A stretch of DNA of 64,000 bases from NCBI RefSeq assembly GCF_041886205.1, contig NZ_CP169029.1, one strand, 5' to 3'. Both the position numbers and the translations under genes were made by a program. This DNA comes from Escherichia coli (GTDB lineage: Bacteria > Pseudomonadota > Gammaproteobacteria > Enterobacterales > Enterobacteriaceae). The notes under the pieces are model-generated. The model was not told the DNA's origin. It saw nothing but the letters and a program-made list of their open reading frames with translations, and did not search any database. Of this stretch, positions 1 through 64,000 are shown one piece after another (positions within the stretch are counted from its first letter, which is position 1; every line of letters begins with the position of its first letter).

Positions 1-113
1 CATGAGCAGAAATGGGCAATGAAACACGGGCGACTATTTTGCGGCAAAAGAGGCCAGCCGCAAAAGCAGTGCGTGCTTTAAGAGATAAAAAAAACGTGAC
101 ACTGTAACCTATT

Positions 114-150
114 ATTGCCGGATTGCGCGTAATCGTCACCATCCGGCAAT
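114..150. repeat. 10-bp perfect inverted repeat (ATTGCCGGAT / ATCCGGCAAT) with 17-nt spacer, downstream of dmsD; possible terminator or REP-like element
   Basis: Arms at 114-123 and 141-150 are exact reverse complements; a T8 run follows on the minus strand about 20 nt further on. Confidence 0.3.
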
Positions 151-162
151 ATTACGGTGATC

Positions 163-777
163 CTATCGAAACAGCGGTTTAACCGCGACAGGAATTAACA
201 GTTGTGATTGCCATTGCGCCAGCGTTAAGCGAGCCAGTTCACCCAGTGCACGGTAGAAAGGGTGTTCTGCTTTTTCGATAAAAACCTCAAGAAAACGTGT
301 TGACCACGGAAAAAGGTGCCATGCCAGCAATTCTTCGCATTCTGTCTGGCGACCATTCTCCGCCAACCACGCAGCCATCAACAGCAGTGAACCAAAATGA
401 TCTTCCGGTTCGTTTTGCTTCATTTCAAACTGAATGCCTTTCTCGCGCATCCACTGACGAAGTGCCAATGTTGAATCGCCAAACAGCACAGATTCGCGAT
501 CCAGCCAGACCGACCCCCACGGCGGAGACGGCAGTGCCCACGGGCCGACAAACAAACGCTGCCAGGCCTGGGCGTGAGTCTCTTCACACTGTGTCTGAAA
601 AGCCGTCACCAGCGGCGCTAATGACGCTTCTGGTAGAGGCCACTGAGTTTCCCAGCCGTCACTGGTGAGTACCGCAACCAGAGGTGCGGCTTCCGCACTC
701 TCTGGAGCGTAATAAAACAGCGCGCCCAACACGCGCGCCGCGACAGAAAAATTATCTTGCTGTGAAAAATGGGTCAT
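163..777 (-). CDS. dmsD: Tat proofreading chaperone DmsD
   Basis: Track ORF 163..786; protein from MTHFSQQDNF... is 204 aa, matching DmsD length and position after ynfH; start placed at the fourth codon. Confidence 0.85.
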   Translation of the reverse strand: MTHFSQQDNFSVAARVLGALFYYAPESAEAAPLVAVLTSDGWETQWPLPEASLAPLVTAFQTQCEETHAQAWQRLFVGPWALPSPPWGSVWLDRESVLFGDSTLALRQWMREKGIQFEMKQNEPEDHFGSLLLMAAWLAENGRQTECEELLAWHLFPWSTRFLEVFIEKAEHPFYRALGELARLTLAQWQSQLLIPVAVKPLFR

Positions 778-819
778 TCCTAACATCCTGAAATGTGCGG
801 GTTGCCCCGCACCAATTTG

Positions 820-1674
820 TTAACCTGCAATAGCCATTCCTACTGTCATGTGCAGGCCATAAAAGAGCACACGCCCGATCATCTCACCGCCAAGTATGAG
901 GATTAGCCCCAGAATAAGTCCGGCAACGTGAGGTTCACGGCGACGAATGAGCGGGCAAAGCCAGCATCCAAGACCTGCGCATAACAATACCACACGCCAG
1001 ACCTGTAAGGAGGCGTAATCTGGTACCAGTGCGCTGGCTTGTTGCACGGATGAGTGAATAGACGCCAGAGACAAACCTTGCAGCACAATCACCCCGGCAC
1101 AAGCGATCAGCGCCAGAACGCTAATGATGGCAAATGGTGTGGTATTAAATGTAACGCGAGCTGCCCGCAGAATTGCGGCAGCAAGTATTGGACCGCTCAA
1201 CAATACCGTCAGGAAGAAAGCCAGCGTAGTGTAACCGTTATGCCAGGTTGGCACGGTGTCGATTTGATACACGCAGGTCATCATCCAGACGAAAATGACG
1301 CCGAGCGCCATGCTGAAAAGTAACCAGAGTTTCCCCAACGCTTGCGGCATTTTACCGATGACTGCCACCAGCCACCATAATCCGCCAACGGCAAAAAATA
1401 TGGAACCGGCAGCAATCTCGTTACTCAGACCAGAAGCTCCGATTCGATTCAGCGAGTTAAACGCCCGCAGTGGCGATCCCAGGTGCATGACAGAGGCAAT
1501 AAACCCGACGCCCATCAACAGCCAGAGGAAAAACATGCCACGGACAATACGCTGACGGTCTGCGTCATTTTTGGCGGCGAACCAGCCAATTCCGCTAACA
1601 ATCAGCGCGCCTACTACGCATTGACCCAATACGGTAAAGATAACCAGTGGCCACTCATGCCATCCATTTCCCAT
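820..1674 (-). CDS. ynfH: DMSO-reductase-type membrane anchor subunit (DmsC family)
   Basis: Multi-TM hydrophobic protein; track ORF runs to 1914 but ATG at 1674 (MGNGWHEWPLV..., 284 aa) sits 2 nt after the ynfG stop; upstream extension would overlap ynfG. Confidence 0.8.
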   Translation of the reverse strand: MGNGWHEWPLVIFTVLGQCVVGALIVSGIGWFAAKNDADRQRIVRGMFFLWLLMGVGFIASVMHLGSPLRAFNSLNRIGASGLSNEIAAGSIFFAVGGLWWLVAVIGKMPQALGKLWLLFSMALGVIFVWMMTCVYQIDTVPTWHNGYTTLAFFLTVLLSGPILAAAILRAARVTFNTTPFAIISVLALIACAGVIVLQGLSLASIHSSVQQASALVPDYASLQVWRVVLLCAGLGCWLCPLIRRREPHVAGLILGLILILGGEMIGRVLFYGLHMTVGMAIAG

Positions 1675-1675
1675 T

Positions 1676-2293
1676 TTACACTTCCTCCGGATTAGCCAGA
1701 TAACCAGTGGTATCGCCGGTCGGGCGGCTGTTGGCGTTAGGTTTGATAACGATATTGGGTTTTGTGAAATGCGCGCGCGGCAGTGGCGCGACGGCAGCAA
1801 GAGTGCCGTGCTTCTGGCGCAGCTCTTCAATTGGACCGAACTCAAGTGCACGCAGCGGGCAGGATTCGACACATATGGGTTGTTTCCCCTCGGCGACGCG
1901 CGAATAACAACCATCGCACTTCGTCATGTGCCCTTTTTCAGCATTGTACTGTGGCGCGCCGTACGGACAAGCCATGTGGCAGTAGCGGCAGCCGATACAA
2001 ACATCTTCATCAACCACCACAAAGCCATCTTCACGCTTATGCATTGCGCCGCTGGGGCAGACTTTTGTACATGCGGGGTCATCGCAATGGTTACAGGAGA
2101 TGGAGAGATAATAAGCGAACACGTTCTGGTGCCAGACGCCATTATCTTCCTGCCAGTCGCCGCCAGCGTATTCATAAATACGGCGGAAACTGACTTCCGG
2201 GCCAAGATCTTTAAAATCTTTGCACGCCAGTTCGCAGGTTTTACAGCCAGTACAGCGGCTGGAATCGATAAAAAATCCATATTGTGTGGTCAT
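1676..2293 (-). CDS. ynfG: 4Fe-4S ferredoxin-type electron-transfer subunit (DmsB family)
   Basis: 205 aa with four Cys-rich Fe-S cluster motifs (CTGCKTCELAC, CNHCDDPAC, CIGCRYCHMAC, CDGC...C). Confidence 0.9.
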   Translation of the reverse strand: MTTQYGFFIDSSRCTGCKTCELACKDFKDLGPEVSFRRIYEYAGGDWQEDNGVWHQNVFAYYLSISCNHCDDPACTKVCPSGAMHKREDGFVVVDEDVCIGCRYCHMACPYGAPQYNAEKGHMTKCDGCYSRVAEGKQPICVESCPLRALEFGPIEELRQKHGTLAAVAPLPRAHFTKPNIVIKPNANSRPTGDTTGYLANPEEV

Positions 2294-2303
2294 GGGCTAC
2301 TCC

Positions 2304-4727
2304 TTAAACCTTTTCGATCTGGACAAGATTGCTGTGCGACGGGTTTCCCTTTGCCAGCGGTGAAGGGCGGTGAGAGGTCAGAATATTGATACTGCCGCCG
2401 TGATCGACCCGGTCACCAAACATATCCGCTTTAAGCCACGCACCTTGCCCGATGGCGGTAACGCCAGGCAGAATACGCGGAGTCACTTTTGCGGCAATCA
2501 GCATTTCTCCATTATTGTTAAATACCCGCACGGTATCGCCATGACGGATACCGCGTGCCTGAGCATCAATGGGGTTGATCCACACCTCTTGTGGGCAGGC
2601 CTGCTGTAACACATCAATATTGCCGTAGCTGGAGTGGGTACGCGCTTTGTAATGGAAGCCCGTTAACTGCAGTGGATAGGTTTTCCGCAGGGGATCGTCC
2701 CAGCCATCAAAACCTGGGGTATACGCAGGAAGGGGATGAATAATTTCATCTTTTTTCAATTCCCAGGTATCTGCAATCTTCGCCAGTCGTTCAGAATAAA
2801 TTTCGATTTTCCCCGAAGGTGTTTTCAACGGGTTTGCCTGTGGATCTTCACGGAATGCGCGGAAAGCGACGTAGTGTTCTTCCGGGCATTTTTTCTTAAA
2901 GATCCCGGTCGTTTTCATCTCCTCGTAGTCGGGCATCTCAGGGTTACGTTCCTTCGTTTTCGCATGGAGATATTTGATCCATTCATGCTGACTGCGACCT
3001 TCAGTAAAGGTTTGATAAACGTCTGGTCCTAAGCGTTTGGCGACTTCACTCAGCATCCAGTAGATGGGTTTGCGTTCAAATTTTGCTGAGGTTGCGGGTT
3101 GGGCGAGGATCACATAGCCCATATTCCCTGCAGATTCATGAGAGATAAGGTCTTCTTGCTCTGTTGGCATCAGGTCGGGCAACAGGATATCGCAATACTT
3201 AGCCGAGGCCGTCATGAAGTGGTCAATGCCAACAATCATCTCGCACTTGCTGTCATCCTGAAGCACCTCATGGGTGTGATTGATGTCGCCATGTTGATTG
3301 ATCAATGTGTTACTGGCGTAGCACCATAAAAACTTGATGGGGACATCCAGTTTTTCTTTTCCACGAACACCATCACGGGTCGCGGTCATTTCCGTACCAT
3401 GGTCGATGGCATCTGTCCATGTAAAGACGGAAATCTGCGTTTTAACAGGATTCTCGAGCATCGGGAACCATTCTACCCCCAGATCCCAGCTACCTTCGCG
3501 TACGCCTGAGTTGCCGCCGTTTATGCCGACGTTGCCGGTGAGAACGGAAAGCATGGCAATAGCGCGGGATGTTTGCTCGCCGTTGGAATGTCGTTGTGGC
3601 CCCCAACCCTGACAAATATAAGCAGGTTTTGCTGAACCGATCTCTCGTGCCAACTGGATAATTTTTTCTGCCGGGATGCTGGTGATTTTTGCTGCCCATT
3701 CCGGCGTTTTAGCTATGCCGTCAGGCCCTTCGCCCAGAATATAGGCTTTATAATGCGCGTTACGTGGTGCGTTGGCGGGCAGCGTTTTTTCATCGTAACC
3801 AACACAATATTTGTCGAGAAATGGCTGATCGACCATGTTTTCAGTAATCAGTACCCAGGCAATCGCACAGGCCAGTGCGCCATCGGTGCCAGGGCGAATG
3901 GGCAGCCATTCATCTTCACGCCCGGCAGCAGTGTCGTTATAACGTGGATCGATGACGATCATGCGTGCGTTTGAACGTTCGCGGGCTTGCTCGACGTAGT
4001 AAGTGACACCACCGCCGCTCATCCGCGTTTCTGCCGGGTTATTTCCGAACATAACGACCAGTTTCGTATTGGCGATATCATCCGGGCTGTTGCCATCATT
4101 GGCACCGAACATATAACTCATTGCGGCACTGATCTGTGCGGTACTGTAGCTGCCATAGCGACTGAGAAAACCACCGCAAGAGTTCATCAGACGGTACGGG
4201 ACGTTTGAGTTGGTGATGTTTCCGCCATCTACACCTGTTCCGTACAGGACATGTACAGCCTCATTGCCGTAATCTTTTAGGATCCGCCGAAGATTATCAC
4301 TGATGGTATCCAGGGCTTCGTCCCAACTTATCCGTTCAAATTTACCTTCACCGCGCTTGCCGACGCGCTTCATGGGATATTTCAACCTATCAGGATGATT
4401 CATCCGTCGGCGGATAGAGCGCCCGCGTAAACACGCGCGAACCTGATGATTACCGTAGACGTCGTCACCTGTCGTATCAGACTCCACCCAGTACACGGTG
4501 TCATCTTTCACATGCAAACGTAACAGACAGCGGCTCCCGCAGTTAACGGTGCAGGAACTCCAGACCGCTTTCTCTTCTACCGGAACCTCTGCCGCCCGAA
4601 CCATTTGGGAAAATGGCAGAGTGAAAGCACTGCTTGCCAGCGCGAGACTGCCAAGTGCGGAGGTTTTCATCAGACTTCTACGGCTGATTTCAGCCTTCAT
4701 GAGCGCCTCTGTGGTATGGATTTTCAT
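2304..4727 (-). CDS. ynfF: Tat-exported molybdopterin oxidoreductase catalytic subunit (DmsA paralogue)
   Basis: 807 aa; twin-arginine signal SRRSLMK; N-terminal Cys cluster CTVNCGSRC; large MopB-type protein. Confidence 0.9.
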   Translation of the reverse strand: MKIHTTEALMKAEISRRSLMKTSALGSLALASSAFTLPFSQMVRAAEVPVEEKAVWSSCTVNCGSRCLLRLHVKDDTVYWVESDTTGDDVYGNHQVRACLRGRSIRRRMNHPDRLKYPMKRVGKRGEGKFERISWDEALDTISDNLRRILKDYGNEAVHVLYGTGVDGGNITNSNVPYRLMNSCGGFLSRYGSYSTAQISAAMSYMFGANDGNSPDDIANTKLVVMFGNNPAETRMSGGGVTYYVEQARERSNARMIVIDPRYNDTAAGREDEWLPIRPGTDGALACAIAWVLITENMVDQPFLDKYCVGYDEKTLPANAPRNAHYKAYILGEGPDGIAKTPEWAAKITSIPAEKIIQLAREIGSAKPAYICQGWGPQRHSNGEQTSRAIAMLSVLTGNVGINGGNSGVREGSWDLGVEWFPMLENPVKTQISVFTWTDAIDHGTEMTATRDGVRGKEKLDVPIKFLWCYASNTLINQHGDINHTHEVLQDDSKCEMIVGIDHFMTASAKYCDILLPDLMPTEQEDLISHESAGNMGYVILAQPATSAKFERKPIYWMLSEVAKRLGPDVYQTFTEGRSQHEWIKYLHAKTKERNPEMPDYEEMKTTGIFKKKCPEEHYVAFRAFREDPQANPLKTPSGKIEIYSERLAKIADTWELKKDEIIHPLPAYTPGFDGWDDPLRKTYPLQLTGFHYKARTHSSYGNIDVLQQACPQEVWINPIDAQARGIRHGDTVRVFNNNGEMLIAAKVTPRILPGVTAIGQGAWLKADMFGDRVDHGGSINILTSHRPSPLAKGNPSHSNLVQIEKV

Positions 4728-4787
4728 CATTACTCACTTATTGCTTTTCAAACAAAATGTCATGCCAGAATTTATGGTTGTAGTGGG

Positions 4788-7214
4788 TTATATTTTTTCG
4801 ATCTCGACCAGATTAGTGTGCTGCGGGTTTCCCTTCGCCAGTGGTGAAGGGCGCAGAGTGGTTAGCGTATTCACACAGCCGCCATGGTCGATTTTATCGC
4901 CAGACATATTGGCCTCGTGCCAGGCTCCCTGGCCCATAGCGCTAACTCCAGGGAGAATACGTGGTGTCACTTTGGCTGGTAGCCGAACTTCGCCACGATG
5001 GTTAAACACCCGCACCATATCGCCGTTGGCAATCCCACGTTTCTGCGCATCTATAGGGTTGATCCACACCTCCTGACGGCAGGCTGCTTTCAGGACATCA
5101 ATGTTGCCGTAGGTCGAGTGAGTACGGGATTTGTAATGGAAACCAAACAGTTGCAGTGGGAAGGTTCTACGTTCAGGGGAGTCCCAGCCTTCAAAGGTAG
5201 AGGCATAAACTGGCAGTGGGCTTATCACTTCATCTTTTTCCAGTTCCCAGGTACGGGCAATTTCCGCCAGCTTGCTGGAATAAATTTCAATCTTACCGGA
5301 AGGTGTTTTAAGTGGATTTGCCTCGGGGTCGTCACGAAATGCTTTGTAGGCGACAAAATGACCATTGGGATCTTTACGCTTATAGATACCCATTTTTTTC
5401 AGTTCGTCGTAAGACGGTAACGCCGGATCTTTGGCAAGCATTTTGGCGTACAGATGTTGTAACCATTGTTCCTGCGTGCGACCTTCAGTGAACTTTTGAT
5501 AGACGTCAGGTCCAAGACGTTTCGCGACTTCACTCAGGATCCAGTAAATCGGTTTGCGTTCGAATTTTTCGCTGGTGACAGGCTGGAGGAAAATGAGATA
5601 TCCCATGTTACCGGCGTAGTCGTTAGGAATAATATCTTCCTGCTCAACGGTCATCAGGTCTGGCAGCAGAATGTCGGCATATTTTGCCGATGAGGTCATA
5701 AAGTTTTCGATGACCACAATCATTTCGCATTTCGATTCGTCCTGCAGAATTTCATGCGTTTTGTTGATGTCAGAATGCTGATTAACGAGGGTATTTCCCG
5801 CGTAGTTCCAGATGAACTTAATGGGCACATCCAGTTTATCTTTGCCCCGGACGCCGTCGCGGATTGCCGTCATTTTGGGGCCATGATCGATAGCATCTGT
5901 CCAGCTGAAGCAGGAAATTGACGTTTTGACCGGATTATCCAGCACCGGCAGGCGCTCTATGGTAATGGTATAGGTCGATTCACGCGCGCCACTATTTCCG
6001 CCGCTGATGCCGACATTGCCCGTCAAAATAGGTAACATAGCAATAGCGCGTGCAGTCAGTTCGCCGTTTGCCTGGCGTTGTGGCCCCCAGCCCTGGCAGA
6101 TATAAGCGGGTTTTGCTGTGCCAATTTCACGCGCCAGTTTGATGATACGGTCCTCCGGGATACCGGTAATTTGCGAAGCCCACTGCGGCGTTTTCGCTGT
6201 TTTATCGTCACCTTCACCAAGAATATAGGCTTTATAGTGACCATTTTTGGGTGCATCTGCGGGTAAGGTTTTTTCGTCATAGCCGACGCAGTATTTATCG
6301 AGAAAAGGTTGATCAACGAGATTTTCGTTAATCAATACCCAGGCAATACCCGCAACCAGCGCGGCATCGGTGCCCGGGCGAATAGGGAGCCATTCGTCTT
6401 CACGACCGGCAGCCGTATCGGTATATCGCGGATCGATAACAATCATTTTGGCGTTCGATTTCTCGCGCGCTTTTTCAAGAAGATAAGTGATGCCACCACC
6501 GCTCATGCGGGTTTCTGCCGGGTTGTTACCAAACATCACGACCAGCTTGCTGTTTTCAATATCCGTGGTGCTGTTGCCATCATTACTGCCGTAGGTGTAG
6601 GGCATGGCACAGGAAATTTGCGCAGTGCTGTAGGAGCCATACTGGTTGAGTGAACCGCCGTAGCAGTTCATCAGGCGTTTGACCGCCGAGGCTGATGGCG
6701 AAGAGCGGGTCATATTGCCGCCAACGATCCCCGAAGAGTACTGAATATATACAGCCTCATTGCCATATTGTTCGACGGTTTTCTTCAGGCTACTGGCGAT
6801 AGTATCCAGGGCTTCATCCCAGCTAATCCGTTCGAATTTGCCTTCGCCGCGTTTGCCCACGCGTTTCATTGGGTAATTCAAGCGATCGGGATGATTAATA
6901 CGCCGGCGGATGGAGCGACCGCGCAAACAGGCGCGTACCTGATGGTTGCCGTACTCATCGCTGCCGGTATTGTCAGTTTCCACCCAGGTCACTTCATTAT
7001 CTTTAACATGTAGACGAAGTGCACAGCGGCTACCACAGTTGACGGAACAGGCACCCCAGACCACTTTTTCGCGGGCCTGTTGTACCGATGCTGCTGCATT
7101 GCGCAGGGTAAACGGCAAAGAAAAACCGCCTGCAGCCAGCGCCAGAGAACCTATCGCGGTAGATTTAACGAGTGTTCTGCGGCTGATGCCCACCATTCGT
7201 TCATTTTTGGACAT
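4788..7214 (-). CDS. ynfE: Tat-exported molybdopterin oxidoreductase catalytic subunit (DmsA paralogue)
   Basis: 808 aa; twin-arginine signal SRRTLVK; CSVNCGSRC motif; colinear paralogue of ynfF directly upstream in the same operon. Confidence 0.9.
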   Translation of the reverse strand: MSKNERMVGISRRTLVKSTAIGSLALAAGGFSLPFTLRNAAASVQQAREKVVWGACSVNCGSRCALRLHVKDNEVTWVETDNTGSDEYGNHQVRACLRGRSIRRRINHPDRLNYPMKRVGKRGEGKFERISWDEALDTIASSLKKTVEQYGNEAVYIQYSSGIVGGNMTRSSPSASAVKRLMNCYGGSLNQYGSYSTAQISCAMPYTYGSNDGNSTTDIENSKLVVMFGNNPAETRMSGGGITYLLEKAREKSNAKMIVIDPRYTDTAAGREDEWLPIRPGTDAALVAGIAWVLINENLVDQPFLDKYCVGYDEKTLPADAPKNGHYKAYILGEGDDKTAKTPQWASQITGIPEDRIIKLAREIGTAKPAYICQGWGPQRQANGELTARAIAMLPILTGNVGISGGNSGARESTYTITIERLPVLDNPVKTSISCFSWTDAIDHGPKMTAIRDGVRGKDKLDVPIKFIWNYAGNTLVNQHSDINKTHEILQDESKCEMIVVIENFMTSSAKYADILLPDLMTVEQEDIIPNDYAGNMGYLIFLQPVTSEKFERKPIYWILSEVAKRLGPDVYQKFTEGRTQEQWLQHLYAKMLAKDPALPSYDELKKMGIYKRKDPNGHFVAYKAFRDDPEANPLKTPSGKIEIYSSKLAEIARTWELEKDEVISPLPVYASTFEGWDSPERRTFPLQLFGFHYKSRTHSTYGNIDVLKAACRQEVWINPIDAQKRGIANGDMVRVFNHRGEVRLPAKVTPRILPGVSAMGQGAWHEANMSGDKIDHGGCVNTLTTLRPSPLAKGNPQHTNLVEIEKI

Positions 7215-7313
7215 AACTCACTCCCTGTTCTTTATCGTTATATAAAAGTTTATATATTGAATATTTAGCGCGCTAACAATAGAGGGAGTCTACCCATTTT
7301 GGGTTAAGAATTA

Positions 7314-7327
7314 TTAATCCATATCAA
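7314..7327 (-). promoter_or_regulatory. candidate FNR site (TTGAT-N4-ATTAA on operon strand) about 105 bp upstream of ynfE
   Basis: Near-consensus FNR half-sites at the right distance for an anaerobic operon; only one half-site is perfect. Confidence 0.3.
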
Positions 7328-7412
7328 TAGAAGGGTATGAGTAATAAGGTGGGATTATGTTGTATGTTCAAATCGCCGGATTTGTCATATCCGGCGTTCA
7401 GTCGATAATGTG

Positions 7413-7718
7413 TTACTGCGGTTCGGCAGGCGCGCCATCCTGGCTAGACTGCGCGGGAGCAGAGACGTTACCGCTGGTGGTGCGGGTATAGAGAATTTTA
7501 TGCGTATCATTAGCGCAATGGCCGACGACCTGGGAATCAGGCTGATCAACCTGGTCATTGGGTACAATACTTAACGTGAAGCTGCTTTCGGGTACGCCAT
7601 TATTGATAATGCGCTGTGATATATCGCTCTGTATGCGCTCACAGGATCCCGGCGCGGCGAGTACCGCGGGTGAGGCGAGGGCGAGCAGAAGCGCGGCACA
7701 GCAGGTTGAGAGTTTCAT
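7413..7718 (-). CDS. ynfD: small secreted protein YnfD
   Basis: Track ORF 115 aa; start placed at MKLSTCCAALLLALASPAVLAAP (signal peptide), giving 101 aa. Confidence 0.7.
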   Translation of the reverse strand: MKLSTCCAALLLALASPAVLAAPGSCERIQSDISQRIINNGVPESSFTLSIVPNDQVDQPDSQVVGHCANDTHKILYTRTTSGNVSAPAQSSQDGAPAEPQ

Positions 7719-7825
7719 CATAAGCTCCTTACGCGAAGATAACTTCTTTAAGCATAGCATTTAACGTGTAAAGTACTGTATTTGCTACTATGATTGAGAA
7801 TCATCTCTACTCTCTGGTGACTGTT

Positions 7826-8536
7826 GTGAAATACAAATTACTACCATGCTTACTCGCGATATTCCTCACAGGATGTGACCGCACAGAGGTAACACTTTCA
7901 TTTACCCCTGAGATGGCCAGTTTCTCTAATGAATTCGATTTTGATCCGCTGCGTGGTCCGGTAAAAGATTTCACTCAGACATTAATGGATGAGCAAGGTG
8001 AAGTGACGAAACGTGTTTCTGGGACTTTGTCGGAAGAAGGCTGTTTTGATTCACTCGAATTACTGGATCTGGAAAATAATACCGTGGTCGCTCTGGTACT
8101 GGACGCCAATTATTACCGTGATGCCGAGACGCTGGAGAAGAGAGTACGTTTACAGGGAAAATGCCAGCTAGCAGAATTACCTTCTGCCGGGGTGAGTTGG
8201 GAAACCGATGATAATGGCTTCGTGATTAAAGCCAGCAGCAAACAAATGCAGATGGAATATCGCTATGATGATCAGGGTTATCCGCTGGGTAAAACCACGA
8301 AAAGTAACGACAAAACATTATCTGTCAGCGCCACGCCATCAACGGATCCGATCAAAAAATTAGATTACACAGCGGTTACTTTACTGAATAATCAACGGGT
8401 TGGTAATGTAAAACAGAGCTGTGAATATGACAGTCACGCTAATCCGGTGGACTGTCAGCTAATCATTGTTGATGAAGGAGTAAAACCCGCCGTCGAACGG
8501 GTTTACACCATCAAAAATACGATCGATTATTATTAA
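7826..8536 (+). CDS. ynfC: lipoprotein YnfC
   Basis: Lipobox LTGC near N-terminus; GTG at 7826 gives 236 aa; the ATG at 7790 is an alternative start. Confidence 0.7.
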   Translation: MKYKLLPCLLAIFLTGCDRTEVTLSFTPEMASFSNEFDFDPLRGPVKDFTQTLMDEQGEVTKRVSGTLSEEGCFDSLELLDLENNTVVALVLDANYYRDAETLEKRVRLQGKCQLAELPSAGVSWETDDNGFVIKASSKQMQMEYRYDDQGYPLGKTTKSNDKTLSVSATPSTDPIKKLDYTAVTLLNNQRVGNVKQSCEYDSHANPVDCQLIIVDEGVKPAVERVYTIKNTIDYY

Positions 8537-8538
8537 TG

Positions 8539-9099
8539 CTATTGTGCGGTCGGCTTCAGGAGAGTCTGACCCGGTGTTTTGTGCTCTGCCAGATACTGAT
8601 GCTGGAATATACACATGCGAATGGCATTACGATATTGACCATTAATAAAGAACTCGTGCATCAATTCACCTTCAACCGAAAAGCCAAGCTTGCGGTAAAT
8701 GTGAATCGCTTTTTCATTCTCTTTATCAACGATCAGATACAGCTTATAGAGATTGAGAACGGTGAAGCCATAGTCCATTGCTAATTTGGCGGCACGGGTT
8801 GCCAGACCTTTCCCCTGATACTCCGGGGAGATAATTATCTGAAATTCTGCGCGGCGATGAACATGGTTAATTTCCACCAGCTCCACCAGACCGGCTTTTT
8901 CGCCGTCACATTCCACCACAAAGCGCCGTTCGCTCTGATCGTGAATATGCTTATCATACAGATCAGAGAGTTCAACAAAGGCTTCGTAGGGTTCCTCAAA
9001 CCAGTAACGCATCACACTGGCGTTATTGTCGAGTTGATGTACATAGCGTAAATCTTCACGCTCCAGCGGGCGTAGCTTAACACTGTGGGCGCTTGGCAT
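8539..9099 (-). CDS. speG: spermidine N1-acetyltransferase
   Basis: 186 aa GNAT-family protein ([26 protein letters not shown]...), recognised as SpeG. Confidence 0.9.
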
Positions 9100-9133
9100 A
9101 ACGTGTCCTTACATTCCTTAAATCAATAACAGG

Positions 9134-9475
9134 TTAGGGGGTAATAACGCGGCCAGTTCGACGGTCCAGGCAGCGCAAAGTATTTGGCTCCCAGTAGGCA
9201 TTGATGTTGGCGCTTTGCTCGCATTTATCGCGGTTATCAAAAGCGGCGTCGGCTTTATCCCACTCTTTTTCAGTGCGTTTATTCACTTTCTGGCGCAGAT
9301 TGCGCGTGTCATTCCATTGCTCTTTTTCCATAGCGGCGTGCTGGCGACTTTGTGCACTGTCGCCAGACTCAATCACCAGTTTGTTAGTTTCGGCATGAAC
9401 AGTTGTGCTCAATGCCAGTGCGCAAGGCAGCAGAAAAGCGAGCAGGCCGATTCGTTTGCTGAGAGTGATTTTCAT
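9134..9475 (-). CDS. ynfB: secreted/membrane protein YnfB
   Basis: 113 aa with N-terminal signal peptide; position between speG and ynfA. Confidence 0.7.
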
Positions 9476-9609
9476 AATTCATTCCCTGTATGAATGATTA
9501 AAGGTGATTCTACACCATCCACTGCGAACGCAAAACGTACCAGGTGGGTGTTTATATTGATGATATTATGTCGCCCTATAACTATACATGATGTCAATAA
9601 GTGACAAAG

Positions 9610-9936
9610 ATGATTAAAACAACGTTACTATTTTTTGCTACTGCGCTGTGTGAAATTATTGGATGCTTTCTGCCCTGGTTGTGGTTAAAACGAAACGCCA
9701 GTATCTGGCTGTTGCTTCCGGCGGGGATTTCACTGGCGCTGTTTGTCTGGTTGTTAACGTTGCATCCAGCGGCGAGTGGGCGTGTTTACGCGGCTTATGG
9801 TGGCGTTTATGTCTGCACGGCGTTGATGTGGCTGCGCGTTGTGGATGGCGTGAAACTGACTCTTTATGACTGGACGGGTGCGTTGATTGCGCTTTGCGGC
9901 ATGTTGATCATTGTTGCGGGCTGGGGGCGCACGTAG
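9610..9936 (+). CDS. ynfA: small inner-membrane protein YnfA
   Basis: 108 aa from MIKTTLLFF...; four predicted TM segments. Confidence 0.75.
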
Positions 9937-10043
9937 GAACATAAATCCATTTTATCAATAAGATAAGAGGAAGTGTCAGCTGACAAAAGGTATTCTATTT
10001 CATCTTTTGTCAACCATTCACAGCGCAAATATACGCTTTTTTT

Positions 10044-10051
10044 GTGATCAC
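10044..10051. promoter_or_regulatory. palindrome GTGATCAC about 90 bp upstream of rspA; candidate GntR-family (YdfH) operator
   Basis: Perfect 8-bp palindrome of GT-N4-AC type in the rspA promoter region; the GntR-family gene ydfH lies nearby. Confidence 0.25.
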
Positions 10052-10140
10052 TCCGGCTTTTTTCAATCTTCATACTTGTATGGTAGTAGCTCAGATGCGT
10101 AGATTTCATGCATCACGACAAGCGATGCAAGGAATCGAAC

Positions 10141-11355
10141 ATGAAGATCGTAAAGGCTGAAGTTTTTGTTACCTGTCCGGGGCGTAATTTCGTCACATTA
10201 AAAATCACCACTGAGGACGGTATTACGGGCCTTGGGGATGCCACCCTCAATGGACGTGAGCTTTCCGTGGCCTCTTATTTGCAGGATCACCTTTGTCCGC
10301 AGCTTATTGGTCGCGATGCGCACCGTATCGAAGATATCTGGCAGTTTTTCTATAAAGGTGCTTACTGGCGTCGCGGTCCGGTTACGATGTCGGCCATTTC
10401 AGCGGTTGATATGGCGCTGTGGGATATTAAAGCCAAAGCTGCCAACATGCCGCTTTACCAGTTACTCGGCGGCGCGTCTCGTGAAGGGGTGATGGTTTAT
10501 TGCCATACCACCGGTCACAGTATTGATGAAGCTCTGGATGATTATGCCCGTCATCAGGAGCTGGGATTCAAAGCCATCCGCGTGCAGTGCGGAATCCCTG
10601 GTATGAAAACCACCTACGGCATGTCGAAAGGTAAAGGTCTGGCTTATGAACCCGCAACCAAAGGACAGTGGCCGGAAGAGCAGCTGTGGTCGACGGAGAA
10701 ATACCTCGATTTCATGCCGAAATTGTTTGACGCGGTACGTAACAAGTTTGGTTTTAATGAACATTTGCTGCATGACATGCACCATCGCTTAACGCCTATT
10801 GAAGCGGCGCGCTTTGGTAAAAGCATTGAAGATTATCGCATGTTCTGGATGGAAGACCCGACGCCTGCGGAAAACCAGGAATGCTTCCGTCTCATTCGCC
10901 AACATACCGTCACACCCATCGCAGTGGGTGAAGTCTTCAACAGCATCTGGGACTGCAAACAACTGATTGAAGAGCAACTCATCGATTATATCCGCACCAC
11001 GCTGACCCATGCAGGCGGAATTACCGGTATGCGCCGGATTGCCGATTTTGCTTCGCTGTATCAGGTACGTACTGGCTCACACGGTCCTTCCGATTTGTCA
11101 CCAGTCTGCATGGCTGCGGCGCTGCACTTTGATCTGTGGGTCCCCAATTTCGGTGTCCAGGAATACATGGGTTATTCCGAACAAATGCTCGAAGTCTTCC
11201 CGCACAACTGGACTTTCGATAACGGCTATATGCATCCGGGAGACAAACCGGGTCTTGGTATCGAATTCGATGAAAAGCTGGCGGCGAAATATCCCTATGA
11301 ACCTGCTTATCTACCAGTCGCACGTCTGGAAGATGGCACGCTGTGGAACTGGTAA
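10141..11355 (+). CDS. rspA: enolase-superfamily mannonate dehydratase / starvation-sensing protein
   Basis: 404 aa from [24 protein letters not shown]...; RBS AAGGAA upstream. Confidence 0.85.
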
Positions 11356-11366
11356 GGAGTAAGATA

Positions 11367-12386
11367 ATGAAAAGCATATTAATTGAAAAACCGAATCAAC
11401 TGGCGATTGTCGAACGTGAAATACCCACCCCGTCAGCGGGTGAAGTACGAGTAAAAGTGAAACTTGCCGGAATTTGTGGTTCAGATAGCCATATTTATCG
11501 TGGGCATAATCCTTTTGCGAAATATCCGCGCGTCATTGGTCATGAATTCTTTGGCGTCATTGATGCAGTGGGTGAAGGCGTGGAAAGCGCCAGAGTCGGT
11601 GAACGTGTTGCTGTCGATCCGGTGGTCAGCTGTGGGCATTGCTATCCGTGCTCTATAGGTAAACCGAACGTTTGTACGACACTGGCTGTATTAGGTGTGC
11701 ACGCTGACGGTGGTTTCAGTGAATATGCCGTGGTTCCGGCAAAAAATGCGTGGAAAATTCCTGAAGCAGTGGCCGATCAATATGCGGTAATGATCGAACC
11801 TTTTACCATTGCGGCTAACGTAACCGGACATGGTCAACCGACTGAAAATGATACCGTTCTGGTTTATGGTGCCGGTCCAATCGGCCTGACGATCGTTCAG
11901 GTATTAAAAGGCGTCTATAACGTTAAAAATGTGATTGTTGCCGATCGCATTGATGAACGACTGGAAAAAGCGAAAGAGAGCGGGGCTGACTGGGCGATTA
12001 ATAACAGCCAGACACCGCTTGGCGAGATTTTCACTGAAAAAGACATCAAGCCGACATTAATTATCGATGCGGCTTGTCATCCTTCTATCCTGAAAGAGGC
12101 CGTAACGCTGGCTTCTCCAGCGGCACGTATTGTATTGATGGGCTTCTCCAGTGAACCGTCTGAAGTGATTCAGCAAGGAATTACCGGAAAAGAACTCTCT
12201 ATTTTCTCTTCACGCTTAAATGCAAATAAATTCCCGGTCGTTATCGACTGGTTAAGTAAAGGGTTAATTAAACCAGAAAAATTAATTACCCATACGTTTG
12301 ATTTCCAGCATGTTGCTGATGCCATTAGTTTATTTGAACAGGATCAAAAGCATTGCTGCAAAGTCTTACTCACTTTTTCTGAATAA
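11367..12386 (+). CDS. rspB: Zn-dependent alcohol dehydrogenase-family oxidoreductase
   Basis: 339 aa from MKSILIEKPNQL...; GHEFFG and GAGPIG motifs; RBS GGTAAGGAG. Confidence 0.85.
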   Translation: MKSILIEKPNQLAIVEREIPTPSAGEVRVKVKLAGICGSDSHIYRGHNPFAKYPRVIGHEFFGVIDAVGEGVESARVGERVAVDPVVSCGHCYPCSIGKPNVCTTLAVLGVHADGGFSEYAVVPAKNAWKIPEAVADQYAVMIEPFTIAANVTGHGQPTENDTVLVYGAGPIGLTIVQVLKGVYNVKNVIVADRIDERLEKAKESGADWAINNSQTPLGEIFTEKDIKPTLIIDAACHPSILKEAVTLASPAARIVLMGFSSEPSEVIQQGITGKELSIFSSRLNANKFPVVIDWLSKGLIKPEKLITHTFDFQHVADAISLFEQDQKHCCKVLLTFSE

Positions 12387-12443
12387 TACTAATAACGGCG
12401 AGTAAGTAGTACGCATCTTACCTCTTTTTTAGAGATAACCATT

Positions 12444-12536
12444 ATGACAATAGAAAAACACGAAAGAAGCACTAAGGATTTGGTGAAAGCAGCAGTATCG
12501 GGATGGCTGGGCACTGCGCTTGAATTTATGGATTTC
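12444..12536 (+). pseudogene. ydfJ: 5' fragment of ydfJ (MFS transporter) cut by prophage insertion
   Basis: MTIEKHERSTKDLVKAAVSGWLGTALEFMDF then diverges; the rest of the protein resumes in frame at 36643 (MDFQLYSLGAA...). Confidence 0.7.
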
Positions 12537-12573
12537 AAGAGTCATACGTGTCAACTATTTGATAAATATTAAA

Positions 12574-13869
12574 TTAATTTTTCATTGCTTCGTTATGGGG
12601 CATGGTTGGGGCAAACTCGCTTAACTGTGTATTTAACAAAGCTACCTGTGCATTATTGTTTTCAGACATCCATTTTCCGTATACCTGAAATACCATTTGC
12701 GCATCTGCATGGCCCATCTGGTTTGCTATAAATGCCGGGTTAGCACCAGCTGTCAGCGACCAGCAGGCATAAGTATGTCTCGACTGATATGATTTTCGAT
12801 GGCGGAGTCCGGCACGTTTTATCGCTGCGTCCCACATCTGCCTTATTGAGTCAACGGTAAAATGGTCACCATAATTTTTTACTCTCGCTGACACTTCAGG
12901 TTGAAAAACAAAGGTGCATTTATGTTTTTCTGTTCTGCCATACTCTCTGAGGTGAACATCAATGATATGCTCTTTGCTCAGTCTCGTTAATGTCATCTGA
13001 CTCCGGAGAGCGTCGATTGCTGGCTTAATAAGATGAATGACCCGATTGGTTCCCGCCTGTGTTTTTGGGACCGTGAAACGGTCTTTTGCTAAATTTCTCC
13101 TGATCATCATTGTTCCATTTTTCAGATCTATGTCCTCCCATCCAAGTGCACACAGCTCACCAGGGCGAACGCCAGTATAAACAGAAACACACCATAAATT
13201 TTTGGCTTGCTGATTTCTGCACGCATCGATAAGACGGATGAATTCCTCCCGCGAAAGAGGATCCGGAATGGTTCTTGATTCCTTTAATGGCGAGATCCCC
13301 TTAAACGGGTTATCTGCCAGGTAACCGTTATCAACACCAAACTGGAACACGGCGTTAAGATTTGTCATGTAATTATTTACAGTTACAGCCGATCTCCCTG
13401 GTTGTGTAACAATATAGTTACTTTTGGGGATCTGGTATCCAGTCAGTAGCTCTTTACGAACCTCCAGTAATTTTTCTTTATTAATCGATGAGGCAAGATT
13501 TTTTTCACCGATTATGCTCAGGATATTTTTGATGACGGCACGGTATGTGTTGAGTGATGTTTTGGCGACTTCAGTTTCTTTCAGTGCCAGAAATTTTTCA
13601 GCCAGTTCTTTTATGGTTAAATCTTGTCGGGCCTCACCAAATTTTTCCAGATTGCGTGAGGAGGGAAACTGTTTTGCATAGTCGAAAACACCAGTTTTTA
13701 TTGCGTAACAAACAGAGGAGCGTAGTTCACCTGCAACGCGCCTGTTTTTTGCTGTGTCAGGAACCCCCAGATTTTCCCTGACTCTTACGCCTTTATAAAC
13801 AAACCAGATACGTAATTTCCCTCCATGGTTTTCCACGCCTGTCGGATATTTCATTTCAACTTCTCTCAT
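12574..13869 (-). CDS. phage tyrosine integrase
   Basis: 431 aa; C-terminal catalytic region with R...HxxR...Y signature (RHTYACWSL...); located at the att junction. Confidence 0.9.
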   Translation of the reverse strand: MREVEMKYPTGVENHGGKLRIWFVYKGVRVRENLGVPDTAKNRRVAGELRSSVCYAIKTGVFDYAKQFPSSRNLEKFGEARQDLTIKELAEKFLALKETEVAKTSLNTYRAVIKNILSIIGEKNLASSINKEKLLEVRKELLTGYQIPKSNYIVTQPGRSAVTVNNYMTNLNAVFQFGVDNGYLADNPFKGISPLKESRTIPDPLSREEFIRLIDACRNQQAKNLWCVSVYTGVRPGELCALGWEDIDLKNGTMMIRRNLAKDRFTVPKTQAGTNRVIHLIKPAIDALRSQMTLTRLSKEHIIDVHLREYGRTEKHKCTFVFQPEVSARVKNYGDHFTVDSIRQMWDAAIKRAGLRHRKSYQSRHTYACWSLTAGANPAFIANQMGHADAQMVFQVYGKWMSENNNAQVALLNTQLSEFAPTMPHNEAMKN

Positions 13870-13888
13870 TAGTTAGTGTGGCTTTTAG

Positions 13889-14140
13889 TCAAGTAAGATG
13901 ACGTCTTGGTCTTGCTGATGCCTGGCGCTCAATCCAGCGATCAATTTCTTCCAGGTTGTAAAAGCATGGACTGTTATCCCATGGCATACCGTCATGAGCG
14001 ACATGCTTATATTCCCTTCCTTCCATAAACGATTTTTCCCGGGCCTTTTTTAACGTACCTTTTTTTATTCCTTTCAGCGCAATTAACTGCTCTTCGGATA
14101 CCCATTTGCCGGGAGAGACAATCATGATTACTTCGCTCAT
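13889..14140 (-). CDS. excisionase-like protein
   Basis: 83 aa; KWVSEEQLIALKGIKKGTL...GREYKHV pattern typical of lambdoid excisionase-like proteins; directly upstream of int. Confidence 0.6.
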   Translation of the reverse strand: MSEVIMIVSPGKWVSEEQLIALKGIKKGTLKKAREKSFMEGREYKHVAHDGMPWDNSPCFYNLEEIDRWIERQASARPRRHLT

Positions 14141-15989
14141 CGATTTCTTTATCTCTTACATCAGACGAGCGCCGGTTGCAGAATACCAGTCACAACCGGC
14201 GACAGTTGAACATTAAGAATCAGCCTGACTCGGGATCAGTTTTTGCCAGATAGCTGAAACGTATTTTGCCTGGTAACGGGCGTCATCAAGTGCATTATGG
14301 CGCTCACCTTCGAATGGAATAGCCGTTCTGGCATCGAAGTCTATGGCTTTCCCCAGCTCAACGATTGTGCGTACATCGCGATCGTTGTAGTAACGCCACG
14401 GGCAGGGGATCCCCTGCCGTTCGTATGAACGGCGCAAAATCGTGTTGTCGAAGTTGGCTCCATTTCCCCAGACATGAACAAAAAATTCACCGGAGTTTTC
14501 GTCGATAAATTCCCGCAATTGTAACAGTGCATCATCTAACGGGATTTCATCGGTCATAATGGCAGATTGCGCTTCGCGTGATTGTTTAAGCCACCATTTA
14601 ATGGTGTCCCGATCAATGACTCCGCCAGCAGTTTCCAGATCGATAGTCTTACTAAATTCCGGTCCCATATCTCCGGTTTGCGGATCGAAAAATATTGCAC
14701 CTATTGAGATAATCGGGGCATCGGGATTTTTTCCCATGGTTTCAAGGTCGATCATCAGATGAATCCCCGCTCTGCTGGTGGATGTGAGATTATGATGACC
14801 GTTTGCCTTAATTAAGGGATCTGACGCCTCGCCAGTTTCACTATCGCTGGCATGATGCTGATTGCCGCCAGTGTTCTCCTTGTGCTGATGCGCAGTGCCT
14901 TCTATTTCCTCCGGATCATTTTCCTGAACTTCAGGCTGATTCTCTCCATCGAATATTTCCTGGTATGTTGCGTCACCCATCACCGCACCACAATCAGGGC
15001 AGTTGCCGCCACCGCTCTGACCGCAGGCGGTGCAGATCTTTTCCGGTTCCTGTTGCACTACTGGTTCAGGTTGTTTCGTTTCTGGCTCGTTTTGTTGCAT
15101 ATTTGGGCTGTTTTGTTCCGCTTTCTGGTCGTTCTGTTCCGTTTCTTGCTGGTTCTGGTTCACAGAATCGCGGGTCTGGATCCCCTTAATCCATTTCGGA
15201 TCATTCGGGTCGCTAATCCCTTCAACAAATTCACCACGTGATACTGCAAGCAGTTCATCGGCGTCAGGCTGGCTGATATTGGCTGCCTGCATAATTTTGT
15301 TTACTTCGTCAGCGGTAACTTTTACTGACCCTGGTTGTGCGGTCGTGTCAGATGCACCAGTATTTTGTTGTGAACCTGAGTATGTACCGTTTTTGCGGGC
15401 GAAATATTCTTCTTTCGTGATTTCAGTAGCCCCAGCAGACAGCGCCTTATCCAGACCAGAAAGTTTATTTGCGCGACCGTATTTTTCGCCATCCTTGTCG
15501 GTGAAGAGGAAGTAGAACGGCCCCTCACGTTCTACAGATGGTTCGACTTCCACTTTGCATTCGGTTTTTTCGTTGTCTGGAATTGCCGTTTCCACTGCAT
15601 CAGTTTCTGGTACTGGCGACGAGAGAGTATCAGTTGCGCTCTGATTTGTTCCTTCATCTTCAAACACGCCCTTTGTAGTCAGGTATTCAGTAATGTATTT
15701 GTTCAGTGCCACAGGGTCTTTGTGAATGTCGATCGGACGTTCACGGACAAGGCCAAAAATAGTCTGGCGGTCGTAGCGAAGGGCATCAGGCTGTTTGCGC
15801 ATTGATGCCGAGATACGCTTCCAGTCTTCGCGGTCGTTGTCGATAACTTCATTTTTTGCCCAGCGATGGATGCTGCCGTCAATGTTTCCGGCATCCACAT
15901 CACCAGGCCAGAGAGCGTAGGCCAGTTCGTCATCCTGAACCGCCCCGGGAATCCTGGAGACTAAACTTCCTGAGAAAGAGGTAAACAGG

Positions 15990-16316
15990 ATGACTAAAAA
16001 TACTCGTTTTTCCCCCGAAGTCCGTCAACGGGCAGTCCGTATGGTTCTGGAAAGTCAGAGCGAATATGACTCACAATGGGCGACAATTTGTTCCATTGCT
16101 CCAAAGATTGGCTGTACGCCGGAGACTCTGCGTGTCTGGGTTCGCCAGCATGAGCGGGATACCGGGGGCGGTGATGGAGGGCTCACCACCGCTGAACGTC
16201 AGCGTCTGAAAGAGCTGGAACGTGAAAATCGTGAACTGCGCCGCAGTAACGATATCCTTCGCCAGGCTTCCGCTTATTTTGCGAAGGCGGAGTTCGACCG
16301 CCTCTGGAAAAAATGA
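15990..16316 (+). CDS. IS3-family transposase OrfA (HTH)
   Basis: 108 aa [21 protein letters not shown]...; leucine-zipper-like C-terminus. Confidence 0.85.
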
Positions 16317-17203
16317 TGCCACTGCTGGATAAGCTGCGTGAGCAGTACGGGGTCGGACCGCTATGCAGCGAACTGCATATTGCCCCGTCAACGTATTACC
16401 ACTGTCAGCAACAGCGACATCATCCGGATAAACGCAGTGCCCGTGCGCAGCGCGATGACTGGCTGAAGAAAGAGATACAGCGCGTATACGATGAAAATCA
16501 CAAGGTATACGGTGTGCGTAAAGTCTGGCGTCAGTTGTTACGGGAAGGTATCAGAGTGGCCAGATGCACTGTGGCACGTCTCATGGCGGTTATGGGACTT
16601 GCCGGTGTTCTCCGGGGTAAAAAGGTCCGTACGACCATCAGCCGGAAAGCCGTTGCCGCAGGCGACCGCGTAAACCGTCAGTTCGTGGCAGAACGACCTG
16701 ACCAGCTGTGGGTGGCTGATTTTACTTACGTCAGCACATGGCGGGGCTTCGTCTATGTGGCGTTCATCATTGATGTGTTTGCCGGATACATCGTGGGGTG
16801 GCGGGTCTCATCGTCCATGGAAACGACATTCGTGCTGGATGCACTGGAGCAGGCGTTATGGGCCCGTCGACCGTCCGGCACGGTCCATCACAGTGATAAA
16901 GGTTCTCAGTATGTATCGCTGGCCTACACACAGCGGCTTAAGGAAGCCGGATTACTGGCATCAACAGGAAGTACAGGCGACTCGTATGACAACGCGATGG
17001 CGGAGAGCATCAATGGTCTTTACAAAGCGGAGGTAATACACCGTAAGAGCTGGAAAAACCGTGCAGAAGTGGAACTGGCCACACTCACGTGGGTGGACTG
17101 GTATAACAATCGACGATTGCTGGAAAGGCTGGGCCATACTCCTCCGGCAGAAGCAGAAAAAGCTTATTATGCTTCCATCGGAAACGATGATCTGGCAGCC
17201 TGA
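16313..17203 (+). CDS. IS3-family transposase OrfB (DDE integrase core)
   Basis: 296 aa with rve-type DDE domain; overlaps orfA in -1 frame. Confidence 0.85.
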
Positions 17204-18017
17204 GTTCACAGATAAAACACTCTCCAGGAAACCCGGGGCGGTTCATCCAGTGTTTTCCATGTCTGCTTGTATTCGCGATGAATGGCAGCAATGACCGGGT
17301 TGATTTTTCCTGTTGAATTTTCAGTGTGCTGTTGATTGGCTCTGGCACGGGCGAGATCAACAACAGACGTGTATTTTCCGGCTTCCTTGCGTTCACCTTC
17401 GCGACGTTTTTTCCAGATGCGCATCTCTGCCTGAATTTCGGGCCATTTGGCACCAGGCTTACATTTATGCTTAACCCACCCGATGGCATGCAGCTTAAGC
17501 TCCGGATACATAGCGTTAACTTCTGGCATTTTCATCAACGCTTCAACGATATGGCCGTCGAATGTTGCCATGTCTTCCTGCAACAATTCCTGTGCGCTAA
17601 TCACCATATCAACAGTGATGTTTTCACATGTGTCGAACTTAACCATGACAGCGTTCTGTACTTCAGGGGCTAGGTTGTCAAAAGTGACGTTCATCGGATC
17701 GGATTCAGTCTCGACCGGGACAAAGGAAGCAGACGCCTCATCCCAGCGGTTTTCCTGCATATATTCAGCATCCCAGGAATCGAGGGCAGGGCGGGGTATA
17801 CCGGGTTTATCCTCGCAAACAAGAAATTTATAAGCGCAGTCCTGAGCAGCCGGATAATGTTCCAGGAATTGCCAGTGAAATTTTGCGCGGGCGCGACGTT
17901 CATCACCGGCTTCAATGGCAGTGGCTACAGTGAGACGAACTTCGCCGTGCGCTTTCGTGTTGTGTGCCTGCTTTTAACCACGTCAGGCGAGGTGGTATCC
18001 TTAAAATCACCACAGTT

Positions 18018-18593
18018 TTAAGGATTCATTAAGCAATGTCGCAACCACCAATAAATCCGCTTAAGAACATGAAAATTGATTACTGGTATAAAGCGCTTAC
18101 AGTTGTTGGCGCTGCGTTGTTTGTCTTTAATGGAACGTCTTTTTTTGACAGATATCCCGTTGTTCCATTGGATTTTTTGTCCTCCGGCATCTTTTTTATT
18201 GGTTTGGGGGAGTGGATTAATCACCCTCTCAAAGTGAGATTTATTGGTCCTGGAGTTTGGACTCGTGGATATAATCGTTCTTAGTGCGCACTCGGTATCA
18301 TCTTCGACATACTTGGTTGTTTCCTGATTGTTACAGGAGTCGTCAAGTTCTTCTGATGTAAAACCGCAAATGGGGCACGTAACGGGAATTTTGAAAAGCG
18401 TTTCTCCGGGTTCCAGAACAAAATTTTCTGCGGTCTGATTTTGCTTCTCATATTTGTGCTCCGCGTCATTGTGAGAGCACATTCTTATTCTGAGTGCCTG
18501 TTTAAACTCACTGAAGCTGAGAGCTTCTTCGCCTTCGGCAAGACCTTCGAAGTATTCTTCGTAAGCCTTTTCCATGATTGTGTCGAAATCCAT
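18018..18593 (-). CDS. hypothetical phage early protein; C-terminal half doubtful
   Basis: Start at MDFDTIMEKAYEEYF...; first ~110 aa look protein-like, the rest is K/R-rich low complexity and overlaps a plausible plus-strand ORF. Confidence 0.35.
   Translation of the reverse strand: MDFDTIMEKAYEEYFEGLAEGEEALSFSEFKQALRIRMCSHNDAEHKYEKQNQTAENFVLEPGETLFKIPVTCPICGFTSEELDDSCNNQETTKYVEDDTECALRTIISTSPNSRTNKSHFERVINPLPQTNKKDAGGQKIQWNNGISVKKRRSIKDKQRSANNCKRFIPVINFHVLKRIYWWLRHCLMNP
18036..18284 (+). CDS. hypothetical small membrane protein (two predicted TM helices)
   Basis: 82 aa with hydrophobic segments ALTVVGAALFVF and SGIFFIGLGEWI; RBS AAGGA upstream; lies antisense within the 18018-18593 ORF. 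Confidence 0.3.
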   Translation: MSQPPINPLKNMKIDYWYKALTVVGAALFVFNGTSFFDRYPVVPLDFLSSGIFFIGLGEWINHPLKVRFIGPGVWTRGYNRS

Positions 18594-18594
18594 A

Positions 18595-18831
18595 TCACTC
18601 ACCTGAGTTTCTTTCCAGCCAGCGACGGGCACCATTTTCGGTTTTAAACGTTTTGCTTTTGGTATACGTCATCGCGGTGAACGTACCGTCCTGGTTGGGG
18701 AACACGCCACATACCGGAGATTCGCTGTTGCCAAGATCGATAGTATCCATGCTGACCTCATTTCCCCTTAACGCCGGGGTAGCGGAACAAAAACCTGCTG
18801 CATAGTTATTAAAGTTGAACCCTGCCGTCAT
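18595..18831 (-). CDS. hypothetical phage early protein
   Basis: 78 aa ORF; stop overlaps next start (TGAtATG arrangement), suggesting translational coupling. Confidence 0.4.
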   Translation of the reverse strand: MTAGFNFNNYAAGFCSATPALRGNEVSMDTIDLGNSESPVCGVFPNQDGTFTAMTYTKSKTFKTENGARRWLERNSGE

Positions 18832-19047
18832 GTTCTTACGCCTCGGGCTGGCTACTTAACCCCTGACCACTGCCTGGTAACTCGAAGTATTGCCCTGCAT
18901 TCTGTGGGGCGGGGTGGGTGGCAGGCATATAATGTACTTTGCGTTCATTGTTGTAAAGTACTTTTAGTACATTTTGTGTGTAAAAAAATGAGATGGGATA
19001 AAGTGAAGCACAAACCCGGAGGAAGGCGCTACCGGATTTATGCTGGT

Positions 19048-19467
19048 TTAAGAGGCTTTTTGTTTTTTCTTTCGTGCTAACTCTTCGTAAATTGCATTGT
19101 ACTTCTGTTTTTTCTCTTCAAGAGTTTTTAAAAGTTCATCTGTCTCACTGTCAGGGAGCTCGTCCAGAAGGTCAATGATGATTTTTTGTCTTGGATTTAA
19201 CTCCTGATAGAAACGTACCTGTCCACTTTCTTCTGTATCCTCTCCCAAAAGATAGGTTGGTGTTGTTCCTATTAGTGTTGCTAATTCCCTTAATTTCTCC
19301 CGGCGAGGAATTGTTTCGCCATTAAACCATTTGCTAACCGCTTTTGGTGTTAATTTCATTCGACGGGCAATTTCTGCCTGCCTTCCATGTTGTTCATAAC
19401 CAGCGTTTTCACAGGCTAGCGCAAGCCTACTGGCGAACTCTTTACGCGCTTTATCTTCATGAACCAT
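19048..19467 (-). CDS. prophage repressor, XRE-family HTH (RacR/DicA-like)
   Basis: 139 aa; HTH QAEIARRMKLTPKAVSKWFNGETIP; divergent from a Cro-like gene. Confidence 0.7.
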   Translation of the reverse strand: MVHEDKARKEFASRLALACENAGYEQHGRQAEIARRMKLTPKAVSKWFNGETIPRREKLRELATLIGTTPTYLLGEDTEESGQVRFYQELNPRQKIIIDLLDELPDSETDELLKTLEEKKQKYNAIYEELARKKKQKAS

Positions 19468-19546
19468 AAGTTCAATGATATTCGCTCTTGAATGTACTGT
19501 CAGTTCTGTTATAGCATGTACTCAAAGTTCACACTGTGAGGGTGAT
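19468..19546. promoter_or_regulatory. divergent immunity promoter/operator region
   Basis: 79-bp intergenic region between repressor and Cro-like gene; direct repeats TGTACT at 19493-19498 and 19517-19522. Confidence 0.4.
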
Positions 19547-19801
19547 ATGAACCAGAAAACACTTGAAGATGTAATCAAAACTGTTCGCGTTGCTGTTGTG
19601 GCCGACGTTTGTGGTGTCAGCCAAAGAGCAATCTATAAATGGATGGATAACGGAAAATTGCCTCGCACAGAATATACCGGCGAAACAAATTACGCTGAAA
19701 AAATCGCTCTTGCATCAAACGGATTATTTTCTGCCGATGCAATTTTAACTATTGGCAGGAATAAAACTACTACGAAAAAGCTGATGGGAGTTGATTCATG
19801 A
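19547..19801 (+). CDS. Cro-like / YdaS-like small DNA-binding protein
   Basis: 84 aa from MNQKTLEDVIKT...; RBS GAGGG; position opposite the repressor. Confidence 0.55.
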   Translation: MNQKTLEDVIKTVRVAVVADVCGVSQRAIYKWMDNGKLPRTEYTGETNYAEKIALASNGLFSADAILTIGRNKTTTKKLMGVDS

Positions 19802-20223
19802 AAATCAAGCATGAACACATCCGCATGGCGATGAATGCCTGGGCGCATCCGGACGGCGAAAAAGTACCGGCTGCGAAAATTACCAAAGCGTATTTCGAGC
19901 TGGGAATGACGTTCCCGGAACTGTATGACGACAGCCATCCGGAAGCCCTGGCTCGCAATACTCAGAAAATTTTCCGCTGGGTGGAGAAAGACACCCCTGA
20001 TGCGGTTAAAAAAATTCAGGCGTTGTTACCAGCTATCGAAAAAGCAATGCCACCTCTGCTGGTGGCCCGAATGCGCAGTCATAGCTCAGCCTATTTTCGG
20101 GAACTAGTGGAGACGCGGGAACGACTGGTGAGAGACGCTGATGATTTTGTCGCAGTGGCGATCGCTGGTTTCAACCAGATGAATCGTGGTGGCCCTGCAG
20201 GAAATATTGTGGTTGTGCATTGA
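19798..20223 (+). CDS. YdaT-like protein
   Basis: 141 aa starting MKIKHEHI..., third gene of a RacR-YdaS-YdaT-type module; overlaps upstream stop. Confidence 0.5.
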   Translation: MKIKHEHIRMAMNAWAHPDGEKVPAAKITKAYFELGMTFPELYDDSHPEALARNTQKIFRWVEKDTPDAVKKIQALLPAIEKAMPPLLVARMRSHSSAYFRELVETRERLVRDADDFVAVAIAGFNQMNRGGPAGNIVVVH

Positions 20224-20288
20224 CTCGCAATATTCATACCGGATCACTTCCGGCAATTTGTGAGTAAAAAGATTCGGTATCAAAAGAG

Positions 20289-21365
20289 GTGAGTATGGCT
20301 AACGCCTGGCTCAGATTATGGCATGACATGCCAAATGACCCTAAGTGGCGAACAATTGCCAGGGTGTCAGGGCAGCCAATTGCAACAGTGATGGCAGTGT
20401 ATATCCACCTCTTGGTGAGCGCGTCACGAAATGTCACGCGAGGTCACATTGATGTCACGACAGAAGATTTGGCAAGTGCGCTCGACGTGACAGAAGAGGT
20501 AATTGATTCAATTTTGCAGACGATGCAGGGGCGGGTACTTGATGGTGATTTAATCACTGGATGGGAAAAACGCCAGGTGCTTAAAGAGGACAACGGCAAT
20601 ATTTCGCAAACCGCAAAATCTCCTGCAGAGCGCAAGAGGGCGCAGCGAGAGAGGGAAAGAAAGCGGGAACAAAATGGCGATTGTCACGGCGCGTCACGAA
20701 ATGTCACGCACATGTCACGACGAGTCACGACAGATAAAGATACAGATAAAGATACAGATCAAGAAGATCAAAACACTATGGTCCATGGCGTAAAAAACGC
20801 CACGAACCAGGCAGGGGATGTTCAGACCGTCAATCTTGGTCAGCCAGCAGGCACGACACCGGAAGCCGATTCAGCGTATGCGCTGAAAGCCGATTCGGGC
20901 GCTGTGCAGCAGGTGATGACCGCAAGGCCGGAGCAATCACACCAACTGCAGCAGCCCGAAGCCGATTCCGCCATTCAGCGGGAAGCCGATCGGGTAGTCC
21001 CGGAAAACACCGGGCAGTCTGTGGGACGAGTGGATTATCCGGATGTGTTCGAACAGGTCTGGCGGGAGTACCCGTTGCGTGCCGGAGCAAACCCGAAGAA
21101 ATCCGCTTTCAGTGCCTGGAAGGCCAGATTACGCGAGGGGGTGCCACCAGAGGCCATGCTGGATGGCGTGAGGCGTTACGCAAGATACTTGGCGGCTACC
21201 GGGAAAACGGGAACGGAATTTGTTCAGCGAGCGACGACGTTTTTTGGACCGGACCGGAATTTTGAGAACTCCTGGTTGCTCCCGGTAAGCGGCACGAACA
21301 ACCAGCGTTGTGTGAATCATATTTCTGAACCGGATAACGAAATTCCGCCGGGCTTCAGGGGGTAA
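20289..21365 (+). CDS. phage replication initiator / replisome organiser, O-like
   Basis: 358 aa; N-terminal WLRLWHDMPNDPKW motif; the coding sequence contains iterons; GTG start with RBS. Confidence 0.6.
   Translation: MSMANAWLRLWHDMPNDPKWRTIARVSGQPIATVMAVYIHLLVSASRNVTRGHIDVTTEDLASALDVTEEVIDSILQTMQGRVLDGDLITGWEKRQVLKEDNGNISQTAKSPAERKRAQRERERKREQNGDCHGASRNVTHMSRRVTTDKDTDKDTDQEDQNTMVHGVKNATNQAGDVQTVNLGQPAGTTPEADSAYALKADSGAVQQVMTARPEQSHQLQQPEADSAIQREADRVVPENTGQSVGRVDYPDVFEQVWREYPLRAGANPKKSAFSAWKARLREGVPPEAMLDGVRRYARYLAATGKTGTEFVQRATTFFGPDRNFENSWLLPVSGTNNQRCVNHISEPDNEIPPGFRG
20423..20765 (+). repeat. putative replication origin: nine GTCAC(G/A) iterons in two clusters plus an AT-rich tandem repeat
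   Basis: Iterons at 20423, 20433, 20443, 20454 and 20683, 20693, 20703, 20714, 20724 (10-11 bp spacing); then GATACAGATAAA x2.5. Confidence 0.5.
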
Positions 21366-21405
21366 GTGTTAATTTCTGGTCATGAGGTAATTTTCAGGAG
21401 GGCTT

Positions 21406-21828
21406 GTGGCAAAAGTTTTTACACAAGAAGAGCGGGAAAAAATTAAAGGGCAGGTTGTTGAACTCGTACGCCAGAGTGGGCGCGAGACGTTAAGACAACT
21501 GGAAACTAAAACTGGGGCAACAAAATATATGATGAACGTTCTGGCCAGAGAGCTGGTTGCCAGTGGCGATGTATACAACTCTGGTTACGGGTTATTCCCG
21601 TCTGAACAGGCGCGTAAGGACTGGCAAAATGCCCGTAAAAAGCTCTCAAGGGCAAAGCTGAAGAAACCATCTGCGGTTGATCCGGACCTTATCTGGTCAT
21701 TACCTGATGGAGAAATACGTCGTTACGACAGGCGTCATAATATGATTTGTACTGAGTGTCGTAAAAGCGAAGTTATGCAGCGCATATTGTCGTTTTATCA
21801 GGGGGATGTTCGGTATTTATTGAAGTGA
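21406..21828 (+). CDS. hypothetical phage protein
   Basis: 140 aa; GTG start 6 nt after AGGAGG; contains C-x2-C. Confidence 0.45.
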   Translation: MAKVFTQEEREKIKGQVVELVRQSGRETLRQLETKTGATKYMMNVLARELVASGDVYNSGYGLFPSEQARKDWQNARKKLSRAKLKKPSAVDPDLIWSLPDGEIRRYDRRHNMICTECRKSEVMQRILSFYQGDVRYLLK

Positions 21829-22223
21829 CGAGATTAAAGTGCATTAGTTCAGATGCAAATTGACATTTTGTGGCACAGGGTAGAGCTAGCGTGGTTGTCC
21901 GCTTTGTGCCAACAGCGGACATTATGGAAGGTCAGAGTTAAAGATTAAAATGGGATGCTGTGTGTTTTCTCCAGGTTTTGCTCTATACCTTTCGGGATAC
22001 TCCACCGACAGAATACGAAAATCAACATTATCAACGGCTCGAAGTGTCTAGATTATCCATGGCAATTCATGGGAAATCCCATCCAACGGCTTATGCTTCA
22101 TGTTGCTTTTTGAGATCGCTTCTAGCATAGCTCCACTCAATAATGTTGTCGGGTCGTTGCTGATCGAAAAGGATACGGGATTCAATACCATTACCTAAAA
22201 AGCTGGTACCGGAACTCGGGCTG

Positions 22224-23228
22224 GTGGTCGTTAAGCCGGGCCGTGAATCCATGCCGGTATTCCACAATACCCGGGTACTGGTGGAGCCGGAACCGAAAAG
22301 CATGCGTAATCTGCCGTCCGGGGTCGTTCCTGCCGTTCGCCAGCCGCTGGTGGAAGACAAAACATTGCTGCCGTTTTTCAGTAACGCACGGGTAATTCGT
22401 GCTGCTGGTGGTGCTGGTGCATTGTCTGACTGGCTGTTGCGCCATATTAAATCCTGCCAGTGGCCACACGGCGATTATCATCACAGCGAAACCGTTATTC
22501 ACCGATATGGTACCGGCGCAATGGTGTTGTGCTGGCACTGCGACAACCAGCTGCGTGACCAGACATCCGAATCACTCGAGCAACTTGCTCATCAAAACCT
22601 GTCAGCATGGATGATTGACGTCATCGGTCACGCAATAAGCGGTACGCAGGAGCGTGAATTATCTCTGGCTGAATTATCCTGGTGGGCGGTCCGCAATCAG
22701 CTGGCGGACGCGCTACCGGAAGCGGTATTACGTCGCTCGCTGGGATTACCAGCGGAAAAAATCTGCTCGGTGTACCGCGAAAGCGACATCGTACCGGGAG
22801 AGCAGACCGCCACCAGCATATTGAAACAGCGCACAAAAAATCTTGCACCGTTGCCTCACGCCCACCAGCAACAAAACCCATCACAGGAAAAGACGGTGGT
22901 AAGCATCACCGTTGATCCAGAGTCTCCGGAATCTTTCATGAAGCTGCCTAAACGTCACCGGTGGGTTAAGGAGAAATACACACGCTGGGTTAAGACACAG
23001 CCGTGTGCTTGCTGCGGTATGCCAGCCGACGATCCGCATCATCTGATTGGTCACGGGCAGGGCGGAATGGGAACCAAAGCACATGATCTCTTTGTTTTGC
23101 CTTTGTGCAGAAAGCATCACGACGAGTTGCATACGGATACCGTGGCATTTGAAGAGAAGTATGGCTCCCAACTGGAGCTGATTTTTCGATTTATCGATCG
23201 CGCGCTGGCAATTGGTGTGCTGGCCTAA
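22224..23228 (+). CDS. DUF968-type protein with C-terminal HNH-like motif (YdfU/NinG-like)
   Basis: 334 aa; C-terminus [21 protein letters not shown]...[10 protein letters not shown]; directly upstream of Q. Confidence 0.6.
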
Positions 23229-23245
23229 TTTTGTGGAGTAAGTTG

Positions 23246-23623
23246 ATGCGTGATATTCAGATGGTTCTTGAGCGTTGGGGGGCATGGGCGGCTAATAATC
23301 ATGAAGATGTGACCTGGTCGTCCATTGCCGCCGGTTTTAAGGGATTAATTCCTTCAAAAGTAAGATCTCGTCCGCAATGCTGTGACGATGACGCGATGAT
23401 CATTTGTGAATGTATGGCTCGCCTGAAAAAAAACAACAGCGATTTACATGATTTATTGGTGGACTATTATGTCGGCGGCATGACTTTTATGGCGCTTGCA
23501 CATAAGCATGGGCGATCTGATTGTTGGGTTGGCAGGATGCTCCAGAAAGCTGAGGGCGTAGTGGAGGGCATGCTGATGGTGTTGGATCTCCGATTGGAGA
23601 TGGATGCTGATTGTTCGAAATAA
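23246..23623 (+). CDS. quuQ: late-gene antiterminator Q
   Basis: 125 aa [24 protein letters not shown]...; recognised from memory as near-identical to the Qin antiterminator. Confidence 0.75.
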
Positions 23624-23635
23624 TTAAAGGAAAAG

Positions 23636-23664
23636 TTGCTGTCTGATTTTCATTAGTCTAACAT
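23636..23664 (+). promoter_or_regulatory. candidate late promoter PR' (-35 TTGCTG, 17-bp spacer, -10 TAACAT)
   Basis: Sigma70-like elements just downstream of Q and upstream of a terminator, the classic PR'/qut/tR' arrangement. Confidence 0.4.
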
Positions 23665-23721
23665 TTTAAATGTTGGAATCGCAACGTAGTTATTATCATA
23701 TAACAGCTTGTTTCCTGATTT

Positions 23722-23750
23722 AGCCAGCCTCCCCAAAGGCTGGTTTTTTT
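23722..23750 (+). terminator. Rho-independent terminator (tR'-like)
   Basis: Stem CCAGCC/GGCTGG with 8-nt loop followed by T7. Confidence 0.6.
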
Positions 23751-23778
23751 CTAATAAGTATCATTTCGGGTGGGGATT

Positions 23779-24303
23779 TTATTGTTTAACCCATAATAGT
23801 TCATTGACATTGAATCCCAACTTTTGAGCGGTACGCACATAGTCTGCTTTTACATTATCTGGAATAGTTTGGGTCCTTGCCAGAATCCATAGGTATTCTC
23901 TGTTCGGACCACTGACAAGAGCATACTTATACTCATCATCCAGTTTGATTACATTATAGCCACCATAGAAGGGGCCAAAAAACGAAACTTTCAACGCTGC
24001 AGTTTTAGTATCTCCAGTAAAGTATGCTTTACCTTCGCTCTCGCTCCATTTGTTTTTCGTTGGATCGTATCCACGGTTAAGTACGCGAATCCCTCCGTCG
24101 TTCCGTTTTTCATAAGTAGCGCTGACCTGTTCCAGACCACGTTCGAACCAGTTCTCGAGGCGAGCTATTTCATACCATTTTCCGAGGTAGCGGTTGGCGT
24201 CAAAATTTGTAATCGGCTGCACACCTTTAGGTGGTGTCGGGGCCTTACATGCTATAAGAGTGAAAGAGAGTGCAATGCCAGTCAACACAGGCCATAACTT
24301 CAT
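23779..24303 (-). CDS. bacterial lipocalin (Blc-like outer-membrane lipoprotein)
   Basis: 174 aa; lipobox LIAC; lipocalin motifs NFDANRYLGKWYEIARL and YKYALVSGPNREYLWILAR. Confidence 0.8.
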   Translation of the reverse strand: MKLWPVLTGIALSFTLIACKAPTPPKGVQPITNFDANRYLGKWYEIARLENWFERGLEQVSATYEKRNDGGIRVLNRGYDPTKNKWSESEGKAYFTGDTKTAALKVSFFGPFYGGYNVIKLDDEYKYALVSGPNREYLWILARTQTIPDNVKADYVRTAQKLGFNVNELLWVKQ

Positions 24304-24495
24304 AATAAATCCTGTACTTTTGATAGTTGAGAGTAAGTATGAAAGATAGATGAGTACGACCGATCACTTAAAGAACTTTCCTACTATATTAGGAATAGTC
24401 AATAACAGAAAAATTGTCAGTGATGAAGCCAGAAAGGCAATTTAGTCCGTGCACTACAAAGTTTATGTGTTAATGAATTAGTCAAGGGGGAGGAA

Positions 24496-25455
24496 ATGAT
24501 AAAAAAACCTGTGATTGGGATCAGCGGTTGTTTGGGCGGTTCTGCTGTTCGTTTTGATGGTGGTCACAAAAGAGATGACTTTTTAATGGACAAATTAGTG
24601 GAATGGGTAACATTCAGACCAGTATGTCCGGAAATGGCTATAGGGCTGCCAGTTCCGCGTCCTGCTCTACGACTTGTGCGCTCGAAGCAAGGAAATATAC
24701 GGATGTGTTTCAGCCACGACCAGAATGAGGATGTGACAGAGAGAATGACAGAGTTTAGTCGTTCTTATATGGACAAATTAAAGGATGTATCGGGGTTTGT
24801 GGTTTGTGCTAAATCTCCCAGCTGTGGCATGGAGCGCGTGCGTGTCTATGATGAAAATGGTAATCGAGGTCGTAAAGATGGAGTGGGACTATTTACGAGC
24901 ACTTTGATGGAAAAGTTTTCCTGGCTACCGGTTGAAGAGGATGGGCGATTACATGATCCAGTGCTTCGTGAGAATTTTATTGAAAGAGTTTTTGCTTTGC
25001 ATGAGCTCAATCACCTTTACAAGGAGAAATTATCAAGAAGAGAGTTATTAGCTTTTCATAGTCGTTATAAGCTTCAGTTGTTGGCGCATAGCCAGGCAGG
25101 CTATAAAGATATGGGACCATTTGTGGCTGCAATACACGAGTGGGCGGACCTTGAATCATACTTTGAGGTGTATCGTGATAATCTGATGGCGATTCTCAGA
25201 AAACCAGCATCACGTAAAAATCACACGAATGTGCTGATGCATATACAGGGGTATTTTAGTAATTACTTAAGTACACGCCAGCGTAAAGAGTTGAGCGAGG
25301 TTATACTTAACTATCGCTTTGGCACATTGCCTCTTCTTGCGCCGTTGACTCTGCTGAAGCATTATCTGGGTGAGTATCCTAATGATTACTTGCTTACACA
25401 GAATTACTTCGATCCCTATCCGGAAGAACTGGCTCTAAGACTGATGGTGAATTAA
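24496..25455 (+). CDS. DUF523-DUF1722 fusion protein (TudS/YbgA-like)
   Basis: 319 aa; N-terminal Cys-containing DUF523-like region (GISGCLGGSAVRFDGG, CPE, SPSCG); C-terminal YbgA-like region. Confidence 0.65.
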   Translation: MIKKPVIGISGCLGGSAVRFDGGHKRDDFLMDKLVEWVTFRPVCPEMAIGLPVPRPALRLVRSKQGNIRMCFSHDQNEDVTERMTEFSRSYMDKLKDVSGFVVCAKSPSCGMERVRVYDENGNRGRKDGVGLFTSTLMEKFSWLPVEEDGRLHDPVLRENFIERVFALHELNHLYKEKLSRRELLAFHSRYKLQLLAHSQAGYKDMGPFVAAIHEWADLESYFEVYRDNLMAILRKPASRKNHTNVLMHIQGYFSNYLSTRQRKELSEVILNYRFGTLPLLAPLTLLKHYLGEYPNDYLLTQNYFDPYPEELALRLMVN

Positions 25456-25852
25456 CTGTATGCGATATCATCTGAAAGTGATGAGTTCCTGTATGCAGGA
25501 TATTTACAATCGTAAAAACTACGCTATGATGCTCATAGTGTCAGTTTTTATAAAAATCCTGTTCACGCTAAAGAAAACATTGAGATGCAATTTAATGTTG
25601 GTAAACATACCAACCCCAAAAGATTTTATTCAATCTGTTTTTATATGAAGATATTTCAAGTGAATATAAAGAGCATATAATATTATTATTGCACGCAGCT
25701 ATTATAATATAACAGATTAGTTTAATGATTTGTTTTTTGTGAGTTAAACACATGGTTTTATAGTTGTGATGCAATGAGATTTTCCTTATTGTTGAACTGG
25801 CGAATATTGATTTTCCACCTATACTTACCTGGTGTAACCCCAATGATATCAG

Positions 25853-26575
25853 GTGGATAATATGTCATACATATGTTCTATCATTTTGGTGTTGAACTCG
25901 TTTGGTGTCCGAATTGGTAAAGAAGATATTTTGTTTAAAAAAGGAAATGCTGTCCTCATTGAATACAATTTAAAAGATCTTTTTTCGTCAAATACAGATC
26001 ATCTAATGATCGTAGATGTTGAGGAGAAAACAGTTAATGATTTCTTTAAAAACTACACACTCTCACCTTTTTCTGTAAGAAGGTTTTATCCGTCATACTT
26101 GATAGTAGAATGTGAAGATTTTTCATTGTTAAAGAACTTGGTTGCATGCTTGAATTGTGATAGCAAAACCGTGGATGTAGTTAGAAATCAAATATCACTT
26201 GCATGTCTTGCTGTCTTATCTTCAGAGAAAATAGTGCAAAGTTTTTTGTTCGGAAGTCTTAATAGCTTAGGTTGTAAAGTTAAGGCTATTATTCACTCGG
26301 ATATCTCAGCGTCATGGAGACTTTGTGATATATCTTCAAGATTATATATGAGCGAGAGTTTGTTAAAAAGAAAATTAAAAGACGAAGGATTATCGTTTAG
26401 TAAATTAATTCTTGAAGAACGAATGATGATGGCGCAAAGATTATTGATCTACAGTAACCATACTGTCGGCAAGGTGGCGGGAATATGCGGGTATGACAAT
26501 GCATCATATTTTGTAAGTGTTTTTAGAGGATATTTTGGTGTGCCTCCGCACCAATATTTATCAAGATTTTCTTAG
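25853..26575 (+). CDS. AraC/XylS-family transcriptional regulator (AppY/YdeO/GadX-like)
   Basis: 240 aa; C-terminal AraC HTH (GICGYDNASYFVSVFRGYFGVPPHQY); AT-rich gene and flanks. Confidence 0.75.
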   Translation: MDNMSYICSIILVLNSFGVRIGKEDILFKKGNAVLIEYNLKDLFSSNTDHLMIVDVEEKTVNDFFKNYTLSPFSVRRFYPSYLIVECEDFSLLKNLVACLNCDSKTVDVVRNQISLACLAVLSSEKIVQSFLFGSLNSLGCKVKAIIHSDISASWRLCDISSRLYMSESLLKRKLKDEGLSFSKLILEERMMMAQRLLIYSNHTVGKVAGICGYDNASYFVSVFRGYFGVPPHQYLSRFS

Positions 26576-26765
26576 AAGATATGATGTGATGGCATTTTAT
26601 AAAGTTATTTTTTGAAGTGTAAGATTATACGATATTTTTAGCTACGCCAGAATAATTGCTGGCGTTTTTCTTTTTGAATAGATGTTCGGGCCTTACGCTA
26701 ATGTAACTTCTTTCCTTCTTCGAACCAAACCGTGTACACCATCCGTTATCTGCGGAGGTGAGGCT

Positions 26766-26981
26766 ATGAAATCCATGGATAAGTTAACAACGGGCATCGC
26801 CTACAGCACCTCTGCAGGCAGTGCTGGCTACTGGTTTTTACAGTTGCTCGATAAAGTCACGCCCTCACAGTGGGCGGCAATAGGTGTATTGGGTAGTCTG
26901 GTATTTGGCATGCTGACGTATCTGACAAATCTTTATTTCAAGATTAAAGAAGACAGGCGTAAGGCTGCGAGAGGAGAGTAA
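26766..26981 (+). CDS. essQ: phage holin
   Basis: 71 aa [29 protein letters not shown]...; one TM segment and charged C-terminus; first gene of lysis cassette. Confidence 0.8.
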
Positions 26982-26985
26982 TCCA

Positions 26986-27297
26986 ATGACTCAAGACTAT
27001 GAACTGGTTGTGAAAGGAGTCCGTAATTTTGAGAATAAAGTTACGGTAACTGTAGCCTTACAGGACAAAGAACGCTTTGACGGTGAAATTTTTGGCCTGG
27101 ATGTCGCCATGGACCGTGTTGAAGGAGCTGCGCTGGAGTTTTATGAGGCAGCAGCCAGAATGAGCGTCCGGCAAGTCTTCCTGGAAGTAGCAGAAAAATT
27201 GTCAGAAAAAGTTGAGTCTTATCTGCAGCATCAGTACTCCTTTAAGATTGAAAATCCTGACAATAAGCACGAGCGTCCTCATCATAAATATCTATGA
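26986..27297 (+). CDS. ydfR: YdfR-like phage protein
   Basis: 103 aa between holin and endolysin. Confidence 0.55.
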   Translation: MTQDYELVVKGVRNFENKVTVTVALQDKERFDGEIFGLDVAMDRVEGAALEFYEAAARMSVRQVFLEVAEKLSEKVESYLQHQYSFKIENPDNKHERPHHKYL

Positions 27298-27823
27298 ACA
27301 CAAAAATCAGATACGGCCTGTCGGCTGCCGTTCTGGCGCTGATTGGTGCTGGCGCATCTGCTCCTCAGATACTTGACCAGTTTCTGGACGAAAAAGAAGG
27401 TAACCACACAATGGCATACCGCGATGGTTCTGGCATATGGACCATCTGTCGGGGTGCCACAGTGGTGGATGGAAAAAACGTTTTTCCCAATATGAAACTG
27501 TCGAAGGAAAAATGCGACCAGGTCAACGCCATTGAGCGTGATAAGGCGCTGGCATGGGTGGAGCGCAATATAAAAGTTCCACTGACCGAGCCACAGAAAG
27601 CCGGTATCGCGTCATTCTGTCCCTATAACATTGGCCCTGGTAAGTGTTTTCCGTCGACGTTTTATAAGCGGCTTAATGCCGGTGATCGTAAAGGCGCATG
27701 CGAGGCGATTCGCTGGTGGATAAAGGACGGTGGACGTGATTGCCGCATTCGTTCAAATAATTGTTACGGTCAGGTTATTCGTCGTGACCAGGAGAGTGCA
27801 TTAACCTGCTGGGGGATAGAACA

Positions 27824-27827
<4 letters not shown>
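27294..27827 (+). CDS. rrrQ: phage endolysin (lysozyme) with N-terminal signal-anchor
   Basis: 177 aa; hydrophobic N-terminus; lysozyme-like core; overlaps neighbours in a lysis cassette. Confidence 0.8.
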
Positions 27828-28320
<493 letters not shown>

Positions 28321-28683
28321 GGTAATATTAAATCGGAACATTTACATCGCGGAATGTAAAATTTAAATAAAAAGGACTCTTCCATGAGCCAAAATTCCTG
28401 AAATCTTAAGGGTAAGATAAAAGGTCTTAATCAGAATGACACGTTATTATTAATAAATAAAGCTATTCTTTCATTGCTGTGTTTTTCTTTACAAAAGTAA
28501 TCCTTGCTATGGGTGGTTAATCATGCGTTAATGGTGTTCTGGTTTGTTACAAATTTATCTGAAGCAGTCATTGTTATAATTTTATTATTTGTACCTCTTG
28601 AGATTTCCTTGTTGGTTTTTCTCTCTGATATTTTTTTTCGGACCATTCTGCCCAAGGGCTAATTTCTTCAAAAGGTAATAATT

Positions 28684-28896
28684 ATGTCTAACAAAATGAC
28701 TGGTTTAGTGAAATGGTTTAACCCTGAAAAAGGTTTTGGTTTCATCACGCCGAAAGATGGCAGCAAAGATGTGTTTGTCCATTTCTCAGCAATTCAGAGC
28801 AACGATTTCAAAACATTAACTGAGAATCAGGAAGTTGAATTTGGTATTGAGAACGGACCTAAAGGTCCTGCCGCTGTTCATGTAGTGGCGCTTTGA
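28684..28896 (+). CDS. cspI: cold-shock protein (CspA family)
   Basis: 70 aa [23 protein letters not shown]...; long upstream leader typical of csp genes. Confidence 0.9.
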
Positions 28897-29167
28897 GGTA
28901 GACAATATTACAAACCATATTCACTTTAGATGCCCGTGTTGTCATGGTTCCCAGTATAGAACATCATCTTTTGATGTTTCTGACATGAATCCTTTCGGGG
29001 CAAAATGTATCTTTTGTAAATCAATGATGATTACATTTGATAATATTTCACAATACTTAAATGCCAGCCGTCTGTCGTTGGATTTAAAAAAGTGAAAATG
29101 AAGGCTCCTTCGGGAGTTTTTTTGCTTGGTATCTATTCGATGGATACTCACATACTACGGTAACATC

Positions 29168-29398
29168 ATGAAAAAAATCATAGTTTTTTTTAACTCTGAA
29201 CCAGCAGTGGTAGTGCCAGCGATGACTGGAGTTAACACCATCATGCGTGAATATCCAAATGGCGAAAAAACACACCTTACTGTAATGGCCGCAGGGTTTC
29301 CATCTCTGACCGGAGATCATAAAGTCATTTATGTAGCAGCGGATCGACATGTAACTTCAGAAGAAATTCTGGAAGCAGCAATGAGACTCTTGAATTGA
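29168..29398 (+). CDS. hypothetical small phage protein
   Basis: 76 aa from MKKIIVFFNSEPAVVV...; the track ORF starts at an upstream TTG. Confidence 0.45.
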   Translation: MKKIIVFFNSEPAVVVPAMTGVNTIMREYPNGEKTHLTVMAAGFPSLTGDHKVIYVAADRHVTSEEILEAAMRLLN

Positions 29399-29570
29399 TT
29401 TGATTCTAATGCATTGATAATAAATGATAATCATCTTTATCTGTTTGTGTGAAATTTAGACCGTCGTATGTTGATTATTGCGATGTTTCATCTTATCTTT
29501 TATACGTTTGCTCCATATAATTGACACTACTGTGTACCAGGACAGTCATAACAGACTAAAAGAGGAAATG

Positions 29571-29744
29571 ATGAACATTGAAGAGTTAAAAACAAAAACA
29601 GAAGCAGATATTTCTGAATATATAACAAAAAAAATCATTGAGCTTAAGAAAAAGACCGGGAAAGAAGTTACCAGTATCCAGTTTACTGCACGGGAAAAAA
29701 TGACTGGTCTTGAAAGCTATGATATCAAGATTGATTTAATCTAG
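29571..29744 (+). CDS. gnsB: GnsA/GnsB-family small protein
   Basis: 57 aa MNIEELKTKTEADISEYITKKIIELKKKTGKEV...; RBS AGAGGAAATG. Confidence 0.75.
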   Translation: MNIEELKTKTEADISEYITKKIIELKKKTGKEVTSIQFTAREKMTGLESYDIKIDLI

Positions 29745-30039
29745 CATGTTTATAGTATTAGCATCAATTTCTCATCAGATGCTATTCAACAATACAAATT
29801 ACCCATAAACCTCGTTTTTACGGGGTTTTGTTATATTTAAACATTACCGAATAGATATAAATCTCGATTGTCGATGGTATTGGTTATGTGACAATACCTA
29901 GTCTTTCCGGTATGCCTGAAGAGAATACAAACGACAGATTATGTAAGGGAAACGCGCTGAAACTTTCACTCTTTCATGCTGAGTGATTTGACGTTATATT
30001 TTTAGCCGCAAGTGAAGAGCAAACGAATGGAGCGACAAA

Positions 30040-30246
30040 ATGCATAAAGATCAATACACTGATGCCCCCTCCCAGGAGCAGGTTCGTGTAAAAACTATGC
30101 TTAATAGCACCATTTCGATGGGTTACCCGGATGTTGTAATTGCATGTATAGAACATCAAGTATCTCTGGAAGCATTCAGGGCAATTGAGGCCGCGTTAGT
30201 AAAGCACGATAAGAATACGAAGGATTATTCCCTGGTGGTTGACTGA
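30040..30246 (+). CDS. hypothetical protein
   Basis: 68 aa with GGAG RBS 11 nt upstream; no recognisable family. Confidence 0.3.
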
Positions 30247-30469
30247 TCACCATAACTGCTAACCATTCTGACCATTTCACAAGTGACAGAGTCAATATCG
30301 TATTCTGTCACTGTAAGGCTAATACAGTACTGCAATTCAACTACAGCAATGCCTCGTATTTAGGTGAATTTACAATATCGTCCAGTTCGGATGCCGGCTG
30401 CATTTCTGAAGATAAGGCATTTCGGTTCGCGTATTTTCCCCTCATGCTCGTCAGTCCTGCGCGTAGTAA

Positions 30470-30838
30470 GAAACACCAAACGGGACGGTTACAGTCACCA
30501 TAAGCGATGATCATAACTTTGACCGTCAAATCATTATTCCGCCCATTATCTTTAACGGAATAGCGTATAGCGATCCGGGAAGTGGTAATAACCCGGGAGG
30601 TACAAGATACACGGGTTATGGTTTTGAAGTTCGCAAAAACGGTGTATTAATCGCATCCAGAGAAACTAAAGGGGCCATTCCCGGTAGCTACAGTGCGGTT
30701 ATTGATATGCCGAGTGGCAGGGGAAGCGTCACTCTGGAGTTTAAGGTTTTCCATAAAGGCAATCAGTGGGCAGGTAATATCACCGACTGTACGGTGATTG
30801 TGACCAAAAAAGCCGCTTCCGGCATCAGTATTCGTTGA
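30470..30838 (+). pseudogene. start-less 3' gene remnant (about 122 codons) ending at a terminator; possibly a tail-gene relic
   Basis: Open frame with no ATG/GTG/TTG for the first ~77 codons; upstream frames suggest a frameshifted longer gene; synteny position upstream of lom. Confidence 0.3.
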
Positions 30839-30859
30839 AATTGTTATAACCCATATAAG

Positions 30860-30883
30860 GGCACCAGAAATGGTGCCTTTTTT
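30860..30883 (+). terminator. Rho-independent terminator
   Basis: Stem GGCACC/GGTGCC, loop AGAAAT, then T6. Confidence 0.55.
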
Positions 30884-30907
30884 ATTGCAGAAAAGCGAGA
30901 GGTAATT

Positions 30908-31507
30908 ATGCGTAAACTTTATGCCGCCATTTTGTCCGCAGCCATTTGTCTGGCCGTATCCGGTGCGCCTGCATGGGCATCTGAACATCAGTCCACGCTG
31001 AGCGCGGGGTATCTTCATGCCTCGACGAACGTTCCCGGCAGCGATGATCTTAACGGGATTAACGTGAAATACCGTTATGAGTTTACGGACACACTGGGGC
31101 TGGTGACGTCATTCAGCTATGCAGGAGACAAGAATCGCCAGCTTACCCGTTACAGCGATACCCGCTGGCATGAAGATTCCGTGCGTAACCGCTGGTTCAG
31201 CGTGATGGTGGGGCCGTCTGTGCGCGTGAATGAATGGTTCAGCGCGTATGCGATGGCGGGTGTGGCTTACAGCCGTGTGTCGACTTTCTCCGGGGATTAT
31301 CTCCGCGTAACTGACAACAAGGGGAAAACGCACGACGTGCTGACCGGAAGTGATGACGGTCGCCACAGCAACACGTCTCTGGCGTGGGGAGCTGGCGTGC
31401 AGTTTAACCCGACCGAATCCGTGGCCATTGATATTGCTTATGAAGGCTCCGGCAGTGGCGACTGGCGCACTGACGGTTTCATCGTGGGTGTCGGTTATAA
31501 GTTCTGA
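30908..31507 (+). CDS. lom: Ail/Lom-family outer-membrane beta-barrel protein
   Basis: 199 aa; signal peptide; alternating beta-strand pattern ending ...GVGYKF; sits before stf as in lambda. Confidence 0.8.
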
Positions 31508-31533
31508 TTAGCCAGGTAACACAGTGTTATGAC

Positions 31534-31560
31534 AGCCCGCCTGTTCAGGCGGGCTTTTTT
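31534..31560 (+). terminator. Rho-independent terminator after lom
   Basis: Stem AGCCCGCC/GGCGGGCT, loop TGTTCA, then T6. Confidence 0.65.
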
Positions 31561-31565
31561 GTGGG

Positions 31566-34043
31566 GTGAATATGGCAGTAAAGATTTCAGGTGTACTGAA
31601 AGACGGCACAGGAAAACCGGTACAGAACTGCACAATCCAGCTGAAAGCAAAACGTAACAGCACCGCGGTGGTGGTGAACACGCTGGCCTCAGAAAATCCG
31701 GATGAAGCCGGGCGTTACAGCATGGACGTTGAGTACGGTCAGTACAGCGTTATTCTGTTGGTGGAAGGATTCCCGCCGTCACATGCCGGGACCATCACCG
31801 TGTATGAAGATTCCCGACCCGGTACGCTGAATGATTTTCTCGGTGCCATGACGGAGGATGATGCCCGTCCGGAGGCTCTGCGACGTTTTGAACTGATGGT
31901 GGAAGAGGTGGCGCGTAACGCGTCCGCAGTGGCACAGAACACGGCAGCCGCGAAGAAGTCAGCCAGTGATGCCAGCACATCTGCCCGTGAGGCGGCAACT
32001 CATACAACCGATGCTGCAGGCTCAGCTCGTGCCGCCAGCACGTCAGCCGGACAGGCTGCATCATCTGCTCAGTCAGCATCTTCCAGCGCAGGAACGGCAT
32101 CAACAAAGGCCAGTGAAGCATCGAAAAGTGCTGCTGCTGCAGAGTCCTCAAAAAGCGCGGCGGCCACCAGTGCCGCTGCGGCGAAAACGTCAGAAACGAA
32201 TGCGGCAGCGTCACAACAATCAGCAGCCACTTCTGCATCCGCCGCGACCACGAAGGCGTCAGAAGCTGCCACCTCAGCCCGGGATGCGGCGGCCTCAAAA
32301 GAGGCGGCAAAATCATCAGAAACGAGCGCAGCCTCGAGCGCCAGTAGTGCAGCCTCCTCGGCAACAGCGGCAGGAAATTCCGCGAAGGCGGCAAAAACGT
32401 CCGAGACGAACGCTAAGTCTTCTGAGACGGCAGCAGCACAGAGTGCCTCCGCAGCAGCAGACTCAAAAACAGCGGCTGCCTCATCTGCCAGCGCCGCGTC
32501 AACAAATGCCGGGCAGGCCTCAGCCAGTGCCACCGCCGCCGGAAAATCGGCAGAAAGTGCTGCATCGTCCGCTTCAACAGCCACAACGAAGGCTGGCGAA
32601 GCCGCTGTACAGGCCAGCGCAGCAGCGAGGTCTGCTTCCGCAGCGAAGACATCCGAGACGAACGCGAAAGCGTCGGAAACCAGCGCAGAATCCTCAAAAA
32701 CGGCTGCCGCATCGTCCGCCAGTTCGGCGGCGTCATCGGCATCATCGGCGTCTGCTTCAAAAGATGAGGCGACCAGACAGGCGTCAGCAGCAAAGGGCAG
32801 CGCCACGACGGCATCCACGAAGGCGACAGAGGCAGCTGGCAGTGCGACGGCGGCAGCTCAGAGCAAAAGTACGGCGGAATCCGCGGCAACGCGCGCCGAG
32901 ACAGCGGCAAAACGGGCAGAGGATATTGCATCCGCCGTGGTGCTTGAGGATGCGAGCACGACGAAAAAGGGGATAACCATGCCACAGGCGAGTTCTGTTG
33001 TTTCAATTACGTTGATTGGTGGTGCGGGATTTAACGTGGGGTCACCTCAACAGGCAGGTATATCTGAACTTGTTTTGCGTGCAGGTAATGGTAATCCGAA
33101 GGGGATTACTGGTGCTTTATGGCAGCGCACATCGACAGGGTTTACAAATTTTGCCTGGGTCAATACATCTGGTGATACTTACGATATTTACGTTGCAATC
33201 GGAAATTATGCGACTGGTGTAAATATTCAATGGGATTATACCAGTAATGCCAGCGTGACGATTCATACGTCACCAGCATATTCTGCTAATAAGCCGGAAG
33301 GGTTAACGGACGGTACAGTTTATTCACTCTATACGCCATCAGAGCAGTTTTATCCGCCTGGCGCACCAATCCCGTGGCCATCAGATACCGTTCCGTCTGG
33401 CTATGCCCTGATGCAGGGGCAGACTTTTGACAAATCTGCATACCCGAAACTTGCAGCCGCTTATCCGTCAGGCGTGATCCCTGATATGCGTGGCTGGACG
33501 ATTAAGGGCAAACCCGCCAGTGGTCGTGCCGTATTGTCTCAGGAACAGGACGGCATTAAATCGCACACCCACAGCGCCAGCGCATCCAGTACGGATTTGG
33601 GGACGAAAAACACATCGTCGTTTGATTACGGAACCAAATCCACGAATAACACCGGGGCGCATACCCATAGTATTAGCGGGACTGCAAATAGTGCCGGTGC
33701 GCACCAACACAAGAGTTCCGGTGCATTTGGTGGCACGAACACGAGCATTTTCCCTAATGGTTATACCGCGATTTCAAATCTAAGCGCGGGGATTATGAGC
33801 ACAACAAGCGGTAGTGGCCAGACTCGTAATGCAGGGAAGACATCATCAGATGGTGCTCATACCCACTCGCTGTCCGGCACTGCTGCAAGCGCAGGCGCAC
33901 ATGCACATACTGTCGGTATTGGTGCTCATACGCACTCCGTTGCGATTGGTTCACATGGACACACCATCACCGTTAACGCTGCTGGTAACGCGGAAAACAC
34001 CGTCAAAAACATCGCATTTAACTATATTGTGAGGCTTGCATAA
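31566..34043 (+). CDS. side tail fibre protein Stf
   Basis: 825 aa; conserved N-terminus [20 protein letters not shown]; long Ala/Ser-rich repeats with KTSETNA units; C-terminal GAHTHS repeats; ATG at 31572 is the likely true start. Confidence 0.85.
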
Positions 34044-34618
34044 TGGCATTCAGAATGAGTGAACAACCACAGACCATAAAAATTTATAATCTGCTGGCCG
34101 GAACTAATGAATTTATTGGTGAAGGTGACGCATATATTCCGCCTCATACAGGTCTGCCAGCAAACAGTACCGATATTGCACCGCCAGATATTCCGGCAGG
34201 CTTCGTGGCTGTTTTCAACAGTGATGAGGCATCGTGGCATCTCGTTGAAGATCATCGGGGAAAAACCGTCTATGACGTGGCTTCCGGCGACGCGTTATTT
34301 ATTTCTGAACTCGGTCCGTTACCGGAAAATGTTACCTGGTTATCGCCGGAAGGGGAGTTTCAGAAGTGGAACGGCACAGCCTGGGTGAAGGATACGGAAG
34401 CAGAAAAACTGTTCCGGATCCGGGAGGCGGAAGAAACAAAAAACAACCTGATGCAGGTAGCCAGTGAGCATATTGCGCCGCTTCAGGATGCTGCAGATCT
34501 GGAAATTGCAACGGAGGAAGAAATCTCGTTGCTGGAAGCATGGAAAAAGTATCGGGTATTGCTGAACCGTGTTGATACGTCAACTGCACAGGATATTGAA
34601 TGGCCAGCACTGCCGTAG
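34043..34618 (+). CDS. tail fibre assembly protein Tfa
   Basis: 191 aa; start overlaps the stf stop; typical Tfa N-terminus ([21 protein letters not shown]). Confidence 0.8.
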
Positions 34619-34715
34619 GGTAAAACATATAAATTCTATAATTAGATGTATCTTTCCATTTACGGCAAGGAAGGGGGCTTGGAACACGTAAAGCATCTCA
34701 CACCGAGATTATTTT

Positions 34716-35306
34716 TTATATGTCAGGTGTCTGAAGTTTTGCTTTGGCTCTTAAAATGGTTTGCCGCGAGGTTTTGAATTCCCGGGCAATGGCACTTATA
34801 CTTACACCTGACTTAATTCGTTCGAATACCACCTGTTTCTGTTCTTCATTTAACACAGGTGGTCGACCAAAACGTTTCCCTGCGCCGCGGGCTCTTACTA
34901 TCCCGGAATGAGTGCGTTCAAGTAAAAGGTCTCGTTCAAATTCAGCGACTGCTGAAATTACTTGCATCATCATTTTTCCTGTTGGACTGGTCAGGTCAAT
35001 GCCACCCAATGCTAAGCAATGCACTCTGATACCTGTTTCGGTCAGTTGTTCCACTGTTTTCCTGATATCCATTGCATTACAACCAAGGCGATCCAGTTTT
35101 GTCACAATCAATTGATCACCACATTTCAGGCGAGCAAGCAACCGGTTAAAACCAGGACGCTCACTGGTTGCTGCTGAGCCGCTAATGTGTTCTTCGATTA
35201 TTTGCTGAGGTTTGATTTTAAAACCTGCACTTTCGATTTCCCGGCGTTGATTTTCGGTGGTCTGATCCAGCGTTGATATCCGACAGTAAGCAAAAATTCG
35301 AGACAT
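34716..35306 (-). CDS. serine recombinase / DNA invertase (Pin/Gin/Hin family)
   Basis: 196 aa [20 protein letters not shown]... with catalytic Ser and C-terminal HTH. Confidence 0.9.
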
Positions 35307-35623
35307 AGTGAGACTCTATTCGAAATTGGTGTTCATATCATAATGCATCTCAGAAAATAATTATGATTATTTTTGTGCATATTTGTATGTACACGTTCGA
35401 AAATAAACGAATGCGTATGCAACCCCGTAATTTTTGGTGAGACCCAAAATCGATTTTGTGAAAAATGGCTTTAACTTGGTTTGTTTTTCGAGTTCCGGGC
35501 GGGCTCAAGGAAGAAGAATAGTGTTGCGTGTTATTTTAACCAGATTTCAAGTTGTTTGGACGTGGAAAAGTGGAGCAAAATGTTGTTAAAGTGGAAAAAT
35601 GATAAAAAAGTAAGTTTATTATA

Positions 35624-35857
35624 TTACATTTTACCATTTAAATTTTGGTTGTCTTTAAGAACTGATATCGCTGTTTGTAATAATTCTTTGTTATCCAGCC
35701 ATGATTTTTTCTTTATGTTTCCTTCAATGTAATCAAGCAATGTTCTGGTATTAATAGGTCTTCCCTGTTTTGCTACTTCCACTACAGCATCCCCTAGGAT
35801 AATTCTTACTTCAGGAAGCTGCGCAGGGAACCACTTAAGGGTGTCTTTTGATTTCAT
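35624..35857 (-). CDS. ydfK: YdfK/YnaE-family small protein
   Basis: 77 aa from MKSKDTLKWFPAQLPEVRIILGD...; last gene before the right junction. Confidence 0.75.
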   Translation of the reverse strand: MKSKDTLKWFPAQLPEVRIILGDAVVEVAKQGRPINTRTLLDYIEGNIKKKSWLDNKELLQTAISVLKDNQNLNGKM

Positions 35858-36642
35858 GAAGATATTCCTTAAAATATTATTGATTTTCATTGCGATATTG
35901 TATGTCTGATTCAGGATATGTTGACTTATACATCGGTTTTGTCTGGGTTATTGGATATGCCAATCCCTAATTTTATTAGGGCATGACTAAAAATGCTGAA
36001 TATGATAAGGAGAGAAGTGATTATCAGTATGCTGTTCATATAGCCTCGAATTAGTAATGTGTTATATATGATATAGTTGACAATTTTTATCTTGGGTGTT
36101 TTTAAAGTTCGTAGATAAACATTGTCGTTTCAGGTATACAGGAATGCTAGCAGGTGGCAGCAAAAATCAGGCGGTTTATGGCGCAAGCTGAAGCGGCAAC
36201 TGCAAACTATCTTATGCAGAGACTCTACACGGATTGGGTTTAAAAGTATACATAGATAACAGTTTTTATCTGAAAAAGAAAAATATCAAGGTGATATAGC
36301 CTATATGCCTTTGATGCGGAGGAATGACTGTGATGGGAGTGATGTATCTGAATAGTTGAAAAAACGCAGACACGCCTTATGCAAGAACGTGCTGCGGTTG
36401 GCTGGTAAATTTTTCGATAGTGTGAGTATTGAATGATTTCCAGCCGTTCTTGATTTTACGCATAAATCCATGAAAAAACTACTTATCTGTTGGGGAGTTT
36501 TTTTGGGGCATATATGGGACAGAAATAGGCCCCAGATAGACACTGAGATCGAACTTAGGATGCTTTTTAAAAAATGCAACTATCTGAAAAAACCTAGAAA
36601 ACGCCAAGGAAACCACAGGATGGGAAAAAACACCTGTGAATT

Positions 36643-37926
36643 ATGGATTTCCAGTTATATTCGCTCGGCGCAGCGTTAGTGTTTCATGAAATATTTTTTC
36701 CTGAATCATCAACGGCAATGGCGTTAATTCTGGCAATGGGAACCTACGGTGCAGGTTATGTGGCGCGTATTGTCGGAGCATTTATTTTCGGCAAAATGGG
36801 CGACAGAATAGGGCGTAAAAAAGTGCTCTTTATTACCATCACCATGATGGGGATCTGTACTACCTTAATTGGTGTGCTGCCGACCTATGCACAAATTGGT
36901 GTTTTTGCACCCATCTTGCTGGTGACGCTGCGTATTATTCAGGGGTTGGGTGCAGGTGCGGAAATTTCCGGTGCCGGTACGATGCTGGCGGAATATGCGC
37001 CAAAAGGTAAGCGCGGAATTATCTCCTCATTTGTGGCTATGGGAACTAACTGCGGAACCTTGAGCGCAACGGCAATCTGGGCCTTTATGTTCTTCATTCT
37101 CAGTAAAGAGGAACTGCTGGCGTGGGGATGGCGTATACCGTTCCTGGCGAGCGTTGTCGTGATGGTCTTTGCTATCTCGTTACGTATGAATCTGAAAGAA
37201 AGCCCGGTCTTTGAGAAGGTTAATGACAGCAACCAACCGACAGCAAAACCTGCACCTGCTGGTAGCATGTTCCAGAGCAAATCCTTCTGGCTGGCAACAG
37301 GGCTGCGTTTTGGTCAGGCGGGTAACTCCGGGTTAATTCAGACTTTCCTTGCAGGCTATTTAGTGCAGACGTTATTGTTTAACAAAGCAATTCCAACAGA
37401 TGCATTGATGATTAGTTCGATTCTCGGCTTTATGACCATTCCGTTCCTTGGTTGGTTATCCGATAAAATTGGTCGCCGGATCCCGTATATTATTATGAAT
37501 ACCTCCGCGATTGTGCTGGCATGGCCAATGCTTTCTATCATCGTAGATAAAAGCTATGCCCCGAGCACCATTATGGTTGCACTGATTGTGATTCATAACT
37601 GTGCGGTGCTGGGATTATTTGCTCTGGAAAACATTACCATGGCAGAAATGTTCGGCTGTAAAAACCGCTTTACCCGGATGGCTATTTCTAAAGAAATTGG
37701 TGGTCTTATCGCTTCCGGTTTTGGTCCTATCCTGGCGGGTATTTTCTGCACCATGACGGAATCCTGGTATCCGATCGCCATTATGATCATGGCATATTCA
37801 GTGATTGGTTTAATCTCTGCGCTGAAAATGCCAGAGGTGAAAGACCGTGATTTAAGTGCGCTGGAAGACGCTGCGGAAGATCAACCGCGTGTTGTAAGAG
37901 CTGCGCAACCTTCCAGAAGTCTGTAA
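36643..37926 (+). pseudogene. ydfJ: 3' portion of ydfJ (MFS transporter), 5'-truncated by the prophage
   Basis: 427 aa MFS protein lacking about the first 30 aa and first TM helix, which are at 12444-12536. Confidence 0.7.
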
Positions 37927-37935
37927 ACCCTCAAT

Positions 37936-37965
37936 CCCTTCTCTTACCGGAGAGGGGATTTTTAT
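37936..37965 (+). terminator. Rho-independent terminator after ydfJ
   Basis: Stem CCCTTCTC/GAGAGGGG with one G-U pair, then ATTTTTATT. Confidence 0.5.
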
Positions 37966-38013
37966 TCATATAACAAAACATGTAGCTTGCATATTTAAAT
38001 TTAAGGAATTGTT

Positions 38014-39474
38014 ATGGGAAATAATTTGTTATCAGCAAAAGCGACGCTCCCTGTTTATGATCGTAATAACCTAGCTCCAAGAATTGTTCATTTAGGCTTT
38101 GGTGCATTTCACCGTGCGCATCAGGGTGTGTATGCCGATATTCTTGCTACGGAACATTTCAGTGACTGGGGATATTATGAGGTCAACTTAATCGGCGGCG
38201 AACAGCAAATTGCCGATTTACAACAGCAAGATAATCTTTATACCGTTGCGGAAATGTCGGCCGATGTGTGGACGGCTCGCGTTGTTGGCGTCGTTAAAAA
38301 AGCCTTGCACGTACAGATAGATGGCTTAGAAACCGTGTTGGCAGCGATGTGTGAACCGCAAATCGCGATTGTCTCTCTGACAATCACCGAAAAAGGGTAT
38401 TTCCACTCTCCGGCGACCGGACAGTTAATGCTCGATCACCCGATGGTAGCTGCCGACGTGCAAAATCCCCACCAGCCGAAAACAGCAACAGGGGTGATTG
38501 TTGAGGCGCTGGCTCGCCGTAAAGCGGCAGGACTTCCCGCATTTACCGTCATGTCATGTGACAACATGCCAGAAAACGGTCATGTTATGCGTGACGTTGT
38601 CACTTCCTACGCACAAGCCGTTGATGTAAAACTGGCACAATGGATCGAAGATAACGTGACTTTCCCATCAACAATGGTGGACCGTATTGTGCCCGCAGTG
38701 ACAGAGGATACGCTGGCGAAAATCGAACAACTTACCGGTGTGCGCGATCCTGCGGGCGTTGCCTGTGAACCTTTCCGCCAGTGGGTAATAGAAGATAACT
38801 TTGTTGCCGGACGTCCGGAATGGGAAAAAGCGGGAGCCGAACTGGTTAGCGATGTGCTGCCTTATGAAGAGATGAAGTTGCGCATGCTCAACGGCAGTCA
38901 TTCATTCCTGGCGTATCTGGGGTATCTTGCAGGATATCAGCACATTAATGACTGTATGGAAGATGAACATTATCGTTATGCGGCGTATGGCTTGATGTTG
39001 CAGGAACAAGCGCCGACGTTGAAAGTGCAGGGCGTTGATTTGCAAGATTACGCTAACCGATTAATTGCACGCTATAGCAACCCGGCGTTACGTCATCGAA
39101 CCTGGCAGATTGCGATGGATGGTAGCCAGAAATTGCCACAGCGGATGTTGGATTCTGTTCGCTGGCATCTGGCGCATGACAGCAAGTTCGATCTGCTGGC
39201 GCTGGGCGTCGCGGGTTGGATGCGTTATGTCAGTGGTGTTGATGAACAGGGAAATCCGATAGAAATCAGTGACCCACTGTTACCTGTTATTCAGAAGGCT
39301 GTACAAAGTAGTGCCGAAGGGAAAGCGCGCGTCCAGTCATTGCTGGCGATTAAGGCGATCTTTGGTGATGATTTGCCAGACAATAGTTTGTTTACTGCAA
39401 GAGTGACGGAAACGTACTTGTCTTTATTAGCGCATGGCGCGAAAGCGACCGTGGCAAAATATTCCGTGAAGTAA
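38014..39474 (+). CDS. ydfI: mannitol-dehydrogenase-family oxidoreductase
   Basis: 486 aa with N-terminal Rossmann motif ([12 protein letters not shown]). Confidence 0.85.
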
Positions 39475-39508
39475 AAAAGCAATGCCGCCATCGGCGGCAT
39501 TCACACGC

Positions 39509-39712
39509 TTAGTTCATGCCGAGACGAATCAGGTCCAGTGGTGCCAGTTTCTCTTCACAACCTTCAACAACTACGGTTTTTCCGCGGCGGATTTGCTCAG
39601 CGGTCAGACCTTCAGTATCAATCGACAGGATCTTGCCAGTGTGACCGGTGCCGCTAACCATAACACGGCTGCCAGTGGTGATTGCGTTACGGTTACGATC
39701 GTAGGTCGTCAT
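39509..39712 (-). CDS. ydfZ: small protein YdfZ
   Basis: 67 aa [28 protein letters not shown]... Confidence 0.7.
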
Positions 39713-39888
39713 AGGTGTTTTCTCCTTTCTGATTTACAGTCGAAGCCCACGTAACGGGCGCAATATAAATACTCCTGTCGAGTGAAATATTTTTTGTTTT
39801 TGATCAAGCTCACATCTTTTTTGATGCATGCATGAGCCATAAGGCGGGGGAAAAGACTCTCACCCCGGATGGGATGAGAGGAAATGAA

Positions 39889-40575
39889 TTACTCTTCGCT
39901 AAACCAGTCGCTGTTTTCCTGGCGGATCTGGCGCACGGATTCGCTGATTTCCTGCAAATGTTGCGTCATTGCACGTTCTACCGCATCGCCATCACGTTTT
40001 TGCAGGGCAGAGAAAATATCAAGATGCTGGCGTAACAGCATTTCTGGTGGAGAAACGTGGTCGAAACTCATATAGCGCACGCGATCAACGGTCGCTTTCA
40101 GGTTCTCAATGGTATCCCACGCCAGTTGACAGTCGGCAATCTGCGTCAGGAGTTGATGGAAGTTGTCATCAAGTTCAAAAAAATCATCCAGTTGCTTGCG
40201 CTCAATGGCAATGCGTTGCTGGTGAAGATTTTGTTCCAGTTGATAGCACTGGCTTTCGGTAATCATGCTCGCCGCCCGACGCGCCACCGCGCACTCAATG
40301 GCCTGACGGATAAAACTGCCGTTGCGCACCTGGGCCATGGAAATTTTGTTGACGTAGCTGCCACGTTGCGGACGAATTTGAATCAGGCCGTTTTCCGCCA
40401 GTTTAATAAAGGCTTCACGAACCGGCTGGCGTGACACATTGAAACGAACAGAAACTTCTTTTTCCGACAACGGTGTGCCTGGAGCAATCAGGCAATGGAC
40501 AATGTCGCGACGAAGAATACGATAAATCTGCTGATTGACAGGCTGTGTGGGATTAAGTTGCGTTTCGACGGTCAT
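39889..40575 (-). CDS. ydfH: GntR/FadR-family transcriptional regulator
   Basis: 228 aa; N-terminal winged-HTH, C-terminal FCD-type domain. Confidence 0.8.
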
Positions 40576-40663
40576 TCGTTCTTGCTTGTGAGTGAGTTAA
40601 CTGCATGAGTCTACCACTTTTTTGTGACAAGCAATAACCCGGCAGTTACGCCGGGTATAAAAA

Positions 40664-41410
40664 TTACTGACGGTGGATATTCAGTCCGGCATAGCTTTGG
40701 GTAACCGGCATCATTTCCAGGGTATTGATATTGACGTGAGCAGGCAGCGTTGACACCCACCAGACGGCTTCGCTGACATCTTCTGGCGTCAATGCAACGG
40801 TATTTTGATAGGTTTTTTCTGCTTTACCGTCATCGCCTTTAAAGCGGACATTGGAAAACTCGGTACCACCCACCAGACCCGGTTCGATGTCGGTGACGCG
40901 CACCGCCGTACCATGCAGATCCGTACGCAGATTCAGGCTAAACTGACGAACAAACGCTTTCGTCGCACCGTAAACGTTACCACCGGCATACGGCCAGCTA
41001 CCTGCCGTTGAGCCAATGTTAATAATATGACCATGATTACGTTCAACCATACCCGGTAAGACGGCGCGCGTCATATATACCAAGCCTTTGTTGTTGGTAT
41101 CAATCATCGTTTCCCAGTCTTCAACGCTGGCTTTATGCGCAGGCTCCATGCCCAACGCTAGGCCGGCATTATTTACCAGGATATCAATATTGCACCACTC
41201 GGCAGGAAGCGATGCCAGCATCTCTTCAATAGCGGCGCGGTTGCGAACGTCCAGTTGGGCGATATACAGATTATCTCCCAGTTCGTCTTTTAACTCCTGC
41301 AACCGTTCCTGGCGACGGCCAGTGGCGATAACTTTATGCCCTTGTTGAATAAAACGACGAGTAATGCATTCACCAAAACCTGCCGTTGCTCCAGTTACTA
41401 AAACGATCAT
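40664..41410 (-). CDS. ydfG: NADP-dependent short-chain dehydrogenase
   Basis: 248 aa from MIVLVTGATAGFGE...; SDR motifs TGxxxGxG and YxxxK; RBS GAGGA. Confidence 0.85.
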   Translation of the reverse strand: MIVLVTGATAGFGECITRRFIQQGHKVIATGRRQERLQELKDELGDNLYIAQLDVRNRAAIEEMLASLPAEWCNIDILVNNAGLALGMEPAHKASVEDWETMIDTNNKGLVYMTRAVLPGMVERNHGHIINIGSTAGSWPYAGGNVYGATKAFVRQFSLNLRTDLHGTAVRVTDIEPGLVGGTEFSNVRFKGDDGKAEKTYQNTVALTPEDVSEAVWWVSTLPAHVNINTLEMMPVTQSYAGLNIHRQ

Positions 41411-41546
41411 CTCACTGTTCCTCAACGCTTTTGTGTGTCAATAACATAGCACGGGATGCTTAAGAGCGGGTAATACTGGATTGCAAGATTGCACTCCGTT
41501 ATCAGTAAGCCTACGCTATGGAACACCTCGCGTTCAGGAGAAGAAA

Positions 41547-43592
41547 ATGACAACAATGAATCCTTTCCTTGTGCAAAGCACACTGCCGTATCTGGCTCCC
41601 CATTTTGATCAAATTGCCAATCATCACTATCGCCCGGCATTCGATGAGGGAATGCAGCAAAAGCGGGCAGAAATTGCTGCCATCGCGCTTAACCCGCAAA
41701 TGCCTGATTTCAACAATACTATTCTGGCACTGGAACAAAGCGGAGAATTACTTACCCGCGTTACCAGCGTCTTTTTTGCGATGACTGCGGCGCATACCAA
41801 TGATGAATTACAGCGTCTTGACGAGCAGTTTTCCGCTGAACTGGCGGAACTGGCTAATGATATCTATCTGAACGGTGAATTATTCGCGCGGGTAGATGCT
41901 GTCTGGCAGCGCCGTGAATCCCTGGGGCTTGATAGTGAATCCATCCGCCTGGTGGAGGTGATTCATCAACGTTTTGTCCTTGCCGGAGCCAAACTTGCGC
42001 AAGCTGATAAAGCAAAATTAAAAGTACTGAATACAGAAGCTGCGACCCTGACCAGCCAGTTTAACCAGCGATTACTGGCAGCAAATAAATCCGGCGGTCT
42101 GGTTGTGAACGATATCGCGCAGCTGGCAGGAATGAGTGAGCAAGAGATTGCGCTGGCGGCAGAGGCGGCTCGCGAGAAAGGTCTGGATAACAAATGGCTG
42201 ATTCCGCTGCTGAATACCACCCAACAACCGGCGCTTGCCGAAATGCGCGATCGTGCGACGCGTGAAAAACTGTTTATTGCGGGCTGGACGCGAGCGGAAA
42301 AAAATGATGCCAATGATACCCGCGCTATCATTCAACGTCTGGTGGAGATCCGTGCACAACAGGCAACACTACTTGGTTTTCCTCATTATGCCGCATGGAA
42401 AATCGCCGATCAGATGGCAAAAACACCCGAAGCAGCACTCAACTTTATGCGGGAAATTGTTCCAGCGGCGCGTCAACGTGCGAGCGATGAATTAGCCTCC
42501 ATACAGGCGGTTATCGATAAGCAGCAGGGCGGGTTTAGCGCGCAGCCGTGGGACTGGGCATTTTATGCCGAACAGGTCCGGCGGGAGAAATTTGATCTTG
42601 ATGAGGCGCAGCTCAAGCCATATTTTGAATTAAACACGGTGTTGAATGAAGGTGTATTCTGGACCGCGAATCAGCTCTTCGGTATTAAGTTTGTCGAACG
42701 TTTTGATATTCCTGTCTACCATCCTGACGTTCGAGTGTGGGAAATTTTTGATCATAATGGCGTGGGACTGGCGTTATTTTACGGTGATTTCTTCGCCCGT
42801 GATTCAAAAAGCGGCGGTGCATGGATGGGCAATTTTGTTGAGCAATCAACACTTAATGAAACGCGTCCGGTAATTTATAACGTCTGCAATTATCAGAAAC
42901 CCGCTGCCGGTGAGCCTGCGTTGTTACTCTGGGATGATGTCATAACCTTATTCCATGAATTTGGTCATACGCTGCACGGCCTCTTTGCCCGCCAGCGTTA
43001 TGCCACGCTTTCCGGCACCAACACGCCGCGTGATTTTGTCGAATTTCCGTCGCAAATCAACGAACACTGGGCAACGCATCCGCAGGTATTCGCTCGCTAC
43101 GCCCGGCATTATCAGAGCGGGGCAGCAATGCCTGACGAACTGCAACAGAAAATGCGTAATGCCAGCCTGTTCAACAAAGGGTATGAGATGAGCGAACTGC
43201 TTAGCGCCGCACTTCTCGATATGCGCTGGCATTGCCTGGAAGAAAACGAAGCAATGCAGGATGTCGATGATTTTGAATTGCGGGCGCTGGTGGCGGAAAA
43301 TATGGATCTTCCTGCTATACCGCCACGCTATCGCAGCAGTTATTTCGCCCATATTTTTGGTGGCGGATATGCCGCAGGTTATTACGCTTATCTGTGGACA
43401 CAAATGTTGGCCGATGATGGTTATCAGTGGTTTGTTGAGCAGGGCGGATTAACGCGTGAAAATGGGCTGCGTTTTCGCGAGGCGATCCTTTCCAGAGGTA
43501 ACAGCGAAGATCTGGAACGCCTGTATCGACAATGGCGCGGTAAGGCTCCTCAGATTATGCCGATGCTGCAACATCGTGGCTTGAACATATAA
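41547..43592 (+). CDS. dcp: dipeptidyl carboxypeptidase (M3-family Zn metallopeptidase)
   Basis: 681 aa from MTTMNPFLVQ...; HEFGH zinc-binding motif. Confidence 0.9.
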   Translation: MTTMNPFLVQSTLPYLAPHFDQIANHHYRPAFDEGMQQKRAEIAAIALNPQMPDFNNTILALEQSGELLTRVTSVFFAMTAAHTNDELQRLDEQFSAELAELANDIYLNGELFARVDAVWQRRESLGLDSESIRLVEVIHQRFVLAGAKLAQADKAKLKVLNTEAATLTSQFNQRLLAANKSGGLVVNDIAQLAGMSEQEIALAAEAAREKGLDNKWLIPLLNTTQQPALAEMRDRATREKLFIAGWTRAEKNDANDTRAIIQRLVEIRAQQATLLGFPHYAAWKIADQMAKTPEAALNFMREIVPAARQRASDELASIQAVIDKQQGGFSAQPWDWAFYAEQVRREKFDLDEAQLKPYFELNTVLNEGVFWTANQLFGIKFVERFDIPVYHPDVRVWEIFDHNGVGLALFYGDFFARDSKSGGAWMGNFVEQSTLNETRPVIYNVCNYQKPAAGEPALLLWDDVITLFHEFGHTLHGLFARQRYATLSGTNTPRDFVEFPSQINEHWATHPQVFARYARHYQSGAAMPDELQQKMRNASLFNKGYEMSELLSAALLDMRWHCLEENEAMQDVDDFELRALVAENMDLPAIPPRYRSSYFAHIFGGGYAAGYYAYLWTQMLADDGYQWFVEQGGLTRENGLRFREAILSRGNSEDLERLYRQWRGKAPQIMPMLQHRGLNI

Positions 43593-43636
43593 ACACCACC
43601 AATGGCTGTCCTGGAGATATCGCCAGGCCAGCCTGG

Positions 43637-44155
43637 TTATAGCAGTAATTGCAGCAGCTGGGCGAGGGCAAACCTCACCGCTAAAGCTAATACCGTTTCG
43701 CAGTCGCCAGCAAAATGCATAACCGCAGTATAGGTCTGGCCTTTAATATGCCACGCGAACCAGACGGTACCCGCTGGCGTACCATCTTCACCGCCCTCCG
43801 GTCCGCCGTAGCCGGTAATGGCAATACTGACATCAGCATCCGCACGCTCTATGGCACCGGTTGCCATTTCTGCTGCCACTTTCTCACTCACCGCAGAATA
43901 TCGTTCAAGAGATTGCTGGCTTACGCTGAGGATTTTCATCTTTGCCTGATCGGTGAAAGTAACAAAGCCTGCACCGTAAAATTTGGGTGTATCTTCAGCT
44001 GCACACAGGGCGCTAGCCAACTTACCGCCGGTGCATGATTCGGCGGTAGTTAAGCGTAATTGATCCGCGATTAGTCTTTGACTCAACGCGGATGTCAGGT
44101 TTTCAATAGTGTCGGTATCTGCAAGTTGTACAATTTTATCGCTATTAATGTTCAC
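43637..44155 (-). CDS. ydeJ: CinA C-terminal-domain (PncC-like) protein
   Basis: 172 aa with CinA-C type sequence. Confidence 0.8.
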   Translation of the reverse strand: MNINSDKIVQLADTDTIENLTSALSQRLIADQLRLTTAESCTGGKLASALCAAEDTPKFYGAGFVTFTDQAKMKILSVSQQSLERYSAVSEKVAAEMATGAIERADADVSIAITGYGGPEGGEDGTPAGTVWFAWHIKGQTYTAVMHFAGDCETVLALAVRFALAQLLQLLL

Positions 44156-44430
44156 TGTTTTTTGTCCACGCTTTTATATGTAAAGGTGATTTGCTTTTTC
44201 TGTATGCTCGTCCAATATAATAATTTTCAAACATATAAATCCGATTATTCTGAAAATATATTTAAGACTATTTGATCTTCTTAACTTTAGTGAGTTAAAT
44301 TCTCTGAATATTTGACAGCTAGTTGCCTGATTTTAAATGCCTTATAACAATTGGCAGTATTCTTATTTGGCAATTATAAAAATAGCAACCAGACTTAATA
44401 AGTCAAACCAAACGCAATTAAGGAGTCAGT

Positions 44431-44823
44431 ATGAAATTTCAGGCCATTGTATTAGCAAGTTTTCTTGTCATGCCTTATGCGTTGGCAGATGACCAGGGCG
44501 GTTTAAAACAGGATGCAGCGCCACCGCCGCCTCATGCAATAGAAGATGGCTATCGCGGAACCGATGATGCAAAAAAAATGACCGTTGATTTCGCAAATAC
44601 CATGCACGATGGCGCTTCGGTTTCACTACGCGGTAATTTGATTTCTCACAAAGGAGAGGACCGTTACGTTTTTCGCGATAAGAGCGGTGAAATTAATGTC
44701 GTTATTCCTGCGGCCGTCTTTGATGGACGAGAAGTTCAGCCGGACCAGATGATCAACATTAGCGGCAGTCTGGATAAGAAAAGCGCGCCGGCCGTCGTTC
44801 GGGTCACTCATTTGCAGAAATAA
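44431..44823 (+). CDS. ydeI: periplasmic OB-fold stress protein (YgiW/BOF family)
   Basis: 130 aa with signal peptide. Confidence 0.75.
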
Positions 44824-45077
44824 AAATAAATTAGCCTGATGGCCTGAACTACTGGGCCATTAGGGTATTGGGTTATGCTATTTGTCATCCTTTTATTTAC
44901 GATAATGCAGAGGTAATTTACAGAATTAAACACTTTTTTATCCGCTGATTTTGTTTTAAATCACAATGTTATCTCAGAGATGACTCATAACTTCGGATTT
45001 CTATGAAAATATTGACGTAATTTTGCTTTTCTCTCGTTAGAATAGCGCGCACAAGGAACTGTGAAAAAGGAGTGGCA

Positions 45078-45968
45078 ATGATCAAGAAGACAACGGAAAT
45101 TGATGCCATCTTGTTAAATCTCAATAAGGCTATCGATGCCCACTACCAGTGGCTGGTGAGTATGTTTCACAGCGTGGTCGCGAGAGATGCCAGTAAGCCA
45201 GAAATAACGGATAACCATTCTTATGGACTGTGCCAGTTTGGTCGGTGGATTGATCATCTGGGGCCACTCGATAACGATGAATTACCTTACGTTCGGCTAA
45301 TGGATTCTGCCCATCAACATATGCATAACTGTGGTCGGGAATTAATGCTGGCTATTGTTGAAAATCACTGGCAGGACGCGCATTTCGACGCCTTTCAGGA
45401 GGGGTTGCTTTCTTTTACTGCGGCATTAACCGATTACAAAATTTATTTGCTGACGATCCGTAGCAATATGGATGTTTTGACGGGATTGCCGGGGCGTCGG
45501 GTTCTTGATGAATCCTTTGATCATCAGTTACGCAACGCTGAGCCTCTGAATCTTTATTTAATGTTGTTGGATATTGACCGATTTAAATTGGTTAATGATA
45601 CCTACGGGCATTTAATCGGCGATGTAGTATTACGCACCCTGGCAACTTACTTAGCCAGTTGGACGCGTGATTACGAAACGGTTTATCGCTACGGGGGCGA
45701 AGAATTTATCATTATTGTCAAAGCGGCTAATGATGAAGAAGCATGTCGTGCAGGTGTCAGAATTTGCCAGTTAGTCGATAACCATGCCATCACGCATTCT
45801 GAAGGGCATATCAACATTACCGTGACAGCAGGTGTCAGTCGCGCATTTCCTGAAGAGCCTCTGGATGTGGTCATTGGAAGAGCAGACCGGGCAATGTATG
45901 AGGGTAAGCAAACCGGAAGAAATCGCTGCATGTTTATTGATGAACAAAATGTGATTAACCGAGTTTAA
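45078..45968 (+). CDS. dgcZ: zinc-sensing diguanylate cyclase
   Basis: 296 aa; N-terminal zinc-binding domain; GGDEF domain with RYGGEEF; RBS AAGGAG. Confidence 0.85.
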   Translation: MIKKTTEIDAILLNLNKAIDAHYQWLVSMFHSVVARDASKPEITDNHSYGLCQFGRWIDHLGPLDNDELPYVRLMDSAHQHMHNCGRELMLAIVENHWQDAHFDAFQEGLLSFTAALTDYKIYLLTIRSNMDVLTGLPGRRVLDESFDHQLRNAEPLNLYLMLLDIDRFKLVNDTYGHLIGDVVLRTLATYLASWTRDYETVYRYGGEEFIIIVKAANDEEACRAGVRICQLVDNHAITHSEGHINITVTAGVSRAFPEEPLDVVIGRADRAMYEGKQTGRNRCMFIDEQNVINRV

Positions 45969-45978
45969 GCTCCGTTTA
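45962..45978 (+). promoter_or_regulatory. PhoP box-like direct repeat (AGTTTA-N5-CGTTTA)
   Basis: Two hexamers matching the (T/G)GTTTA consensus with 5-nt spacer, overlapping the dgcZ stop, about 30-40 bp upstream of the proposed mgrR start. Confidence 0.45.
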
Positions 45979-46007
45979 ACATTCATTGAGAAAACTGATG
46001 CTACTGT

Positions 46008-46111
46008 GTCAACGATCCGTTATCAGTGCAGGAAAATGCCTGTTAGCGTAAAAGCAAAACACAAATCTATCCATGCAAGCATTCACCGCCGGTTTACTGG
46101 CGGTTTTTTTT
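46008..46111 (+). ncRNA. mgrR: MgrR-like small RNA; 5' end approximate
   Basis: About 100-nt unit between the PhoP-like box and a strong terminator (stem GCCGG/CCGGC then T8 at 46085-46111); K-12 context recalled from memory. Confidence 0.5.
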
Positions 46112-46186
46112 CGCCGTCATAAAAATCAGGCCCCTTGTACACAACTGTAACAAGGGGCCGGTTAGGTGAGGGATTATCTCCGTTCA

Positions 46187-46282
46187 TTAGTCATCCCATT
46201 TGTGGCTGAAATACGCGGCCAGAAAACCAGAAAATAAAATTATTCCCAGTACGGCCATAAAAACATTCATATTACCCAGCAT
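46187..46282 (-). CDS. mgtS: small membrane protein MgtS (YneM), 31 aa
   Basis: Below the track's 60-aa cutoff; translation MLGNMNVFMAVLGIILFSGFLAAYFSHKWDD; followed on the minus strand by a hairpin terminator. Confidence 0.7.
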   Translation of the reverse strand: MLGNMNVFMAVLGIILFSGFLAAYFSHKWDD

Positions 46283-46408
46283 TATTTGCCTCCGTTTATG
46301 GTGTGGTGTGTTTCCTCGCTTACCTTAATTTTCATCTCAATGAGAAAGATATTAGCAGAGGTAACCTAAACGAAGGCTGAATTAAATTTTTATTGTGTTC
46401 GACTTAAA

Positions 46409-47596
46409 TCAACAAAGCGCGGGCTGCCCCCACGGTTTTGCACGAATCCCTTTTAACATCAGCACCCACGCAGCAATGATCACCAACGCTAAGATGATAA
46501 ACAGCGAGGAAGGCGGCAGGCTGGTTAGCACTACGCCACTCACTAATGGGTTAATTGCAGCACCAAGCCAGCCTAAAGACTGGGCGGAAAAATAGCTGGC
46601 TTTCATTCCTGGCGGCGCAATATGGTCAATCAACATATACTCGCCCGGCGCATAAATGATTTCACCGACAGTAAATACCGCAGCTGACATACCCCACAAT
46701 AGCAGGCTGTTGCCGGAAAAAATAAAACCAACCAGACCGATGACGAAACAGAGGGTGCCTGCTGTCATCAGCGCGCGGATGTTAACCGGGTTAAGGCGGC
46801 GGCCCACGGAATATTGCAACGTAACTACCATGGCAGCATTAACCGGAAGAACAACCGCGACCACCTTTTCGGCAAAATCCCCATCAGCAATCACCATCAC
46901 ATATTGTGAAATGCATGAAGCAAATGCGCCGCTAACAAAGGAAGCCAGAAAACCAGAGCAGGTAAACCACAACAGTGCTTTATCTTGTAATAAAACTTTC
47001 GGCGACCAGACACTGCCTGTTTCCGTGGCGATGATTTTCTCGCTGCGCTTTACCCAAATTTGAATGAAAAGCATGGGAAACGCGGAACAGATAGCTGCCA
47101 GCCAAAAGGGCAGATTGATGCTCTGCATCACCAACAGCGTGCCGAGCGGCGGACCGATGGTCCAGCCAATGTTTAGCATGGTGTAGTTGATTGAGAAGAT
47201 TTTCGTTTTGCTGGTGGACGAAAGATTGTCGGCAAACCAGGCTTTCAACACGGTAGCAAAAACGGAATAGGCGCAGTTAATAAGGGCAAAAAAGAGCACC
47301 ACCAGCGTCACGTTATTCACTAAAGGAATGGCAATAAAACCGCTGGCGAAGGCGGTAATTGCCAGTAACATATAGCGTTTCTTGTCGAACTTATCCGCCA
47401 GGATACCAAAACCGAGGCTAAAAACGACGCCAATAGTGAGCGCAATTGTCATCGCATAACCGATTAGATCGACACTCAGGCTGTACTGGCGACTCAAGTA
47501 AATGGTCATAAATGGCAGCGTAGCGCCGCGTCCGATGGTTAATAACAACGACGAGGCAAGAAGGGCGCTGGTAGAGCGTCGTAGGGATAAGTTCAT
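46409..47596 (-). CDS. ydeE: MFS transporter
   Basis: 395 aa, 12-TM MFS architecture. Confidence 0.8.
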   Translation of the reverse strand: MNLSLRRSTSALLASSLLLTIGRGATLPFMTIYLSRQYSLSVDLIGYAMTIALTIGVVFSLGFGILADKFDKKRYMLLAITAFASGFIAIPLVNNVTLVVLFFALINCAYSVFATVLKAWFADNLSSTSKTKIFSINYTMLNIGWTIGPPLGTLLVMQSINLPFWLAAICSAFPMLFIQIWVKRSEKIIATETGSVWSPKVLLQDKALLWFTCSGFLASFVSGAFASCISQYVMVIADGDFAEKVVAVVLPVNAAMVVTLQYSVGRRLNPVNIRALMTAGTLCFVIGLVGFIFSGNSLLLWGMSAAVFTVGEIIYAPGEYMLIDHIAPPGMKASYFSAQSLGWLGAAINPLVSGVVLTSLPPSSLFIILALVIIAAWVLMLKGIRAKPWGQPALC

Positions 47597-47790
47597 TTGT
47601 CTGTCCGGCAGTGCGTTTCGTTATGTTTTGTTTTAGAGATGTAAAGAAATAGCATGGCAAAAATCCGAAGTATAGCGACTTATTTGCGCATTAATGCCGT
47701 CGTAACCGGCGACTAACGAATCAACTGTTAAAGAAAAGTAAATTCAGCTAAGTTGATTGCTTACAAAAGATGAAATTCAGAGGCGGTAGA

Positions 47791-48690
47791 ATGTCGCGAA
47801 AAGATGGGGTGTTGGCGCTACTGGTAGTGGTCGTATGGGGGCTAAATTTTGTGGTCATCAAAGTGGGGCTTCATAACATGCCACCGCTGATGCTGGCCGG
47901 TTTGCGCTTTATGCTGGTCGCTTTTCCGGCTATCTTTTTTGTCGCACGACCGAAAGTACCACTGAATTTGCTGCTGGGGTATGGATTAACCATCAGTTTT
48001 GCGCAGTTTGCCTTTCTGTTCTGCGCCATTAATTTTGGTATGCCTGCTGGACTGGCTTCGCTGGTGTTACAGGCACAGGCGTTTTTTACTATCGTGCTTG
48101 GCGCGTTTACTTTCGGGGAGCGCCTGCATGGCAAACAATTGGCGGGGATCGCCTTAGCGATTTTTAGCGTACTGGTGTTAATCGAAGATAGTCTGAACGG
48201 TCAGCATGTGGCGATGCTCGGCTTTATGTTGACCCTGGCGGCAGCATTTAGTTGGGCGTGTGGCAACATCTTCAATAAAAAGATCATGTCGCACTCAACG
48301 CGTCCGGCGGTGATGTCGCTGGTAATCTGGAGCGCATTAATCCCAATCATTCCCTTCTTTGTTGCCTCGCTGATTCTCGATGGTTCCGCAACCATGATTC
48401 ACAGTCTGGTTACTATCGATATGACCACCATTTTGTCTCTGATGTATCTGGCGTTTGTGGCGACAATTGTTGGTTATGGGATCTGGGGAACACTACTTGG
48501 ACGCTATGAAACCTGGCGGGTTGCACCGTTATCGTTACTGGTGCCCGTAGTCGGACTGGCAAGTGCGGCACTATTGTTGGATGAACGCTTAACGGGTCTA
48601 CAATTTTTCGGTGCGGTGCTCATTATGACCGGGCTGTATATCAATGTATTTGGCTTGCGGTGGCGTAAAGCGGTAAAGGTGGGAAGTTAA
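47791..48690 (+). CDS. eamA: DMT-superfamily exporter (cysteine/O-acetylserine efflux)
   Basis: 299 aa from MSRKDGVLALLVVVVWGLNFVVIKVG...; duplicated EamA domains. Confidence 0.85.
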   Translation: MSRKDGVLALLVVVVWGLNFVVIKVGLHNMPPLMLAGLRFMLVAFPAIFFVARPKVPLNLLLGYGLTISFAQFAFLFCAINFGMPAGLASLVLQAQAFFTIVLGAFTFGERLHGKQLAGIALAIFSVLVLIEDSLNGQHVAMLGFMLTLAAAFSWACGNIFNKKIMSHSTRPAVMSLVIWSALIPIIPFFVASLILDGSATMIHSLVTIDMTTILSLMYLAFVATIVGYGIWGTLLGRYETWRVAPLSLLVPVVGLASAALLLDERLTGLQFFGAVLIMTGLYINVFGLRWRKAVKVGS

Positions 48691-48720
48691 TAAGCCCCGA
48701 GATGTCGGGGCCAGAACAAA

Positions 48721-48939
48721 CTACATAGCGTGTTGATTATAATAGGGCACGCCGAGCGCATCCGACTTATCACTGCCAGTACCCATGTGATTTAAATCAA
48801 ACGGTGGTTGTTCCTGCGATGGGGGAACAACCACGACATTGGCACAAGAAGTAACAACTGGCTGCGTGGTTTGTTCCGCAACGCCCTGCGCGGAAAAGAG
48901 AATAAGCGCAGCTGCTATTGCGGATAAAAGTGGTTTCAT
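48721..48939 (-). CDS. marB: multiple antibiotic resistance protein MarB
   Basis: 72 aa with signal peptide; directly after marA. Confidence 0.8.
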   Translation of the reverse strand: MKPLLSAIAAALILFSAQGVAEQTTQPVVTSCANVVVVPPSQEQPPFDLNHMGTGSDKSDALGVPYYNQHAM

Positions 48940-48970
48940 GATTGCCTCAGTGACGTTGTCACGTTATCAA

Positions 48971-49354
48971 CTAGCTGTTGTAATGATTTAATGGATGTAA
49001 AAAGCGCGATTCGCCCTGCATATTGGTCATCCGGTATTTATGCGGCGGAACATCAAAGTAATTTTTGAAGGTTCGGGTCAGAGTTTGTTGCGACTCGAAG
49101 CCATATCGTTCTGCCAGATAGAGTATCGGCTCGTTACTTTCCTTCAGCTTTTGCGCGATTTCCGTCATCTTACGGCTGCGGATGTATTGGCCTAATGAAT
49201 GACCGGTTTCTTTTTTAAACATCCGTTGCAGGTGCCATTTGGAGTAACCCGAACGCTCTGACACTTTCTCCAGTGACAGTGGCGATTCCAGGTTGTCCTC
49301 GATCCAGTCCAAAATGCTATGAATGGTAATAGCGTCAGTATTGCGTCTGGACAT
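48971..49354 (-). CDS. marA: AraC-family transcriptional activator MarA
   Basis: 127 aa from [31 protein letters not shown]...; the track extension overlaps marR. Confidence 0.9.
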
Positions 49355-49373
49355 CGTCATACCTCTTTTTTGT

Positions 49374-49808
49374 TTACGGCAGGACTTTCTTAAGCAAATG
49401 CTCAAGTGTTGCCACTTCGTCCGCCGTCAGGTTTTTTGTTAATTCTTGATGCAGGTCCTGGCCAACTAATTGATGGCATTGTTCGCATATTGCCGCGCCG
49501 CTGGTGGTAAGTTTTACCAGTACGCCGCGCTTATCATTCGGGTTCGGCAACCGTTCAACCCAGCCTTTACAGACCAGGCGATCCAGCATACGGGTCAGTG
49601 CTCCCAGGTCGACCGACAACACTTTTTTCAGTTCAACCGGAGTAATACACGCCGCGCAGCGGATAGAGCAGAGCACCTTAAACTGTGCCGCAGTAATATC
49701 CAGCGGAGACAGATACTCGTTAAGCAGACGATCTTTCTTCTGATTAACCATATGGATTAAGCGACCCAATGGAATAATTTCATTGAACAGATCGCTGGTA
49801 CTTTTCAC
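49374..49808 (-). CDS. marR: MarR repressor
   Basis: 144 aa, GTG start; winged-helix MarR sequence. Confidence 0.9.
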
Positions 49809-49810
49809 AT

Positions 49811-49906
49811 TAGTTGCCCTGGCAAGTAATTAGTTGCAGGGGATAATATTGCCCAGGCAAGTATAAGTCAAATGAATGAATGACCGATGCCACGTTTTGC
49901 TAAATC
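49811..49906 (-). promoter_or_regulatory. marO: two MarR operator palindromes, mar promoter and marbox
   Basis: TTGCCCTGGCAA at 49814-49825 and TTGCCCAGGCAA at 49849-49860; -35 TTGACT (rc) at 49866-49871; marbox GATTTAGCAAAACGTGGCATCGGTC (rc) at 49882-49906. Confidence 0.75.
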
Positions 49907-49985
49907 GGTTCAAGTTTTGGTCAATGCGATGCAAGGCAATGATACTAATCTGTATGGGAACGGAAAATATAATCTTTGCGTTATT

Positions 49986-50001
49986 ATAACTGATAAGTTA
50001 T
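49986..50001 (+). promoter_or_regulatory. perfect palindrome ATAACT-GATA-AGTTAT; candidate operator of the TA operon
   Basis: 6-bp inverted repeat with 4-bp spacer, 26 bp upstream of the toxin ATG, in an AT-rich promoter-like stretch. Confidence 0.4.
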
Positions 50002-50027
50002 ATTCAAGTATAAACAGGGGGGAAGCT

Positions 50028-50348
50028 ATGTATGAGCTACTATTTCACCCCGAAGCGGAAAGCGAAATTTATGACCTCGAACCTATTATGCAAGCAAAGG
50101 TACTTAAGGGACTAGAAAAGCTGGAAGCGAAAGGGCCGGAACTCCGCTATCCAGATACAGGCATTATCCAGGATGGTTTGTTTGAGTTGCGCGTAGGAAG
50201 AAAAGACATTTCAAGAACATTTTTTGCTTACGCTAAAGGTCGAAAGATCTATATTTTAAGAACGTTTATTAAGAAGACCCCTAAGACTCCGAAGGCCGAA
50301 ATTGCTCTGGCGACGTCAAGATGGGAGGAACTGAAAGATGGCTGTTAA
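50028..50348 (+). CDS. type II toxin, RelE/ParE superfamily (Gp49/HigB-like)
   Basis: 106 aa from MYELLFHPEAESEIYDL...; RBS GGGGGGAAG; overlaps the downstream XRE gene by 11 nt; the track start at 49887 lies in the marbox and is rejected. Confidence 0.65.
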   Translation: MYELLFHPEAESEIYDLEPIMQAKVLKGLEKLEAKGPELRYPDTGIIQDGLFELRVGRKDISRTFFAYAKGRKIYILRTFIKKTPKTPKAEIALATSRWEELKDGC

Positions 50349-50622
50349 AGGTATCAAGTTTTCTGAAGTCAAAGCAAAAGCACTTGCCAATCCTGACGTT
50401 AAAAAGGCTTACGATGAAGCCACGCAGGAAGAAGAACTCCGTGCAGTCCTCATTGAAATGAAGAAGAGAGCCGGATTAACCAGCACCGAGATTGCAGCTC
50501 GCATGGGAGTTAGCCAACCAGCTGTCAGCCGTCTTGAGAGGAATGTATCAAGTGCCAGCCTTACAACGTTACAACGTTATGCTGCAGCTTGTGGTATGCA
50601 CATTAAGTTGTCTCTTCAATAA
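50338..50622 (+). CDS. XRE-family HTH antitoxin (HigA-like)
   Basis: 94 aa; HTH LTSTEIAARMGVSQPAVSRLE; translationally coupled to the upstream toxin-like gene. Confidence 0.65.
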   Translation: MAVKGIKFSEVKAKALANPDVKKAYDEATQEEELRAVLIEMKKRAGLTSTEIAARMGVSQPAVSRLERNVSSASLTTLQRYAAACGMHIKLSLQ

Positions 50623-50653
50623 AATCGACACACTCGGATAGCTACCAGCCACA

Positions 50654-50690
50654 GGTCTGGAGTCGACTCTCAGCGAACCCAGACCTTTTC
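50654..50690 (+). terminator. hairpin terminator after the TA operon
   Basis: Stem GGTCTGG/CCAGACC with 18-nt loop followed by TTTT. Confidence 0.4.
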
Positions 50691-50742
50691 ATTTCGAACA
50701 ACACAATTGCCTTAATTGAGGCATACAGGATAACAACCACCA

Positions 50743-51408
50743 ATGTTAGATTTGTTTAAAGCAATTGGCCTGGGGCTGGTGGTGTTGCTGCCGTTAGCTA
50801 ACCCATTAACAACTGTCGCGCTATTTCTTGGTCTGGCAGGCAACATGAACAGTGCTGAACGTAATCGTCAGTCGTTGATGGCCTCGGTGTACGTATTTGC
50901 CATCATGATGGTGGCGTATTACGCCGGGCAACTGGTGATGGATACATTTGGCATTTCGATTCCCGGTCTGCGAATTGCAGGCGGCTTAATCGTCGCGTTT
51001 ATCGGTTTTCGGATGCTCTTTCCGCAACAGAAAGCGATTGATTCACCGGAGGCGAAAAGCAAGTCGGAAGAGCTGGAAGATGAACCCAGTGCCAATATTG
51101 CTTTTGTACCACTGGCAATGCCAAGTACCGCCGGTCCGGGAACCATTGCGATGATTATTAGCTCGGCGTCCACAGTGCGTCAGAGTTCAACCTTCGCTGA
51201 TTGGGTACTGATGGTTGCGCCGCCGCTGATCTTTTTCCTGGTGGCGGTTATTTTGTGGGGAAGTCTACGCAGCTCTGGCGCAATTATGCGGCTGGTGGGC
51301 AAGGGTGGCATTGAAGCGATCTCCCGCCTGATGGGGTTCCTGCTGGTATGTATGGGTGTGCAGTTTATTATTAACGGCATCCTGGAAATCATTAAAACGT
51401 ACCATTAA
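50743..51408 (+). CDS. marC: MarC-family inner-membrane protein
   Basis: 221 aa, six TM segments. Confidence 0.85.
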
Positions 51409-51430
51409 AAAAGGCCCGAATGGGCCTTTC
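51409..51430. terminator. bidirectional Rho-independent terminator between marC and sotB
   Basis: AAAA-AGGCCC-gaat-GGGCCT-TT between convergent genes. Confidence 0.55.
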
Positions 51431-51432
51431 AA

Positions 51433-52623
51433 CTATTGCGTCTGTTCTTCGAGTGTCACTGGCCAGCGGCGAAATATAATGATTGACCATATTAACGCGG
51501 CAAAAGCAGGCACCGCGCCCACATAACCAATCATCGACATTGACCAGTGCAAACTCACCTGATTACCTACCAACGCACCCGCCCCGATTCCAATATTAAA
51601 TATCCCGGAGAATAGCGCCATCGCGACGTCGGTTGCATCTGGTGCCAGCGCCAGCACTTTAACCTGCATACCAAGCCCGATGATCATCATGGCGATCCCC
51701 CAGAAAATACTCAGCACCCCGAGGTGTATTTCACTGTTCGCCGCAGGTAGCAGCAGTGCCAGGCACACCAGCAACAGCGCAATCGCCGTACTTACCAACG
51801 CAGACGCATACTGATTACCCAGTTTACCGAAAATTACGCTGCCAATAATGCCCGCACCACCGAGTAATAACAGTAATGCCGTGGCAAAGTTGGCGCTGAA
51901 TCCCGCAATGTTTTGCACAAAAGGCTCGATATAGCTGTATGCCGTGTAATGGGCGGTGACAACCACCACAGTTAACAAATAAATGCTCATCAATGCCGGG
52001 CGGCGGAACAATAGCGGGAGGCTTTTCAATGAACCGGAATGCTCACTGGGCAGTAAGGGAAGTAACTTAATCAGGCACAAAAGGGTGATAAGCGCCCCTA
52101 TACCAATCGCGAAGAAGGTCATTCGCCAACCGAAATACTGCCCCACAATGCGCCCGAGAGGTAAACCTAAGACCATCGCCAGTGCTGTACCGGTGGCAAT
52201 TAAACTCAAGGCCTGTGCCCGCTTCCCGGCCGGAGCCATACGGATCGCCAGAGACGCCGTAATCGACCAGAAAATCGCATGTGCAAAAGCCACACCAATG
52301 CGACTGATCACCAGAACGGTAAAGCTCCACGATAAAAACGACAGTACGTGGCTGGCAATAAACACCACAAACAGGCAGATCAGTAATTTGCGCCGTTCAA
52401 CCTGACTGGTCATTAACATAAAAGGCAATGACATTAGCGCTACTACCCATGCGTAAATGGTCAACATAATGCCGACCTGAGCGGTTTGCATGTGAAAACT
52501 TTGCGCAATGTCAGAGAGCAGGCCAACAGGGACAAATTCGGTGGTGTTGAAGATGAAGGCGGCGACTGCCAGCGTAACGACCCGTAGCCACGCCACTTTG
52601 CGGGAAACAGTGTTTGTTGTCAT
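51433..52623 (-). CDS. sotB: MFS sugar efflux transporter
   Basis: 396 aa, 12-TM MFS protein. Confidence 0.85.
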
Positions 52624-52772
52624 AACAGATTATCGGGTGAGTTGCGAAAAAGTGATGAAATGATCTTAAAACGGTTAATGATGTGAATACAATGCATTTG
52701 TGATCTGGATCGCGTTTTCCGTTTCTCTGATGCTGATTCTGTTCCGCGTCAGAGAGTCGGTAACATCACGGT

Positions 52773-53888
52773 TTAATGACGTTCAGGGAGGTCTGGCGTT
52801 TTGGCGGTTGCGGGTATAGTTGGTCTGACAGGGGAGCGAGGCCTGTTTTTCACCAGGTCTTCGTGAGTAACTTTTGGCGGTGTTTCATTTTTTACAAACA
52901 GTTTGAGGGTCCTGCGCGCCATATGTTTGATAATTTTATCATCACTTAATGATGCTGGCATCAACACGTCATTCAAATCACTTTCATTGGGATTCATAAA
53001 TTGGTGATAGTGCAATAACATATTGGCGAAAAATAAAAACAAGTTCTGAAAATGAGGAGATTCTTGTTCTGCTAAAAGGGATAAAAAGCAGATGCAGACT
53101 TCGGGTAGTACATGTTTGTTAGAACCTAATGAATCCATCAGGCTTTGCAACAAATCCTCTTTTAATTCGCTGTCCGTTATGTCGAGAATGGCGGTGATCA
53201 AGTTAGGATCTTTATTGACGAACCATCTGTGAACCTCAGAGTCATTCCATAATCGGGGGAGTATGACAAAATTACCGCGAGAGATAAAATTCAGGACAAG
53301 CAAATCAAACTGGCGTAAGTAATCTGCAGCGGTATGGTGATCCGGAGGCAGGGGTTCAATATGTGGTGTATGCGCTCTTTTGATGGGAACACCAGGGTTG
53401 ATCATTGGAAATTGTTCAATAAAATCATTCAGAAACAGAAAGAGTACACGCTCGACGCCGGTCTGAAATACGCGCCCCATAGTGACAGGCTTTGGGTTGG
53501 GAGCGCAAAAAATATTAATTTCTCCATCATGGCGAAAATTATCTAAATAAATAGGGCTTAAATTTATTACTACCTGAAATTCAATATTTTCTTTGTGTCT
53601 TCCATTCCTGGCGGGATAAGTGAGTTTAAACTGAACCTTTTCATTGTATAGCGTGTCGTTACCCCGAAAAGAAGTCCTCTGAATATATGATAAGTTGTCA
53701 AGGTTATTAAATATCTTTTTTGTGACTGAGTTGATGTTTAAAGACGTGCGCCACTCTTCATCACATATTATTGTACTAAGTGCATCAATAAAATCCTTTA
53801 AAGCTTCTTTTACCTGAGGTGCAATATTACGTACGGGAAAATCATCAGGAAGAGATATGTAATTGCTGATGCTTACTGGCGTAACCAT
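52773..53888 (-). CDS. yneK: uncharacterised protein YneK
   Basis: 371 aa; no recognisable motifs; named by synteny. Confidence 0.55.
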   Translation of the reverse strand: MVTPVSISNYISLPDDFPVRNIAPQVKEALKDFIDALSTIICDEEWRTSLNINSVTKKIFNNLDNLSYIQRTSFRGNDTLYNEKVQFKLTYPARNGRHKENIEFQVVINLSPIYLDNFRHDGEINIFCAPNPKPVTMGRVFQTGVERVLFLFLNDFIEQFPMINPGVPIKRAHTPHIEPLPPDHHTAADYLRQFDLLVLNFISRGNFVILPRLWNDSEVHRWFVNKDPNLITAILDITDSELKEDLLQSLMDSLGSNKHVLPEVCICFLSLLAEQESPHFQNLFLFFANMLLHYHQFMNPNESDLNDVLMPASLSDDKIIKHMARRTLKLFVKNETPPKVTHEDLVKNRPRSPVRPTIPATAKTPDLPERH

Positions 53889-53965
53889 ATTTGCCCCATA
53901 TAGTCATAAGTCATCGGAACATCACTATATAGAGCATATTAGCCGCAAGAACTATCAAAAATAGC

Positions 53966-54847
53966 TCATTGATAACCCTGTTTTGCCGAGTCAGGCACAT
54001 CCAGCAGTTGAATAAATGCCTCAAGCGGACGCGTTTTCGCACCACGACGCCAGACCAGCCAGGTTGTTAACCAACGCCATTGCTCAGCTAACGGCCACGC
54101 TTCAACCTGGTGATGCCCCGGCATACTTTCCAGCATAGAGCGTGGAATAAGCGCAATGCCTGCTCCTGCGACCACACAGGCCAACATTCCGTGATAAGAC
54201 TCCATCTCATGGATAGTTCCCGGAGCGGCACCGTCAGCATGAAACCAGCTCTCGAAGTGGCGACGATACGAACAATTGGCGCGGAAGGCATAAATGTTAC
54301 TGCCGTTAACCTGACTGGCGCGGATTACTGGCGCATGACCTTGTGGCGTGACGATCATCAGCTCCTCGCGGTATACCGGTATCCCGTCAATGGCAGTATG
54401 GTTAATGGGCCCATCAATAAATGCCGCATTCAGTTTTCCCTCCAGCACCCCTTCCAGCATAGTGCCGGAAGGGCCGGTGGAAAGTGAAAACTGAATTTTG
54501 GGATAACGACGGTTGAATTCCGCCAGCGTGGCCGGAATGCGCACTGCTGCGGTGCTTTCCAGCGAACCAAGAGAAAATAAACCTTGCGGCTCATCGCCAG
54601 CGACAACGCTCCGCGCTTCATCCACTAACGCGAGAATTTGTTGGCTATAGCGTAAAAAGTTATGCCCGGCAGGAGAGAGACGTAAACGCTGATTCTCGCG
54701 AATAAACAGATCAACCCCCAGTTCTGTTTCCAGCTGGCGCAGACGGGTAGTGAGATTCGACGGCACGCGATGCACTTTTGCTGCAGCCTGGGTTATGCTG
54801 CCAGCTTCGGCAACCGCGTTGAACATCTCCAGTTGGGTCAGATCCAT
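53966..54847 (-). CDS. yneJ: LysR-family transcriptional regulator
   Basis: 293 aa; N-terminal LysR HTH; divergent from sad. Confidence 0.8.
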
Positions 54848-54947
54848 AGCATTCTCGATTCGTGAATAAGTGGCTTAATATTATTCATTTTAAAGCAAGA
54901 GTAAATCTGCGTATCTTCATACCATGACTCATAAAGGAGATACCCCG

Positions 54948-56336
54948 ATGACCATTACTCCGGCAACTCATGCAATTTCGATAAATCCTGCCACGGGTGA
55001 ACAACTTTCTGTGCTGCCGTGGACTGGCGCTGACGATATCGAAAACGCACTTCAGCTGGCGGCAGCAGGCTTTCGCGACTGGCGCGAGACAAATATAGAT
55101 TATCGTGCTGAAAAACTGCGTGATATCGGTAAGGCTCTGCGCGCTCGTAGCGAAGAAATGGCGCAAATGATCACCCGCGAAATGGGCAAACCAATCAACC
55201 AGGCGCGCGCTGAAGTGGCGAAATCGGCGAATTTGTGTGACTGGTATGCAGAACATGGTCCGGCAATGCTGAAGGCGGAACCTACGCTGGTGGAAAATCA
55301 GCAGGCGGTTATTGAGTATCGACCGTTGGGGACGATTCTGGCGATTATGCCGTGGAATTTTCCGTTATGGCAGGTGATGCGTGGCGCTGTTCCCATCATT
55401 CTTGCAGGTAACGGCTACTTACTTAAACATGCGCCGAATGTGATGGGCTGTGCACAGCTCATTGCCCAGGTGTTTAAAGATGCGGGTATCCCACAAGGCG
55501 TATATGGCTGGCTGAATGCCGACAACGACGGTGTCAGTCAGATGATTAAAGACTCGCGCATTGCTGCTGTCACGGTGACCGGAAGTGTTCGTGCGGGAGC
55601 GGCTATTGGCGCACAGGCTGGAGCGGCACTGAAAAAATGCGTACTGGAACTGGGCGGTTCGGATCCGTTTATTGTGCTTAACGATGCCGATCTGGAACTG
55701 GCGGTGAAAGCGGCGGTAGCCGGACGTTATCAGAATACCGGACAGGTATGTGCAGCGGCAAAACGCTTTATTATCGAAGAGGGAATTGCTTCGGCATTTA
55801 CCGAACGTTTTGTGGCAGCTGCGGCAGCCTTGAAAATGGGCGATCCCCGTGACGAAGAGAACGCTCTCGGACCAATGGCTCGTTTTGATTTACGTGATGA
55901 GCTGCATCATCAGGTGGAGAAAACCCTGGCGCAGGGTGCGCGTTTGTTACTGGGCGGGGAAAAGATGGCTGGGGCAGGTAACTACTATCCGCCAACGGTT
56001 CTGGCGAATGTTACCCCAGAAATGACCGCGTTTCGGGAAGAAATGTTTGGCCCCGTTGCGGCAATCACCATTGCGAAAGATGCAGAACATGCACTGGAAC
56101 TGGCTAATGATAGTGAGTTCGGCCTTTCAGCGACCATTTTTACCACTGACGAAACACAGGCCAGACAGATGGCGGCACGTCTGGAATGCGGTGGGGTGTT
56201 TATCAATGGTTATTGTGCCAGCGACGCGCGAGTGGCCTTTGGTGGCGTGAAAAAGAGTGGCTTTGGTCGTGAGCTTTCCCATTTCGGCTTACACGAATTC
56301 TGTAATATCCAGACGGTGTGGAAAGACCGGATCTGA
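54948..56336 (+). CDS. sad: NAD-dependent succinate-semialdehyde dehydrogenase
   Basis: 462 aa from [18 protein letters not shown]...; aldehyde dehydrogenase motifs (ELGGSDP, catalytic Cys); RBS AAGGAGA. Confidence 0.85.
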
Positions 56337-56399
56337 CGCGACATATTCAGCTCTGATATACTCGCAGGTCTTTTCAGACCTGCGGTCCAGGAGTAGAAA

Positions 56400-57326
56400 G
56401 TGGCAGTCGCCATGGATAATGCAATTTTAGAAAACATCTTGCGGCAAGTGCGGCCGCTCATTGGTCAGGGTAAAGTCGCGGATTATATTCCGGCGCTGGC
56501 TACAGTAGACGGTTCCCGATTGGGGATTGCTATCTGTACCGTTGACGGACAGCTTTTTCAGGCCGGAGACGCGCAAGAACGTTTTTCCATTCAGTCTATT
56601 TCCAAAGTGCTGAGTCTCGTTGTCGCCATGCGTCATTACTCCGAAGAGGAAATCTGGCAACGCGTCGGCAAAGATCCGTCTGGATCACCGTTCAATTCCT
56701 TAGTGCAACTGGAAATGGAGCAGGGTATACCGCGTAATCCGTTCATTAATGCCGGTGCGCTGGTGGTCTGCGATATGTTGCAAGGGCGATTAAGCGCACC
56801 ACGGCAACGTATGCTGGAAGTCGTGCGCGGCTTAAGCGGTGTGTCTGATATTTCCTACGATACGGTGGTAGCGCGTTCCGAATTTGAACATTCCGCGCGA
56901 AATGCGGCTATCGCCTGGCTGATGAAGTCGTTTGGCAATTTCCATCATGACGTGACAACCGTTCTGCAAAACTACTTTCATTACTGCGCTCTGAAAATGA
57001 GCTGTGTAGAGCTGGCCCGGACGTTTGTCTTTCTGGCTAATCAGGGGAAAGCTATTCATATTGATGAACCAGTGGTGACGCCAATGCAGGCGCGGCAAAT
57101 TAACGCGCTGATGGCGACCAGTGGTATGTACCAGAACGCGGGGGAGTTTGCCTGGCGGGTGGGGCTACCGGCGAAATCTGGCGTTGGTGGCGGTATTGTG
57201 GCGATTGTTCCGCATGAAATGGCCATCGCTGTCTGGAGTCCGGAACTGGATGATGCAGGTAACTCGCTTGCGGGTATTGCCGTCCTTGAACAATTGACGA
57301 AACAGTTAGGGCGTTCGGTTTATTAA
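56400..57326 (+). CDS. glsB: glutaminase 2
   Basis: 308 aa; serine-dependent glutaminase motifs (SISKV, KSGVGGG). Confidence 0.9.
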
Positions 57327-57685
57327 TGCAGTCTCTCGATCCACTCTTCGCGCGTTTATCCCGTTCAAAATTTCGCTCTCGCTTTCGTCTGGGCATGAAA
57401 GAGCGTCAGTATTGCCTGGAGAAAGGCGCGCCAGTCATCGAACAACATGCGGCGGATTTTGTCGCTAAACGTCTTGCTCCGGCATTACCGGCTAATGACG
57501 GTAAGCAAACCCCCATGCGCGGGCATCCGGTGTTTATCGCTCAGCACGCCACCGCGACCTGCTGTCGCGGTTGTCTGGCTAAGTGGCATAACATTCCGCA
57601 GGGTGTTTCGTTAAGCGAAGAACAACAACGTTATATCGTGGCGGTAATCTATCACTGGCTGGTTGTACAGATGAATCAGCCATGA
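57326..57685 (+). CDS. yneG: DUF4186-family protein YneG
   Basis: 119 aa; start overlaps the glsB stop. Confidence 0.6.
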   Translation: MQSLDPLFARLSRSKFRSRFRLGMKERQYCLEKGAPVIEQHAADFVAKRLAPALPANDGKQTPMRGHPVFIAQHATATCCRGCLAKWHNIPQGVSLSEEQQRYIVAVIYHWLVVQMNQP

Positions 57686-57853
57686 GAATTGCGGAAAACG
57701 ACAAAATAGCATTCCCAAGGTACCTTTATTTGCCGCCGCTGTCAGCGAACATGCTATCCTTTATGAGAATTTACTTATTACGTTGAGATAATTGCCACCC
57801 GCAATTGTATGGACAGATAATTAATACATGTACACCCCATTTCAACTTTCCGT

Positions 57854-59242
57854 TTGTTCCAGGAAGGTCATCTGCTACGTAATAGCATCGCTATTTTTGC
57901 GCTAACCACGCTGTTCTATTTTATTGGTGCAGAGTTACGGCTGGTTCACGAACTTTCTCTTTTCTGGCCGCTGAATGGCGTAATGGCGGGGGTGTTTGCC
58001 CGCTATGTCTGGCTTAATCGACTGCATTACTATGCGATCAGTTATGTGGCGATGCTGGTTTATGATGCCATAACCACCGAATGGGGACTGGTTTCACTGG
58101 TTATCAATTTCTCCAATATGATGTTTATTGTTACCGTCGCCTTACTGGTCGTGCGGGATAAGCGTCTGGGGAAAAATAAGTATGAGCCAGTAAGTGCCTT
58201 ACGGCTATTTAATTACTGTCTCATTGCCGCATTATTATGCGCTATTGTCGGGGCGATTGGTTCGGTCAGTATTGATAGTCTGGATTTCTGGCCTTTGCTT
58301 GCGGACTGGTTCAGTGAGCAATTCTCAACGGGCGTGTTGATCGTGCCTTGTATGCTGACGTTGGCTATTCCTGGAGTGCTGCCGCGCTTTAAAGCAGAAC
58401 AGATGATGCCCGCCATCGCGCTTATTGTGTCGGTTATTGCCTCGGTAGTCATTGGCGGAGCGGGGAGTCTGGCGTTTCCGCTGCCTGCATTAATCTGGTG
58501 TGCAGTGCGCTATACGCCGCAGGTAACATGTCTGTTGACCTTTGTCACCGGTGCGGTGGAAATCGTACTGATAGCAAATTCGGTGATTGATGTCTCGGTC
58601 GGTTCGCCGTTCTCCATTCCGGAAATGTTCTCCGCACGTCTCGGTATTGCCACGATGGCGATATGCCCAATTATGGTTTCTTTTAGCGTGGCAGCGATCA
58701 ATTCGCTAATGAAGCAAGTTGCGCTGCGAGCCGACTTTGATTTTCTGACTCAGGTTTACTCACGGTCCGGTCTTTATGAGGCGCTGAAAAGTCCATCGCT
58801 GAAACAGACACAACATCTGACTGTCATGCTGCTTGATATCGACTATTTCAAAAGTATTAACGATAACTATGGACATGAATGTGGCGATAAAGTGTTAAGC
58901 GTGTTTGCAAGGCATATTCAGAAGATTGTCGGTGATAAGGGGCTGGTGGCACGAATGGGCGGCGAAGAATTTGCTGTTGCAGTGCCGTCGGTGAATCCTG
59001 TCGATGGTCTGCTAATGGCGGAAAAAATCCGTAAAGGCGTTGAACTGCAACCATTCACCTGGCAACAAAAAACGCTTTATCTCACGGTAAGTATTGGCGT
59101 CGGTAGTGGTTGCGCATCGTACCGAACGCTGACCGATGACTTTAATAAATTGATGGTCGAAGCCGATACGTGTCTGTATCGCTCGAAGAAAGATGGGCGC
59201 AACCGTACCAGCACTATGCGTTACGGTGAGGAAGTTGTCTGA
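57854..59242 (+). CDS. dgcF: membrane-anchored diguanylate cyclase (GGDEF)
   Basis: 462 aa; N-terminal multi-TM domain; C-terminal GGDEF with RMGGEEF. Confidence 0.7.
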   Translation: MFQEGHLLRNSIAIFALTTLFYFIGAELRLVHELSLFWPLNGVMAGVFARYVWLNRLHYYAISYVAMLVYDAITTEWGLVSLVINFSNMMFIVTVALLVVRDKRLGKNKYEPVSALRLFNYCLIAALLCAIVGAIGSVSIDSLDFWPLLADWFSEQFSTGVLIVPCMLTLAIPGVLPRFKAEQMMPAIALIVSVIASVVIGGAGSLAFPLPALIWCAVRYTPQVTCLLTFVTGAVEIVLIANSVIDVSVGSPFSIPEMFSARLGIATMAICPIMVSFSVAAINSLMKQVALRADFDFLTQVYSRSGLYEALKSPSLKQTQHLTVMLLDIDYFKSINDNYGHECGDKVLSVFARHIQKIVGDKGLVARMGGEEFAVAVPSVNPVDGLLMAEKIRKGVELQPFTWQQKTLYLTVSIGVGSGCASYRTLTDDFNKLMVEADTCLYRSKKDGRNRTSTMRYGEEVV

Positions 59243-59468
59243 TATCTTTATTCATTCCGCGCGATTTGAATGCAATGTGTTCTACCACTTTATGATCCAG
59301 GAAAAGGCGTATTTCCTCGATTAAACCATGATCCGCGCCACACTTTTCTCATAAAACTGCTCATTAATCATCAGGAGTTGATCAAAACAGGGGTTCAGCG
59401 TATTAAAGTTTGCTAACCTGTCGTACCAATTCAAACAGGTTGTATGACTAATCAGAAGGGAACCCATT

Positions 59469-60920
59469 GTGAAAACACTAAATCGTCGCGATTTTCCCGG
59501 TGCACAGTATCCAGAACGTATCATTCAGTTTGGTGAAGGTAACTTCCTGCGCGCCTTTGTTGACTGGCAAATCGATCTCCTGAATGAGCACACCGATCTG
59601 AATTCTGGCGTGGTCGTTGTTCGTCCGATTGAAACTTCATTCCCGCCGTCACTGAGCACGCAGGATGGTCTGTATACCACCATTATCCGTGGCCTGAATG
59701 AGAAGGGGGAAGCGGTCAGCGACGCGCGTCTGATTCGCTCGGTTAATCGTGAAATCAGCGTCTACAGTGAATACGATGAATTCCTGAAACTGGCTCACAA
59801 CCCGGAAATGCGCTTTGTTTTCTCTAACACCACCGAAGCGGGTATCAGCTACCATGCGGGCGATAAATTCGATGACGCGCCAGCGGTAAGCTATCCGGCA
59901 AAACTGACCCGTCTGCTGTTCGAACGCTTTAGCCATTTCAACGGTGCGCTGGATAAAGGTTGGATCATCATCCCGTGTGAGTTGATCGACTACAATGGCG
60001 ACGCGTTGCGTGAACTGGTGCTGCGCTATGCGCAAGAGTGGGCACTGCCAGAAGCATTTATTCAATGGCTGGATCAGGCTAACAGCTTCTGTTCTACACT
60101 GGTGGACCGTATCGTTACCGGCTATCCGCGTGATGAAGTGGCTAAACTGGAAGAAGAACTGGGTTATCACGATGGTTTCCTCGACACCGCTGAACACTTT
60201 TACCTGTTTGTGATTCAGGGGCCGAAATCCTTAGCGACTGAACTGCGTCTGGACAAATATCCGCTCAACGTGCTGATTGTTGACGATATTAAACCGTACA
60301 AAGAACGCAAAGTGGCAATCCTCAACGGTGCGCACACCGCGCTGGTGCCGGTGGCGTTCCAGGCAGGGTTGGATACCGTAGGTGAAGCGATGAACGATGC
60401 TGAAATTTGCGCATTCGTTGAAAAAGCCATCTACGAAGAAATTATTCCGGTTCTGGATTTGCCTCGCGATGAACTGGAGTCTTTCGCCAGTGCAGTCACC
60501 GGGCGTTTCCGTAACCCGTACATCAAGCATCAGCTGCTGTCTATCGCGCTCAACGGTATGACCAAGTTCCGCACCCGCATCCTGCCGCAGCTGCTGGCAG
60601 GGCAGAAGGCAAAAGGCACGCTTCCGGCGCGCCTTACTTTCGCATTAGCGGCATTGATTGCCTTCTATCGCGGTGAGCGTAACGGAGAAACATATCCGGT
60701 ACAGGACGATGCACACTGGCTGGAACGTTATCAGCAACTCTGGAACCAGCATCGTGACCGTGTCATCGGCACCCAGGAACTGGTAGCGATTGTTTTGGCA
60801 GAAAAAGACCACTGGGAGCAGGACCTGACGCAAGTGCCTGGTCTGGTCGAGCAGGTTGCTAATGACCTGGATGCGATTCTTGAAAAAGGGATGCGCGAAG
60901 CTGTACGTCCGTTGTGCTAA
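59469..60920 (+). CDS. uxaB: altronate oxidoreductase (tagaturonate reductase)
   Basis: 483 aa mannitol-dehydrogenase-family protein. Confidence 0.85.
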
Positions 60921-60938
60921 TAACACCGTTACTTCTGA

Positions 60939-60966
60939 ACCCGGTTTCGACCGGGTTTCTTCTTTC
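60939..60966 (+). terminator. Rho-independent terminator after uxaB
   Basis: Stem ACCCGGT/ACCGGGT, loop TTCG, then TTCTTCTTTC. Confidence 0.55.
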
Positions 60967-61126
60967 ACCATATTAGTTACAACATCCTATGTGCCTTTAT
61001 CATTAACAGGTGCCACATGCAGCGCCTGTTAATGTTGTAAGCTTATAGGTAATTTGTAAGTAGCGTCTTGAGAATGTGATCGTAATCACGTTTAATAGGG
61101 CGACTTTTCCACGCCTGAAGATAACC

Positions 61127-62041
61127 ATGATTGTTCGTCCACAACAACACTGGCTGCGCCGTATTTTTGTCTGGCACGGCTCAGTATTATCCAAGATATC
61201 CTCGCGCTTACTACTCAATTTTCTCTTTTCTATCGCTGTTATTTTCATGCTGCCCTGGTACACGCATCTGGGCATCAAATTCACCCTCGCACCGTTCAGC
61301 ATTCTCGGTGTTGCCATCGCCATTTTTCTTGGTTTTCGTAATAATGCCGGTTACGCCCGTTACGTTGAAGCGCGAAAACTTTGGGGGCAGTTGATGATTG
61401 CCTCACGGTCGTTACTACGTGAGGTAAAAACGACATTGCCGGATTCGGCAAGTGTAAGGGAGTTTGCCAGGCTGCAAATCGCCTTCGCTCACTGTTTACG
61501 CATGACATTACGCAAACAGCCACAGGCGGAAGTGCTGGCACATTATCTCAAGACTGAAGATCTTCAGCGTGTACTGGCTTCGAACTCTCCAGCTAACCGT
61601 ATCTTGTTAATAATGGGGGAGTGGTTGGCGGTTCAGCGCCGCAATGGGCAGCTTTCAGATATCCTGTTTATTAGCCTCAACGATCGGCTTAACGATATTT
61701 CAGCGGTTCTGGCAGGCTGTGAGCGCATTGCCTACACGCCAATTCCCTTTGCCTACACCCTGATTTTGCATCGTACCGTTTATCTGTTTTGTATCATGCT
61801 GCCGTTCGCGCTAGTCGTGGACCTGCATTACATGACGCCTTTTATCTCTGTGCTGATTTCCTATACTTTTATTTCGCTGGATTGTCTGGCGGAAGAACTG
61901 GAAGATCCGTTCGGTACTGAAAACAATGATTTACCGCTGGATGCCATCTGCAACGCTATTGAAATTGACCTGTTACAGATGAACGATGAAGCCGAAATTC
62001 CAGCAAAAATTCTTCCCGATCGTCATTACCAGCTGACGTGA
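61127..62041 (+). CDS. yneE: bestrophin-family membrane protein
   Basis: 304 aa from MIVRPQQHWLRRIFVWHGSVLSKI...; multi-TM. Confidence 0.7.
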   Translation: MIVRPQQHWLRRIFVWHGSVLSKISSRLLLNFLFSIAVIFMLPWYTHLGIKFTLAPFSILGVAIAIFLGFRNNAGYARYVEARKLWGQLMIASRSLLREVKTTLPDSASVREFARLQIAFAHCLRMTLRKQPQAEVLAHYLKTEDLQRVLASNSPANRILLIMGEWLAVQRRNGQLSDILFISLNDRLNDISAVLAGCERIAYTPIPFAYTLILHRTVYLFCIMLPFALVVDLHYMTPFISVLISYTFISLDCLAEELEDPFGTENNDLPLDAICNAIEIDLLQMNDEAEIPAKILPDRHYQLT

Positions 62042-62044
62042 TAA

Positions 62045-62803
62045 TTACTCCGTACGGCGGGCAACAATAAAAAGACGCGGAAATGCCAGCAGTATCTGTC
62101 CGTTCTCTTGCAGTGGATACTGCTCTTCCAGCATCTGATGGTAGCGCGTAAGAAAAAGCTGCTGTTCGCTCTCGGTCAGATCCTGTAACCACGGACGTAA
62201 TCCAGTGGCGGTCACCCAATCGATAATCGCCTGGTGCGACGGCATCTGGTGATAGTAGGTGGTTCGCCAGATATCGACCTCACATCCGGCTTCGCTCAAA
62301 ATATCGTAGTAAGCATGAACGCCAGCCAACGGCTCACGCCCGCGATCCGGGTAGTTTTGTTCCCAGGCAACTTCGCGCATGAGCACATGGGTCGGCTCCA
62401 GCCAGTTATCTGGCATCTGTACTGCCAGCACGCCCTGCGGATTAAGTAAAGAAACCAAGTGAGGAAACAATTCGTAGTGGTCGGGCAGCCATTGCAGTGA
62501 GGCATTAGCAAAAATCAGATCGAGTGCCTGTTCCGGTTGCCAGTTGCGGATGTCTGCTTCCACGAACTGGCAGTCTGGCAAAGCACTGCGCGCTTCAGCA
62601 ATCATCGCCGGAGACGAGTCGATGCCTGTTATCCTGGCCGCAGGCCAACGTTGATGCAGCAGGGCGGTGCTGTTACCTGGGCCACAGCCAAGATCGGCAA
62701 CGTATTTGATATTCTCCAGCGGCACTCTGGCAAGCAGCTCCACCGCCGGACGCGATCGTTCAGCGGCAAAGTGCAGATATAAAGAGGGGTTCCAGTCAGA
62801 CAT
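62045..62803 (-). CDS. tam: trans-aconitate 2-methyltransferase
   Basis: 252 aa SAM-dependent methyltransferase ([10 protein letters not shown]); RBS GGGAG. Confidence 0.85.
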
Positions 62804-62890
62804 TTATTTACTCCCGTCAGCGCGTTACCCCAATTGTAGATAAAACTGTTGACATCCTCCACGCCCTGAATGACGAGGATCCTGCTACGT

Positions 62891-64000
62891 TCAGGCTGTC
62901 GCCTGAATCATTTCGGTGGGTTCCTGCTTCAACGGGCGGCCTGACTGCACCATCCCTCCACAGGCAAGAACGGCGTGCCCCGCCGCTAAAATGTTACGAG
63001 CGCCATTTACATCGGCGTTCGCTGTATATCCACATACCTGGCATCTGAATTTACTTTGTGACAGGCGGTTCTCTTTCGCTGTATGACCACAGTACGCGCA
63101 ACGCTGGCTTGTATACGCTGGCGGAACAGCAAGCACCTGACCGCCACGCCAGAGCTGCTTGTACTCAAGCTGGCGGCGCATTTCATACCAGCCCTGATCC
63201 AGTATCGAACGGTTTAAACCTGATTTTGCCCGGACATTGCGCCCCGGCTGGCTGACCGTACCCGCTGCTGACTTTGACATGTTGCTGACCTTCAAATCCT
63301 CAATGACTATCATTGCGTGGTTTTTGCTGACGGTCGTTGTGACTTTGTGAAGGTAGTCCCTGCGGATATTTGCGATACGGGAATGCAGTCGCTGTATTTT
63401 GCGTTTCTGCTTCTGCCAGTTGTTGCTGAATTTGACCTTGCGGCTTAACTGTCGCTGAAGTCTCGCCAGCTTCTTCTGGTTTTTCTGAAAACTGTTTACA
63501 GGCTCAAAGACTGTACCATCTGACAGCGTGGCGAGTTTAGCCACGCCAGCATCCAGCCCGATCATTGATGCTGAAGGGTGAACCGGAGTTGATACTTCAC
63601 TTTCTGTCTGAATACTGATGTGCCACTTACCGCAGGACTGGCTGACCGTGACATTTTTCACAACACCCGTGACCTGACGGCTATTCCGGTAGCGCATCCA
63701 GCCCAGTTTCGGCAGAAAAATACGGCTGTTTTCCTGATCGAGCTTAACGCCCTGCGGGTAGCGGAATGCATCATTCTGTCCCCGCTTTTTGAATCGGGGA
63801 AAAGCAGCCCGCTTCTGGAAGAAGTTTTTGTAAGCCCGCTCAAGGTCTTTCAGTGACTGTTGCAATGGCTGTGACGGGGCATCTTTAAGCCATTGCGTTT
63901 CAGTGGCATTTTTCCACTCAACCAGCCAGGAAGCCATTTTCCCGTAAGGGATGTATTTATTACCGGCCTCATGATTCTCATTCTGACGTGCCAGAGCACG
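62891..64000 (-). CDS. tnpB: IS200/IS605-family TnpB (OrfB) protein, 5' end beyond the window
   Basis: C-terminal zinc finger CAYCGH...CQVCG and RuvC-like region; frame stays open upstream of the track's Met to position 64000; an 18-bp hairpin overlaps the stop. Confidence 0.8.

Follow-up and report, generated by a model that had tools for sequence, protein, structure and literature searches.

An HK022-type repressor head, Cro and operators beside a DicA/PaaR2-type tail and a YdaT activator: the probable immunity switch of a Qin-site cryptic prophage of Escherichia coli

The immunity region of phage HK022, with its cI, OR, cro and OL elements, is described in GenBank X16093 and by Carlson & Little 1993, as cited in PMC8053113. 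In E. coli O157:H7, the immunity region of the prophage CP-933P / Sp12 encodes PaaR2, YdaS and YdaT (PMC8630535, PMC9986795). PaaR2 forms an octamer and does not respond to mitomycin C (PMC8630535), while YdaT of this prophage is a tetrameric POU-type DNA-binding activator (PMC9986795) reported to be non-toxic (PMC8630535). The racR-ydaS-ydaT region of the K-12 Rac prophage is also documented (PMC5700373, PMC5700377, PMC11879457), and there the expression of YdaT is toxic (PMC11879457, PMC5700377). The site recognized by YdaT, the YdaT-box, has been footprinted in the CP-933P and Rac systems (PMC9986795, PMC11879457), and both footprints and activation are published (PMC9986795, PMC8630535, PMC11879457). 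In K-12 Qin, the DicA/DicC switch has the antirepressor Rem (PMC10448788). More generally, the short repressors of the Gifsy type, GfoR, GfhR and GtgR, are inactivated by antirepressors, and DicA and RacR have been named as E. coli members of this class (PMC3121763).

The locus compared here with these systems lies in a window of 64,000 nucleotides (64 kb) of E. coli contig NZ_CP169029.1 (assembly GCF_041886205.1), within a prophage integrated at the Qin site (rspB to ydfJ) and not at the Rac site; this is the position of K-12 Qin, which has the same flanking ydfA and ydfB. The region very probably constitutes the immunity (lysis-lysogeny) switch of this lambdoid cryptic prophage, working by the mechanism proposed below. 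The switch is an ordinary mosaic of three known modules, without any novel system. As judged by homology, these modules are an HK022-type repressor head with its Cro and operators, a non-cleavable tail of the DicA/PaaR2 type and a YdaT activator. The observations behind this reading are the homologies, the operator positions, the colinearity with HK022, the conservation across relatives and the intactness of the module. The genes involved are as follows.

18598-18750, minus strand: ydfA/ydaF-like DUF1391 gene, first of the leftward (P_L) operon (tblastn, Pfam).
19048-19467, minus strand: repressor ORF, 139 aa (Pfam HTH_3, E 1.8e-9).
19547-19801, plus strand: Cro-like regulator, 84 aa (HK022/HK75 Cro homology; phrog_35).
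19798-20223, plus strand: YdaT, predicted CII-analogue transcription activator, 141 aa (PF06254, E 1.1e-9; phrog_163, 'CII-like transcriptional activator').
20295-21365, plus strand: predicted replisome organizer / O-like replication initiator, next in the rightward operon (phrog_3729 over its full length, E 3e-257).

The gene and operator layout is that of a lambdoid switch, with a cro-divergent repressor, OR, OL, a CII-type activator and replication genes. As the original prediction had stated, the XRE repressor gene is divergent from a Cro-like gene that is followed by a ydaT gene whose product begins with MKIKHEHI; the replication genes come next. The same cI/cro/cII-like layout is found in CP-933P, and the gene order is alike in Rac, where a DUF1391 gene likewise lies leftward of the repressor. 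The cro start is placed at ATG 19547, with GAGG upstream at 19538-19541; it is the start given by PGAP in related genomes and is colinear with that of HK022 cro. The stop codon of cro overlaps the start of ydaT in ATGA. Equivalents of the 20295-21365 gene in relatives are annotated by PGAP as 'phage replisome organizer', and the product of 18598-18750, which has a Pfam DUF1391 match, is 94% identical to K-12 YdfA (tblastn) and 84% identical to YdaF of Rac.

The repressor comprises a five-helix HTH domain (about aa 1-75), a linker and a helical C-terminal module (about aa 88-139). Its HTH aligns with those of HK022 and HK75 CI, the identity of the N-terminal DNA-binding domain to HK022 CI being 47.5% (E 1e-22, tblastn), and the recognition helix, TPKAVSKWFNGE, differs by a single residue from that of HK022, TPKAISKWFNGE. 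The alignment with HK022 CI stops at about aa 102. HK022 CI has 235 aa and carries an S24 (LexA-type) self-cleavage domain, whereas the repressor considered here, with 139 aa, ends in a DicA/PaaR2-type tail and has no match to the S24 peptidase domain (PF00717) in Pfam; those relatives that bear an S24 domain have only the head in common with it. In length and in the absence of S24 it resembles the Gifsy-type repressors (about 140 aa).

The tail, of roughly 50 aa, belongs to a family common to DicA and PaaR2. Homology to DicA, which is also short and non-cleavable, is seen in the C-terminal module (29% identity over 112 aa, E 5e-15); PaaR2 is matched with E 2e-5, is assigned to phrog_5736 like the present repressor and also lacks a cleavage domain. 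The motif LxPRQ..LL.LF..LP.SE.D..L..LEEKK is present. No Pfam model covers the tail, and in an AF2 model of the repressor it is of moderate confidence (mean pLDDT 76). A Foldseek search with this model returned generic XRE/HTH matches, and a full-length likeness to SinR and arbitrium repressors was discounted in view of its high rmsd. The module is C-terminal in about 40 representative clusters and is joined to many different HTH heads. A 138-aa homologue from Salmonella (P0012) is located in a different lambdoid prophage, and no identity with GfoR or GfhR is claimed for it.

Tail relationships do not extend to the heads or to the Cro partners. The PaaR2 head and YdaS of CP-933P are, pair by pair, unrelated to the repressor head and Cro found here, and the DicA head and DicC of K-12 Qin are of another specificity type, DicC being phrog_409 and the present Cro phrog_35. 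The Cro-like protein is instead 57-58% identical to HK022 Cro and 55% identical to HK75 Cro, with a conserved HTH. It has no PF15943 match in Pfam, and its similarity to K-12 YdaS in BLASTP is non-significant (E 0.075), both proteins being members of the broad phrog_35.

The intergenic region separating the repressor and cro genes (19468-19546) is exactly 79 bp long, as in HK022. The two TGTACT repeats announced for it, 24 bp apart, are exact and start at 19493 and 19517. The full repeat is of 7 bp, ATGTACT, at 19492 and 19516; the 64-kb window has 3 plus-strand copies, the third (18932) lying in the OL region, and the Poisson chance of at least two copies in 79 bp is about 7e-6. The partial inverted repeats also reported there are real, each TGTACT being the left arm of a pseudo-palindrome of 15 bp, TGWAC-N5-GTWCA, a pattern taken from the HK022 annotation. 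Perfect matches to this pattern number 3 in the window, all inside the module, and a cluster of five sites, each with no more than one mismatch, lies within 600 bp, at spacings of 24, 33 and 24 bp, while shuffled sequence gives about 7 matches with at most one mismatch per 64 kb. A 17-bp pattern, ATGTACT-N3-AGTWCAT, retrieves the same sites with a higher background, and the 15-bp pattern was preferred as cleaner. The TGTACT repeats, proposed at the outset as candidate operators, are parts of predicted OR2 and OR1 and correspond to annotated oR sites of HK022. The predicted operators and promoters are listed below.

18933-18947, no strand: operator OL1, TGTACTTTGCGTTCA; perfect consensus, between the -10 and -35 of P_L.
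18957-18971, no strand: operator OL2, AGTACTTTTAGTACA; one consensus mismatch, 24 bp centre-to-centre from OL1.
19460-19474, no strand: operator OR3, TGAACCATAAGTTCA; perfect consensus, its centre holding the repressor start codon (CAT, 19465-19467).
19493-19507, no strand: operator OR2, TGTACTGTCAGTTCT; first TGTACT, one consensus mismatch.
19517-19531, no strand: operator OR1, TGTACTCAAAGTTCA; second TGTACT, perfect consensus, between the P_R -10 and the cro Shine-Dalgarno.
18929-18957, minus strand: P_L-like promoter; -35 TTTACA (18957-18952), 17-nt spacer, -10 CATTAT (18934-18929).
19475-19503, minus strand: P_RM-like promoter; -35 CTGACA (19503-19498), -10 TATCAT (19480-19475).
19488-19515, plus strand: P_R-like promoter; -35 TTGAAT (19488-19493), 16-nt spacer, extended -10 TGtTATAGC.

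Colinearity with HK022 (X16093) holds base for base and without indels across the operators, the cI start, the cro start and the pR/pL hexamers. The consensus is the same, the operator spacings of 24 and 33 bp are the same and the pR/pL hexamer offsets are identical. OL1 corresponds to the HK022 oL site 2201-2215, TGTACTTAAAGTTCA, and OL2 to the oL site 2225-2239. On the rightward side, OR3 is identical at 15/15 positions to the oR site 3000-3014, which likewise covers the cI start, and is 15/15 identical to both oR1 and oR3 of HK022; OR2, located 33 bp centre-to-centre from OR3, is the counterpart of the oR site 3033-3047, TGTACTATCAGTTCC, and OR1, 24 bp from OR2, that of the oR site 3057-3071. 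One difference concerns the region downstream of cro, where HK022 has O_FR: here, a scan of 19532-20400 at up to 2 mismatches gave no operator-like site.

This arrangement is conserved in relatives. In an alignment of the OR regions of eight relatives the half-sites are invariant and the spacers of OR1 and OR3 vary, while the right half-site of OR2 and its adjoining spacer bases (TCAGTTC) are invariant. HK75, Tritos, vB_EcoS-673R7, Klebsiella phage 2b and Citrobacter phage Omnitron all show the OR1/OR2/OR3 and OL1/OL2 layout, and the OL1/OL2 pair is present in Tritos, vB_EcoS-673R7 and the Klebsiella, Citrobacter and Salmonella relatives. In Salmonella phage SI8, OR1, OR3 and both OL sites are retained but OR2 has a diverged left half, and one Salmonella prophage has the full OR and OL set. 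The TGWAC-type layout was not found in Rac or CP-933P and, conversely, the operators of PaaR2 (GTTTAGTAA palindromes) have no occurrence in 18900-19560. No ORF is found between the repressor and OL, so that the paaA2-parE2 cassette of CP-933P is missing here.

OR1, OR2 and OR3 overlap predicted P_R and P_RM in the 79-bp region, and OL1 with OL2 (18933-18971) overlap the -35 and -10 of predicted P_L. The P_L-like promoter scores 9/12 in a promoter scan and is exactly colinear with the annotated -35 and -10 of HK022 pL; a terminator-like match at 18934-18961 was rejected, as it consists of the inverted OL half-sites. P_R has a weak -10 (TATAGC) and scores too low to be reported by the promoter scan, and its assignment is therefore drawn from HK022: the hexamers are colinear with the annotated pR -35 (3028-3033) and -10 (3050-3055), and the extended -10 comprises TG at 19507-19508 and the hexamer at 19510-19515. 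The P_RM-like promoter scores 10/12, and a TAnnnT hexamer occupies the position of its -10 in HK022, HK75 and the Klebsiella, Citrobacter and Salmonella relatives. Since the repressor ATG starts 8 nt past the predicted -10 and is not preceded by a Shine-Dalgarno, the repressor mRNA is probably leaderless, as is probably also the case in CP-933P; precedents are paaR2 and lambda cI (PMC8630535). The predicted -35 of P_RM is inside OR2, and occupancy of OR2 could therefore either activate P_RM, as in lambda, or repress it.

The third module, YdaT, takes the place that lambda-type CII and pE have in HK022, and it is associated with the following elements.

19791-19808, no strand: YdaT-box (O_M), TTGATTCATGAAAATCAA; TTGATT-N6-AATCAA, spanning the cro stop and the ydaT start.
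19764-19769, minus strand: TAGTTT, speculative candidate -10 of a YdaT-activated P_RE-like promoter, beginning 22 nt beyond the YdaT-box.

YdaT is about 88% identical to YdaT of CP-933P (PDB 8BT1, E 5e-81) and about 96% identical to the protein of PDB 3C4R (E 4e-90), both percentages being counted from the alignments. Identity to YdaT of K-12 Rac is 33% over the full length (E 1e-15), both proteins being phrog_163, and K-12 Qin retains only a YdaT remnant, ydfX, 36% identical to the YdaT N-terminus. The YdaT-box is exact and is the sole match with up to one mismatch in the 64-kb window. The CP-933P site has the same sequence and the Rac site differs from it by one base; the 18-bp box and its flanking 36 bp are identical to CP-933P, and this conserved 36-bp junction appears, from the sequence comparison, to be the swap point. 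The candidate TAGTTT has the same offset from the box as TACAAT in CP-933P, where the P_RE933P fragment is defined by primers. The P_RE core is not conserved with respect to CP-933P, since the cro genes differ, and a leftward promoter activated by YdaT with this -10 is speculative. In Rac, the YdaT-activated promoter is about 190 bp away (PMC11879457). An oop-like antisense RNA within ydaT (minus-strand hairpin, 20066-20049) was also considered and rejected, with a fold z of 0.16 against shuffles and no convincing promoter.

Given these homologies, the original attribution to the RacR/YdaS/YdaT type survives for the YdaT homologue and for the gene order, but finds no support for the repressor and Cro, whose DNA-binding parts have their relatives in HK022 CI and Cro. 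Alignment with K-12 Rac confirms the YdaT relationship and limits that of the supposed RacR to 12/33 identities over 33 HTH residues; no orthology is detectable between the repressor and RacR or between Cro and YdaS. It is very unlikely that the locus is an orthologue of the Rac module with an essential repressor holding down a toxic downstream function, as the toxicity of Rac YdaT and the near-identical YdaT-box could suggest. Rac-type phages such as vB_EcoS-673R7 do have this repressor and Cro, which in them replace racR and ydaS. For RacR, however, no PHROG match reaches E 1e-6, in contrast to this repressor, the operators are of the HK022 type, and both these and the integration site differ from Rac.

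The conditional lethality suggested for such a module is weakened by two points: the closest characterized YdaT, that of CP-933P, is the non-toxic one, and the classical leftward killers dicF, dicB and ydfD, present in intact relatives, are deleted from this prophage copy, whose exonuclease gene is split by an IS. Searches of the 64-kb window found none of hokD, dicB, ydfD, ydfC and dicF, and rem, which like dicF, dicB and ydfD belongs to K-12 Qin, is not in the window either. Any lethality would consequently have to arise from the rightward operon, where the replication gene together with Q and the lysis cassette offers a possible route.

Another reading is prompted by Pfam, whose models are called YdaS_toxin and YdaT_toxin: the cro-like and ydaT genes would form a type II toxin-antitoxin pair. 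These genes are small and overlapping, and the second matches the Pfam 'YdaT_toxin' model and is named 'toxin YdaT family protein' by PGAP. Yet its closest homologue is a POU-type activator whose footprinted site is found exactly here (PMC9986795), toxin-antitoxin activity has been disproved for the corresponding pair of CP-933P (PMC8630535; also PMC5917428), the neighbouring cro-like gene is homologous to HK022 cro, and the pair sits between OR and the replication genes, as do cro and cII. A toxin-antitoxin function is, on this evidence, extremely improbable, and the lambdoid switch is retained as the preferred interpretation.

For this switch, homology and position suggest the following scheme with regard to binding, promoter activity, leaderless mRNA, oligomerization and induction route. 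The 139-aa repressor, acting as an oligomer, would bind the 15-bp pseudo-palindromes. On OR1 and OR2 it would cover P_R and switch off the rightward genes, from cro and ydaT to the replication gene and beyond, and on OL1 and OL2 it would cover P_L. Binding to OR3, over the repressor start codon and transcription start, would provide negative autoregulation of the probably leaderless P_RM transcript. The Cro-like protein would compete for the operators of the repressor, and YdaT, as a CII analogue bound to the box at its own start, would turn on a leftward promoter that produces the repressor transcript.

Switching may depend on an antirepressor or on a stochastic event rather than directly on RecA. 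In the absence of an S24 self-cleavage domain, the repressor is probably not directly SOS-inducible, so the switch is probably not flipped by RecA directly. A scan for LexA boxes (CTGT-N8-ACAG) gave three matches, of which one is in the prophage (29530), with a GC-rich spacer, and is not credible. A tblastn search with Rem gave no match in the 64-kb window or in relatives; unlike the Gifsy-type systems, the prophage has neither a Rem-like antirepressor nor a LexA-controlled gene that could be found. No Nun was found among the genes examined here. Data on Tritos bear on the same module: in a Tritos lysogen the CI gene is transcribed 24-fold over the local background, and Tritos is absent from the set of prophages that ciprofloxacin induced (PMC9928086).

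Tritos is a plaque-forming phage, and its CI and Cro are each 100% identical to the repressor and Cro-like protein found here, with only two substitutions over 18881-19982, a stretch that takes in operators and genes. This proximity is relevant to whether the module might be an inert relic, recognizable in sequence but deprived of function or expression. The prophage around it is indeed heavily degraded, with the interrupted exonuclease gene, two internal deletions and most virion genes missing. Within the module, nevertheless, three full-length ORFs persist, and it is retained in 409 of 5426 complete E. coli genomes (about 7.5%), the 139-aa repressor forming a cluster with 411 member sequences. 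Loss of function is very unlikely under these circumstances, and an intact immunity switch within a decaying prophage is the interpretation kept here.

The block is often mis-annotated, as 'toxin YdaT family protein' or 'helix-turn-helix domain-containing protein', and can now be re-labelled as a complete lambda-style switch, the predicted operators of which are placed to the single base. It offers a clean case of mosaicism at the level of repressor domains, with an HK022 head and a DicA/PaaR2 tail beside a YdaT of the CP-933P type. Known questions are refined by this analysis, and no new biological question is raised. Several predictions follow for the prophage: it should show no direct SOS response, the classical leftward killers are gone from this copy, and the phages that this widespread cryptic prophage may exclude can be predicted. 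More tentatively, and as a possibility rather than a probability, the repressor of the cryptic prophage, with the recognition helix of HK022, an OR3 identical to oR1 and oR3 of HK022 and the swapped tail, might confer permanent SOS-proof immunity against HK022-type phages, the Cro of an incoming HK022-type phage could induce the prophage, and the tail may be a portable module for oligomerization or antirepressor targeting that is shuffled among heads.

The original prediction was of an immunity module of the RacR/YdaS/YdaT type, akin to that of K-12 Rac, with TGTACT repeats in its divergent promoter. Its layout and repeats are borne out, with three open reading frames:

19048-19467, minus strand: repressor ORF, 139 aa, Pfam HTH_3
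19547-19801, plus strand: Cro-like ORF, 84 aa
19798-20223, plus strand: YdaT ORF, 141 aa, N-terminus MKIKHEHI, Pfam PF06254 'YdaT_toxin'

The repeats lie at 19493 and 19517, in the 79 bp between the repressor and Cro-like genes (19468-19546), and are far from chance occurrences, the 7-mer ATGTACT having only three plus-strand copies in the entire window, the third at 18932 in a second regulatory region. The Rac label holds for the architecture and for YdaT, a full-length homologue of K-12 Rac YdaT (33% identical, E 1e-15), but not for the repressor, the Cro-like protein or the operators. Alignment of the repressor with K-12 RacR is confined to 33 HTH residues, and the pairwise match of the Cro-like protein to K-12 Rac YdaS is not significant. 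In tblastn searches of phage genomes, identical repressor and Cro proteins are encoded by Escherichia phage Tritos and 98-99% identical ones by Rac-like phages such as vB_EcoS-673R7, while the N-terminal 100 residues of the repressor match HK022 and HK75 CI (47%, E 1e-22) and the Cro-like protein matches HK022 Cro (57%). The recognition helices of the aligned repressors are near-identical (TPKAVSKWFNGE here, TPKAISKWFNGE in HK022).

The HK022 reference, GenBank X16093, has annotated operators and promoters and was read side by side with the window. All of its features map to the window, the shift in position being constant within OR and, at a different value, within OL.

HK022 features (X16093 position) and their counterparts in the window
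pL -10, 2197: 18929
oL, 2201: 18933 (OL1, 18933-18947)
pL -35, 2220: 18952
oL, 2225: 18957 (OL2, 18957-18971)
oR, 3000-3014: 19460-19474 (OR3), TGAACCATAAGTTCA, 15/15 identical
cI start, 3007: 19467
pR -35, 3028: 19488
oR, 3033: 19493 (OR2, 19493-19507)
pR -10, 3050: 19510
oR, 3057: 19517 (OR1, 19517-19531)
cro start, 3087: 19547

Perfect matches to the operator consensus TGWAC-N5-GTWCA number three in 64 kb, every one in the module, and five sites with one mismatch or none fall inside a 600-bp stretch. HK75, Tritos, vB_EcoS-673R7, Klebsiella phage 2b and Citrobacter phage Omnitron share this OR and OL layout. The full operator set is also present in a Salmonella prophage whose short repressor is 65% identical; in Salmonella phage SI8, OR1, OR3 and both OL sites are preserved and the left half of OR2 has diverged. 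Neither Rac nor CP-933P has this layout. Across an eight-way OR alignment the half-sites are invariant and the OR1 and OR3 spacers variable, the pattern by which comparison reveals functional operators. Given HK022 colinearity and this operator comparison, the TGTACT pair supplies the left half-sites of OR2 and OR1; the repeats thus stand as candidate operators, but of an HK022 type absent from Rac.

Promoter scanning found a P_L (TTTACA-17-CATTAT) and, on the minus strand, a P_RM-like sequence (CTGACA-17-TATCAT, 10/12), while HK022 colinearity points to a P_R made of TTGAAT, 16 nt and an extended -10, TGtTATAGC. The P_RM -10 ends 7 nt ahead of the repressor ATG, no Shine-Dalgarno sequence precedes this ATG, and a TAnnnT hexamer is kept at the -10 position in all relatives aligned. 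For these reasons, and by the precedent of lambda cI and paaR2, whose mRNAs have been shown to be leaderless (PMC8630535), we infer that the repressor mRNA is leaderless. The predicted P_RM -35 falls within OR2, so that OR2 occupancy may either activate or repress P_RM; HK022 may control its immunity promoter otherwise than lambda (PMC8053113).

The repressor differs from HK022 CI in its C-terminal part: HK022 CI has 235 aa with an S24 peptidase domain (phrog_4, UmuD-like matches) and other long relatives carry PF00717, whereas the repressor here ends at 139 aa. Its last ~50 residues match the tails of K-12 DicA (29% over 112 aa, E 5e-15) and of PaaR2, which shares phrog_5736 with this repressor, and no Pfam model covers them. 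A tail-only search of 1.8 billion representative proteins returned 40 clusters, mostly of 120-185 aa proteins, the match being C-terminal in all but one; the heads that were scanned are of diverse HTH types. In the AF2 model (mean pLDDT 76), aa 3-74 form a five-helix HTH, followed by a disordered linker and two further helices, one short (92-103) and one long (106-138). PaaR2 forms octamers and is unresponsive to mitomycin C (PMC8630535). Relief of repression comes from the antirepressor Rem in the case of DicA (PMC10448788) and from antirepressors under LexA control in that of the Gifsy short repressors (PMC3121763). Tritos is plaque-forming, its lysogen transcribes the CI gene 24-fold over local background, and the prophages that ciprofloxacin induced did not include it (PMC9928086). 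This tail kinship and literature together suggest a non-cleavable, oligomeric repressor. No Rem homologue was found in the window or its relatives, and no credible LexA box in the prophage.

YdaT matches PDB 3C4R (E 4e-90) and 8BT1, the CP-933P YdaT (E 5e-81), with about 96% and 88% identity, respectively, as counted on the printed alignments. CP-933P YdaT footprints TTGATT-N6-AATCAA (PMC9986795), a motif present once in the window with zero mismatches, at 19791-19808 across the cro stop and ydaT start; the equivalent Rac position reads ATGATT-N6-AATCAA (PMC11879457). Since YdaT in published systems activates the leftward promoter feeding the repressor gene (PMC9986795, PMC11879457, PMC8630535), it would be a CII analogue. 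The ~36-bp stretch GGAGTTGATTCATGAAAATCAAGCATGARCACATC (19786-19821) combines the Shine-Dalgarno sequence, this YdaT-box and the first ydaT codons. Conserved across modules otherwise unrelated in the upstream cro or downstream ydaT body (CP-933P, L007 3989-4024; two other compared loci, L012 ~7647-7682 and L002 5678-5695), it looks like a recombination joint swapping cro-type and ydaT-type modules. The first 83 residues of YdaT (19798-20046) share 36% identity with K-12 Qin YdfX (96 aa; L013 15347-15637), which makes the Qin ydfX-ydfW pair look like a broken cII analogue of the YdaT type. An antisense terminator-like hairpin inside ydaT (GCCACC...GGTGGC then a T-run; 20049-20066, minus strand) recalls lambda oop RNA; shuffled sequences fold equally well (z = 0.16), no promoter was found, and the hairpin is probably due to chance.

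By megablast, the 1.5-kb block occurs at >=80% coverage in 409 of 5426 complete E. coli genomes. Annotated relatives carry it as the immunity region of a lambdoid prophage between rspB and ydfJ (the Qin site), ordered int, xis, exonuclease, ydfD, dicB, ydfB, ydfA, repressor, cro-like, ydaT, replisome organizer and DUF977, with Q and a lysis cassette beyond. The window's copy is degraded, and most virion genes are absent. An IS3-family element of 1310 bp (15936-17245; 3-bp TCC target duplication) splits the exonuclease gene, which is ydfE/recE-like, and is expected to stop transcription from reaching xis and int. The element has terminal repeats starting with TGAACCGCCCCGGG and an ALIL frameshift pseudoknot (16271-16387), and by length and ends it presumably resembles IS629. 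Compared with the strain JSMCR1 locus, ~0.9 kb with dicB and ydfD, and dicF by position (L003 17622-18548), is missing at a junction at ~17926-17933 with an 8-bp overlap; tblastn found no dicB, ydfD or ydfC in the window, and Rfam no DicF. Another ~3.8 kb (L003 22832-26597; junction ~22203-22208), encoding a 463-aa hypothetical protein, an AbiH abortive-infection gene, hokD and a 92-aa ORF, is absent relative to relatives, and its loss truncates ydfU (DUF968), whose first codons are gone.

The slot between repressor and OL holds a HigB-like toxin and an HTH gene in a Salmonella relative (L014 6553-7220) and paaA2-parE2 in CP-933P (L007 2741-3212), and is empty here (18972-19047, 76 bp). Given this varying cargo and its correspondence to the rexAB position in lambda, it seems to be a recurrent insertion site for morons and toxin-antitoxin genes. 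A putative 205-aa ORF (18018-18635, minus strand) starts identically to K-12 YdfB (34/42 aa), extends further and matches phrog_35040 full-length (E 5e-148); PGAP leaves it uncalled in related genomes, where only a ydfB fragment is annotated. A 240-aa AraC-family (HTH_18) regulator (phrog_1450; 25853-26575, plus strand) immediately precedes the prophage lysis cassette and adjoins lipocalin and YbgA/2-thiouracil desulfurase-like morons. Rfam gathering-score matches mark the STnc560 Hfq-binding sRNA (45980-46193), IS009 (34386-34584) and a cspA-type thermoregulator 5' UTR (28538-28923) ahead of cspI, the prophage's cold-shock gene.

The switch itself is very probably functional, because only two bases differ from Tritos over 18881-19982, at 19523 (OR1 spacer) and 19534. 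With the leftward killers (dicB, ydfD and, by position, dicF) deleted, any killing of the cell on loss of the repressor would have to come from the rightward operon, which retains an O-like initiator and Q, together with an essQ-rrrQ lysis cassette placed by colinearity with relatives. CP-933P YdaT is reported to be non-toxic (PMC8630535), and Rac YdaT to be toxic (PMC11879457). As judged from sequence comparison, the region is a lambdoid immunity switch that combines HK022-type specificity with a DicA/PaaR2-type tail and a YdaT of the CP-933P type, all three being known modules.

Follow-up and report, generated by a model that had tools for sequence, protein, structure and literature searches.

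A Candidate Replication Origin Inside the Initiator Gene of a Qin/Lambda-Like Escherichia coli Prophage

Genes and Features of the Locus

The locus lies in a 64-kb stretch of E. coli DNA (the window, to which all coordinates refer) and carries, in order, a cI-like repressor gene (19048-19467, - strand), a cro-like gene, a YdaT/cII-like gene, the initiator gene, a DUF977/Ren-like gene, a DUF968 gene and a gene for a Q antiterminator, which is the gene order of a Qin/lambdoid early-right operon. The next gene downstream of the initiator is the DUF977/Ren-like gene with no P-like helicase loader in the module, and an IS3 element is located just upstream of the module, such that the copy in the window may be inactive. 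The same module is present in E. coli PCN061, where it lies beside dicB and ydfABC, and in the deposited phages Tritos, Evi and vB_Eco-689R5 with 98-99% identity. The features described in the following sections are:

20295..21365, + strand: initiator gene, 356 aa, 'phage replisome organizer' (ORF list; phrog_3729; annotation of relatives)
20295..20580, + strand: part of the gene encoding the N-terminal winged helix (~aa 1-95), which is presumed to read the iterons
20423..20459, + strand: iteron cluster 1, four GTCAC(G/A) copies starting at 20423, 20433, 20443 and 20454
20486..20491, - strand: single inverted GTCACG (motif search)
20683..20729, + strand: iteron cluster 2, five GTCACG copies starting at 20683, 20693, 20703, 20714 and 20724, in the inter-domain linker; the array proximal to the putative origin
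20730..20775, + strand: purine-rich AT tract, presumed unwinding element, ACAGATAAAGAT x2.9 (20730-20764) then CAAGAAGATCAAAAC, with GATC at 20757 and 20766
20779..20809, no strand assigned: inverted repeat/hairpin bounding the AT tract, TGGTCCATGGCGT / ACGCCACGAACCA with a 5-nt loop (repeat search)
21291..21362, + strand: C-terminal tail (..CVNHISEPDNEIPPGFRG), resembling the C-terminal tail of host DnaT (NCBIfam and PDB matches)

The initiator gene starts with an ATG at 20295 with AAGAGG upstream at 20284-20289. Its product matches the PHROGs family phrog_3729, 'replication initiation protein', with an E-value of 3e-257, and in E. coli genomes and phage records the gene is annotated either as 'phage replisome organizer' (PGAP) or as 'DNA replication protein O'. 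At default thresholds no match to Pfam was obtained at E<=0.01; the profile Phage_rep_org_N (PF09681) aligned over positions 1-119 of its 121 with an E-value of 0.009 and a score of 16.4 bits, below the curated cut-off of 23.3. The model of the N-domain resembles both the DnaD N-domain and a plasmid initiator of the RepA_N type, and by this predicted domain the protein resembles a DnaD-NTD-like replisome organizer. An earlier note on this DNA, made from its letters, had called the gene O-like. In terms of descent this description was rejected, with hhalign comparison of the family profile to lambda O giving a probability of 0.2% and Pfam giving no match.

At the other end of the protein, the tail aligns with profile positions 156-179 of 179 in the NCBIfam DnaT equivalog (E 7e-4), and the DnaT chains 6aep and 2ru8 in the PDB align to the last 23-26 residues with weak E-values of 0.45-0.8. 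The presence of a DnaT domain proper (PF17948, a three-helix-bundle that binds ssDNA) was considered and rejected, since the tail alone matches. DnaT has been described in recent cryo-EM and crystal work as an adaptor between PriA-PriB and DnaB/DnaC (PMC13377028, PMC4132743), and the DnaT-like tail of the initiator hints at a contact of the primosome type.

Two Helically Phased Iteron Clusters

The + strand copies in both clusters are GTCACG with the exception of that at 20443, which is GTCACA. They are spaced by 10, 10 and 11 bp in cluster 1 and by 10, 10, 11 and 10 bp in cluster 2, a mean of ~10.3 bp or approximately one helical turn, with a gap of 223 bp between the clusters (229 bp start to start). 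The earlier note had listed nine copies at 10-11 bp intervals in two clusters some 225 bp apart, and all nine were recovered. A tenth copy, the inverted GTCACG on the - strand 27 bp past cluster 1, was absent from that list. Cluster 1 begins 130 nt inside the coding region and codes for aa 43-55 (ASRNVTRGHIDVT), which correspond to the last part of helix 3 and the loop leading to helix 4 in the winged helix, and cluster 2 occupies nt 389-435 of the gene. The cores are very short for iterons, a point that counts against reading the locus as an origin.

Across the 64-kb window GTCAC(G/A) is found 55 times versus 53 expected, with no excess over chance, and 10 of these 55 hexamers fall within 343 bp where 0.3 would be expected (Poisson P ~1e-12). 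Apart from the two clusters, nowhere in the 64 kb does any 5-mer form a phased run of at least four. The gene contains seven phased adjacencies, a number reached in none of 2000 synonymous-codon shuffles (maximum 5), which preserve both the protein and its codon usage, and in none of 2000 mononucleotide shuffles (maximum 2). Shuffled controls had been set beforehand as the test on which the periodicity could fall, and neither type reproduced it. The copies lie in reading frames 2, 0, 1 and 0 in cluster 1 and 1, 2, 0, 2 and 0 in cluster 2, with the translation containing the peptides that the earlier note had drawn from the repeats, SRNVT (twice), SRRVTT and DKDTD, the last as DKDTDKDTD. Since all three frames are used and no synonymous shuffle matches the observed phasing, the repeats are a property of the DNA rather than a peptide repeat.

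The AT Tract and Hairpin Beside Cluster 2

Cluster 2 is followed by a 12-bp tandem repeat, ACAGATAAAGAT, present in 2.9 copies at 20730-20764 (Tandem Repeats Finder), in agreement with the AT-rich repeat placed there by the earlier note. The G+C content of 33% at 20720-20779 is the minimum across 19800-21800 and there is a strong skew of A over T. In the relatives described below, the 40 nt past the last iteron have a mean A+T content of 66% versus 44% for the gene and are 71% purine, with purine repeats of the (C/A)AGATAAAGATA type directly 3' of the last iteron in nearly all of them.

As folded DNA, the inverted repeat at 20779-20809 has z-scores of -3.1 (+ strand) and -5.2 (- strand), and the inverted repeat that lies rightward of the AT-rich tract in lambda has a z-score of -3.3. 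The same palindrome is found in L001-L004, L093 and L129 (the loci of relatives are given by number), and in the window and its C-domain relatives it takes the form GGTyCATGGCG-A6-CGCCAsTGAACC. Many other relatives have GC-rich inverted repeats of unrelated sequence at the same place (CCCACC..GGTGGG, CCCCCC..GGGGGG and TCTCTCTCTCC..GGAGAGAGAGA). Across the family, the perfect stem has a mean length of 5.9 bp versus 5.0 bp in controls, and as this enrichment is modest the hairpin is likely, rather than established, as a family feature. Scanning for promoters and terminators gave results not above chance, the sole notable match being the hairpin itself, which is terminator-like on the - strand, and the region contained no Rfam match and no tRNAs.

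Conservation of the Arrays and Covariation of the Core Word

Distant homologues with 47-59% identity (L001-L004) were obtained by exact-protein look-up, and a scan of one genome per species gave 41 more loci with the N-terminal motif WLRLWHDMPNDPKWRT in common, distributed over gamma-, beta- and alphaproteobacteria. With the near-identical L085 and four truncated copies dropped, the analysis set comprised 41 full-length genes (the window, L001-L004 and 36 scanned loci). At least three phased copies of one 5-mer were present at gene nt 320-530 in 38 of the 41, and in 35 of the 41 the word of their cluster 2 recurred at gene nt 110-215 in at least two phased copies, such that the homologues retain the repeats as well as the gene. 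Elsewhere in the genes the array word is ~24-fold rarer, its density of 0.0014 per nt predicting 0.14 copies in the cluster-1 region versus the 3.3 observed. Both arrays are missing from L114, L115 and the truncated L119 and L122 (one betaproteobacterial MAG), and cluster 1 is missing from L110 and L120. GTGAC at ~gene nt 192, the position of the inverted copy, occurs in nearly all relatives of the GTCAC type. A scan of viral contigs yielded a further 80 near-identical E. coli copies, with the 4+5 pattern in 73 of the 80, these copies being too alike to show covariation.

The core word differs by lineage, being (T)GTCACG in 24 loci, GTAACG in L002 and (G/T)AACGC in L001 and the beta- and alphaproteobacterial loci, and in each lineage both clusters of a gene always carry the identical word. 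L105 (GTCAC) and L002 (GTAAC) are mutual nearest relatives, with 76% identity between their N-domains when the loop is masked, from which it follows that a single-base change of the core has spread through ~10 copies in two clusters. Gene conversion could partly explain this concordance, since a 21-nt block, GCGCGTCACGAAATGTCACGC, is identical between cluster 1 and cluster 2.

Constraint at the level of the DNA was assessed from the synonymous sites of 18 genes that are of the GTCAC type and share the window's register, excluding codons forced by the way in which the loci were selected. At the free synonymous sites of the cluster, A43 is GCG in 89% and S44 is TCA in 94%, with the third bases of T48 and T55 at 100%; in the inverted copy V65 is GTG in 100% of the 18 genes. 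Outside the cluster, mean synonymous fixation is 52% over 41 conserved-residue codons. The loop at aa 43-55 is itself conserved within each type (ASRNVTRGH vs ASNATERGRT). The number of iterons varies in steps of 21 bp, which are two units and in-frame, in L086, L106, P0003 and P0022. The distance from the last copy of cluster 1 to the first of cluster 2 is mostly 227-229 bp in the GTCAC type and ranges over 192-319 bp overall, and because of this range no claim is made for helical phasing between the clusters.

Flanking Genes and the Probable Cognate Binder

The genes that flank the initiator vary across the 41 loci and the N-domain alone is constant alongside the arrays. Downstream of the initiator is a DnaC/IstB-like gene in L001-L003 and L129, a lambda-P-like gene in L004, L087 and L109, a DnaB helicase gene in L097, DUF977 in the window, or unknown genes, and upstream are YdaT, cII-like, methylase, RusA or unknown genes. 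The helicase and loader genes downstream in the relatives independently mark the gene as a replication initiator. As the N-domain is the only element that travels with the arrays, and as the core word tracks its lineage, the initiator's own N-domain is most likely the cognate binder.

A further arrangement is seen in Stx phage 75/02, where the purine tract, palindrome and C-terminal half known from the window are fused behind an unrelated N-domain. The repeats of this phage are different and likewise form two groups, GGGGCTTC x2 at gene nt ~187-208 and an inverted GAAGCCCC x2, the latter directly preceding the purine tract (CAAGAACAGGAA...), which is followed by the window-type palindrome. This fusion indicates that the N-domain and the repeats swap together with a module boundary at the origin/AT tract.

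A Replication Origin as the Preferred Interpretation

The locus has the sequence features by which iteron origins are recognised, namely at least three helically phased direct repeats, an adjoining AT-rich tract and the location of the repeats inside a co-varying initiator gene. The best reading of cluster 2, the AT tract and the hairpin is that they are probably the origin, and a probability of roughly 0.8 is given to the locus serving a Qin/lambda-like E. coli prophage as its vegetative replication origin, located inside the gene for its own initiator. The earlier note had predicted such an embedded origin with its iterons on one face of the helix, and the shuffles and the homologues lend this prediction support at the level of sequence. 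With somewhat less assurance, cluster 1 is favoured as a set of auxiliary initiator sites inside the region that codes for the DNA-binding domain.

In the proposed mechanism, the initiator would be expressed as part of an early rightward operon, after the cro-like and YdaT/cII-like genes, as the gene order implies, and its N-terminal DnaD-like winged helix would recognise the 6-7 bp core (T)GTCACG. One N-domain per core and per turn would give a cooperative array, the bound proteins being aligned on a single face of the DNA because the copies lie one helical turn apart. The five-copy array at 20683-20729 may then destabilise the adjoining AT tract at 20730-20775, the low stability of which is observed, such that the duplex would open, with the hairpin at 20779-20809 bounding the opened tract as in ori-lambda. 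The C-domain is expected to bring in the replicative helicase, a role for which relatives would use the adjacent downstream DnaC-like, lambda-P-like or DnaB gene. The phage in the window, which is without a loader, would presumably use host DnaB-DnaC, possibly through the DnaT-like tail. Cluster 1 would most likely act either by looping to cluster 2 and cooperating with it or as a control element for the origin or gene, with titration, handcuffing or a transcriptional roadblock as the means.

A more specific proposal goes beyond this mechanism to a distinct, conserved two-cluster architecture, in which sites within the code for the protein's own DNA-binding domain (aa 43-55, helix 3-helix 4) form an upstream array that loops obligatorily onto the origin array and, with the DnaT-like tail, host DnaB is loaded without a phage loader. 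This proposal is regarded as doubtful. Were it true, a new iteron specificity would require simultaneous changes to the origin, the upstream array and the protein that reads them.

The alternative that survives best, itself improbable, is that the arrays are real initiator sites with a regulatory role, acting as an autoregulatory roadblock, in copy control, or in incompatibility by titration or handcuffing, with initiation taking place elsewhere. The two separated clusters of the same word, with an AT tract beside one only, would be in keeping with this, as would the position of cluster 1, where a bound protein could block transcription, and bipartite iteron sets with control roles are established in iteron plasmids. 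Against it, cluster 2 always runs directly into the least stable, purine-rich tract, often with a hairpin beyond, which is the canonical layout of an origin, and the window offers no other phased array. A regulatory role is a better match to cluster 1 than to cluster 2, and in the case of cluster 1 would not conflict with the origin interpretation.

It is less probable still that the arrays are sites for another protein, for instance the YdaT/cII-like protein, the DUF977 winged-helix protein or a host factor, and would then take part in partition, packaging, recombination or some other process. DUF977 and YdaT do flank the initiator in the window, and centromere-like sites also have short phased repeats. 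However, it is the arrays and the N-domain that are conserved across the 41 loci and not the flanking genes, the core word follows the lineage of the N-domain, no DnaA box with one mismatch or fewer is present within 4 kb of the arrays, and no terminase or partition genes adjoin the initiator in the window. Strongly disfavoured, finally, is selection of the repeats as the peptides SRNVT, SRRVTT and DKDTD in a flexible region with no function of the DNA, for although short peptide repeats are indeed produced and the aa 43-55 loop is conserved within each type, the period of 10-11 bp is not a multiple of three, one hexamer yields SR, VT and GH across the three frames, the protein-preserving shuffles fail to reach the observed phasing, synonymous positions are nearly fixed within the cluster and not outside it, and the iteron count shifts in two-unit steps of 21 bp.

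Comparison With Known Origins

The closest likeness of the candidate origin is to ori-lambda, as found in lambda and the Stx phages 933W and P27. Each is carried within an initiator gene, where a DNA-binding N-domain meets a C-domain that engages the helicase loader, and the order of elements is the same, with direct repeats followed by an A/purine-rich AT tract on the coding strand and then an inverted repeat (PMC7466680). The position within the gene is also similar, the lambda iterons occupying nt 349-433 of O and cluster 2 nt 389-435, and in both systems the number of repeats differs among relatives and the N-domain and repeats swap as a module. Given the same order at a similar place, the layout of ori-lambda is repeated in an unrelated gene by cluster 2 together with its AT tract and hairpin.

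The differences are equally clear. The lambda iterons (ATCCCTCAAAACGAGGGA type) are 18 bp long (the 18-19 bp class), dyad-symmetric and spaced ~20-24 bp apart, whereas the cores in the window are asymmetric, 6-7 bp long and occur every 10-11 bp. There is no lambda counterpart of cluster 1, lying 229 bp upstream in the code for the N-domain. The window initiator has no detectable homology to lambda O (PF04492, Phage_rep_O), and in lambda a P-type loader gene lies downstream of O, which the phage in the window lacks, although L004, L087 and L109 have a lambda-P-like gene. The candidate origin thus departs from the lambda O family in three defining features (O homology, iteron type and a downstream P-type loader) and is not a member of it. 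The lambda ori-in-O layout proposed by the earlier note accordingly stands for cluster 2, with its inter-domain linker and AT tract, and does not extend to cluster 1 or to the repeats, which are not of the 18-bp dyad type.

The element would also work like oriL of phage SPP1, which lies in gene 38 (PMC5615212). The SPP1 G38P/PF09681 organizers belong to Gram-positive phages, whereas the window family is found in proteobacteria, its repeats are unrelated and its Pfam score falls short of the cut-off (16.4 vs 23.3 bits). The oriL and oriR sites of SPP1 are far apart in the genome, in contrast to the window clusters, which are 229 bp apart in one gene. Two separated iteron sets are known from plasmids P1 (incC/incA) and F (ori2 incB/incC) and from phage P4 (ori/crr). 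In these systems one initiator is served by two clusters of a short direct repeat, of which the AT-adjacent cluster is the origin and the other is auxiliary or has a control function. The second set in P1, F and P4 flanks rep or sits kilobases away, whereas that in the window is inside the code for the DNA-binding domain; the window repeats are shorter, and the fold of the initiator is unlike the RepA/RepE-type and P4 alpha proteins.

Significance and Distribution

A search of the literature found no paper describing this origin, and the Eru papers on the replication regions of non-lambdoid Stx phages contain no discussion of origins. While the layout is that of the textbook, the initiator family and the two-cluster design appear to be undescribed, and the conserved iteron array inside the coding sequence of a DNA-binding domain is an unusual feature. 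If the interpretation as an origin is correct, the rule that the origin lies inside the initiator gene would extend to DnaD-like initiators, a family that is not related to lambda O. The locus would also provide a natural example of overlapping codes in which the same bases are constrained both as sites and as protein, with switches of specificity (GTCACG, GTAACG, GAACGC) that could be read straight from genomes. The core words may as such be of use for the annotation of origins and for predicting replication incompatibility or cross-talk between co-resident prophages.

The locus supplies a candidate origin for a replication module that is very common among E. coli and Shigella prophages yet unstudied, and that has relatives across the Proteobacteria. 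A 4.7-kb query spanning the region was mostly present in 68 of 5426 complete E. coli genomes, and the 90%-identity protein cluster to which the initiator belongs contains thousands of member sequences.

The presumed origin in natural alleles and relatives

A natural in-frame deletion corresponding to approximately window positions 20690-20860 is carried by P0020, an E. coli allele of the initiator of 302 aa, and takes out most of iteron cluster 2 together with the AT tract and the hairpin. Lambda has classical ori-minus deletions, likewise in frame, that this loss recalls, so P0020 probably belongs to a prophage that can no longer replicate. The AT tract carries two Dam sites (GATC) near its right-hand end (20757-20769), one at 20757 and the other at 20766, with GATC found at the same position in the enterobacterial relatives L001, L003, L096, L105 and L106, a recurrence that hints at Dam/SeqA involvement.

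Further downstream, in the variable linker of the initiator gene, AAGCCGAT occurs four times (starts at 20863, 20887, 20959 and 20983, spanning 20863-20990), its copies being translated into peptide repeats of the PEADSA / KADSG / READR type. Two natural alleles, P0004 and P0013, have deletions between AAGCCGAT copies. The repeat may be a further DNA site or merely a slippage-prone peptide repeat. Elsewhere in the window, CAATGC is present three times with an exact 10-bp spacing (34997-35022) within an ORF on the minus strand (34716-35306), this being the sole phased 5-mer run in the window besides the initiator-gene arrays. The phasing of these three copies could be due to chance.

The initiator C-terminus and neighboring genes

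The final 24 residues of the initiator (..ISEPDNEIPPGFRG, window 21291-21362) are closely similar to the C-terminal tail of the host primosomal protein DnaT. The initiator tail may mimic a primosome contact. The remainder of the initiator C-domain gave no match to the DnaT fold or PF17948. No helicase-loader gene is present directly 3′ of the initiator (window 21365-21406 and the next gene, 21406-21828), the gene that follows being DUF977/Ren-like, and phage Tritos shows the same arrangement. In relatives at 47-59% identity the same position is occupied by a DnaC/IstB-like, lambda-P-like or DnaB gene. The features flanking the replication and immunity genes are:

21406-21828, DUF977/Ren-like gene, next after the initiator
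16271-17203, IS3-family element, a little to the left of the immunity region
16271-16387, ALIL frameshift pseudoknot, part of the IS3-family element
16313-17203, orfB transposase, part of the IS3-family element

The Tritos annotation places DicF upstream of the repressor; an Rfam scan at the gathering threshold listed no DicF anywhere in the window.

A relative with an insertion and a probably misassigned contig

In the homologue from Pantoea sp. BAV 3049 (L110) iteron cluster 1 is absent and a GIY-YIG-like segment (YYVYFVVLRSNYDCYVGIS...) is inserted in frame at gene nt ~330-700. This insert separates the N-domain from the TDTDTD purine tract and has palindromic repeats of the CTACGTAG type on its flanks, where they replace the usual iterons. 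For L085 (JAIJJM010000125.1, labelled Collinsella sp. MAG) and L125, this E. coli prophage initiator gene is present at 97% identity on a contig that had been placed in an actinobacterial MAG, almost certainly as a binning contaminant.

Follow-up and report, generated by a model that had tools for sequence, protein, structure and literature searches.

The closest described counterparts of the locus analysed here are the Qin and Rac prophages of Escherichia coli K-12, which share with it the dicA/dicC-like immunity, YdaT, DUF977, hokD, ydfU and Q gene families. K-12 Qin lies at the same chromosomal site beside rspB as the prophage in our window (the whole 64,000-nucleotide stretch of E. coli DNA that was analysed), and all three are decaying lambdoid prophages with internal deletions. 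Their breakpoints differ, however. In K-12 Rac, the rzpR lysis-gene remnant comes straight after ydaW and the annotation places neither cargo nor hok, ydfU or Q between the two, and K-12 Qin has a ydfU that we take to be intact, whereas the window prophage keeps its replication module and has lost its cargo, hokD and the start of ydfU.

Three further kinds of described system bear on this locus. Microhomology-mediated, RecA-independent prophage deletions leave one copy of a short repeat and truncate genes on both sides, as was found here, and the deletions that accompany prophage domestication remove toxic genes, as here hokD and AbiH, and dicB and ydfD in a second deletion. The event in the window fits a generic microhomology deletion wholly, but the recurrence of GGTA/TA endpoints in relatives is not predicted by it. 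P2 and P4 prophages contain hotspots of anti-phage systems (PMC9122126). Like these, the slot after the DUF977 gene has a fixed position, conserved phage flanks and very different cargo; unlike them, it belongs to a lambdoid Qin-like family, lies between the replication genes and hok/ydfU/Q, and is nearly empty in the window. Finally, IS loss with flanking deletion at 2–4-bp microhomologies has been described by an IEE/copy-out strand-switch model (bioRxiv 10.1101/2023.06.07.543989). The window prophage resembles those cases in its short junction microhomologies and in carrying both an IS3-family remnant and an IS629-like copy, but no IS abuts the junction and an IS-occupied allele was not found at the recurrent sites, which leaves this model as a candidate mechanism only.

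Positions 1–12000 of the window belong to the E. coli chromosome (ynfEFH, rspAB), with identity to sequenced strains reaching 100%. A lambdoid prophage starts at about 12.9 kb, adjoining rspB, which is the Qin site. Its genes around the stretch under study were as follows:

19048-19467, minus strand: cI-like repressor, then a cro-like gene and a YdaT-family gene
20289-21365: replisome organiser, upstream of the DUF977 gene
right of the gap, in order: DUF968 ORF (GTG 22224 to 23228), Q antiterminator, lipocalin, YbgA-family gene

The DUF977 gene stops at 21828 and the DUF968 frame has its first start codon, a GTG, at 22224, which leaves 395 nt between the two. An earlier note on this DNA had described a stretch of about this length without a convincing ORF, and this gap is real: the ORFs within it are 27–56 aa long, have no Pfam matches and are not conserved (in a related locus, L003, the plus-strand ATG of the 31-aa ORF is followed immediately by TGA). 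The length of the gap is by itself statistically unremarkable, and its meaning comes from comparison with relatives. The DUF968 frame had been thought to be open from about 22131, which was mistaken, as a TAG at 22128-22130 is followed by ten codons, including an ATG at 22143-22145, and then by an in-frame TGA at 22161-22163; the frame is open only from 22164. From there to 22224 it contains no ATG, GTG or TTG, so that the reported lack of an ATG holds for this part of the frame but not for the earlier short open run. Similarly, likening the position to the nin region of lambdoid phages was a fair analogy, but the expectation of dense packing that came with it does not apply, as the slot holds variable cargo that is here mostly deleted. 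The gap and its borders were resolved into the following features:

21406..21828, plus strand: DUF977 gene, 140 aa (Pfam PF06163, E=6.7e-29; identical E. coli loci carry the annotation DUF977 family protein); it closes the replication module and borders the gap on its left
21829..21923, no strand: conserved noncoding segment of ~95 nt, following the DUF977 stop; left border of the variable cargo slot
21924..21992, no strand: spacer specific to the AbiH-type cargo island, 100% identical to ECCWS199
21993..22069, plus strand: IS3-family right-end remnant, with the last ~13 transposase codons and the terminal inverted repeat ending ...GGCAATTCA
22091..22208, minus strand: 3' tail of a 463-aa gene (stop and last 38 codons), 100% identical to the ECCWS199 WP_112911107 CDS
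22203..22208, no strand: deletion junction with the 6-bp microhomology CTGGTA, from base-by-base comparison with the ECCWS199 locus (L002)
22203..23228, plus strand: 5'-truncated ydfU (DUF968/HNH-like), from codon 9, by comparison with intact genes
22220..22227, plus strand: Chi sequence GCTGGTGG, overlapping GTG 22224; first of five Chi sites in ydfU

The AbiH-island spacer as a whole extends over 21924-22090, including the IS3-family end, and among complete E. coli genomes its first part (21924..21992) occurs only in the 66 with the entire 380-bp left part. The 77-bp IS remnant shows 87–90% identity to the 3' ends of IS3-family transposases in many E. coli records. Its frame translation, ..PTEYENQHYQRLE, matches ..SPTEYENQYYQRLGSV and the following stop in another remnant (L011), and similarity stops at the IS end. 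Both a transposase C-terminus and a terminal inverted repeat are present at 21993-22069, placing the remnant in the IS3 family; a complete element (both ends, orfAB frameshift) is absent there, only the right end being found, and the remnant is distinct from the complete IS at 15936-17242. The WP_112911107 CDS occupies L002 11004-12395 on the minus strand, and its match ends exactly at window position 22208. In intact relatives this 463-aa gene adjoins the AbiH gene; its remainder is deleted in the window. The full 463-aa protein gave no Pfam or PADLOC match, and it may be an uncharacterised partner of the AbiH-type defence system.

A megablast search with positions 21700-22350 against 5426 complete E. 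coli genomes returned thousands of matches, and none of the 5426 spans the whole query or carries the junction. The left 509 nt of the query (to 22208) matched many genomes at 100%, and the right part, from 22203, matched ydfU at 100%. In ECCWS199 a distance of 3.8 kb separates the left and right matches: identity is 100% for window 21700-22208, up to record position 2321120, and again for 22203 onward, from 2324887. The two prophages are collinear and 99.7–99.9% identical on both flanks, with 3772 bp missing from the window. The hexamer CTGGTA stands at both ends of the missing segment (L002 11116-11121 and 14888-14893) and occurs once in the window, at 22203-22208. The missing segment contains most of the minus-strand 463-aa gene, AbiH (Pfam E=7.8e-69; PADLOC AbiH), hokD, a 92-aa ORF and the first 24 nt of ydfU. 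Both flanks of the junction are truncated genes, the 463-aa gene being reduced to its last 38 codons and ydfU lacking codons 1–8.

Given that both flanking genes are truncated, and that the lost start of ydfU is conserved in prophages with unrelated cargo, the difference must stem from a deletion in this lineage. The 395-nt stretch is very probably the scar of this 3.8-kb deletion, without a function of its own. Intact relatives would represent the earlier arrangement, in which the conserved noncoding segment and then the cargo slot come after the replication module (replisome organiser, DUF977) and before hokD, a small ORF, ydfU and Q. The cargo in this lineage would have been the minus-strand 463-aa gene and AbiH, with an old IS3-family end adjoining. 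Illegitimate recombination between the two CTGGTA hexamers would then have removed the 3772 bp and, with most of the 463-aa gene, AbiH, hokD and the 92-aa ORF, the ribosome-binding site and codons 1–8 of ydfU. This would have brought the conserved segment, the IS remnant and the antisense gene tail to abut ydfU from codon 9. The mechanism was presumably RecA-independent, by microhomology-mediated slippage or end joining.

The earlier note had also suggested that the stretch could hold a promoter or a small RNA, and a small regulatory RNA gene, or a promoter for the downstream genes, would account for the conservation of its first ~95 nt across many prophages. This segment (21829-21923) is 78–99% identical in >3000 E. 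coli genomes with unrelated genes downstream, and is also found in phages Evi, mEp460 and Tritos. It contains a near-invariant TTGACA (21860-21865) and two inverted repeats, GTCCGCT/AGCGGAC (21897-21920) and GGCACAG/TTGTGCC. Its identity in most comparisons was 80–91%, against 61–82% at the 4-fold-degenerate sites of the DUF977 gene; conservation above these sites indicates either constraint or recombinational homogenisation. The searches nonetheless gave no support to an RNA or a promoter. Neither a permissive Rfam scan of 20500-23500 (E<=10) nor a gathering-threshold scan of the whole window placed a family in the gap, and ARAGORN detected no tRNA or tmRNA, despite the loosely tRNA-like look of GGCACAGGGTAGAGC...TTGTGCCA. 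Consensus scans found no sigma-70-like promoter or intrinsic terminator in 21829-22223, and the spacing between TTGACA and any -10-like hexamer covers a range of 8 nt across the variants. When 35 distinct variants of the conserved segment were aligned, the RNAalifold consensus energy was only -2.35 kcal/mol. Covariation in the 7-bp hairpin GTCCGCT/AGCGGAC and in the long-range helix GGCACAG/TTGTGCC was no greater than in shuffled controls (284/500 and 29/500 shuffles matched the observed score for the two helices), and a pseudoknot combining them showed no covariation among the 35 variants. Fold z-scores were -0.6 and -1.0 on the two strands of the conserved segment and +1.3 and +0.8 in the rest of the gap, values no different from shuffles. 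The other 285 nt consist of island remnant, IS end and antisense gene tail. We regard an RNA gene or promoter as improbable. The first ~95 nt of the gap may have a function of a kind that sequence analysis does not reveal.

Less probable still is an assembly artefact or chimera at the junction. None of the complete E. coli genomes searched has the junction, and its 6-bp overlap is short. GTDB representatives, JGI metagenomes and IMG/VR lack the 46-mer across the junction, and no phage record was found to span it when the region was searched by BLAST. The allele was found only through an exact-sequence look-up of its 334-aa protein product. By this route the same junction was recovered, 100% identical over 6 kb, in the Logan assemblies SRR13000375 and SRR14140442, and again in SRR17192472, where it is accompanied by two further deletions. 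That three or more read sets (L147, L149, L152), each assembled separately, share the identical junction and its flanks over 6 kb argues against an artefact, as does the fact that De Bruijn assemblers make no joins on 6-bp overlaps. As the junction is present in three independent read-set assemblies, we conclude that it is a real allele; its absence from the collections searched makes it a rare one.

It could also be proposed that the window represents the ancestral state and that relatives such as ECCWS199 gained a 3.8-kb insertion, the slot after DUF977 being a known site of cargo turnover. An insertion is, however, unable to create the missing halves of two genes: of the 463-aa gene the window has no more than the final 38 codons, and the start missing from its ydfU is conserved under entirely different cargo. 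We consider that direction of change extremely unlikely, and a deletion in the lineage of the window explains both truncations.

The truncation of ydfU was assessed against intact genes, which encode 349–351 aa and start at a GTG 45 nt (15 codons) upstream of GTG 22224, behind GGAGG. This native start has the form GGAGG-N5-GTG, and GGAGGTAAC-GTG together with codons 1–8 is absent from the window. Intact genes begin ctggaGGAGGtaacGTG, and the N-terminus, VRVLLRPV..., is conserved in four diverse loci, viable phages included (ECCWS199, another E. coli prophage, and phages Evi and mEp460). Among the IMG/VR copies of this ydfU allele, 31/32 have the native start. The window ydfU is kept from Leu9, and GTG 22224 corresponds to Val16 (codon 16 of the intact 349-aa gene). 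As the first usable start, this GTG gives a product of 334 aa, and no good Shine-Dalgarno sequence was seen before it (cggaactcgggctg). The DUF968 domain itself is complete (PF06147, E=5.7e-77, residues 145-331, profile positions 1-171 of 171), and PF16784 (HNHc_6) scored 24.3 bits on the ydfU product, under the cut-off of 26.6. Five Chi sites lie within ydfU between 22220 and 22869 (plus strand 22220, 22346 and 22404; minus strand 22810 and 22862), and the whole window has 21, against 1.7 expected from shuffles; we mention the combination of an HNH-like nuclease domain with five Chi sites as a coincidence only.

Comparison with homologues shows that ydfU in the window is 5'-truncated, which probably makes it a pseudogene, or at best a gene translated weakly from GTG16. 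The suspicion that the DUF968 gene was 5'-degraded was therefore right, homology to intact genes starting at codon 9. The opposite reading, in which GTG 22224 is the true conserved start and the sequence upstream is ordinary spacer, can draw on its being the first start codon of the open frame and on gene callers predicting exactly the 334-aa product on many contigs, but it is almost certainly wrong, as homologue alignment puts the start 15 codons upstream behind GGAGG with a conserved N-terminus, nearly all IMG/VR copies of the allele (31/32) have that upstream start, and every inspected 334-aa contig has a rearrangement breakpoint within codons 1–10.

With the gap read as a deletion scar, its conserved first ~95 nt can be considered in their own right. 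Downstream of the DUF977 stop, sequences diverge completely from ~95 nt onward. The cargo found in the slot comprises QueH, SIR2, KwaB-like, SMEK, DUF4209, an AAA_13 ATPase, an acetyltransferase, a methyltransferase, and AbiH with its 463-aa partner (loci compared: L002-L010, L012-L014, L144). Because different prophages carry differing cargo directly downstream of it, the segment is the left border of a cargo/defence hotspot in Qin-like lambdoid prophages, between the replication genes and hokD/ydfU/Q. Module-boundary 'linker' sequences have long been discussed for lambdoid phages, and the segment is best read as such a linker, being a short conserved noncoding sequence at the edge of an exchanged module. 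In L003, the 5' arm of one segment variant is combined with the 3' arm of the variant associated with QueH cargo, a single example that fits crossovers inside the segment. Descriptions of the slot and the segment were not found in the papers searched on DUF977, ydfU and lambdoid hotspots.

Comparison of the ydfU junction with other truncated copies showed that deletion endpoints recur within this gene. Junctions were drawn from records of the 334-aa and 308-aa truncated products, which occur in many further contexts, and both parents were rebuilt for each junction (loci L137-L152, L157-L161 and L167). This protein look-up biases detection to endpoints in the first ~120 nt of ydfU, and introduces no bias to TA or to repeated use of one nucleotide. 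The independent deletions thus reconstructed in Qin-like prophages, seven in number, had seven left ends and three right-hand sites, all of the form GGTA^Y with a TA crossover. The three sites were:

site 1: CTGGTA^CCGG, ydfU nt 29-30, four events
site 2: GGGTA^CTGG, ydfU nt 97-98, two events
site 3: CCGGTA^TTCC, ydfU nt 79-80, one event

The seven events, with their left ends and overlaps, were:

event 1: left end in the AbiH-partner gene (this window), joined to site 1, overlap CTGGTA
event 2: left end in ydaT, GGGATA^AGCG, joined to site 1, overlap TA
event 3: left end upstream of dicB, CCGGATAC^AG, joined to site 1, overlap TAC
event 4: left end in ydaT, GAGGCTA^TCCGG, joined to site 1, overlap TA
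event 5: left end in host rspA, GGTTTA^TTGC, joined to site 2, overlap TA
event 6: left end in the attL region, CGCTTA^ACTG, joined to site 2, overlap TA
event 7: left end in a replication gene, GCCTA^ACTG, joined to site 3, overlap TA

An eighth deletion, one of the two extra ones in SRR17192472, also crosses over at TA, where GGCTA^A meets GGGTTA^T. A 16-nt quasi-palindrome, GTTCTGG-TA-CCGGAAC (GTTCTGGTACCGGAAC), is centred on site 1, and another contains both site 2 and site 3. The DNA hairpins at these quasi-palindromes are weak (-2.9 and -4.9 kcal/mol, z about -0.4). We tentatively put forward the possibility, which we hold to be somewhat less than probable, that the 5' end of ydfU is a sequence-specific hotspot of illegitimate recombination, at which a TA-specific break or strand-transfer activity, and not random microhomology, truncates prophages. 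Candidates for such an activity are a transposase or recombinase acting on pseudo-sites, IS loss with a TA/GTA target duplication, and hairpin processing at GTTCTGG-TA-CCGGAAC.

Four more specific causes were considered. Gyrase cleaves with a 4-nt stagger, and its quinolone-stabilised scission occurs before G (PMC6379681). Exchange of gyrase subunits at ↓GTAC↑ would fit sites 1 and 2, but 5/8 junctions are mosaic within the putative 4-nt overhang, which places the crossover in the central TA and does not suit a simple gyrase exchange. Under the Chi orientation rule for RecBCD (PMC12315714), the ydfU Chi sites near the endpoints would be read by RecBCD coming from the right, and would protect the deleted rather than the retained side. 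Integrase recombination at secondary sites could account for no more than one event, that with its left end in attL. For IS loss with flanking deletion as the cause of the endpoints, no IS-occupied allele was found.

The prophage has decayed elsewhere too. A second microhomology deletion relative to ECCWS199, of 935 bp at the 8-bp repeat TACAGTGA (17926-17933), removes the 5' end of the exonuclease gene, ydfD and dicB, and the DicF RNA was not detected anywhere in the window. The same prophage exonuclease gene carries an inserted IS629/IS1203-like IS3-family element of 1307 bp (15936-17242), which has orfA/orfB and an ALIL frameshift pseudoknot at 16271-16387; this element is absent from the otherwise identical assembly L149. 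Other Rfam matches above the gathering threshold in the window were the STnc560 Hfq-binding RNA, IS009 and a cspA-type thermoregulator 5' UTR (45980-46193, 34386-34584 and 28538-28923). In L147 (Logan SRR17192472_21), which has the same ydfU junction, further deletions lie at window positions 17884/20145 and 20301/21590, with microhomologies ATTTT and TA, and the immunity and replication genes have been lost. This sister lineage shows stepwise decay.

The deletion scar is ordinary prophage decay, through which this lineage lost an AbiH-type abortive-infection island and the HokD toxin. For annotation, ydfU in the window should be flagged as 5'-truncated, with its N-terminus and ribosome-binding site missing, and the 395 bp upstream are not worth searching for a gene. 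The slot after DUF977 is a rich and clearly bounded cargo/defence hotspot, which may deserve separate study, and the reuse of GGTA/TA endpoints hints at a specific mechanism of prophage decay, which may likewise merit a study of its own.

Follow-up and report, generated by a model that had tools for sequence, protein, structure and literature searches.

A probable two-unit cargo cassette between Q and the holin of lambdoid prophages of Escherichia coli: a lipocalin–RudS pair and an AraC/XylS regulator

Between the Q antiterminator and the holin of an Escherichia coli prophage lie three genes, which encode a lipocalin, a DUF523-DUF1722 fusion protein and an AraC-type regulator. What are these genes doing there, where did they come from, and do they belong together? 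The window, i.e. the whole stretch of DNA that was analysed, is 64,000 nucleotides long (NCBI RefSeq assembly GCF_041886205.1, contig NZ_CP169029.1). A first-pass annotation, made from the letters alone, read the three genes as one island and as a likely place for an undescribed cargo function. The open reading frames are found at 23779–24303 (−), 24496–25455 (+) and 25853–26575 (+), and all three domain assignments of that annotation hold in HMM tests.

The region is likely to be cargo (‘moron’) DNA of the lambdoid Q-to-holin slot, a cassette that is widespread and kept by selection and consists of two units that act in the ways proposed below. One unit would be the divergent pair blc (−) and rudS (+), and the other the AT-rich AraC/XylS regulator gene. 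The features of the slot and its borders are:

23246..23623, + strand: Q antiterminator, QuuD-like, 125 aa (PHROG 79 ‘anti-termination protein Q-like’, E=1.1e-49; RefSeq ‘antiterminator Q family protein’)
23624..23721, + strand: presumed late promoter/qut region (pR′); 96% mean column identity over three island alleles
23722..23752, + strand: tR′-like intrinsic terminator; 9-bp stem (5 GC pairs) followed by a T run
23779..24303, − strand: blc, Blc-type outer-membrane lipocalin lipoprotein, 174 aa (HMM, PDB match, lipobox)
24304..24495, no strand: divergent blc/rudS control region; first ~125 nt homologous to the chromosomal blc/mlrA-like spacer
24496..25455, + strand: rudS, TudS(DUF523)-DUF1722 fusion, 319 aa (Pfam, identity to RudS_vir)
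25456..25861, + strand: AT-rich rudS-araC spacer, GC 0.308, with a conserved predicted sigma-70-like promoter
25862..26575, + strand: araC, AraC/XylS regulator of the GadW/AppY/YdeO/PatE class, 237 aa (Pfam, full-length alignments)
26644..26672, + strand: second intrinsic terminator, directly 5′ of the holin; kept in all three alleles but for one loop base
26766..26981, + strand: holin essQ (RefSeq annotation of identical DNA); right slot boundary, where the lysis cassette begins

Position in the prophage

The host prophage is defective and lambda-like and lies at the Qin locus of E. coli. Head and tail genes are absent from it, and a benefit linked to phage production therefore cannot apply to this prophage. 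The order of genes in the window is Q, blc, rudS, araC and essQ, and the placing of the cargo in the Q-S slot, together with the comparison with cspF/cspB and stx made in the first-pass annotation, is borne out. In K-12 Qin, cspF/cspB occupy the slot and a different Q (ydfT) is at the place of the window's Q; homology of the window to K-12 Qin begins at 26737 and runs onward. The slot cargo is dispensable, as the ydfU and essQ-onward flanks are common to K-12 Qin and the window and the Q-plus-cargo segment is swapped. The slot holds stx2 in an Stx2k phage, and araC alone, or stx, in other prophages. In DLP12, nmpC is the corresponding cargo.

The cassette shares with stxAB and cspF/cspB a location 3′ of Q and a tR′-type terminator and 5′ of the holin, and the cargo is thus exposed to Q-dependent read-through. 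It differs from stxAB and other Q-S cargo in its genes, in having blc antisense to the late transcript, and in the extra terminator directly before the holin. Q is 96–99% identical in all of the E. coli-type IMG/VR loci whose flank reaches it (30 of 36); Q and the island are one module and move together.

The lipocalin and RudS

The lipocalin scores 312.6 bits with the NCBIfam Blc subfamily model NF007786, above the cut-off of 267, and matches Pfam Lipocalin_2 (PF08212, E=8.6e-43) and the PDB structures of Blc (3mbt/1qwd, E about 1e-66 (8e-67)). A signal peptide, MKLWPVLTGIALSFTLIAC19, with the lipobox L-I-A-C19 and Lys at +2, can be read from the sequence. The chromosomal Blc of E. coli (b4149, which adjoins ampC) is alike in fold family, lipoprotein signal and size, but belongs to another paralogue clade. 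Phage Blc is 58.6% identical to K-12 Blc and 68–80% identical to lipocalins encoded beside the chromosomal rudS of other genera. Orthology with the ampC-linked blc is therefore rejected, and these identities place the window lipocalin in the rudS-linked paralogue clade.

The fusion protein carries 2-thiour_desulf (DUF523, PF04463) at residues 7–149 (E=1.2e-39) and DUF1722 (PF08349) at residues 192–309 (E=9.4e-40) in one polypeptide. It is 91.8% identical over 319 aa to RudS_vir, which is gp66 of Escherichia phage 1H12 (YP_009909557), and 73–75% identical to Citrobacter and Salmonella RudS. The first-pass guess of Fe-S dependence was right: the three Cys residues of the [4Fe-4S] cluster are kept (Cys12/44/110, as in RudS_vir and RudS_ST), and they align with Cys10/43/104 of TudS in PDB 6z92. 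Also kept are the catalytic residues Glu46 (C44-P-E46), Arg55 (Glu+9) and Ser107/Ser109 (S107-P-S109-C110). Mutants of RudS_KT at Glu51, Arg60, Ser111 and Ser113 are inactive (PMC11417400, Table 2). By homology, then, the window protein is RudS, a [4Fe-4S] tRNA 4-thiouridine (s4U) desulfidase, and this part of the cargo does not belong among undescribed functions, as the 91.8%-identical RudS_vir has already been assayed (PMC11417400).

RudS_vir matches the window protein in architecture (TudS plus DUF1722), length, cluster Cys residues and catalytic Glu/Arg/Ser-x-Ser, and the 1H12 neighbours follow the window as well: Q and a lipocalin precede the gene, and a gene for a 243-aa AraC protein and the holin come after it. 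The window gene is nevertheless a distinct allele, 26 substitutions away, and lies in a defective chromosomal prophage, whereas the RudS_vir gene belongs to a phage with a complete-genome deposit. Overexpression of RudS_vir, the one kind of test made with it, reduces s4U in tRNA, although it is the least active of the RudS proteins tested despite being well expressed; rescue of the UVA growth delay was shown with Pseudomonas RudS, not with the phage protein (PMC11417400). The prophage context and the neighbour genes of RudS_vir receive no discussion in that paper.

Probable joint capture from a chromosomal locus

The rudS loci of 41 other Enterobacterales species were compared. In 21 of these a lipocalin of the same clade is encoded divergently upstream of rudS, with an MlrA-like gene between the two in 18 species and none between them in three. 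The MlrA model, with a cut-off of 417 bits, gives these MlrA-like regulators 208–214 bits. Loci of the blc/mlrA-like/rudS type are found in Enterobacter, Leclercia, Lelliottia, Serratia and Raoultella, and often also carry a cfa-like lipid-modification operon. In Citrobacter sedlakii blc and rudS lie about 190 bp apart, as in the phage.

The chromosomal loci resemble the phage copy in lipocalin clade, in RudS (66–75% identity), in divergent orientation and in a homologous blc-proximal spacer. With the Serratia locus, identity is 75% for the lipocalin and 74% for RudS. They differ in having a MerR regulator of the MlrA/BluR type and a conserved operator before rudS or its operon, in having no AraC gene, and in not being placed between Q and a holin. 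The phage spacer aligns with those of nine chromosomal loci, and the two kinds share a box, TTCGTAGTATATTGAGA in the chromosomal loci and TTCCTACTATATTAGGA in the phage. The chromosomal operator, TTG(G/T)ACAAAT-N9-TTGTGTAA, is not found in the phage blc/rudS region. Although the MlrA-like gene is missing from the phage copy, a portion of its promoter region is still there.

Blc and rudS were thus probably captured jointly, as a block, from such an enterobacterial locus, where lipocalin and rudS flank the MerR gene. In the proposed history the regulator gene and the rudS operator would have been lost, and the former divergent promoter region kept in part.

The AraC gene has a different background. 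No AraC homologue is found at any of the 41 chromosomal rudS loci, and there is a recombination break in the rudS-araC spacer. GC content is 0.43–0.44 in blc and rudS and 0.458 in the prophage, as against 0.333 in araC; windows across 25400–26599 have 0.295–0.347. Relatives of the regulator (59%, 50% and 38% identity) also occur in the slot of other prophages that have neither blc nor rudS there. These comparisons mark araC as a separate addition, with an origin apart from blc-rudS. The first-pass view of a foreign, AT-rich regulator is therefore sustained, but its single three-gene island gives way to two units. H-NS silencing, which had also been proposed, agrees with the AT content, but the high-affinity H-NS motif shows no enrichment (23 matches in the window against 21 expected, with only one in the AT-rich segment).

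The AraC/XylS regulator

RefSeq starts araC at the ATG at 25862, within the open reading frame 25853–26575, and this is the likely true start. Pfam HTH_18 (residues 161–237, E=7e-16) and two matches to HTH_AraC show a C-terminal AraC-type double helix-turn-helix, and the match to the DNA-binding domain of GadX (PDB 3mkl) has E=4e-21. Among the NCBIfam models YdeO scores best, with 114 bits where 348 are required, and GadX reaches 90 of the required 500. Every equivalog cut-off is failed, and orthology with a named regulator is rejected.

The direct comparison within the class covered PatE, GadW, GadX, AppY and YdeO. Sakai ECs_0287 (Z0321) is taken to be PatE because of its position in Sp1/OI-8. 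End-to-end BLASTP identities are 47.7% with this presumed PatE, 33.5% with GadW, 29.8% with AppY and 29.6% with YdeO; the 41% identity with GadX is confined to the DNA-binding domain. Size is similar to that of the PatE/AppY class and the N-terminal domain is homologous, with a conserved motif that reads M-x-x-x-C-S-V-I in the class consensus and M-S-Y-I-C-S-I-I in the window. Low GC is also common to araC, appY (0.317) and presumed patE (0.352). In their prophages PatE and AppY are encoded at the tail-fibre/attachment end, in contrast to the Q-holin slot of the window gene.

PatE (Z0321/ECs_0287), AppY, GadW, GadX and YdeO all belong to the acid-fitness network as AraC-class regulators, several being encoded on prophages, and acid-fitness promoters (gadE, hdeAB and others) are activated by PatE, PsrB and AppY. 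Most likely, the window regulator would likewise act on host stress or acid-resistance promoters. [quoted passage not shown]

Control signals and proposed expression

A terminator scan gave the tR′-like terminator at 23722–23745 and the second one at 26644–26665. The window and phage IdasGreatGrand have the same tR′-like hairpin and T run, and in 1H12 the run is one T longer. The pR′ region has weak sigma-70-like matches only. Upstream of araC, the predicted promoter TTTACA-N16-TATGAT (25503–25530) has 10 of 12 matches to consensus and is overlapped by a weak hairpin at 25521–25541. The promoter patch and the final ~80 nt before araC are kept in three alleles; the remaining spacer has indels, which disrupt its small open reading frames between alleles. 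The signals for expression of the cargo on its own are thus conserved terminators and one promoter-like site, in a consensus-level scan that gave 13 promoter sites against 11.4 in shuffled sequence, i.e. no excess.

In the lysogen, late-promoter transcripts would end at the tR′-like terminator, and each gene would then rely on its own promoter. Upon induction, Q-modified RNA polymerase would pass both terminators, and rudS and araC would be transcribed together with the lysis genes, in the manner of stx in Stx phages. RudS is expected to convert s4U8 in tRNA to uridine, the activity shown for the 92%-identical phage protein. Removal of this UVA-sensitive photosensor may lessen both the cross-linking of tRNA and the stringent growth delay.

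Spread of the cassette and its maintenance

Of 5,426 complete E. coli genomes, 882 carry the island over 80% or more of its length, and 1,153 give some match to it. It is also carried by 12 phage records, including 1H12 and IdasGreatGrand (both deposited as complete genomes), and by 36 IMG/VR contigs, on lambda-like, DLP12-like and Qin-like backbones. The order Q–blc–rudS–araC–holin is constant wherever the flanks can be read. The first-pass annotation had allowed that the same genes might prove to be ordinary late genes of many phages; they do recur at this position, in about a fifth of E. coli besides the phage records and contigs, but they are still cargo there and not late structural genes. 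The AraC protein falls into three allele classes (99–100%, 84–87% and 76%), which co-vary with the island alleles.

Does RudS serve the phage and not the lysogen? UV/SOS induction could be coupled to erasure of the tRNA photosensor, with translation of late proteins sustained, or RudS could remodel or destabilize host tRNA in the course of takeover or counter-defence. This is possible, though it seems somewhat unlikely. In all E. coli-type loci rudS is encoded on the strand of the late transcript, after Q/tR′ and before the holin, and the gene is kept in phages with complete-genome deposits. Moreover, a second lambdoid lineage has captured rudS independently, in the nin region upstream of Q and without blc or araC. 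Against this, copies at least 99% identical are found in 414 genomes, and the two examined both lie in a defective Qin-locus remnant unable to make particles; rudS also has its own conserved upstream region. A counter-defence role finds no echo in PADLOC, where none of the three proteins matches any family model at E≤0.001, nor did a literature search find a report tying s4U to phage defence.

A second alternative makes AraC the local regulator of the cassette, which would take over at the divergent blc/rudS promoters from the MlrA-like regulator that was lost, and would not act on host regulons. Loss of that gene and its operator, with addition of a regulator gene next door, would fit this, as would the co-varying alleles and a blc-rudS spacer conserved beyond the flanking synonymous sites. 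The idea is nonetheless unlikely. Regulator relatives of 59% and 50% identity occur by themselves between a Q of another family and the holin, and one of 38% is in the Q-holin slot of the Stx2k phage, all without blc or rudS. The spacer is still 96% identical among phage alleles while AraC has diverged to 76%, no repeated motif is common to the spacer and the DNA 5′ of araC, and the characterized relatives PatE and AppY target host genes.

It is more doubtful still that the cassette is neutral hitch-hiking cargo, decaying in cryptic prophages with no benefit to host or phage. The window's prophage is defective, and IS2, IS3 and IS1 insertions and deletions are frequent in the island, with broken copies that have a split lipocalin, or araC lost to IS1. 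In BL21/C41 rudS is truncated, to a 49-codon stump in BL21. Such interruptions indicate that loss of the cassette is tolerated. However, dN/dS is 0.07–0.23 for blc, 0.11–0.24 for rudS and 0.21–0.25 for araC, over alleles with dS of 0.05–0.6, values that show purifying selection on each of the three genes. The intact reading frames and fixed order, seen in 882 genomes as well as in phages of which complete genomes were deposited, the second capture of rudS and the retention of all RudS catalytic residues also speak against decay.

Least credible is a salvage enzyme for free bases or nucleotides (thiouracil or s4UMP desulfidase), suggested by the TudS fold family and identical cluster ligands of the N-terminal domain, as TudS supports growth of a uracil auxotroph on thiouracil and no RudS fusion does, RudS_vir included, while every RudS fusion, and neither stand-alone TudS nor YbgA, lowers s4U in tRNA (PMC11417400). 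The first-pass suggestion of modified-nucleobase metabolism was pitched at the wrong level, for RudS acts on tRNA.

Implications

The cassette is real but mostly ordinary, since it is common and RudS had already been shown to act on s4U in tRNA; it does not overturn current understanding. If the assigned roles hold, a common prophage cassette would alter s4U8, which sets the near-UV growth delay and stringent response of E. coli, and another prophage AraC regulator would join the crowded GadX/AppY/PatE network. Strains could then differ in light and acid tolerance in ways invisible in the core genome. The linkage of lipocalin and rudS across genera suggests that Blc-type lipocalins share a light or photo-oxidative stress response with RudS, which is a lead for a lipocalin family of still vague role.

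A bolder interpretation, improbable as it stands, is that the cassette is a portable, re-wired enterobacterial light/UVA-response locus, of which phages captured the two outer genes; it has dropped its light-responsive regulator and operator, is driven by Q, and sits beside an AraC regulator of the acid/stationary-phase type. Sunlight/SOS induction, or lysogeny itself, would then disable the host tRNA photosensor and the stringent growth delay, and about one fifth of E. coli strains would have phage-conferred UVA tolerance. The nin-region capture of rudS would be convergent evidence.

That E. coli lacks RudS, as published (PMC11417400), is true for K-12, which has ybgA only, and for BL21 with its stump, but untrue for about 16–21% of complete genomes.

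Genes and signals of the island

The island occupies the slot between the antiterminator gene Q and the holin gene essQ, and its layout is as follows (window coordinates; the terminators are from a terminator scan).

23722–23745: tR′-like intrinsic terminator separating Q from the 3′ end of blc
23779–24303, minus strand: blc (lipocalin)
24304–24495: blc/rudS spacer
24496–25455, plus strand: rudS (TudS/DUF523-DUF1722 fusion)
25456–25861: rudS–araC spacer
25503–25530: sigma-70-like site TTTACA-N16-TATGAT
25862–26575, plus strand: araC (regulator)
26644–26665: intrinsic terminator just 5′ of the holin gene

The first-pass annotation proposed a lipocalin, a DUF523-DUF1722 fusion and an AraC regulator, and the three open reading frames lie where it put them. 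The layout of the island and the identities of its genes are clear, as are their conservation and the selection on them. The lipocalin scores 312.6 bits on the NCBIfam Blc model (cut-off 267), matches Pfam Lipocalin_2 and resembles solved Blc structures (E about 1e-66); its lipobox ends at Cys19. The second protein has the expected TudS/DUF523 and DUF1722 domains. The third has the AraC double HTH and aligns end to end with GadW, AppY, YdeO and ECs_0287 of Sakai prophage Sp1. PHROGs places the proteins in families 2809, 3275 and 1450, all labelled ‘unknown function’, and none of the three matches a PADLOC defence model.

The regulator segment is AT-rich, as first described, with a GC content of 0.30–0.35 over 25.4–26.6 kb (araC 0.333, its upstream spacer 0.308, blc and rudS 0.43–0.44). 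H-NS silencing of this segment had been suggested, but the high-affinity H-NS motif is not enriched. Both terminators are kept in three diverged alleles, save for an extra T in the T run of phage 1H12 and one loop base. An Rfam search of the island gives only a sub-threshold match, on a terminator hairpin, and the island has no tRNA genes. Two small open reading frames in the AT-rich spacer (25460–25648, plus strand; 25592–25843, minus strand) are broken by indels between alleles and are not genes.

RudS

RudS is defined as TudS fused to DUF1722 (PMC11417400); judged by its sequence, the fusion protein is a RudS, and thus belongs to a family already characterised. In E. coli, tRNA 4-thiouridine (s4U) falls 4.7- to 26-fold when any of six RudS genes is overexpressed, an effect not seen with stand-alone TudS or YbgA (PMC11417400). 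The six include RudS_vir (gp66 of Escherichia phage 1H12; PMC11417400), with which the window protein shares 91.8% identity. The window protein keeps Cys12/44/110, Glu46, Arg55 and Ser107/109, which align to the TudS structure 6z92, and mutation of their counterparts inactivates RudS_KT (PMC11417400). The chemistry of the window protein is established indirectly, through its near-identity to a tested protein. The first reading had pointed to modified-nucleobase metabolism. RudS fusions, however, do not salvage thiouracil as TudS does (PMC11417400), and tRNA de-modification therefore replaces that reading. It should be added that RudS_vir is the least active of the variants tested, and that rescue from UVA growth delay is shown for the Pseudomonas enzyme only (PMC11417400).

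The s4U loss was measured in the host BL21(DE3) (PMC11417400). In BL21(DE3) and C41, 49 codons of rudS remain, adjoining IS3. C41(DE3) (NZ_CP010585.1; contig L024, 4397–4543) has Q, an intact lipocalin gene and the first 147 nt of rudS, and the BL21 records (H151–H153) show the same arrangement. With rudS truncated and the lipocalin gene intact, BL21(DE3) is a background that is RudS-null but not naive for the cassette.

Probable chromosomal origin of blc and rudS

Chromosomal relatives of the window RudS, at 66–76% identity, are found in many Enterobacterales. A long operon ends with rudS in Citrobacter, Klebsiella and Pectobacterium (SnoaL_2, SDR, amine oxidase, DUF1365, cfa-like methyltransferase, DUF2878, 175-aa protein, DUF3833, rudS); in the latter two genera the gene for a MerR regulator with MlrA domains lies ahead of it. 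A Serratia contig has a lipocalin gene (minus strand) followed by an MlrA-like gene and rudS (both plus strand). The window Blc is 75.3% identical to this rudS-linked lipocalin versus 58.6% to the Blc of E. coli itself, and the two RudS proteins are 74.0% identical. Lipocalins of the rudS-linked clade (68–80% identity) are encoded upstream of and divergently from rudS in 21 of 41 species loci; the MlrA-like gene lies between the two in 18 of these and is absent from that position in three. The long operon is present in 15 of the 41, and in Raoultella terrigena the lipocalin gene, the regulator gene, the operon and rudS follow one another. An AraC homologue is found at none of the 41 loci.

The spacers point the same way. 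The blc–rudS gap is 187 bp in Citrobacter sedlakii and 192 bp in the phage, and over its first ~125 nt the phage spacer can be aligned with the one between chromosomal blc and the mlrA-like gene. The alignment includes a conserved box, TTCGTAGTATATTGAGA in the chromosomal loci versus TTCCTACTATATTAGGA in the phage. The phage thus appears to have acquired blc and rudS together from a locus of this kind, leaving the regulator and its operator behind; loci like that of C. sedlakii, in which the regulator is missing, are the candidate source.

Neither the 175-aa protein nor the DUF3833 protein upstream of Citrobacter rudS can be recognised as a diverged Blc by BLASTP or by NCBIfam models. Salmonella ORF319 (RudS_ST) presumably has a neighbour, ‘orf242’; homology of a rudS-regulator pair to the SPI-2 ORF319/orf242 pair finds no support, AraC and lipocalin genes being absent beside rudS in the Salmonella copies examined. 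Citrobacter braakii ATCC 51113 (contigs L029 and L030) has two rudS copies, one ending the long operon and one alone. In Enterobacter cloacae (L039, about 5490–5900) and Huaxiibacter (L057), the mlrA-like gene and the operator before rudS are separated by a small open reading frame encoding a secreted protein (~135 aa).

A putative MlrA-type operator and possible light control

An operator-like motif, AAAACTTG(G/T)ACAAAT-N9-TTGTGTAA(G)TTTTA, precedes chromosomal rudS or its operon in four genera, at the following sites.

Contig L025, 1030–1075
Contig L027, 1022–1067
Contig L026, 6708–6753
Contig L014, 26–71

The motif resembles the published MlrA box, AAAGTTGTACA(12N)TGCACAATTTT (PMC3509220). 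A gene for an MlrA paralogue adjoins the locus in three of the four contigs; none lies within the Citrobacter flank covered. These regulators reach 208–214 bits, against a cut-off of 417 for the MlrA model, and are therefore MlrA paralogues. In the phage spacer nothing fits TTG(G/T)ACAAAT-N9-TTGTGTAA within four mismatches. A look-alike at 24417–24455, AAAAATTGTCA-N18-CAATTTAGT, is kept in three alleles, but is weaker and is not convincing as an MlrA-type operator.

The MlrA family includes BluR, repressor of the E. coli blue-light pathway, and MerR/LitR-type light control of rudS has been noted (PMC11417400). The ancestral blc/rudS locus is for these reasons plausibly light-responsive, and the lipocalin, the cfa-like lipid operon and rudS could form a light-responsive regulon.

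The araC gene

Composition and divergence mark araC as a separate addition to the island. Its GC content is 10 points lower than in blc and rudS, the rudS–araC spacer contains a break in megablast identity, and the gene diverges faster than its two neighbours. Its family is narrow and limited to E. coli prophages. Relatives at 59% and 50% identity stand alone between the holin gene and Q antiterminators of two other families (L111, 4045–5735; L112, 4056–6134), and in an Stx2k phage one at 38% is flanked by Q and the tRNA-stx2 block (L007, 1485–4214). Relatives thus follow three different kinds of Q, which makes AraC genes in the late-gene slot recurrent among lambdoid prophages.

Among characterised relatives, ECs_0287 is the nearest (47.7% identity); we take it to be PatE from its position and from review text, no other regulator being present at the right end of Sp1/OI-8. 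The tail-fibre end of the prophage is where PatE-type genes lie (appY in DLP12 likewise), whereas the window araC is in the Q–holin slot; appY (0.317) and the presumed patE (0.352) are also low in GC. The prediction of host stress targets for the window regulator has a single basis, the action of PatE, PsrB and AppY on the acid-fitness network. A candidate araC promoter is the TTTACA-N16-TATGAT site, which is conserved although the spacer is elsewhere rich in indels. Identity with PsrA or PsrB is indirectly disfavoured: there is no O157 genome among 60 evenly spaced island matches, nor a large cluster at 50–75% identity.

Distribution and selection

Megablast of 23600–26700 against 5,426 complete E. 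coli genomes matches the island in 1,153, with at least 80% covered in 882; 414 genomes are at ≥99% identity and 619 at 90–95%. Twelve phage records and 36 IMG/VR contigs also have it. The order Q, lipocalin (minus strand), RudS, a 243-aa AraC gene and holin is seen in 1H12, its relatives and IdasGreatGrand, and is unchanged in the IMG/VR contigs wherever flanks are covered. The backbones are lambda-like, DLP12-like and Qin-like. RudS_vir is already published, and cargo in the Q–S slot and prophage AraC regulators are well-known kinds; the searchable literature yielded neither the three-gene arrangement, nor its frequency in E. coli, nor the linkage of lipocalin and rudS with a chromosomal origin.

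Three allele classes are distinguished.

Allele classes of the island (protein identity to the window; Blc, RudS, AraC)
Window type: all ~100%
Second class: ~97%, ~98%, ~85%
Third class: ~96%, ~92%, ~76%

Between alleles dN/dS is 0.07–0.23 for blc, 0.11–0.24 for rudS and 0.21–0.25 for araC, and these low values indicate purifying selection on all three.

Insertions of IS2, IS3 and IS1, and deletions, are frequent in island copies. A noticeable share of genomes have IS2, IS3, IS1 or IS5 in or beside the cassette (e.g. H1, H17, H19, H22–H25, H127, H138 and H150), with the lipocalin gene split, araC replaced or rudS deleted. The slot may be an IS insertion hot spot.

The prophage

Window 1–11972 and 33403–42729 are E. 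coli chromosome, 99.6% identical to strain MIN9. The left part runs from ynfH to rspA/B; the right has a phage tail-fibre remnant, pinQ and ydfK, then ydfJ onward. Between them is a lambdoid prophage of ~24 kb at the Qin locus, with integrase, recE-like exonuclease, CII-like, replication initiator, Ren-like, ydfU and Q genes, and 3′ of Q the island, lysis cassette, cspI and tail-fibre remnant. Homology to K-12 Qin covers intQ, ydfU, and essQ onward; Q and the whole Q-to-holin stretch differ. No head or tail genes were found in the window prophage, which is therefore defective. The recE-like gene (14213–17760) is in two minus-strand pieces, split by a transposase gene, and the split is further evidence of this.

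17206–17760, minus strand: recE-like exonuclease, first piece
16313–17203: transposase gene (PHROG 157)
14213–15898, minus strand: recE-like exonuclease, second piece
28538–28923, plus strand: full-length cspA-type thermoregulator 5′ UTR (Rfam RF01766, 112.8 bits; gathering score 78)
28684–28896, plus strand: cspI-like cold-shock gene downstream of the lysis cassette, entered by the RF01766 5′ UTR

Proposed working of the cassette

In the repressed prophage, late-promoter transcripts would end at the tR′-like terminator, and blc, rudS and araC would each need a promoter of their own. Once Q acts, RNA polymerase would pass both terminators, and the late transcript would take in rudS and araC and read blc antisense. 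RudS would lower s4U8, giving fewer UVA-induced s4U8-C13 cross-links and a shorter stringent growth delay. E. coli Blc is a lipid-binding outer-membrane lipoprotein; the phage Blc may accompany RudS as in the chromosomal locus, and the AraC regulator may adjust host stress genes.

A second lambdoid lineage (IMG/VR contigs L103–L108) has rudS at 5001–5957, in the nin region. In the contig examined, L105, it is followed by rusA, a ydfU-like gene and a Q gene (114-aa product), and blc and araC are absent. Its protein is 72% identical to the window RudS and its DNA 95% identical to a chromosomal copy in Salmonella Derby, which suggests that it was captured independently. That rudS has been acquired more than once argues for a benefit of RudS itself to temperate phages or their lysogens; since the window prophage cannot make particles, only a host-side benefit could apply to it. 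Citrobacter sp. MGH106 (L041, 8445–9437) has a lone rudS with a ydfU-like phage gene 1.5 kb downstream, suggesting further prophage-borne copies outside E. coli.

Follow-up and report, generated by a model that had tools for sequence, protein, structure and literature searches.

A 64,000-nucleotide stretch of Escherichia coli DNA (contig NZ_CP169029.1 of assembly GCF_041886205.1; hereafter the window) carries, just upstream of a prophage lom gene, a 122-codon frame that lacks a start codon and is followed by a terminator-like hairpin. The first-pass annotation had read this frame as part of a gene split by a single-base frameshift, possibly the 3' end of a lost tail gene. Three questions follow: which gene the frame belonged to, whether the reading frame running into it from upstream was ever part of the same gene, and how it came to stand alone. 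The reading we favor, with a probability of about 95%, is that a single 18.3-kb deletion in a Qin-type prophage stranded the 3' end of the tail-tip gene J as an inert pseudogene remnant. The prophage lies between rspB and ydfJ, and the features needed to follow the argument are listed by window coordinate:

12574-13869, strand not given: integrase, a part of the prophage in the window
23231-23623, strand not given: antiterminator Q, a part of the prophage in the window
30040-30246, + strand: conserved 68-aa hypothetical protein (ORF; WP_000548593.1 in relatives), the last intact gene before the junction
30243-30469, + strand: left-parent spacer DNA; identity of 100% with many genomes ends at 30475
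30470-30475, no strand: deletion junction with the 6-bp microhomology GAAACA (three-way alignment; one copy here, one at each undeleted breakpoint)
30470-30838, + strand: 3' remnant of J (tail-tip, host-specificity gene), its last 122 codons and the stop (PF12421 match, identity to MB53 J)
30857-30886, + strand: intrinsic terminator-like hairpin and T-run in the J-lom spacer (scan and fold)
30908-31507, + strand: lom, Ail/Lom outer-membrane beta-barrel, an intact 199-aa ORF (WP_001230379.1, identical in wlxctx60 and MB53)
31566-34043, + strand: side tail fibre gene stf, an intact 825-aa ORF
34043-34618, + strand: tfaQ (ORF; sister-genome annotation)
34716-35306, - strand: pinQ invertase (ORF; sister-genome annotation)

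The prophage also includes an exonuclease gene interrupted by an insertion sequence, an HTH repressor-like gene, a DUF968 gene, and lysis genes. Its order onward is cspI, ymcF, ynfR, ynfN, gnsB, the 68-aa ORF, the J remnant, lom, stf, tfaQ, pinQ, ydfK, and ynfT.

Identity and coding state of the 122-codon frame

Translation of the three forward frames yielded the 122-codon frame (ETPNGTVTVTISDDHNFDRQ...AASGISIR, also given as ETPNGTVTVTISDDHNFDRQIIIPPIIFNGIAYSDPGSGNNPGG...VIVTKKAASGISIR), with its TGA stop at 30836-30838. As the first-pass annotation had stated, the frame is start-less: no ATG, GTG, or TTG opens it at its head in the translation of 30470-30838, and two in-frame stops, TAG at 30464-66 and TAA at 30467-69, directly precede it. 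The encoded sequence matched the Pfam family Ig_GpJ_C (PF12421) at 89.2 bits (E 3.3e-25), above the gathering cut-off of 26.2 bits, over profile positions 19-134 of 135. E. coli MB53 has an intact J of 1137 aa, whose residues 1016-1137 agree with the frame at every position (122/122), and the 1165-aa J of MS15047 and phage Ayreon ends in this sequence too. Protein-level identity of 100% extended to the J C-termini of viable phages, among them Ayreon, which was isolated on K-12, ev099, Perceval, and many Stx1a/Stx2c-converting phages. At the nucleotide level, DNA from 30470 onward matched at 401/401 nt in six genomes, all of which annotate the gene as "phage attachment tail tip protein J".

Judged by the domain match and these identities, 30470-30838 is the last 122 codons of a lambdoid J, encoding its Ig-like receptor-binding domain. 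The first-pass annotation had named, as the case that would speak against a tail gene, a small non-structural protein intact at this position in relatives; in intact relatives the 122 residues are instead the very last ones of a J protein 1137-1165 aa long. Its guess at the 3' end of a lost tail gene, made from the lambda order J-lom-stf-tfa, proved sound, the gene being J. The window does not encode a functional J, as it lacks 1015 codons, a start codon, and the N-terminal domains (hub, FNIII, and fibre). In the PGAP annotation of E. coli wlxctx60 (the sister genome described below), the equivalent of 30470-30838 is already labelled a partial tail-tip pseudogene with its N-terminus missing.

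Downstream of the stop codon, the hairpin stem (30857-30880) has the core GGCACCA-GAAA-TGGTGCC, followed by TTTTTT, and forms a 10-pair stem with a GAAA loop. Its predicted fold of -15.6 kcal/mol (z = -3.7) was equalled by 0/200 shuffles, and the G+C-rich hairpin followed by a U-run is the structure expected of a Rho-independent terminator. The first-pass annotation had put a terminator at 30860-30883, essentially where the hairpin and T-run were found. A terminator is predicted at the same place in the annotation of phage Ayreon, and the lambda J-lom spacer has a different hairpin and T-run at the same position. The hairpin is recognizable as the normal predicted terminator of the J-lom intergenic region, identical in intact relatives and not a product of the deletion.

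Because a start codon is missing and two in-frame stops stand directly upstream, we infer that the J remnant is untranslated. It may be transcribed passively, in the same direction as Q-dependent late transcription. The sole in-frame ATG, at 30707, would open a 43-aa ORF, and no Shine-Dalgarno-like sequence was found upstream of it. A consensus scan of the + strand over 29700-31700, a weak method, returned no promoter-like site and hence no support for a lom promoter inside the remnant.

It is highly improbable that the retained piece is functional, whether as a free receptor-binding domain or as the 43-aa ORF, serving as a decoy or exclusion factor, or as a J 3' end carrying signals for lom expression. 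Such a role would suit a remnant that covers nearly the whole Ig_GpJ_C domain, is undecayed, and precedes an intact lom in the direction of late transcription. Against a stand-alone product stand the missing head start codon, the TAG and TAA just upstream, and the bare internal ATG, and the domain would need to act at the outer membrane yet has no signal peptide or export route; the empty promoter scan lends no support to expression signals. The recent date of the deletion, found in 1/5426 genomes, accounts for the lack of decay, and K-12 Qin has lost both J and lom, which argues that retention is not required. A stand-alone product from the remnant is therefore considered very unlikely on its sequence features, and the inert pseudogene remnant is the reading carried forward.

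The deletion junction and the sequences it joins

The origin of the remnant was resolved by aligning the window with a left and a right parent. Identity to the left parent ends at 30475 and identity to the right parent begins at 30470, leaving the hexamer GAAACA common to both. In the undeleted MB53 locus (L005), the window matches positions 1-1713 and then 20001 onward, with GAAACA at 1708-1713 and at 20001-20006. The stretch missing relative to MB53 is 18,293 bp, which is the size in a close proxy of the ancestor, MB53 being 98.2% identical in the left flank and 99.9% in the right. At the same chromosomal locus, MB53 carries cspI-ymcF-ynfN-gnsB-68-aa ORF, the genes from TerS through J, and lom-stf-tfaQ-pinQ-ydfK-ynfT-ydfJ'. 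A second undeleted genome, FDAARGOS_497, has the whole head-tail module down to J-lom-stf at the same ydfJ site and serves well for the left flank; its J receptor-binding domain, lom, and stf belong to another allele, hence the choice of MB53 as comparator.

To the left of the junction, the 68-aa ORF is annotated identically in wlxctx60, FDAARGOS_497, and MB53, and it matched no Pfam family above threshold. In phages of this family, no other gene lies between this ORF (WP_000548593.1) and cos. The spacer that follows (30243-30469) is unannotated in all three relatives, contains no Pfam family, and lies within the interval 29700-30900, where a permissive Rfam scan of 26000-37000 found nothing in either spacer or remnant. 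In intact relatives, the spacer leads on to the cos region and a DUF1441 small-terminase gene. FDAARGOS_497 continues past the equivalent of 30475 with unannotated spacer, the DUF1441 small terminase, large terminase, portal, and a ClpP-protease/capsid fusion onward. To the right, MB53, FDAARGOS_497, and K-12 share with the window the order stf, tfaQ, pinQ (31566-35306) at this chromosomal site. The lom-stf-tfa-pin genes and the predicted terminator make up the right end of the phage that the deletion left in place.

The breakpoints have the features of a microhomology deletion: a short identical sequence at both ends, one copy of which is kept, and no long repeat or insertion sequence. Within flanks of +/-150 bp, no homology or repeat longer than the hexamer was detected, the best local similarity being no better than that of shuffled sequence, and the chance of at least 6 bp of microhomology at a random join is ~0.0013. 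Taken together, the GAAACA copies, the lack of longer homology, and the low chance value point to illegitimate, microhomology-mediated deletion, an assignment drawn from the 6-bp microhomology only. The deletion joined the spacer between the 68-aa gene and the small terminase, ahead of cos, to J codon 1016 at GAAACA, probably by illegitimate, microhomology-mediated recombination or replication slippage and not by site-specific or homologous recombination.

An origin outside the prophage itself, through recombination between two resident lambdoid prophages or through an assembly chimera, is scarcely credible, even though E. coli genomes hold several prophages whose J, lom, and lysis modules are nearly identical (the number of matching places in a genome has a median of 2 and reaches 14) and the flanks differ in identity to MB53 (98.2% against 99.9%). 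At the rspB...ydfJ site, MB53, FDAARGOS_497, and K-12 carry both flanks in the order and orientation seen here, whereas exchange between prophages would delete or invert chromosomal DNA, of which none is seen. A mis-join by an assembler would be expected inside a shared repeat and not at a 6-bp microhomology, and the identical junction recurs in a second, non-identical genome, wlxctx60.

The proposed frameshift is where the first-pass annotation stood only in part. An adjacent upstream frame does read into the 122-codon frame: a second frame is stop-free over 30243-30503 (87 codons) and overlaps its head. The only start candidate in that frame, ATG at 30444, would give 19 aa, and BLASTP of the frame against full-length J found no similarity (best E = 8). 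None of the frames left of 30470 encodes J; this DNA aligns instead with the spacer ahead of cos, so homology to the same gene is not present on both sides. The change of frame falls where the deletion brought two unrelated sequences together and is thus not a frameshift. That the 30243-30503 frame and the 122-codon frame are two halves of one gene broken by a single base can be set aside almost entirely: the overlap of the stop-free stretch with the remnant's head is all that favors it, and against it the upstream frame has no J similarity, Pfam family, start giving more than 19 aa, or annotation in three relatives, and the DNA on either side of 30470-30475 sits 18.3 kb apart in the intact prophage. 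Three-frame translation, BLASTP against J, the Pfam scan, and the three-way alignment all spoke against a single-base frameshift. The stretch should carry the label of a J pseudogene, 3' fragment, at a deletion scar, and not that of a frameshifted gene.

Gene loss, distribution, and the rest of the prophage

Comparison with MB53 also defines what the deletion took. The lost packaging and head genes comprise the small and large terminases, a gpW-like gene, portal, protease/capsid, and head-tail joining genes; the lost tail genes are counterparts of Z, U, V, G, T, H, M, L, K, and I, together with the first 1015 codons of J (89% of the gene). The deletion also took ~320 bp of spacer containing a cosN-like GGGCGGGAGCGT (in lambda GGGCGGCGACCT, with similar flanking context); the window lacks this sequence. 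In MB53 this cosN-like sequence occupies 1851-1862 of the locus, ~175 bp ahead of the small-terminase gene, and its surroundings resemble lambda's ACGGGGCGGCGACCTCGCGG; the assignment as cos is one of resemblance to lambda cosN. Besides the J remnant, stf and tfa are the only head or tail genes left in the window prophage. With cos, terminase, and the head and tail genes gone, the prophage has lost the means to package DNA or build particles. The window and wlxctx60 thus carry a cryptic prophage, lacking genes that MB53 and FDAARGOS_497 carry at the same site. The view of the first-pass annotation that the fragment marks the deletion of the morphogenetic genes was borne out, the fragment lying exactly at the deletion junction.

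Given this precise junction, we scrutinized its occurrence in other genomes. A query of 911 nt spanning the region returned 4862 matching records, of which 1 covered it in full, and the 100% match of the top-ranked records stops at 30475. A 116-nt probe centred on the junction was fully covered in 1/5426 complete E. coli genomes, that of strain wlxctx60 from a Japanese black bear, and the exact 41-nt junction probe TCCTGCGCGTAGTAAGAAACACCAAACGGGACGGTTACAGT had no match in 100,044 species-representative genomes. Over 23138-38910, the window differs from wlxctx60 by 8 substitutions and one gap, and two window segments, 15936-17242 (1.3 kb) and 17600-23137 (5.5 kb), are absent from wlxctx60. Since the scar is common to two differing, independent assemblies, it is not an assembly artefact and is presumably inherited within a small lineage. 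The complete identity of the remnant to functional alleles and the presence of the junction in 1/5426 genomes both suggest that the deletion is recent. Such a rare scar could serve as a lineage marker.

Several further changes to the prophage were observed. Its genuine frameshift is in rzpQ (Rz-like spanin), ~2.5 kb upstream of the remnant and not at the remnant itself: at 27824-28320, a 1-nt deletion in a poly-A run (~27903-27909; A7, compared with A8 in FDAARGOS_497 and K-12) splits the gene into 41-aa and 140-aa ORFs. The exonuclease gene, of the 3'-5' type, is interrupted at 15936-17242 by a 1.3-kb IS3-family insertion sequence, absent from wlxctx60, with ORFs of 108 and 296 aa bearing the domains HTH_Tnp_1 and rve; from its size and ORF lengths we take it to resemble IS629. 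A second large deletion in this prophage lineage, independent of the first, is seen in wlxctx60: this genome lacks 17600-23137, which begins with the repressor-like HTH gene and takes in most of DUF968, and its truncated exonuclease gene is joined directly to the DUF968 stub. The stf gene has a long Ala/Ser/Thr-rich low-complexity repeat region at ~31.9-33.0 kb; its MB53 counterpart is longer and annotated as frameshifted, with indel differences around window positions 32975-33315.

Two Rfam families scored above gathering: the IS009 RNA family (220.9 bits, 34386-34584), inside tfaQ, and the cspA-type thermoregulator 5' UTR (112.8 bits, 28538-28923), over the leader and coding sequence of cspI. 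Elsewhere in the window, a RelE/ParE toxin and HTH antitoxin pair lies between marC and marR at ~50030-50620 (converted from positions 2137979-2138573 of the wlxctx60 record), and a gene for an InsQ/TnpB RNA-guided endonuclease leaves the right end of the window at ~62890-64000 (converted from 2124502-2125710 of that record).

Comparison with lambda J, the REL606 relict, and K-12 Qin

The feature is ordinary prophage decay, and it is already so labelled in public annotation; what is new is confined to where exactly the breakpoints lie, the microhomology of 6 bp, the 18.3-kb length of the deletion, and how rare the allele is. Its closest structural counterpart is the C-terminal receptor-binding domain of lambdoid gpJ (PF12421; lambda structures 8IYK and 8XCJ/8XCK), of which the remnant is the same domain with the same lom-stf-tfa genes downstream. 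The remnant matched the gpJ chains of solved lambda tail-tip structures (8iyk_J, residues 1015-1131; 8xcj_Z; 9wca_J) and aligned to lambda J 1015-1131 with 45 identities in 125 columns (~36% identity). At its C-terminus, gpJ has a receptor-binding domain of the Ig-like type, which contacts LamB through its bottom loops (PMC11101478). The allele of the remnant is of a different type from lambda's LamB-binding one. Relative to a full J, it keeps 122 of ~1137-1165 codons and has lost the hub, FNIII, helical shaft, and beta-prism fibre.

E. coli B REL606 likewise retains a J-like relict in its chromosome, ECB_00512, which was shown to recombine with infecting lambda, changing the phage's J allele and raising its fitness (bioRxiv 10.1101/2020.11.02.365361). 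Uptake of DNA from defective prophages by temperate phages is described in PMC3945230. By analogy, the receptor-binding cassette here, 100% identical to alleles of active phages and with an intact lom-stf-tfa on its right, might act as a chromosomal reservoir of receptor specificity, copied through recombination by infecting lambdoid phages; that it does so, or that the J 3' end is kept for lom-expression signals, is unlikely, and the sequence points to neither. If the former were true, related phages could in principle pick up an intact receptor-binding cassette. Unlike ECB_00512, for which recombination was shown, the present case is known from sequence alone, and any exchange would have 369 nt of J on its left and lom and stf homology on its right.

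The nearest parallel for the prophage as a whole is K-12 Qin, which occupies the same rspB...ydfJ site, likewise lacks the head and tail genes, and retains the same modules (essQ/ydfR/rrrQ/rzpQ, cspI, ynfN, gnsB, and stf/tfaQ/pinQ/ydfK/ynfT). The deletions themselves differ. In K-12 MG1655 Qin, nohA, a Nu1-like small-terminase gene, is joined to the middle of stfQ (positions 3886-5368 of the extracted locus, L010), and J and lom are wholly gone. Here, the deletion begins upstream of the small-terminase gene and ends inside J, and lom and a full-length stf are kept; the packaging-proximal genes differ too, being ynfO/ydfO in K-12 Qin and the 68-aa ORF here. On these differing breakpoints, loss of the morphogenetic module at this locus arose at least twice, independently. 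The window thereby offers, base by base, a single 18.3-kb deletion that locked a Qin-type prophage into the chromosome in an event separate from that of K-12.
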